DNA of 20,000 nucleotides. Origin: an uncultured virus (IMG/VR IMGVR_UViG_3300025809_000009) (lineage: Duplodnaviria > Heunggongvirae > Uroviricota > Caudoviricetes). The position numbers and the translations under genes were made by a program. This document shows positions 1 through 20,000 of this stretch, piece after piece. The first letter of the stretch is position 1, and every line of letters begins with the position of its first letter. Below the pieces are notes generated by a model that saw only the letters and a program-made list of their open reading frames with translations, did no database searches and had not been told where the DNA came from. The stretch lies in IMG/VR virus record IMGVR_UViG_3300025809_000009; one strand, 5' to 3'.

Positions 1-3000
1 CGCCAACTGCGTGCTTTTTTCTTGATCTTCTGACGAGTCTTTTGGATTGGCTCCTGCTTTATCATCCTTTTTCTCTGATTTCCCACTTCCCTTGTCCATA
101 TTAACCGTTATATTAATATTATTTGTATTTCCGCCAGAAGTTCCAGTTTCTGAGTTTTCTGTTAAGGGGGTCACTGCTCCACCATCATTAAATTTTCCTG
201 CATTTATTCGGTCGAGCATTGGCTTGCCAAGTTGTCGAGCGCTACTTGCTCGAATTACATATTCTCCTTCGCTGAGCATTGCGGGAATTTGATCGATGCC
301 AGACTTGCCAGCTATGTGGCCGCCGTTGGCATAACCATTTATTTTTCCTCCTCTATAAACAGCTCTTGACTCCTGGATAGACGTTGGGCTAAAAGGGCTG
401 TAATTGTCTTTAACGATTGAGCCAAAATCAAAGTCGTTTTCAAAGGGTTGATTTATGCTCATCGCCTCAGTTCTTGACATGCCGGTTTCTAGCATTGTTT
501 GATTTACTGCGGCTGAGTCTATGCCAGAAGATTTGCCCCAAGAATCAAGCATTGATTTTTCTCCTAGTGCTCCAGATTCAGCAAGGCCCTCAAGGCCAGA
601 GGAAACCATACTTCCAATTCCAACACTCAGAGCGGTACCTACGAGCATTTGCATTAAAGCTCTTTTTTTGGCTTTTTTCTCAGCCTCTTTTCTCATTCTT
701 TCTTGAATGATTCCTTTTGTATATTGAGTATCCTCTTGAAGTCCTAGGTTTCCAGATTGTCCGCTATAGAAAAACCCAGACATTGCTTGAGATTGATATC
801 TTCTTCCTGTGTTGTAACCTTCTCCTCCTCCAAAGTTTGCAGCAAGAGCGGATCCTGGCTGAGGCTCGTCTGGCTTACCTCCAGTTGAATAACCTGGAAG
901 TTTTCCGCCTGCGTTTAATCTATGCATAAATCCGCCACCGTATTTCTTCACAGCGTCGCCACCCATTACATATTCGCCATTAGTTACCATTGCAGGAACT
1001 CCGCCTCCTTTAGAATATTTTCTTACTCCTCCTCCGCTAGAAAACGGTAAAGCTCCAACGATTGCATCGGCGGCTTTGCCAAGGTATGCTTGTTGAATTG
1101 CTCCAAGAAAATTCATTGCAATATTATTCATAACATCGCTCAAGTCATCGGCTTTATTTATTGCTGCTTGCATACCGTCAACAAGGCCGTTTCTAAATTG
1201 ATTTGTTAATTCACCACCAAGTCTAAACTCCATCGTTTCAGCTTGCTCGACAATTCTTTTTTGAGCGTCCCTAGCTCCATTACGCATTGCGCCAGGTCCG
1301 GTTTCGTATTCCCTCTTAAGTTTTAATCTTTCCTTCTCTTTCTCTAAGAGTTCTTGGGCGCTTGATATTTCTGTTTTTGTCTCTGCGTTTATGTTTTTTA
1401 TTTTTTGTTCGATTTCGTCTAGGTTCTTTTTTCTTTCTTCTTGCGAATTTAAAAGCGCATCATACTCTTCCCAATCAGCCTCGCTTTTTAGTGTTATTTG
1501 GCCAGTCACCATACCCTCAAGCCTTTTTTCCTTAAGTTCGTCCCGTTTCTTTTTTGTATCCAGTCCGGCGAGTTTGTCTTTTTGATTTTCTTCGAGGGTT
1601 GTGATTTTAGATTCTAATTTAAATCTTTTCTCGGACATTGCAAAACTTTCTCTTTCTCTACCGGTTTGATATCCTGGGCCTACAGCATTCAACCTTCTTG
1701 CTGCGGCAACTTGTTCGGTAAAACCTCGGATTTTCTGGGAAGACTGAAGGCCTTCTGAAGACATGCGGTTTTTTCTTTCTAAATCTTTTATAATTTTATT
1801 TTCTGTCGCAACATAAAGATCTTGGCCCAATACTCTCTTAGCCGAACCTGCTTGTGATATTTTACTTTGTCTTGCTAGAGTTTCGTCAGACCGCTTTTTG
1901 TACACAAGAGATTCTATAGCTGCGAGATCTTGAGGGGAAACTCCATCTATCTCTTTTAATTTACCCACAAGCTCTTGTCCGCTCATTTTAGAGTAAGGTT
2001 TTGTAACATCTATTCTTGATATTCTGTTTTTTTCGCTAGCCTTGATGCCCATCTTCTTAGCTAAGTCACTCCTGACCGAGCTCTGCATACTAGGAGATCG
2101 TTTCACTAAAGTCATTAAGCCCTCCTTAAGACTAGAGTCTGCACCCCGAAGAGAAGAATCTAATTTTTCAGCGGCAGAATTCAGGGCTTTTTTGTATTTT
2201 ATTTGCGCTTTCTGTTGTTCGGTTATCGCGCCACCCATCACTTTTTCTTGAAAATCTAAATTTTCAGAAATTTGCCGATACTTATCTTTTATTCTTAATT
2301 GAGCCAATGCGGATTCTTGCTGTGAAACTAACATCGCTTTCTGATGGTTTAACTTAACAATCAAACCGCGAACTTCCTCTTTTCTTAAATCAGCAGATTC
2401 ATTTTCAGCTTTTCTTTCCCCAGCCATAAAAGACTCAAACATGACTTTTTTTCTTGATACATCAGCTTTCTCTAATTCTTTGGCATACTCTTTTCCCGTC
2501 CCTTTAAATTCGCTGCCTGCCTCAGCTCCTTTTGCAGAAAAAGTATAATCGGAAGGTAATGCGCGCAAGGCGTCTGAGAGTTTAGAATCCAGATTAGTAT
2601 TCATAATTTCATTCATGACTTTAACTTTTCCTTGAGCTTCGGGATCTTTTTCTTTTTTGTAAATCGTTGAACTTGTTAAAGGATCAAAGCCTTTTGCGAC
2701 GTTTATGGTTTTTGAATTTTCTTTTTTTATTTCCTGATTAAGTCTATTGTAGCCCTCTCTAAAATCTTTTAAATGTTTCTTAGCTTCTGGGAAATCTGAG
2801 AAAAGAGAAACTAAAGAGGACCCCATGCTTTTTGAATAGTCTAAATCGTCTTTCGCTTTTTTAATTGCGGCCTCTTCAGCCTTGCCTAACCCATCAACTA
2901 ATCCGTATAAACCTCCAACAGTAGCTCCTATAGCTGTGCCCAGCGGACCAAACATCATTCCCATTGCTGCTCCGCTACCAGCCCCTTGTAGAAAACCTCC

Positions 3001-6000
3001 GGTGGCTGCGCCAGCCGTACCCCCAATTGCGTCTTGCGCAAAACCTGCAGCCATAGGCAAGCCCATCATCAAACCCATTTGCCCACCAGTGCTACCAATC
3101 ATTCTTCCCGCCCTCGTTCCAGCAAACCTTGAGCTTGCGTTTTGTAGCCCAACGCTTCTCGCGGCTCTTTGCGTAGCTGCTTTTAATTTTTCTGTGGTCC
3201 CAATTAATTGATTTGTTTTTTTGGCTACTCTGTCTTGAGCGCTAGAACTTACGTTGTATTTGTTCCCAAGTTTTTGCATCATCTCTTGCATTTTCTTATG
3301 AGGAACCCTGCCCGTTTCAAATCTTTTTATAACACCGGCAATAGCTTTGTTATACTTTTTAGCGTTGCTCTCCGTTTGGGATTGCGCACCACTACCTCTA
3401 TAACCAACCACGTCAGAACTTGTAATTTCTGGTGCATAATTCGGCACGTATCCATTTGCAGCGCCAAATACATCTTTCAATCCATTTGGTTCGTCGTCTG
3501 TATTGGTTACGCCCAGACCGATTGGATTACTTTTATTCATTAGTGCTGAATGAGAGCCAATTCTTATTTTCGAAACAGGAACGCCAGCTTCTTTTTCTCT
3601 ACCTATTGCATCAGATAATGGGTTGGCGAAGTTGGGGATGTATCCGTGAGATTTTAATTGACTATTTAAACCTACCCTAGAAAATTTGCCGCTTTGTAAA
3701 GACTTAAACCCTGCCTTGCGAAGAAGAGTTGTTTGTTCTTCGTTGCTACTACTCCATGGTTTGTCGCCAACAAAAAGGCGGCCATCTTTTCTAGACAATA
3801 TACCTTTATTTAGATCAGATGTTTTGCTTAAGTTAGGAGCGCCAGCTTTACCAAACCTAACATCATATATTTTTCTAGCGAATGATTTAGCATTTTTTAT
3901 GTTTGTGTTTATTTTAGCTTCAGCACCTTTCCTACCTTTGCTACCAGGAACCCCAAACAATTTATATAATTCTTTATTTCTTGGCAAATCAATTCTTGCA
4001 CCTTGATCTTCTGTGATTTTATCGGTCTCTCCCACACCGCGTATAATGCTTTTTGCCACAGCCTCAAAGATATGGCCCGAAACAACAGCCATTTTACTTT
4101 TTGGTAAATCACTGTTCATATTTGATTTATCCATAGAAAAAGTATCACCTAGGGATAAACTATTTAAAATTTGATTAGTAACCTCAAATCCCTTATTTTG
4201 AAGTTTTTCATTTATTTGGTCTTCGAATCTTTTTGAGCCTCTTTTTTTATCTGATTCATCTAAGGTGTAAAAATCAAAAGCGACTTTAGCGCCCTTACCT
4301 TGATTGGGATTCGCGGTCTTTTTTCCTTTAGCGGGAGCATGAATATCTGTAAATCCTTTTGGTGGAGATCCGTCAGACCTAGCTTGGTAAACTCCACTAT
4401 CTGCAACACCAGGAACAACATAATAATAGTTACCAATTTGATCTGAACCTCTAGATGCGGCGAGACCAACATAATTAGAAGAATTTTGATTAATACCATA
4501 TTGAACTCTTCCCTGTTTAGCTGTAAACTTAGAAGTTCTCGGTTTAATTTTCTTAAAATTAGGTATATATCCTCCCGCAGCATATGGATCAAATCCATGT
4601 ATACTACCAAATGCTTGTTGATAATTCTCTCCAGCCTTACTTGACTTTGGAGGCATGATCGCAGGTTGACTCATCCCCTTAAAATTCTTTACTTTTTCTG
4701 CGCTGTTATATATTACCGAGCCTTCGCCAGGCATATTCATACTTCGAATACTTCCAGCAGCATATCCACCTCGCGCAGCTTGCTCGCGTTCTGGATCTGC
4801 AAAATTTGGAATGTGTCCGCCCGCTCTTCCCTTTCGAGGAGCAAGGCTTGCATTGTACCCTTTCGTGTATAAACTAGCGGCAACACTTTTTGATACAGAG
4901 TTCAACATGTTAGCTTCAACAACTTGAGCCTTCAAGAGTCCAAGGATTATTTTTTCCTTTTCCGTTCTTGAAATATCGGTTCGCAACATTTCCTTGCTTA
5001 TCGCTGCGTTTTGCCCAAATAAAGTAACAAGAGAAGTTTGTATTGCTTTTTGTTTATGAGCTTCGCTTGTTACCCCAATTAAAGATTGCAGACTTTGATT
5101 CGCATAAACCAAAGCTTTAGCAAATAACTTTATAAATACTGCGGAAATAACGACCAACCCTGGACCAGTTATGATATTACCCAAGCCCTTTAAAAAACCT
5201 TGAGCGAAATCGCTACCAGTGGATTCTCCACCGCCAAGCATTTCATTTGCTCCTTCAGCCAGTCCCTTGAAAACATTCAAAACCTTTTCCATTCCTGGAG
5301 CAAGCATGATTTCTCCAATCTGTGCGCTTAATTCTTTTAAAGCTATTCCGGTTTCTGTGGCCATTGCAGACATGGTCTGCCTTAATTGATCGTTTTTGTC
5401 TATAGCTTCTGTGGTGGCCCCTGCAGAGATTTGAGTAGCGTTTGCAAGTATACCGTTTTGCTTTGCAGCGTCACTCAGTACAGCTTTTAATATATTGATT
5501 TGAAAAACTCCACCAACCGTCTGAGCTATTTGTGCTTTTTGGGATTCCGTAAGATGATCAAAAGTGTTAGCGAGATCGGTTAAAATTCTTCTTGCGCCAA
5601 TCGTATTGCCTTCCAAATCTCTTACAGCGATACCCAGATTTTCCAATTGATTTAAAGTGTCTGTTCTTCCTATTCTTGTGAAAATTGTTTTAAATGAGTT
5701 TCCGATTACTTTACCACCTCGAGCAGTTTTTTGTTGTGCTGCAGTAACCAGACCTACCAACTCATCAATATCCACTCCAGCACTTTTCGCAGCCTGACCC
5801 GTTCGAGATATCGCATCAGCAAAATCTTCTGCACTAACAGCAAATTTTACATCAACCGCAGCGAATTTACTTACAAGTTGAGTAGTGTCTTTTATTTGAT
5901 CTCCATAAGTATTCATGGCCGCAGTCAAAGCTTTTACTGCGTTTGCAGAATCCATTCCAGTTAATCGAGTCAAAATAAGAGCGTCTCGAGTTCTTTTTAA

Positions 6001-6441
6001 AGACTCCTCCATCGTCAAGCCTTGACGAGCATACTCGGTAGCCGCTTCAGCGGCAACGTTAAAAGCTGCTCCGGTTTCCTTGGCGGTTTTAAATAAGCCG
6101 TTTGAGAATTTTTCTAAATTCGCTGTAGATAAATTCATAACTACATTGATATCAGCAAGAGCTTTTTCGACTTCAACAACATTTTTAACTAAAGCTTTAA
6201 AGCCGTCAGCTACTCCATTGATTATCGCCATACTCGCGCCAAACGCAATGATACGAGCGTTAGCAGCTTCCATAGATTTGCTAAACTCGTCAGCTCCACG
6301 CTTCATATTCCCAAGCGGCTGGGTAGCTCCCTTGTCATCCACCGTTATTTTGATCGGTGTTTTGCGAATACGGTTTACAGCCGCTTGAACAGCCGCTTCA
6401 AGCGGCTGTGTATTACCTTGTACGTTGAGATTTATAGACAT
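1..6441 (-). CDS. Tail tape measure protein, TP901/PhageMin_Tail type; 3' end lies beyond the window (>=2147 aa)
   Basis: ATG at 6441 (MSINLNVQGNTQPLEAAV...). The frame is open in every segment I translated and still open at base 1 (...DQEKSTQLA), and no stop-terminated ORF in this frame appears in the track. It has the TP901-type core (AATEYARQGLTMEESLKRTRDALILTRLTG...TARGGKVIGNSFKTIFTRI...LENLGIAV), a Gly/Ala-rich hydrophobic segment (~2890-3100), charged coiled-coil stretches and C-terminal PAM(L/V)xxGEYV modules. Confidence 0.93.
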   Translation of the reverse strand, partial: MSINLNVQGNTQPLEAAVQAAVNRIRKTPIKITVDDKGATQPLGNMKRGADEFSKSMEAANARIIAFGASMAIINGVADGFKALVKNVVEVEKALADINVVMNLSTANLEKFSNGLFKTAKETGAAFNVAAEAATEYARQGLTMEESLKRTRDALILTRLTGMDSANAVKALTAAMNTYGDQIKDTTQLVSKFAAVDVKFAVSAEDFADAISRTGQAAKSAGVDIDELVGLVTAAQQKTARGGKVIGNSFKTIFTRIGRTDTLNQLENLGIAVRDLEGNTIGARRILTDLANTFDHLTESQKAQIAQTVGGVFQINILKAVLSDAAKQNGILANATQISAGATTEAIDKNDQLRQTMSAMATETGIALKELSAQIGEIMLAPGMEKVLNVFKGLAEGANEMLGGGESTGSDFAQGFLKGLGNIITGPGLVVISAVFIKLFAKALVYANQSLQSLIGVTSEAHKQKAIQTSLVTLFGQNAAISKEMLRTDISRTEKEKIILGLLKAQVVEANMLNSVSKSVAASLYTKGYNASLAPRKGRAGGHIPNFADPEREQAARGGYAAGSIRSMNMPGEGSVIYNSAEKVKNFKGMSQPAIMPPKSSKAGENYQQAFGSIHGFDPYAAGGYIPNFKKIKPRTSKFTAKQGRVQYGINQNSSNYVGLAASRGSDQIGNYYYVVPGVADSGVYQARSDGSPPKGFTDIHAPAKGKKTANPNQGKGAKVAFDFYTLDESDKKRGSKRFEDQINEKLQNKGFEVTNQILNSLSLGDTFSMDKSNMNSDLPKSKMAVVSGHIFEAVAKSIIRGVGETDKITEDQGARIDLPRNKELYKLFGVPGSKGRKGAEAKINTNIKNAKSFARKIYDVRFGKAGAPNLSKTSDLNKGILSRKDGRLFVGDKPWSSSNEEQTTLLRKAGFKSLQSGKFSRVGLNSQLKSHGYIPNFANPLSDAIGREKEAGVPVSKIRIGSHSALMNKSNPIGLGVTNTDDEPNGLKDVFGAANGYVPNYAPEITSSDVVGYRGSGAQSQTESNAKKYNKAIAGVIKRFETGRVPHKKMQEMMQKLGNKYNVSSSAQDRVAKKTNQLIGTTEKLKAATQRAARSVGLQNASSRFAGTRAGRMIGSTGGQMGLMMGLPMAAGFAQDAIGGTAGAATGGFLQGAGSGAAMGMMFGPLGTAIGATVGGLYGLVDGLGKAEEAAIKKAKDDLDYSKSMGSSLVSLFSDFPEAKKHLKDFREGYNRLNQEIKKENSKTINVAKGFDPLTSSTIYKKEKDPEAQGKVKVMNEIMNTNLDSKLSDALRALPSDYTFSAKGAEAGSEFKGTGKEYAKELEKADVSRKKVMFESFMAGERKAENESADLRKEEVRGLIVKLNHQKAMLVSQQESALAQLRIKDKYRQISENLDFQEKVMGGAITEQQKAQIKYKKALNSAAEKLDSSLRGADSSLKEGLMTLVKRSPSMQSSVRSDLAKKMGIKASEKNRISRIDVTKPYSKMSGQELVGKLKEIDGVSPQDLAAIESLVYKKRSDETLARQSKISQAGSAKRVLGQDLYVATENKIIKDLERKNRMSSEGLQSSQKIRGFTEQVAAARRLNAVGPGYQTGRERESFAMSEKRFKLESKITTLEENQKDKLAGLDTKKKRDELKEKRLEGMVTGQITLKSEADWEEYDALLNSQEERKKNLDEIEQKIKNINAETKTEISSAQELLEKEKERLKLKREYETGPGAMRNGARDAQKRIVEQAETMEFRLGGELTNQFRNGLVDGMQAAINKADDLSDVMNNIAMNFLGAIQQAYLGKAADAIVGALPFSSGGGVRKYSKGGGVPAMVTNGEYVMGGDAVKKYGGGFMHRLNAGGKLPGYSTGGKPDEPQPGSALAANFGGGEGYNTGRRYQSQAMSGFFYSGQSGNLGLQEDTQYTKGIIQERMRKEAEKKAKKRALMQMLVGTALSVGIGSMVSSGLEGLAESGALGEKSMLDSWGKSSGIDSAAVNQTMLETGMSRTEAMSINQPFENDFDFGSIVKDNYSPFSPTSIQESRAVYRGGKINGYANGGHIAGKSGIDQIPAMLSEGEYVIRASSARQLGKPMLDRINAGKFNDGGAVTPLTENSETGTSGGNTNNINITVNMDKGSGKSEKKDDKAGANPKDSSEDQEKSTQLA

Positions 6442-6469
6442 ATTACCTTATTCCGTTATAAGGTATTAA

Positions 6470-6474
6470 TACAC
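6470..6474 (-). promoter_or_regulatory. GTGTA motif upstream of the TMP
   Basis: GTGTAT on the minus strand, 28 nt before the ATG at 6441. Confidence 0.55.
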
Positions 6475-6479
6475 CAAAA

Positions 6480-7466
6480 CTATCCTACTCCATGCAATTT
6501 CATTAAATCTTCCATATTTAAAGTTCCGCCCTTCTTTTTGGCTTCTTCGTGAAGACTTACCCCTCCCTTAGGCTTGTCCACCCCAAGATACTCATAATCC
6601 TCATCCTTAGCTCCAACTAGAGTTCCAGCGCTACCTTGATTTAGTTTGTCTTTGGCTTTGTCTCGCTCTTCTTTTGAGGAGCCTCCAAAGTCTAACAGTT
6701 TCGCGGGATCTTTCCTTATATTATCTGGTATATTTTCATTATTATCAAATATATTTTTAAATACTCTAGTATAAACTATTAATCTTATTTGATTGTATGT
6801 TAAATTACAAAACGGTTTTCCATAAAATTGCATACTGTCTTCAGCAAAACTTAAATATGGATTATAAAAATCTTCTAATATAGTATATTGTATATTTTCT
6901 TCATTAAAGCTCTTAAAGACATCGTTATAACGAGAAACTATTTTCTTTAAATCTTGATTCTCTAATTGATCAAATTCATCTTCACCAAATAAAGGAATCA
7001 ATAAATCTTTATCTTTATAAAAACTTTTAATCATATAAAAATCATTTAATCTATCTTTTGCATATTTCTCGCAAGTGTTTCCAACAAGAGACATCCTCTG
7101 AGCGAGTTTTTGATTCAGTGCGAGGGTTTCTTCTTCTATTGTTTTTTCTTGCTTGTCAATCTGGTTCTTGATCACCATTTTTGTTTTGGCGGTCTTTAAA
7201 GTTTCAAGAAAATACTCCTTATCCTCTATGAATTTTTCGTCCTTGTCTCCCCAGTCTCCCTCTTCTTTTAAAAAAGCAAGCATCTCTTCTTCTGTGGGCA
7301 CGCCCCGACGAAGGGCTGCGTTAAAATATTTTTCCTCTATCTCTTCAAGCTCTACTTGGTCGTGCGGAGTCAAGTGCTTGATGTAAACAAAGTCCTCGTC
7401 AAGAATTGTGGAAGAGTAACCTCTAACTACATCCCTAAATATCTTTCTGCGCTTGACCGCTTCCAC
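6480..7466 (-). CDS. Probable tail assembly chaperone-like protein (328 aa)
   Basis: Long ORF with a GTG start; acidic, helical/coiled-coil composition; immediately upstream of the TMP on the same strand. Function inferred from position only. Confidence 0.55.
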   Translation of the reverse strand: MEAVKRRKIFRDVVRGYSSTILDEDFVYIKHLTPHDQVELEEIEEKYFNAALRRGVPTEEEMLAFLKEEGDWGDKDEKFIEDKEYFLETLKTAKTKMVIKNQIDKQEKTIEEETLALNQKLAQRMSLVGNTCEKYAKDRLNDFYMIKSFYKDKDLLIPLFGEDEFDQLENQDLKKIVSRYNDVFKSFNEENIQYTILEDFYNPYLSFAEDSMQFYGKPFCNLTYNQIRLIVYTRVFKNIFDNNENIPDNIRKDPAKLLDFGGSSKEERDKAKDKLNQGSAGTLVGAKDEDYEYLGVDKPKGGVSLHEEAKKKGGTLNMEDLMKLHGVG

Positions 7467-7471
7467 ATATA

Positions 7472-8281
7472 TTAAATACTACCGTCCTCGATATCTTTGT
7501 CTAGCTTTTCGAAATCTAGTTTCGAAACTGCGCCAGAACTGTAATACCAAAAGCTAAAAAATGCGGCAACCTTTCCTCCGACTATATCATAAAGATCGTT
7601 CCCCTCCTCCTCAAGCTCGTAATAAGTTTGAAGCTTTTGCTCAAAATCGCGACCCTCAAATAAAGGAGATATTTCCTCTTCGTCAGACTTCTGAACAAAA
7701 GTGAGATTTAAAATATACCATTGAATAACTTTATTCTCGGCTCTTACGTCAGCGGTGTGGTTGAAAAGGTTAGAATATGAAGTCTCGACATTAATAATAT
7801 CTTTCCTTAAAAGAGCTATCTCTCCAGCGATTTCCTTTAATCGCGCTGTATCCTTTTCTGTTTTAACATTTTTTATCTGAATCTTTTCGCTTTCCTGGGA
7901 GAATTCTCCATACCTTACGTACATTTTTGTCAGAGCTTTTGCGTCCTCTTCCGCAAGCAGTCCACCTGTATCGCTGTATTTTTTTGCGAGCATGGCTTTT
8001 GTTAAAATCCCTCGCTTTATACAATTACTCATTTCGACACTAAATTCCAATTCGGCATCTTCTATTTGCCTGCGAGTTGGCTGCTTCATTATGAGTCGAT
8101 AAGGAATTGGCTCAACCACTTCCTTGGTTACAGAAACTTCTTCCTCTTCGCCGGTTTCTTCGTTCTTGACTTTGCTCGTCTCTGTTTTCTTGACCTTCTC
8201 TTCTTTTTCAAAAGTGAAGCTGTAAATTTCACGCAGTTTTTTGCGGGTATCGTTTATTGTTGGGGTTGCTGTGTCTGACAT
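7472..8281 (-). CDS. Probable tail assembly chaperone-like protein (269 aa)
   Basis: Long ORF rich in Glu/Lys with a coiled coil; co-oriented and tightly packed (5-nt gap) with the next gene toward the TMP. Function is positional inference. Confidence 0.5.
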   Translation of the reverse strand: MSDTATPTINDTRKKLREIYSFTFEKEEKVKKTETSKVKNEETGEEEEVSVTKEVVEPIPYRLIMKQPTRRQIEDAELEFSVEMSNCIKRGILTKAMLAKKYSDTGGLLAEEDAKALTKMYVRYGEFSQESEKIQIKNVKTEKDTARLKEIAGEIALLRKDIINVETSYSNLFNHTADVRAENKVIQWYILNLTFVQKSDEEEISPLFEGRDFEQKLQTYYELEEEGNDLYDIVGGKVAAFFSFWYYSSGAVSKLDFEKLDKDIEDGSI

Positions 8282-8290
8282 AATTTTATT

Positions 8291-8578
8291 TTATTTAAAT
8301 GTAAAGCCTATGGTATAATTATCTAAATCCATTTCGATATTTCTAATAGTTTCATTGCCAATATCTAAAGTTCTTTTTCTTAGGTGATGCAACTTATCTA
8401 AACTGAAGTAGTCAGCTTGATCCACAACTGGCACGCAACCCTCTGGCAAATTATTTCTTAATTTATTAAAATTAATTTGATGCTCCTTATGTAAATCCTC
8501 AAGCATAACGAGGAAACCCTTAAAAAGGGAAACCGTATTCCTGTGGCAACATTTTTTAAAAATGTCTTCTGCTTCCAT
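8291..8578 (-). CDS. Hypothetical protein (95 aa, MEAEDIFKKCC...)
   Basis: Start moved from 8623 to the ATG at 8578, because the upstream extension overlaps the divergent regulatory region. First gene of the minus-strand unit. Confidence 0.7.
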   Translation of the reverse strand: MEAEDIFKKCCHRNTVSLFKGFLVMLEDLHKEHQINFNKLRNNLPEGCVPVVDQADYFSLDKLHHLRKRTLDIGNETIRNIEMDLDNYTIGFTFK

Positions 8579-8616
8579 ATGTATTATTGTTGTAGATCCT
8601 TGTACCTGTATCGATA

Positions 8617-8641
8617 TACACAAAAAAAAATCTTTAGTGTA
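8617..8641. promoter_or_regulatory. TACAC-N15-GTGTA dyad, candidate back-to-back phage late promoters
   Basis: Lies between divergent starts 8578(-) and 8651(+); same geometry as 13345-13369. Confidence 0.65.
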
Positions 8642-8650
8642 AAAGTATTC

Positions 8651-9109
8651 ATGGCAGAATTATTGACAGCGGCAGAAAGAGCAAGCGTGGCAGCGAACTT
8701 GTTAGATCTTCATGATACATTCGGAAGAGACATTGTTGTATATAAAGAAGCTCAAAAAGTTATAGTTAGCACAGACCCTAATTTTAATTATCTTTACGGA
8801 ACAGGCGGGGCCTCCACCACAAGCGTGGAGAATATTCCTGTAAAGAAAATATTTAAAGCTAGAATCAGGTACGACTCGGATAGAAGTTTGGAAAATTTCG
8901 GAGAGGCTGGAGCCCAAATAAAAGTAAGCCGACCAGACGGAGGTAGCTTAGTAAGGATTAAATTAAAAGCTGAAGACTATGCCTATATTAAAGAGGCAAA
9001 AAGAATCGAGCTTGACGGAAGAATGTTTCACGTAGATTCTGACCCAAGAGCTCACGGACTTTTTGATGTTATACAATTTTATTCACTGCTATTAAGACCC
9101 ATAGAGTAA
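8651..9109 (+). CDS. Putative head-closure / head-tail joining protein (152 aa)
   Basis: The real start is probably ATG 8651 (MAELLTAAER...). The C-terminus is beta-rich (VRIKLKAEDYAYIKEAKRIELDGRMFHV...FYSLLLRP), resembling stopper proteins. First gene of the neck-to-tube cluster. Confidence 0.55.
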   Translation: MAELLTAAERASVAANLLDLHDTFGRDIVVYKEAQKVIVSTDPNFNYLYGTGGASTTSVENIPVKKIFKARIRYDSDRSLENFGEAGAQIKVSRPDGGSLVRIKLKAEDYAYIKEAKRIELDGRMFHVDSDPRAHGLFDVIQFYSLLLRPIE

Positions 9110-9732
9110 TGGCCAAGATGATAGACAAAGGAGTCAAGAGGGCATTAGATCTTGAAATTCGAAAAAACAAACAATTGATAAATGAAGGAAGATTAATAAT
9201 TGAATCTCAATTCAAAGTGGCTCATGGAAAATTAATGCAAGATTTTGAATCCCACGCAATAACAAGAGAGCTAAAAAGAGGCCCCGCTTCTAAAAATTTA
9301 AGCGGAACTTTACCAGAAGGAAACTTATTTGGATTTATAGGTTTTGAAATTGGAGATGATCCAGTATATGAATTACAAAATCTTTTACAGCGCACAAATA
9401 TATTAATAAAAAGAAGAAAGTTTGGATCTTTTGGTTTTGTTTGGAGTTTTGCGGTAAATATACCAACATTAAAAGATCTTTATGCAGCCACCCCATTGCC
9501 TTGGGCAAAAGGAGCAAGCTGGCTACAGCAGCTAGAAGGTCAAGGCATAGCTAATTTAGGTCAATACATGCACGCAAAAAGCCCTCCAGCAGGACGATCA
9601 GGAGCGGGAATCCAATCCGGCAGGGAGTCGGGAGGCAGATTAAAAAAACAATATATAAAACCTTTATTGAAAGATTTTGAAACCAACTTAAACACCCTAT
9701 CTGCAACAAGATTATCTAAATCTTATTTTTAA
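9109..9732 (+). CDS. Putative tail completion / neck protein (207 aa)
   Basis: Basic protein, coupled to the upstream gene by a TAATG overlap. It ends in a KQYIKPLLKDF motif like HK97-gp10/tail-completion proteins and sits in the canonical position. Confidence 0.5.
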   Translation: MAKMIDKGVKRALDLEIRKNKQLINEGRLIIESQFKVAHGKLMQDFESHAITRELKRGPASKNLSGTLPEGNLFGFIGFEIGDDPVYELQNLLQRTNILIKRRKFGSFGFVWSFAVNIPTLKDLYAATPLPWAKGASWLQQLEGQGIANLGQYMHAKSPPAGRSGAGIQSGRESGGRLKKQYIKPLLKDFETNLNTLSATRLSKSYF

Positions 9733-10584
9733 ATGAAGCCACAATTCCAACATCAAGTTACTACAAGTTTTGTCTTATGGGCTGACAATTTTATAACTAA
9801 AAAAGCGGACGCATTCTCAAGCAAGTCGTCTGATTTTTATGCAGACACCGGAGACGCGAGGCTTGGCCCCGGGTTGGTGTCTTACAATAGCCCCTACAAG
9901 CAATGGGTTAGCGACGAAAGCATAGAGGGGGCGAACATACCTAGCGGCGTTTACGACAATGGAACATTCGTTCCAAGAGGGCAAGACGGATTAAAAATTG
10001 ATTTTGACAATGGGCGAGTGATATTCGATTCAAGTTTTGGAGCAAATAAAACTACATTAAGTGGAGATTATACAGTAAAAGATTTTAACTTTTATATAAC
10101 AAATCAAACAGAAGAGCAATTGATAGTTGAAAGTAAATTTGATTCAAATAGCAGATTCAAGCAGTCGCTAGGAGGAATTGAGCCTTATAAACAAGTCATA
10201 CCTGCAATTTTTGTAAACTCGGAAATGGCAGAAAATGAACCGTTTGCATTCGGAGGAGAAGATAAAACCACCACAAGTATTCGTTGCGTTGTTTTTGCAG
10301 AAAATACATACCAACTTGATGGCGCTTTATCCGTTTTTGCTGATTCAAAAAATGAAGTCTTTGCTAAATTAGGTTTTGAAGATTTTCCGCTAACAGAATA
10401 CGGAGACACTACAGGTTTTAATTATAAAGAGCTTGCAACATCAAAACGAGAAACTTTTTTTCATATAGAAGAGGCGAGAGTTTCAAAATTAAGCGACAGA
10501 ATAAGCAAAAATATAGACCCATCTCTTTTTGTAGGCTTTATAGATTTCGAAATAACCAACCTAAGGTATCCTCGCTTTTCTTAA
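9733..10584 (+). CDS. Putative tail terminator protein (283 aa)
   Basis: Directly precedes the tube gene. The C-terminal half has PAIFV...FAFGG...IRCVVFAENTYQLDGALSVF, a lambda-gpU/T5-p142-like pattern. The N-terminal half has a beta-rich IDFDNGRVIF segment. Confidence 0.55.
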   Translation: MKPQFQHQVTTSFVLWADNFITKKADAFSSKSSDFYADTGDARLGPGLVSYNSPYKQWVSDESIEGANIPSGVYDNGTFVPRGQDGLKIDFDNGRVIFDSSFGANKTTLSGDYTVKDFNFYITNQTEEQLIVESKFDSNSRFKQSLGGIEPYKQVIPAIFVNSEMAENEPFAFGGEDKTTTSIRCVVFAENTYQLDGALSVFADSKNEVFAKLGFEDFPLTEYGDTTGFNYKELATSKRETFFHIEEARVSKLSDRISKNIDPSLFVGFIDFEITNLRYPRFS

Positions 10585-10646
10585 AACTTCCCTTTTTTAT
10601 ACAAAAAATGTAATAGAAACAGAATCTAATCTTATTAATAAATATT

Positions 10647-12026
10647 ATGGCACAAAATTTACCAGGACGAGCAAGAGTAATTTACCAGAGTGAAGCATTA
10701 TATGCTGGGACGGTAAATGCTACAGGGCACCATTTTAGCGTTTCTAATGACGCTTGGTCAACAAAATCAGGAGTGGCGAAACTCGCAGACGTTCCAGCTG
10801 GCTACGAAGTCAGAACGGGAATCGAGCAGTTGCGCAGAGTACAAAATGCAAATTATAGTTTTAGCGTTAATCGGCAAGATGTTAATCAATTTGGACAGTT
10901 AGCTAGAATTGATTCTGTTTCCATTGAACCGCCGACAGTAACTCTTGATTTTTCTTACTACCTGACAAACGGCATTAACGAAAGAATTCTAGGAATGAAT
11001 GTTGACGGAACTTCAAGCGCCTTAGCGGATGATATTATCGGAGGTACTGAGTGCGGACAAAACCTTAATGCAGATGGAAAAAACTTTTTTATATTAACTA
11101 CCTGCGAAGGTCACGATGCAGTAGGCAATCAAGACATGGATGACGGCAAAAGCGTTATTGCATTAGGAAACGGTTATGTTTCGAACTATTCCATAGAAGC
11201 CTCTGTGGGAAGTATGCCAACCGCAAATGTTACTGTTGATGGATTAAATTTAAAGAGTTACGTTGGAAGCACAGGCTTAGACATTCCGGCAGTAAATTCT
11301 AATTTTGGGATTCCAATTTCAGACATACATTTTAATATTCCTCCGGCAGTTAGCGGTGTTCTTAACGACAGTGCTGCAGGAGGTTTAGATACCGAAGAAG
11401 AAGGTTGGTCCTGCTTGCGTCCTGGAGACATAACAATGTCCCTAGGAACAGACGGAAGAGCTGCAGAGTTCGAGCTTCTTCCAGGGAACGATCCTCGAGG
11501 AGATCTTGGTTATGGAAGAACAGCGGGCGGTTTTGATATCTCTACAGGTGCTGGCTACCAGGGCGTCAACGATAATCCAATGCATGATTATACCGTTGAT
11601 GGCTCAGCTCACGTCCAAAGCTTTAGTATCGATGTTCCGATGTCAAGAACAGTTCTTAACAGACTTGGAACTCCTTATGGATACTCAAGAGTTGTTGATT
11701 ACCCTTTAAATATTTCTGTTAGCGTAAACGCTATTATGGCAGATCTTAAAGCTGGAAACGTAGCGGATCTCATCTGGAACACAGAGGAGCATGATCTAGT
11801 ATTCACTCTTAGAGAACCAAACCAATACGGAACAGGCTCTGTTGCGATGCAGTATATAGTTAAAGGCGCACTGCTAGAAGGAGAATCTTTCAGTTCCTCA
11901 ATTGGGGATAATAAATCAGTAGATTTAACATTTACTGCTCAAGTCGGCGGACCCGAAGATCTCGCAAGAGGTTTGAGGATACTCGGCTCAAGGAATGCTC
12001 TCACCATCACTGGTAAATTCGCCTAA
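10647..12026 (+). CDS. Major tail tube protein with an internally duplicated tube domain (459 aa)
   Basis: Two similar halves: RVQNANYSFSVNRQDVNQFG / HVQSFSIDVPMSRTVLNRLG, and GNGYVSNYSIEASVG / KGALLEGESFSSSIG. Follows the neck genes and is followed by a strong terminator. Confidence 0.75.
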   Translation: MAQNLPGRARVIYQSEALYAGTVNATGHHFSVSNDAWSTKSGVAKLADVPAGYEVRTGIEQLRRVQNANYSFSVNRQDVNQFGQLARIDSVSIEPPTVTLDFSYYLTNGINERILGMNVDGTSSALADDIIGGTECGQNLNADGKNFFILTTCEGHDAVGNQDMDDGKSVIALGNGYVSNYSIEASVGSMPTANVTVDGLNLKSYVGSTGLDIPAVNSNFGIPISDIHFNIPPAVSGVLNDSAAGGLDTEEEGWSCLRPGDITMSLGTDGRAAEFELLPGNDPRGDLGYGRTAGGFDISTGAGYQGVNDNPMHDYTVDGSAHVQSFSIDVPMSRTVLNRLGTPYGYSRVVDYPLNISVSVNAIMADLKAGNVADLIWNTEEHDLVFTLREPNQYGTGSVAMQYIVKGALLEGESFSSSIGDNKSVDLTFTAQVGGPEDLARGLRILGSRNALTITGKFA

Positions 12027-12043
12027 TTAATAATTAATTCTTT

Positions 12044-12078
12044 AAAGCCTGCCCCTTAAAAAAGGGGCGGGTTTTTTT
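12044..12078 (+). terminator. Rho-independent terminator after the tube gene
   Basis: GCCTGCCCCTT-AAAA-AAGGGGCGGGT stem followed by a T7 run (12072-12078). Confidence 0.88.
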
Positions 12079-12093
12079 GAATTTACTCATAAA

Positions 12094-12213
12094 GAGCATA
12101 TTATAATGTATCGATTCCTCTAGTCGATAAAAAGCGAGCATGAGCAGGCTACGCTTAGGGAATGGATGGTATGCTCCGAGGTTGTTCGCTCGTTAAAACG
12201 AACGAACATTTTT
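12094..12213 (+). ncRNA. Candidate structured non-coding RNA of unknown class
   Basis: An 11-bp closing stem (12094-12104/12166-12176, two G-U) encloses hairpins 12109-12129 and 12132-12156. A further hairpin at 12183-12208 is followed by T5. No ORF. Confidence 0.4.
12183..12213. terminator. Hairpin, possible (bidirectional) terminator
   Basis: TGTTCGCTCGT-TAAA-ACGAACGAACA followed by TTTTT on the + strand; it lies just past the stop of the minus-strand gene 12217-13335. Confidence 0.55.
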
Positions 12214-12216
12214 AAT

Positions 12217-13335
12217 TTAAGCTCTGTAGAACTTTAAGCCTCCGCTAGCAGTAACTCCAAACGAAAAAGAAGAACTTACCGAAGCGTCTGCCCCGATTGC
12301 CTGGGAATAACTTTGTTGTTTTAGCTGGGCGTTTTCAATTTTAAAAGAATTTATATTGGTTATTCCTCCAGATCCGTCTCTTTCTGTGTGAGATATTATC
12401 ATATCGTATCTTGATCCTTGCGTAAAAAAAGAGTCTATCTCTCCTGTATAAAATTCTCTAAGAGTCATATCCATAGATACGGACCCAATCACAGGAAACT
12501 TAAGTTTTCGGTCGAACACATAATTACTTCCAAAGCCATAAATATCCTGTCTAGGGATTGGAAGGTTTATGTTTATGTTTTGTATAGCAGCTTCCACATC
12601 GTCTAGAACTGCTCCCCCGTGGGCTCCTGCGTTTTTGGTTATATTTATTATGATTCCCCCAGGCATTATTGCTGGTACATCATTATCTGTATGAGGATTC
12701 AAAGAGTCTTCGTTCAAAACCAATCTTTCCTGTGAGGGTTTATTTTCAACCCCAAGCTTGATAGATGGAAAATAAGGAGGATTGTGCTCTTTATATTCAT
12801 CAAACCTCATATTACTACAAAGAAAAGATACAGAGCAAACAGGAAGCTGCCCGACAGAGGCTGAGTATTCGTAAGTTTTTAAAAAAGAATTACCAAAACC
12901 TACTACATTATAACCAGAAAACCCCTGTTGATCTGTTACGTTATTTAAATCCCTATGGCCGCAACCTCCTGCGTCGGCGATCAAGAATAAATTAACATCA
13001 TCAGTTCCTTGGGTATTGTAAAAATTCTTTAATAAGCTTCCGTCGGATCCAAGATAAAAACCTAATGATTCTTCGTTTTCTCCGCTGGAAAATATATACG
13101 ACATACTACAGTCGATTTCTGGTTGGCGAATAATTGGAGATTCATCGTCTTGAGAGACTAGTATATCGGAGCCTATCGCTTTTACATCTAAAGCCGGGTG
13201 AGAAAAGCTGTATTCCATACTCTGAACTCTGGTTAAATCCCCAGAGGTTGAAGCTGCGTCCTTGTATCCAGGAAAATCAGTTATTAAAACCCCAAACCTT
13301 TCGTAACTTATTCGATCTACTTTGGATTTACCCAT
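12217..13335 (-). CDS. Second, paralogous tail tube-like protein (possible baseplate/tip tube protein; 372 aa)
   Basis: Motifs are colinear with 10647-12026: LTRVQSMEYSFSHPALDVKAIG, VGFGNSFLKTYEYSASVGQLP, IQNININLPIPRQDIYGFG...KFP, QLKQQSYSQAIG. Confidence 0.7.
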   Translation of the reverse strand: MGKSKVDRISYERFGVLITDFPGYKDAASTSGDLTRVQSMEYSFSHPALDVKAIGSDILVSQDDESPIIRQPEIDCSMSYIFSSGENEESLGFYLGSDGSLLKNFYNTQGTDDVNLFLIADAGGCGHRDLNNVTDQQGFSGYNVVGFGNSFLKTYEYSASVGQLPVCSVSFLCSNMRFDEYKEHNPPYFPSIKLGVENKPSQERLVLNEDSLNPHTDNDVPAIMPGGIIINITKNAGAHGGAVLDDVEAAIQNININLPIPRQDIYGFGSNYVFDRKLKFPVIGSVSMDMTLREFYTGEIDSFFTQGSRYDMIISHTERDGSGGITNINSFKIENAQLKQQSYSQAIGADASVSSSFSFGVTASGGLKFYRA

Positions 13336-13344
13336 TAAATGAAG

Positions 13345-13369
13345 TACACCTTTTTATCAATTAAGTGTA
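13345..13369. promoter_or_regulatory. TACAC-N15-GTGTA dyad, candidate back-to-back phage late promoters
   Basis: Lies between divergent starts 13335(-) and 13386(+). Confidence 0.65.
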
Positions 13370-13385
13370 TTTACAAAAGACCGCC

Positions 13386-15329
13386 ATGCCAAATAGTAAA
13401 ATTTCAGAACTTAAAGAAGCTTTTGCGCTGCGATCGGAGAACATTCTGGATTCTTTTCCGACGCAAGCTCAAATTTCTGGGCATGGAAACGGAGACAATA
13501 ACGCCTCTTTAATTATAGCAAGAGCAAACTCTCACAATGAGAAAATTTCCTATAATCATTTAAAATCCTCTTTATTAGACAAGAGCGTTTTGCTTACCGG
13601 AAATCAACTTATCAGCGGTCAAAAAACTTTCACAGACCCTTGCACTTTCTTAAGTAGAACAAACATTAATGAAATTTTTGATGAAACGCAGACAGGGGAT
13701 ATAAGTGGAAATATTTTTGTTGGCACAAGCGGTTTATTTCAGAAAATTGGCATATCAAATATTTTTCACGAAAGAGATGATGAGCCATCTTATACGTTGC
13801 ATGCTTCTGGAGATTCTTGTTTCTTGGGGGGCATAACTAACACCGGATACCATAGACATATAGGCAATATTTACAGGATCGGAGATTCAAACCTTCTAGG
13901 TGATTTCAATATCACCGGAGATTCTTGGAGAATTGGCGACGTAGATATGAAAGGTGATTTCTATATCTCAGGAAATTTCTTCACTCAAATAGGGGATTCT
14001 ACCAGGTCTGGAGATCAGCTTGTAATTGGTGATATTACTCATACTGGTTACCACAGGCAAAAAGGAGATTTTTATAGAATAGGCGAATCTGATTTTATTG
14101 GAGACTTCTCGGTTACTGGCGACTCATTAATGGTAGGCGATATCAAAATGGAGGGTAACTATTATTTGACTGGAGATTTTACCCAAACAGGAAATTCAAC
14201 TATTTTTGGGGACGAAAGGGTTACGGGAGATGTTCATGTTGGAGAGTACATTTACCACTACCAAGACGAAGATACATTTATTAAACTTGAAGAAGATCAG
14301 ATATCGTTATCTGTAAACGCACATTCAGAAATCTTAATCAGCGAATCGAATAATGATTTCATCTCTTTTTCTACTTCTGGAGAAGAGCAAATGCGGATAG
14401 ATAACTCTGGATTCGTTGGGATTAATACTGTAGACACGCTCGGAGAACTCTCGGTAACAGGAGACTCTTTTCTTGAAAATATTTTTGTATACGACGAATT
14501 TGCTAAAAAATTCAACAAGGTTTATGGGGGGGACGACGAAACAATATCTTTCTCAACGCCGATAAAGGGTGGCAAAAAAAGATACTTGATAGATTTACCC
14601 AAAACTTTTAAAGAAAAGCCTATATTATCTGTATCTCTTGAAAGTTGTGACGGGAATGTTATTTTGCCCTTTATTTTACAAGATGCGAATAGATATGAAT
14701 TTTATATACAATTCCACAGAAACCTCCCTAATACAAAATACATAGTGAGAACAACTGCATTATGTTCTTCTGTAATGCAAAACAAAAATGAATTGAATTA
14801 TAAAAATTTTCCGTATTGCTCCTCTATGGATCCGGGGGCAAATCGTCACGGAATGCAGAGGTTTTATTTTACGCCAGCGCAAGATTCAGCGACACAGGAA
14901 ATTCATTTCCCATTGATATATGAAAACATACCGAATATTTCAATCAATGTCGAAGGCCCAGGGTTTGTTGTTCCATATGTGGTTTCAAATATAACAAAAG
15001 AATCTTTCACCTTAAAACTTGGGGCAAAATTAACGAAAAACCACGTTGTGCACTGTTGCTCTAGCGAGCCTGGATTCCATAGGCTAGGGCAAAAGCTTAT
15101 TTATAACGCTCAATGGTTTGAGGATCAAGGAGATTATTTATCGTTCAGAGAGTTTCATCCTGGAAATGGATTCTACAGGCCGGAGTTTGTTACGTCCCTG
15201 CCTGCCTTAGAATTATGGGAGTTAAATTCAATCAGCGGAACAATAAAACCTAGATGCGAACCTTATGCTTCTGAAGATGCTGTACCTTATTTCTTTGAGA
15301 GGACCGGAAACTACTTAACCACTCCATAA
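13386..15329 (+). CDS. Tail fibre/spike-like protein A (647 aa)
   Basis: Start probably ATG 13386 (MPNSKISEL). Has the fibre motif LTGNQLISGQKTF, a GD-hexapeptide beta-repeat shaft, a MRIDNSGFVGI motif and two C-terminal (F/L)PxxF/YxxxP (H-type-lectin-like) domains. Confidence 0.75.
   Translation: MPNSKISELKEAFALRSENILDSFPTQAQISGHGNGDNNASLIIARANSHNEKISYNHLKSSLLDKSVLLTGNQLISGQKTFTDPCTFLSRTNINEIFDETQTGDISGNIFVGTSGLFQKIGISNIFHERDDEPSYTLHASGDSCFLGGITNTGYHRHIGNIYRIGDSNLLGDFNITGDSWRIGDVDMKGDFYISGNFFTQIGDSTRSGDQLVIGDITHTGYHRQKGDFYRIGESDFIGDFSVTGDSLMVGDIKMEGNYYLTGDFTQTGNSTIFGDERVTGDVHVGEYIYHYQDEDTFIKLEEDQISLSVNAHSEILISESNNDFISFSTSGEEQMRIDNSGFVGINTVDTLGELSVTGDSFLENIFVYDEFAKKFNKVYGGDDETISFSTPIKGGKKRYLIDLPKTFKEKPILSVSLESCDGNVILPFILQDANRYEFYIQFHRNLPNTKYIVRTTALCSSVMQNKNELNYKNFPYCSSMDPGANRHGMQRFYFTPAQDSATQEIHFPLIYENIPNISINVEGPGFVVPYVVSNITKESFTLKLGAKLTKNHVVHCCSSEPGFHRLGQKLIYNAQWFEDQGDYLSFREFHPGNGFYRPEFVTSLPALELWELNSISGTIKPRCEPYASEDAVPYFFERTGNYLTTP
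14010..14461 (+). repeat. Dispersed near-identical repeat, copy 1 (copy 2 at 16579-17030)
   Basis: Colinear at a constant offset of 2569 nt with long exact runs (e.g. GGAGATTTTACCCAAACAGGAAATTCAACTATTTTTGGGGACGAAAGGGTTACGGGAGATGTTCAT). Confidence 0.93.
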
Positions 15330-15332
15330 AAA

Positions 15333-15337
15333 GTGTA
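15333..15337 (+). promoter_or_regulatory. GTGTA motif upstream of fibre B
   Basis: AAAAGTGTAC, 14 nt before ATG 15352, within a 22-nt intergenic gap. Confidence 0.55.
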
Positions 15338-15351
15338 CATACAACTTGAAA

Positions 15352-17580
15352 ATGAATAAAGACAATCGAGTATCAAATTTACCAGAAATTCTATCGCTTT
15401 CTTCCGATCAGGTAGCTGACCCTTTTCCGCATCAAGCTAAGCTCGCCCCGTACAACAATGCAGATGACGACGCATTGCTACTCATAACTAGATCAGGATC
15501 TCATAACGAACAAATAAAATTCAGAAACTTTAAAAAATCTGTATTAGAAAATTCGGTTTATTTGACTGGAAATCAATTAATAAGCGGAGAAAAAACTTTT
15601 GCAGACACTTGTACATTTGAAAGTACAATTTATATAAATGAAATTATAGATATAACTCAAACAGGAGATATAAGTGGAAATATTTTTGTTGGAGAAAGCG
15701 GTTTGTTTGAAAAAATAGGCATTGGCTTAGATTTTACAGACAGAAGGATTGTAAAAGATACATTTTCAGCATACCCAAATCGTTCTGGTGAAGATTATTC
15801 TTTTAGTTTTGGGGGAGGAATAGATCCAAATACATATTCTGGAGCATTGGATTTTTCTGGAGGCAGTCAGCCGAATTTAGAAACGACTACTTCATCCTAT
15901 TCGATATATGAGCCATCAGGTTATTATAATTCTACCATCCCTCTTTCTCAACAAAACTGGAACACAGGAACCTCCTTAGACGGACACTCTCTTTCTCCAA
16001 GTGATTTGCATCGAGAAATGGGCGGGGCTTGGTTGCAGGTTGATTTTGATAAGCCGTTTAATTATAAAGGTTTTTCTATACATAGAGCCTCTTTAGGGAA
16101 TTCTGCAGAGAAAGCGAAAGTTCTTGCTTCTGAAGACGGTTTAGATTGGACGACTATCCACAGAGTAACAGGTTTAACAAGTGGGGATTATCAAGACCCT
16201 TTGTCTCCCTCTTCTTTTTTCTTGAACAACTACCATCCTCAACCATATTCTAAATATAGGCTTGTGGCGGAAAAAGTGATCTCGGGAAATAAATGGGAGA
16301 TAAATCATTTTAGCTTTTCTGGAGTAGAGTTTTTTGATCACGTTCATACAGTAAACCCTCTATATACGCTGCATGTTTCTGGAGATTCTTGTTTCTTGGG
16401 GGACATAACTAACACCGGATACCATAGACAAGAGGGAGACTTTTACAGGGTTGGTGATTCTGATTTTTCTGGAGATTACTCGATCACAGGCGACTCAACA
16501 AGAGTTGGCGATGTTAGAATGGAAGGGGATTATCGCCTAACTGGGGATTTTACTCAAACAGGATATTCTAATAGGTATGGAGATCAGCTTGTGATTGGCG
16601 ATATTACTCATACTGGCTACCACAGGCAAAAAGGAGATTTTTATAGAATAGGCGAATCTAATTTTGTTGGAGACTTCTCGGTTACTGGCGACTCATTAAT
16701 GGTGGGAGATGTCAAAACGGAGGGCAACTATTATTTAACTGGAGATTTTACCCAAACAGGAAATTCAACTATTTTTGGGGACGAAAGGGTTACGGGAGAT
16801 GTTCATATTGGAGAGTACATTTACCACTACCAAGACGAAGATACATTTATTAAACTTGACGAAGATCAGATATCCTTAACTGCGGGAGGCGATTCAGAAA
16901 TTTTGATAAGCGAATCAGACAGCGACTTTATCTCTTTTTCTACTTCTGGAGAAGAGCAAATGCGGATAGATAATTCTGGATTTGTTGGGATTAATACTGT
17001 AGACACGCTCGGAGAACTCTCGGTAACAGGCTCATCTTATCTTGAAAAAGCTTATACTACTGGCGAAGATGGAAGATGGGAACGTGTATTTGGGGGTTCG
17101 GACGAAGTGGTTTCCTTTGTGGCCTCTCTTAATAAAGGCAGTGATAATTTTTACTTAGATTTCCCAAAAACCTTTGGGGAAAAACCGGCTCTAACACTAT
17201 CTCTAGAAAACTCTCAAGGCGGCCCGATTGTTCCGTATATGATTTCAGATTTAAATGAGTTTAGGTTTGCGGTAAATTTTGGATCCGAATTGCAGAATGA
17301 TAATTATAAGCTTCATGTAAACGCGAGGCCAACCGGACAATCATCAGCGAACAAAACAACGACTCAATCATTTGCGACAGACATACCCGAAGGTGTTGAT
17401 TCTTTTGAGGTTCAGTATCCGTGTTCTTTTCATGCAATCCCTTCTATTTCTACAGTCATCGAGTCGGAAGGGATCATGATACCTTATTTAGTTTCGGGGG
17501 TCAGTAGAGACTCTTACCACATAATACTTTCCTCCCTGTCTAAATCGGGCTCCAGAATTCATACGCATGCAGTCCGATAA
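15352..17580 (+). CDS. Tail fibre/spike-like protein B, paralog of A, with an inserted discoidin (F5/8 type C)-like domain
   Basis: ATG 15352. Same architecture as A, plus an insert containing WLQVDF...KVLASEDGLDWTTI...YSKYRL, a discoidin-like pattern. Confidence 0.75.
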   Translation: MNKDNRVSNLPEILSLSSDQVADPFPHQAKLAPYNNADDDALLLITRSGSHNEQIKFRNFKKSVLENSVYLTGNQLISGEKTFADTCTFESTIYINEIIDITQTGDISGNIFVGESGLFEKIGIGLDFTDRRIVKDTFSAYPNRSGEDYSFSFGGGIDPNTYSGALDFSGGSQPNLETTTSSYSIYEPSGYYNSTIPLSQQNWNTGTSLDGHSLSPSDLHREMGGAWLQVDFDKPFNYKGFSIHRASLGNSAEKAKVLASEDGLDWTTIHRVTGLTSGDYQDPLSPSSFFLNNYHPQPYSKYRLVAEKVISGNKWEINHFSFSGVEFFDHVHTVNPLYTLHVSGDSCFLGDITNTGYHRQEGDFYRVGDSDFSGDYSITGDSTRVGDVRMEGDYRLTGDFTQTGYSNRYGDQLVIGDITHTGYHRQKGDFYRIGESNFVGDFSVTGDSLMVGDVKTEGNYYLTGDFTQTGNSTIFGDERVTGDVHIGEYIYHYQDEDTFIKLDEDQISLTAGGDSEILISESDSDFISFSTSGEEQMRIDNSGFVGINTVDTLGELSVTGSSYLEKAYTTGEDGRWERVFGGSDEVVSFVASLNKGSDNFYLDFPKTFGEKPALTLSLENSQGGPIVPYMISDLNEFRFAVNFGSELQNDNYKLHVNARPTGQSSANKTTTQSFATDIPEGVDSFEVQYPCSFHAIPSISTVIESEGIMIPYLVSGVSRDSYHIILSSLSKSGSRIHTHAVR
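16579..17030 (+). repeat. Dispersed near-identical repeat, copy 2
   Basis: See 14010-14461. Confidence 0.93.
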
Positions 17581-17590
17581 ACTAAAACTA

Positions 17591-17595
17591 GTGTA
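17591..17595 (+). promoter_or_regulatory. GTGTA motif upstream of the S74 fibre gene
   Basis: CTAGTGTAAG, 9 nt before ATG 17605, within a 24-nt intergenic gap. Confidence 0.55.
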
Positions 17596-17604
17596 AGTAA
17601 AAAT

Positions 17605-19677
17605 ATGATTTCCGAACTTATATTCAACTCAGATGTCTTTAGTGGTCAGATATTGTATATTGATCATATTAAAACCACAGGTGCAAAATCTGTTTTCGCT
17701 GCACCCATCAATCAATTTGGAACGGGGTCTGGATCAAATATAATTTCCTTAAGATCTGGTCAGCTAGGCATAGGAATAATAGATCCAGCATTCCCGCTGC
17801 ATGTTAACGGGGATGGCCAACTAGGCGGAAGTTTTACTGTTTCTGGATCTTCCGTGATCGAGGGAGATAACTATACAGTTTCCGATTCTTATATTGGTGG
17901 AGATTTTTCTGTCACCGGTTCGTCTCTTACCAAGGGTTCTTCTATCATCGAAGGATCTTCCGTTATTGAAGGAAGCAATTATACAGTCACAAATTCTTAT
18001 GTCGGCGGAAATTTTTATGTTACAGGAAGCAGTGTTATAGATGGAGACTTGACAGTTAACGGAGAAAGCTTTATTGTTGAAGCTACCACGGTCAAGATCG
18101 AAGATAAAAACCTCGAGATAGGAATTTCTTCTACTGGCGTAGAAACAGATACAACTGCAAATGGAGGAGGAATAACTCTTCATGGAGATACCTCAAAAAC
18201 TATTTTATGGAGCAACGCTACAGACTCTTGGGATTTAAGCGAAAACGTAGGGGTTGCTGATGGAAAATTCATTTTCTCAGATAAGTTAAGAGCTAGAGAC
18301 TCTGCAGGATTAAGTCTTGAAGATGACGGCGGAAATGGAATTTTTATTGAAGATGGTGGAGATGTAGGAATAGGAACAACTTCTCCTTCTGTTGGGTTAG
18401 AAATTAATCACACTGACGCTGTAAAAATACCAAAAGGAACTACATCTCAAAGACCCACAGCAAATGCAGCAGCGCATAAAGGATATATCAGATACAACAC
18501 GACAACAAACCAATTCGAAGGTTTTGGAGCCGGAAATTCTTGGGGTTCATTGGGCGGAGTTATAGATGTTGATCAAGACACTTATGTATCCGCAGAAACA
18601 AGCGCGAATACAGATAATGACGAATTAAAGTTCTTTACTGCAGGTCAAGAAAGAGCCATTATAAAATCTGATGGAAAAATGGGTATCGGCACGACCACCC
18701 CAAACGAGAAACTTGATGTTAACGGTGCTTTATATTTAAGAAATGTTAGCGCTCTTACGACAACATCAAACAGGCTTTATTCTGTTGGGGGAATTTTATA
18801 TTGGGACGGGGAGGATGTTCTTCACGCAAGAGATACCATTGGAGAGATGGAAGATACTTCAATTGGCACAAAGTCAAATGGGCAGGTTTTAATATGGAAC
18901 GCGACTTCTTCGAAATGGGTTAATAACGCTTTAACTGGTGGCAACGGAATTGATGTAACTAACGCTGCTGGAGGTATAACAATATCTCACACAGACACAT
19001 CTTCCGCAGCCTCCTCTAACAATTCAGGAAGAACTTATATTCAAGATATAGGGTTGGATACATATGGACATGTTACGTCGCTTAGCACCGCTACAGAAAC
19101 GGTTGTAGACACCAACACAACTTACACTGCGGGAACTGGGTTGGATTTAACGGGTACAACATTCAGCGTGGAGTCAGATTTGCGTGGAGAAGTAACGCTT
19201 ATAGGTTCGAGTACAAACGATTATGTTCAAGTCACAAGCTCCCTAATTAATTTTGCAAAAGGCGGGGTTGTAAAGATGCAACTACAAAACGGTGGCGATC
19301 TTCATGTAGATGGTGACGTTTTAGCATTCTCTTCGACAGTCTCCGACGAAAGACTCAAAGATAACGCAACCGAAATAAAAGGAGCTCTCAATAAAATTAA
19401 AGCAATGAGGGGCGTCAGTTATACTTGGAATAAAGGCTCAAGAAAAGGCCAAAAAGATATCGGGGTTATAGCTCAAGAAGTCGAGCAAGTGATTCCTGAA
19501 ATAGTTAGAGACTATAAATTTGAGGTTGGGGAATTCGAAGGCGACGAAACCAAATACAAAACCGTTGATTATGAAAAGCTAGCGGCGGTATTAATTGAAG
19601 CGGTAAAAGAGCTATCTGATAAACTAGATCAAAAAACATGCTGTTGCTGCAAAGCAAACCACAACCCTAAAAATTAA
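17605..19677 (+). CDS. Tail fibre protein with a C-terminal intramolecular chaperone (Peptidase_S74/ICA) domain
   Basis: SDERLKDN...ALNKIKAMRGVSYTWN...IGVIAQEVEQVIPEIV...VDYEKLAAVLIEAVKEL from ~19342. Also the fibre motifs GIGTTSP and GTTSQRP...GYIRYNTTTNQFEGF...WGSLGG. Confidence 0.88.
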   Translation: MISELIFNSDVFSGQILYIDHIKTTGAKSVFAAPINQFGTGSGSNIISLRSGQLGIGIIDPAFPLHVNGDGQLGGSFTVSGSSVIEGDNYTVSDSYIGGDFSVTGSSLTKGSSIIEGSSVIEGSNYTVTNSYVGGNFYVTGSSVIDGDLTVNGESFIVEATTVKIEDKNLEIGISSTGVETDTTANGGGITLHGDTSKTILWSNATDSWDLSENVGVADGKFIFSDKLRARDSAGLSLEDDGGNGIFIEDGGDVGIGTTSPSVGLEINHTDAVKIPKGTTSQRPTANAAAHKGYIRYNTTTNQFEGFGAGNSWGSLGGVIDVDQDTYVSAETSANTDNDELKFFTAGQERAIIKSDGKMGIGTTTPNEKLDVNGALYLRNVSALTTTSNRLYSVGGILYWDGEDVLHARDTIGEMEDTSIGTKSNGQVLIWNATSSKWVNNALTGGNGIDVTNAAGGITISHTDTSSAASSNNSGRTYIQDIGLDTYGHVTSLSTATETVVDTNTTYTAGTGLDLTGTTFSVESDLRGEVTLIGSSTNDYVQVTSSLINFAKGGVVKMQLQNGGDLHVDGDVLAFSSTVSDERLKDNATEIKGALNKIKAMRGVSYTWNKGSRKGQKDIGVIAQEVEQVIPEIVRDYKFEVGEFEGDETKYKTVDYEKLAAVLIEAVKELSDKLDQKTCCCCKANHNPKN

Positions 19678-19683
19678 TTAAAA

Positions 19684-20000
19684 GTGAGATCTCAAAATAT
19701 ATTTAATACCGACATAGTTAGCGGGCACACTATCTACGCAGATATCGTTCAATCTACAGGAGGAAAAGTTTATAACAATAGTAATTTAGAAATAAAAGAA
19801 AATTTATATGTCGGAGAAAACGCCCTGATTTCTGGAACTATTCATGTGGATCAAGATGCGGTGTTGAAATCCAAGTTGTATGTTGAAGACGATTTAAATG
19901 TCGGAGAAAACACTCAGCTTTCTGGAACTATTCATGTGGATCAAGATGCGGTGTTGAAATCCAAGTTGTATGTTGAAGACGATTTAAATGTCGGAGAAAA
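19684..20000 (+). CDS. Fibre-like protein, N-terminal part only (runs off the window)
   Basis: GTG 19684: MRSQNIFNTDIVSGHTIYADIVQSTGGK..., similar to the N-terminus of 17605-19677; open to the window end; carries 30-aa repeats. Confidence 0.75.
   Translation, partial: MRSQNIFNTDIVSGHTIYADIVQSTGGKVYNNSNLEIKENLYVGENALISGTIHVDQDAVLKSKLYVEDDLNVGENTQLSGTIHVDQDAVLKSKLYVEDDLNVGE
19808..20000 (+). repeat. 90-bp tandem coding repeat (30 aa)
   Basis: 19829-19910 is identical to 19919-20000; peptide unit SGTIHVDQDAVLKSKLYVEDDLNVGENxxx. Confidence 0.95.

Follow-up and report, generated by a model that had tools for sequence, protein, structure and literature searches.

A swappable enzyme-like domain, possibly with nuclease-type chemistry, in the tape measure protein of an uncultured tailed phage

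Introduction

What does a globular-looking segment do inside the tape measure protein (TMP) of a tailed phage, and does the nuclease-like motif within it point to an enzyme that is carried into the host? The question is raised by positions 3646-4554 of the stretch of DNA analysed here, 20,000 nucleotides from an uncultured virus and hereafter called the window, for which the original prediction proposed a PD-(D/E)xK nuclease cassette embedded in the TMP. The TMP exits the tail before the phage DNA. The PD-(D/E)xK core runs alpha-beta-beta-beta-alpha-beta, a four-stranded mixed sheet flanked by two helices, and its catalytic set comprises an acidic residue on the first helix, an Asp opening strand 2 and (D/E)xK on strand 3; in the Mrr/Hjc-type arrangement this reads GxxFE (helix)...D (strand)...(E/D/Q)xK (strand). 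PD-(D/E)xK phosphodiesterases use these residues, in this order, to bind Mg2+ and activate water.

TMPs are already known for cell-wall hydrolase motifs. The accessible text of PMC6116005 and PMC1796659 describes TMPs carrying enzymatic domains used at entry; in the latter the TMP of mycobacteriophage TM4 has a peptidoglycan-hydrolase motif, and the former cites T5 pb2 and the phiIPLA35 TMP muramidase as TMPs with embedded functional motifs or domains.

Results and Discussion

The tape measure protein

The segment in question lies in a long frame with the following features.

1-6441, minus strand: tape measure protein gene (open ORF, translation, PF10145, TMP PHROGs)
5509-6087, minus strand: PhageMin_Tail domain, aa 119-311 (Pfam PF10145, E 7.4e-29)
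5095-5199, minus strand: strongly hydrophobic, membrane-span-like segment, aa 415-449 (Kyte-Doolittle 19-residue windows, maximum 2.11)

The window holds the first 2147 codons of this gene and the final 23 fall beyond the window start; the full protein of 2170 aa (P0002) is 100% identical to the window TMP. PF10145 scored 101.5 bits against a cut-off of 33.2 and is present in 50 of the 52 TMP homologues, and TMP PHROGs match the window protein with E values down to 9.5e-51. With PhageMin_Tail above the Pfam gathering score, a very long protein and a neighbourhood of tail genes, the frame at 1-6441 on the minus strand is, judged by its sequence, a TP901-type TMP. It shares the N-terminal PhageMin_Tail domain with the TP901-1 TMP of the PF10145 family and is about twice as long, as far as the accessible text of PMC5099701 describes that protein; unlike the PF10145 part, its fence modules and cassette, described below, are absent from Pfam and PHROGs descriptions. 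The hydrophobic segment at aa 415-449 precedes the cassette region, and weaker hydrophobic stretches begin at about aa 1157 and about aa 1928 by the same Kyte-Doolittle measure.

A slot between fence peptides

Four copies of a six-residue peptide of the pattern G-[HYF]-[IV]-P-N-[FY], here called fence peptides, occur in the TMP, and they begin and end two modules that stand on either side of a two-part cassette.

4801-4818, minus strand: GHIPNF, first fence peptide, aa 542 (motif position)
4555-4572, minus strand: GYIPNF, second fence peptide, aa 624-629 (motif position)
3628-3645, minus strand: GYIPNF, third fence peptide, aa 933-938 (motif position)
3436-3453, minus strand: GYVPNY, fourth fence peptide, aa 997 (motif position)
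4555-4818, minus strand: fence module A, aa 542-629 (88 aa), GHIPNF at its start and GYIPNF at its end
3436-3645, minus strand: fence module B, aa 933-1002 (70 aa), GYIPNF at its start and GYVPNY at its end
3838-4500, minus strand: cassette core, aa 648-868, alpha/beta with a long helical hairpin (AlphaFold2)
3646-3837, minus strand: accessory C-terminal cassette subdomain, aa 869-932, a hairpin and two helices (model 1)

Because the GYIPNF copies map to 4555-4572 and 3628-3645, the interval 3646-4554 is exactly that between them, in agreement with the original placing of the segment. The fence pattern was matched in 4 of 5000 shuffles of the TMP, against four copies in the real protein. BLASTP detected module A in 48 of 52 homologous TMPs, at 84-95% identity, and the identity of module B is 79-97% among 48 relatives, falling to 53-65% in the 4 distant ones; the two modules are weakly alike (25% identity, E 2e-4 in a single comparison). 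Module A had zero matches in Pfam, and outside subscription journals we found no paper combining 'IPNF' and 'tape measure'.

The cassette comprises the core and the 64-aa accessory subdomain. AlphaFold2 modelled the core (model 2, from the 24-row alignment A2) with a pLDDT of 84.2 and a pTM of 0.80, placing strands at 10-16, 25-28, 37-39, 71-79 and 192-198 and helices at 92-115, 125-131, 134-155, 176-182 and 201-216 in model numbering, and its model of aa 624-938 had a pLDDT of 74. In model 1 the accessory subdomain forms strands 259-262 and 265-268 and helices 278-286 and 299-306, with pLDDT blocks of 83-90. The cassette is predicted from these models to be a discrete folded domain inside the TMP, which fits its first description as globular-looking. 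Among relatives the core is 26-45% identical, against 77-96% for the N-terminal 541 aa. BLASTP found the accessory subdomain in 4 of 51 other TMPs (P0003 46%, P0009 83%, P0016 75% and P0045 35%), and P0009 and P0016, close in this subdomain, are just 30-32% identical in the core. The sole free-standing homologue among proteins of 142-564 aa is P0060 (265 aa), which consists of the cassette core and a fence module. No match to the cassette was obtained by tblastn against 50,697 phage records, no prophage copy was found in 185,579 species genomes, and an ESM Atlas search gave no usable match.

Exchange of the cassette between phages

We compared 44 related loci, which extend no more than 8 kb to either side. 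Nucleotide similarity breaks off at nt 1883-1908 in 39 of them and restarts at nt 2773-2803, positions to be compared with the end of fence peptide 2 at nt 1887 and the beginning of fence peptide 3 at nt 2797; inside the cassette 0 of the 44 loci gave a nucleotide match. The window's phage (L003) and L005 are 97.7% identical over the 5572 nt up to fence peptide 2, and despite this their cassettes have zero nucleotide similarity, so we rejected gradual divergence as the source of the variety. Over 703 locus pairs the N-terminal and cassette identities gave a Spearman coefficient of 0.076: cassettes were below 50% identical in 57 of the 74 pairs with N-termini of at least 90%, and the N-terminus was below 85% in 7 of the 24 pairs with cassettes of at least 80%. 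Sequence comparison thus indicates that the cassette is exchanged between phages as a unit at the fence peptides, a variable domain moving on a conserved scaffold at a conserved junction, as in polymorphic-toxin and polyvalent-protein cassette systems. Purifying selection acts on each version, with dN/dS at 0.065-0.389 among 13 pairs of closely related cassettes, and ongoing positive selection within cassette types was rejected, dN/dS being below 0.4.

A swap of the segment for unrelated domains between conserved flanks had been raised at the outset. The flanks are indeed kept while the segment varies and is exchanged, but close relatives carry divergent versions of the same domain, and unrelated modules appear only in distant TMPs (L045/L046 and L049). 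The L045 module has only weak matches, all to acetyltransferases, with three GNAT families in Pfam (E 0.0027-0.042, all below cut-off) and acetyltransferases in 6 of 6 PDB rows (E 0.031-1.5); the L049 module contains HEAGH.

A conserved charged site

Two stretches of the core had been likened to nucleases.

3871-4077, minus strand: conserved charged site G789-x-x-F-E793 ... D818 ... E841-x-K843 ... K857 (translation)
4180-4242, minus strand: RGSKRFEDQINEKLQNKGFEV, the claimed 'second REase-like start' (first long helix of the hairpin, helix 92-115 of model 2)

The first carries the string SGHIFEAVAKSII...GARIDLP...GAEAKIN...AKSFARKI, with the site codons at 4063-4065 (E793), 3988-3990 (D818), 3919-3921 (E841), 3913-3915 (K843) and 3871-3873 (K857). 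Among 82 unique cassettes from related TMPs, E is found in 79 and D in 81, the third position is E in 67 and D in 13 (E or D in 80), the lysine of xK is kept in 79, and the later Lys is K in 79 and R in 3. The deviating cassettes are three, L045, L046 and L049, which are non-homologous or misaligned modules. Because the residues are kept in essentially every homologous cassette, the conservation on which the nuclease proposal depends is present. The charged residues are invariant in alignment A1, and in the core alignment A3 (31 sequences) G, E, D, K and K are the sole invariant columns, with the site still kept where pairwise identity to the window cassette reaches down to 15%. The E/D interchange falls exactly on the (D/E)xK position: the form GDFDV...ADYK occurs in L005, L013, L016, L021, L022, L024, L025, L027, L034, L041 and L044, and P0060 has IDAK there.

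The order in the model is helix (E), beta-bridge (D), strand (ExK) and helix (K); in model 2 the E lies in helix 134-155, the D is beta-bridge residue 171 and the ExK is in strand 192-198. The cassettes hold the residues that are catalytic in PD-(D/E)xK nucleases, with their placement on helix, bridge and strand taken from the model. The pattern G..FE-x(18-34)-hDh-x(14-32)-[ED]xK arose in 21 of 5000 TMP shuffles and is kept in 58 of 60 relatives, the misses being P0058, which carries the motif with LDM, and P0059, which is without it. Given these shuffle counts, and those for the fence peptide, we rejected a chance origin. The 'second REase-like start' fared differently: the string RGSKRFEDQINEKLQNKGFEV is present, but across the 82 cassettes its columns retain F in 12, E in 10 and D in 26, and with its Glu so rarely kept we discarded it as a nuclease element.

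Comparison with known nucleases and folds

The cassette has the same residues as PD-(D/E)xK nucleases in the same order and at similar spacing (E to D 25 aa, D to ExK 23 aa), and shares with them the E/D interchange at the third position and a post-strand helix with a conserved Lys. It differs in that the searches below detected no similarity to them in profile or fold. The cassette gave 0 matches in Pfam and, by phmmer, in the PDB, and nothing useful in PHROGs; 21 members of A1 searched against Pfam at E up to 1 yielded only four unrelated single-member matches, with no nuclease, and 31 cassette members searched against NCBIfam and PADLOC yielded no nuclease family. Profile searches of the PDB returned only cohesin, HisRS and designed repeat proteins, all spurious. 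Mrr was the one member family compared profile to profile, its listed homologues being only close ones (77-100% identical), and the hhalign probability was 0.1-0.2% whether the comparison was with E. coli Mrr or with 19 of its homologues; the best local alignment set the cassette FE on Mrr's RFE helix and was not significant.

At the level of structure, Foldseek gave 0 matches at E <=0.001 against the PDB for both models, and 0 against BFVD, and the Foldseek and VIA-align lists, filled by the helical hairpin, contained no nuclease. Between the FE helix and the Asp, at the place of beta-1 in the canonical fold, the model lacks a strand; N-terminal strands make up the rest of its sheet, and it contains an inserted helical hairpin of 65 residues. 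The restriction-endonuclease-like fold of the original prediction thus gained no support beyond the motif, although the fold comparison did not refute it. In these sequence searches nothing beyond the motif links the cassette to any nuclease family, and the scaffold may be either a restriction-endonuclease fold that has diverged very far or one not seen before. Outside subscription journals we found no paper on a nuclease-type domain in a TMP.

Nature of the cassette domain

The reading that we tentatively favour, though with somewhat less than even confidence, is that the cassette is enzyme-like cargo with nuclease-type chemistry, a domain that the TMP carries and that can be swapped. On this reading positions 3646-4554 encode a cargo domain that folds by itself and occupies a fixed place in the TMP, bounded by two short, mutually similar fence modules. 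The DNA coding for these modules is conserved and is where related phages have recombined; through such recombination, old and very divergent versions of the domain are shuffled among genomes that are otherwise near-identical. Every version keeps the helix Glu, the Asp, the (E/D)xK on a neighbouring strand and the Lys on the following helix. Since these residues and their order match PD-(D/E)xK, the most likely chemistry, putatively assigned from the conserved residues, is that the domain would cleave nucleic acid in a metal-dependent reaction or at least bind it. At infection the domain would go out of the virion together with the TMP, and the two hydrophobic segments on either side of it could keep it at the membrane. 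That it is an enzyme, what it acts on, and how and when it is delivered are all points that we infer.

The main rival, which we consider unlikely while giving it real weight, is a non-catalytic host-contact or plug domain that folds after ejection or sits in the tail cavity. It would contact a variable host component (an inner-membrane protein, a superinfection-exclusion protein or a defence sensor), its conserved Glu, Asp and Lys would hold the fold or bind a structural ion, and the variety of versions would reflect matching to different hosts. Every close relative has the domain at the same TMP position, as expected of an essential part and not of an optional effector, and presence in every close relative fits an essential structural role as well as an effector. 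Which version a phage has is independent of the rest of its genome, as with receptor-contact modules, no enzyme family or fold was matched, and the adjoining TMP regions are mosaic too; because the segment beyond module B is mosaic, the cassette is not special in its variability. However, at 15-20% identity only a Gly, four charged residues and a position restricted to E or D remain invariant, a pattern characteristic of active sites; structural residues in a protein's interior tend to be hydrophobic, and the site reproduces the order and spacing of a known catalytic motif, E/D swap included.

An improbable alternative is a cell-envelope hydrolase of new fold, acting on peptidoglycan or another wall or membrane component, with the conserved carboxylates as acid and base as in known TMP-borne lysins. 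A conserved helix Glu followed by Asp is also found in lysozyme-like enzymes. On both sides of the cassette are hydrophobic TMP segments, which would be placed in the envelope, and the enzymatic TMP cargo documented in the accessible text of PMC6116005 and PMC1796659 is muralytic. Against this, no lysozyme, transglycosylase, amidase or peptidase family or fold matched the cassette, and no peptidoglycan hydrolase Pfam domain (lysozyme-like, transglycosylase, M23, NlpC/P60 or Rpf) was found in the whole TMP or in 21 cassette members. Nor do glycosidases usually have two invariant lysines adjoining their carboxylates.

We think it quite improbable that the cassette is a nuclease-derived domain binding DNA without cutting it, which might hold or guide the leading end of the genome. 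The nuclease-like motif and the exit of the TMP ahead of the DNA would suit such a role, as would the basic charge noted in the original prediction; the segment is indeed basic (pI 10.0, 54 K+R against 29 D+E), but this is not distinctive, the whole TMP having a pI of 9.46. Inactivated nuclease derivatives usually lose their catalytic residues, all of which are kept here, and no DNA-binding fold was matched.

Very doubtful, too, is a reading of the TMP as a polyprotein-like vehicle in which the fence peptide is a processing site that frees the modules at ejection and releases a nuclease-like enzyme into the cell. The G-[HYF]-[IV]-P-N-[FY] peptide might be cut, for example, by Asn-dependent self-cleavage, which is known from some viral capsid proteins. 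The freed enzyme would have a previously unseen fold, distant relatives would release an acetyltransferase-like or HExxH module, and recombination at the fence-coding DNA would reshuffle the repertoire; if true, this would be a phage counterpart of polymorphic toxin systems, serving host takeover or counter-defence.

Relation to other tape measure cargo

The favoured reading, a swappable enzyme-like cargo domain, has partial precedents. Like the window TMP, those of TM4, T5 (pb2) and phiIPLA35 hold a folded enzyme-like element inside the ruler that would exit the tail at infection, as the accessible sources describe them. Those elements belong to recognisable cell-wall hydrolase families, none of which the window cassette matches, and the cassette differs from them, so far as those texts go, in its fences of repeated peptides and its exchange as a unit. 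The Sle1-type TMP-related effectors of actinobacterial contractile injection systems (PMC13277306) offer a second comparison, made on the description in the accessible text: in Sle1 a TMP-derived scaffold bears replaceable functional domains that differ between relatives, as in the window TMP. Sle1 is there the cargo of a phage-tail-like particle of Actinobacteria, with its variable part C-terminal (PMC13277306), whereas the window protein is a true phage TMP (PF10145) with an internal slot and defined fence peptides.

A dedicated internal slot with fence peptides and an exchangeable enzyme-like domain would be a new route for carrying and diversifying the proteins that enter first. If the domain is a nuclease, phages would deliver a DNA- or RNA-cutting activity ahead of the genome, which bears on host takeover, on keeping out rival phages and on evading defence; if it is not, its fold, modelled with confidence, would still be one that has an apparent active site but lacks a solved counterpart. 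Recombination boundaries as sharp as these could serve as a natural design for cargo swaps in engineered phages.

These are large uncultured phages, with relatives on contigs of up to 184 kb, and several of the homologues are named 'TP901 family phage tail tape measure protein' by JGI. The TMP has zero Cys residues. Elsewhere in the window, positions 17605-19677 hold a tail-fibre gene that includes a Peptidase_S74 chaperone.

A fenced slot in the tape measure protein

Judged by its domain matches, the product of the long minus-strand gene at the window start is a tape measure protein (TMP): PF10145 PhageMin_Tail covers aa 119-311 (Pfam; E 7.4e-29, 101.5 bits, cut-off 33.2), and the N-terminal 400-500 residues gave hits to 10 TMP PHROGs, the best at E 9.5e-51. 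The full-length protein on record, P0002, has 2170 aa and is identical to the window's TMP. It carries four copies of the peptide G-[HY]-[IV]-P-N-[FY], here called the fence peptide, and no other copy occurs in the six frames of the window; at least one match appeared in 4 of 5000 shuffles of the TMP.

Features of the window
1-6441 (-): TMP gene, 2147 codons in one open frame, running past the window start (ORF, translation)
3436-3453 (-): fence peptide 4, aa 997 (pattern match)
3628-3645 (-): fence peptide 3, aa 933 (pattern match)
3871-4077 (-): conserved motif region quoted in the original prediction (translation)
4555-4572 (-): fence peptide 2, aa 624 (pattern match)
4801-4818 (-): fence peptide 1, aa 542 (pattern match)
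13365-15329 (+): large gene opposite the TMP, weak matches to tail/baseplate PHROGs
15346-17580 (+): large gene opposite the TMP, weak tail/baseplate PHROG matches and a sub-cut-off F5/8 type C match
17605-19677 (+): tail-fibre gene, Peptidase_S74 intramolecular chaperone at the C-terminus (domain match, E 1.6e-16)

The original prediction had placed a cassette at 3646-4554, which is exactly the gap between fence peptides 2 and 3. AlphaFold2 modelling of aa 624-938 from a 21-row alignment (pLDDT 74, pTM 0.60) left both fence peptides and two loops disordered, and the core alone (aa 648-868, 24 rows) was modelled at pLDDT 84.2 and pTM 0.80. The core model has N-terminal strands at residues 10-16, 25-28, 37-39 and 71-79, a long helical hairpin (92-115 and 134-155) and, past the hairpin, a beta-bridge at residue 171, a short helix, a strand at 192-198 and a helix at 201-216, while aa 869-932 of the window's phage form a separate small accessory subdomain, a hairpin with two helices. 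The models thus show a domain that folds, and it sits at a fixed place between fence peptides. The cassette segment is basic (pI 10.0), as is the whole TMP (pI 9.46).

Fence modules A (4555-4818, 88 aa) and B (3436-3645, 70 aa) are, throughout the clade, some of the best-conserved stretches of the TMP, and a single comparison gave them 25% mutual identity (E 2e-4). No Pfam family was found for either, and no paper in the literature searched names both IPNF and the tape measure. The fence peptide may serve just for recombination and as a linker, or may double as a cleavage site. The whole 2170-aa protein has no cysteine and three tryptophans. Its C-terminal part holds two copies of a G-G-x-(I/V)-P-A-M-(V/L)-x-x-G-E-Y-V motif, at about aa 1835-1870 and 2040-2090, and phrog_13338 matches aa 2032-2084. 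Beside the TMP, 8 ORFs of 110-459 aa (6480-12026 and 12217-13335) gave no significant Pfam or PHROG match, their single row being a sub-cut-off Eaf7 (E 0.0076) at 7472-8281. Three of them (6480-7466, 7472-8281 and 8291-8623) share the strand of the TMP and directly precede it, which is where tail tube and chaperone genes would sit.

Exchange of the cassette between phages

Over a comparison of 52 TMPs, identity to the window's protein was 84-95% in fence module A, 79-97% in fence module B and 26-45% in the cassette core; in the N-terminal 541 aa it was 72-97% for 48 close relatives and 37-40% for four distant ones. The exception is the relative P0003, whose cassette core is 89% identical, yet its N-terminus only 79%. 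When the window's TMP gene was compared by blastn with 44 related loci, similarity of 73-95% began in 39 of them at nt 1 and broke off at nt 1883-1908, near the end of fence peptide 2 (nt 1887). It restarted at nt 2773-2803, near the start of fence peptide 3 (nt 2797), and stopped at nt 3005-3018, near the end of fence peptide 4 (nt 3006); none of the 44 gave a match within the cassette. Between the window's phage (L003) and the related locus L005, 97.7% identity extends over 5572 nt and stops 3 nt before the end of fence peptide 2; at the other end 98.1% identity extends over 3.3 kb, and between these blocks the only matches are fence module B (76.8%) and one 841-nt block (92.4%).

N-terminal and cassette identities are nearly uncorrelated (Spearman 0.076 over 703 pairs of 38 loci; left out were loci without a full 500-aa N-terminus and L001, L002 and L004, which duplicate the window's phage). 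Where N-termini are at least 90% identical (74 pairs), the cassettes fall below 50% or have no reported BLASTP match in 57; where cassettes are at least 80% identical (24 pairs), the N-termini are below 85% in 7, and loci L029 and L030 share a cassette at 100% with N-termini at 83.8%. In 13 pairs of closely related cassettes, several of them near-duplicates, dN/dS was 0.065-0.389. Taken together, the breakpoints, the uncorrelated identities and the dN/dS values therefore show that the cassettes are old, divergent versions of one domain, each under purifying selection, and that they move between phages via recombination at conserved fence DNA. The 64-aa accessory subdomain is 83% identical in the relative P0009, whose core is 32% identical, which indicates that it moves separately. 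Mosaicism also affects the TMP segment past fence module B, so the cassette is not alone in being exchanged.

A conserved charged site

A first alignment of 21 sequences, 23-81% identical to the window, left G789, F792, E793, D818, F829, G836, G839, E841, K843, A855 and K857 invariant (TMP numbering). We then defined the cassette as the first inter-peptide gap of 200-340 aa and collected 105 in proteins and loci; 82 are unique. Among these 82, the Glu of E793 is kept in 79, the Asp of D818 in 81 and the Lys of K843 in 79; the E841 position holds Glu (67) or Asp (13) and the K857 position Lys (79) or Arg (3). Three cassettes deviate: those of L045 and L046, which are different modules, and that of the very distant, poorly aligned L049. 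A core alignment made from locus DNA alone (31 sequences, 15-58% identity to the window) had G, E, D, K and K as its sole invariant columns. Asp-for-Glu versions read ...GDFDV...ADYK..., or ...FDF...IDAK in the 265-aa protein P0060. The composite motif pattern occurred in 21 of 5000 TMP shuffles.

By alignment, the residue set, its order and its approximate spacing are those of a PD-(D/E)xK active site, down to the E/D interchange characteristic of that family, and the model places the residues on a helix, a bridge and a strand, as expected in that fold. The E, D and ExK residues from which a nuclease had been predicted are thus clearly conserved among homologs, at counts of 79-81 of 82. A second REase-like start, proposed at 4180-4242, did not hold up: it is the first hairpin helix, and its Glu is kept in just 10 of the 82 cassettes.

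Possible nuclease identity and role

The searches did not show this site to belong to a nuclease. No nuclease family was found for the cassette segment in Pfam, PHROGs, NCBIfam or PADLOC, nor when 21 and 31 members of the family were run one by one against Pfam, NCBIfam and PADLOC. Against PDB sequences, phmmer returned nothing and profile searches gave spurious rows only. Foldseek of the models against PDB and BFVD gave no match at E <=0.001, a search that barely probed the non-hairpin part of the model, and hhalign of cassette profiles with E. coli Mrr and 19 Mrr homologues, a single family with a shallow profile, gave probabilities of 0.1-0.2%. The AlphaFold2 core model has no counterpart of strand 1, which in the canonical fold follows the FE helix and precedes the Asp. 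The original prediction stands in its observation and only partly in its interpretation: the motif residues are conserved, but family and fold matches and strand 1 are missing. These results neither establish nor refute an REase-like core.

TMPs in which a functional domain is embedded are of a known kind: some bear enzymatic domains that act at entry (PMC6116005, PMC1796659), and scaffolds derived from TMPs can hold functional domains that are replaceable (PMC13277306). The novelty here lies in the slot, which is fenced and exchangeable, and in the domain it holds, which has what looks like an active site and a fold that is unrecognised. Hydrophobic TMP segments lie around the cassette, at aa 415-449 (Kyte-Doolittle 2.11) and, more weakly, from about aa 1157. 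We tentatively favor a role, possible rather than probable, in which the cassette would exit the tail together with the TMP, be kept near the membrane by these segments and act on nucleic acid, its acidic residues binding a divalent metal and its lysine helping to cut or grip the substrate. A host-contact domain without catalysis is a rival reading that we regard as somewhat unlikely, and an enzyme on another substrate, for example the envelope, seems to us quite improbable. That the cassette is a DNA-binding derivative that does not cut is the least credible reading.

Distribution and other fenced modules

With aa 620-945 as query, 5.8 billion proteins were searched; the 52 matching proteins are 1184-2834 aa long, and 50 carry PF10145. 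Over 1.84 billion cluster representatives, phmmer found only 10 proteins at E <=0.001; all but P0059 carry the fence peptide and are therefore TMPs or TMP fragments. P0059, a 7819-aa giant, matches cassette residues 50-103 weakly in four places (E 1.4e-4), and neither the fence peptide nor the E/D/ExK pattern occurs in it; probably it is either no relative or matched through its composition. A search with the conserved fence module yielded 48 IMG/VR loci and nothing in 185,579 prokaryote species (one genome each). These database searches therefore confine the cassette domain to this clade of TMPs from uncultured phages, and some of the phages sit on contigs of 140-184 kb. The profile search, run on proteins of 142-564 aa, matched solely P0060 (hhalign probability 96.9%). 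On its 129,634-bp contig it has the cassette core in a DxK version, followed by a fence peptide and fence module B, and it could be a free-standing form of the cassette or a broken TMP.

Extra fenced modules of 99-106 aa (...SNPYF...LLKQG...) follow the cassette in 12 proteins, including P0003, P0008, P0014, P0023, P0024, P0028, P0035, P0036, P0046 and P0047. Others are of 133 aa (P0040), 256 aa (P0048 and P0050) and 103 aa (P0053). Modules in two distant TMPs, as leads from sequence matches, suggest a preference of the slot for enzyme-like modules. In a 3303-aa TMP, the module at L045:8712-9185 (also in L046) weakly matches acetyltransferases only: three GNAT Pfam families at E 0.0027-0.042, all below cut-off and covering the acetyl-CoA motif region, and all 6 weak PDB rows (E 0.031-1.5). 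The 3331-aa TMP of L049 has six fence peptides (fenced modules at L049:11361-12389 and L049:8706-9572). One of its modules holds HEAGH, a zinc-protease-like HExxH, with no family match, and another has a sub-threshold match to a CDI toxin restriction-endonuclease-like domain (E 0.11). The same protein also matches DUF6861 over aa 2585-2687 (E 5.1e-7).
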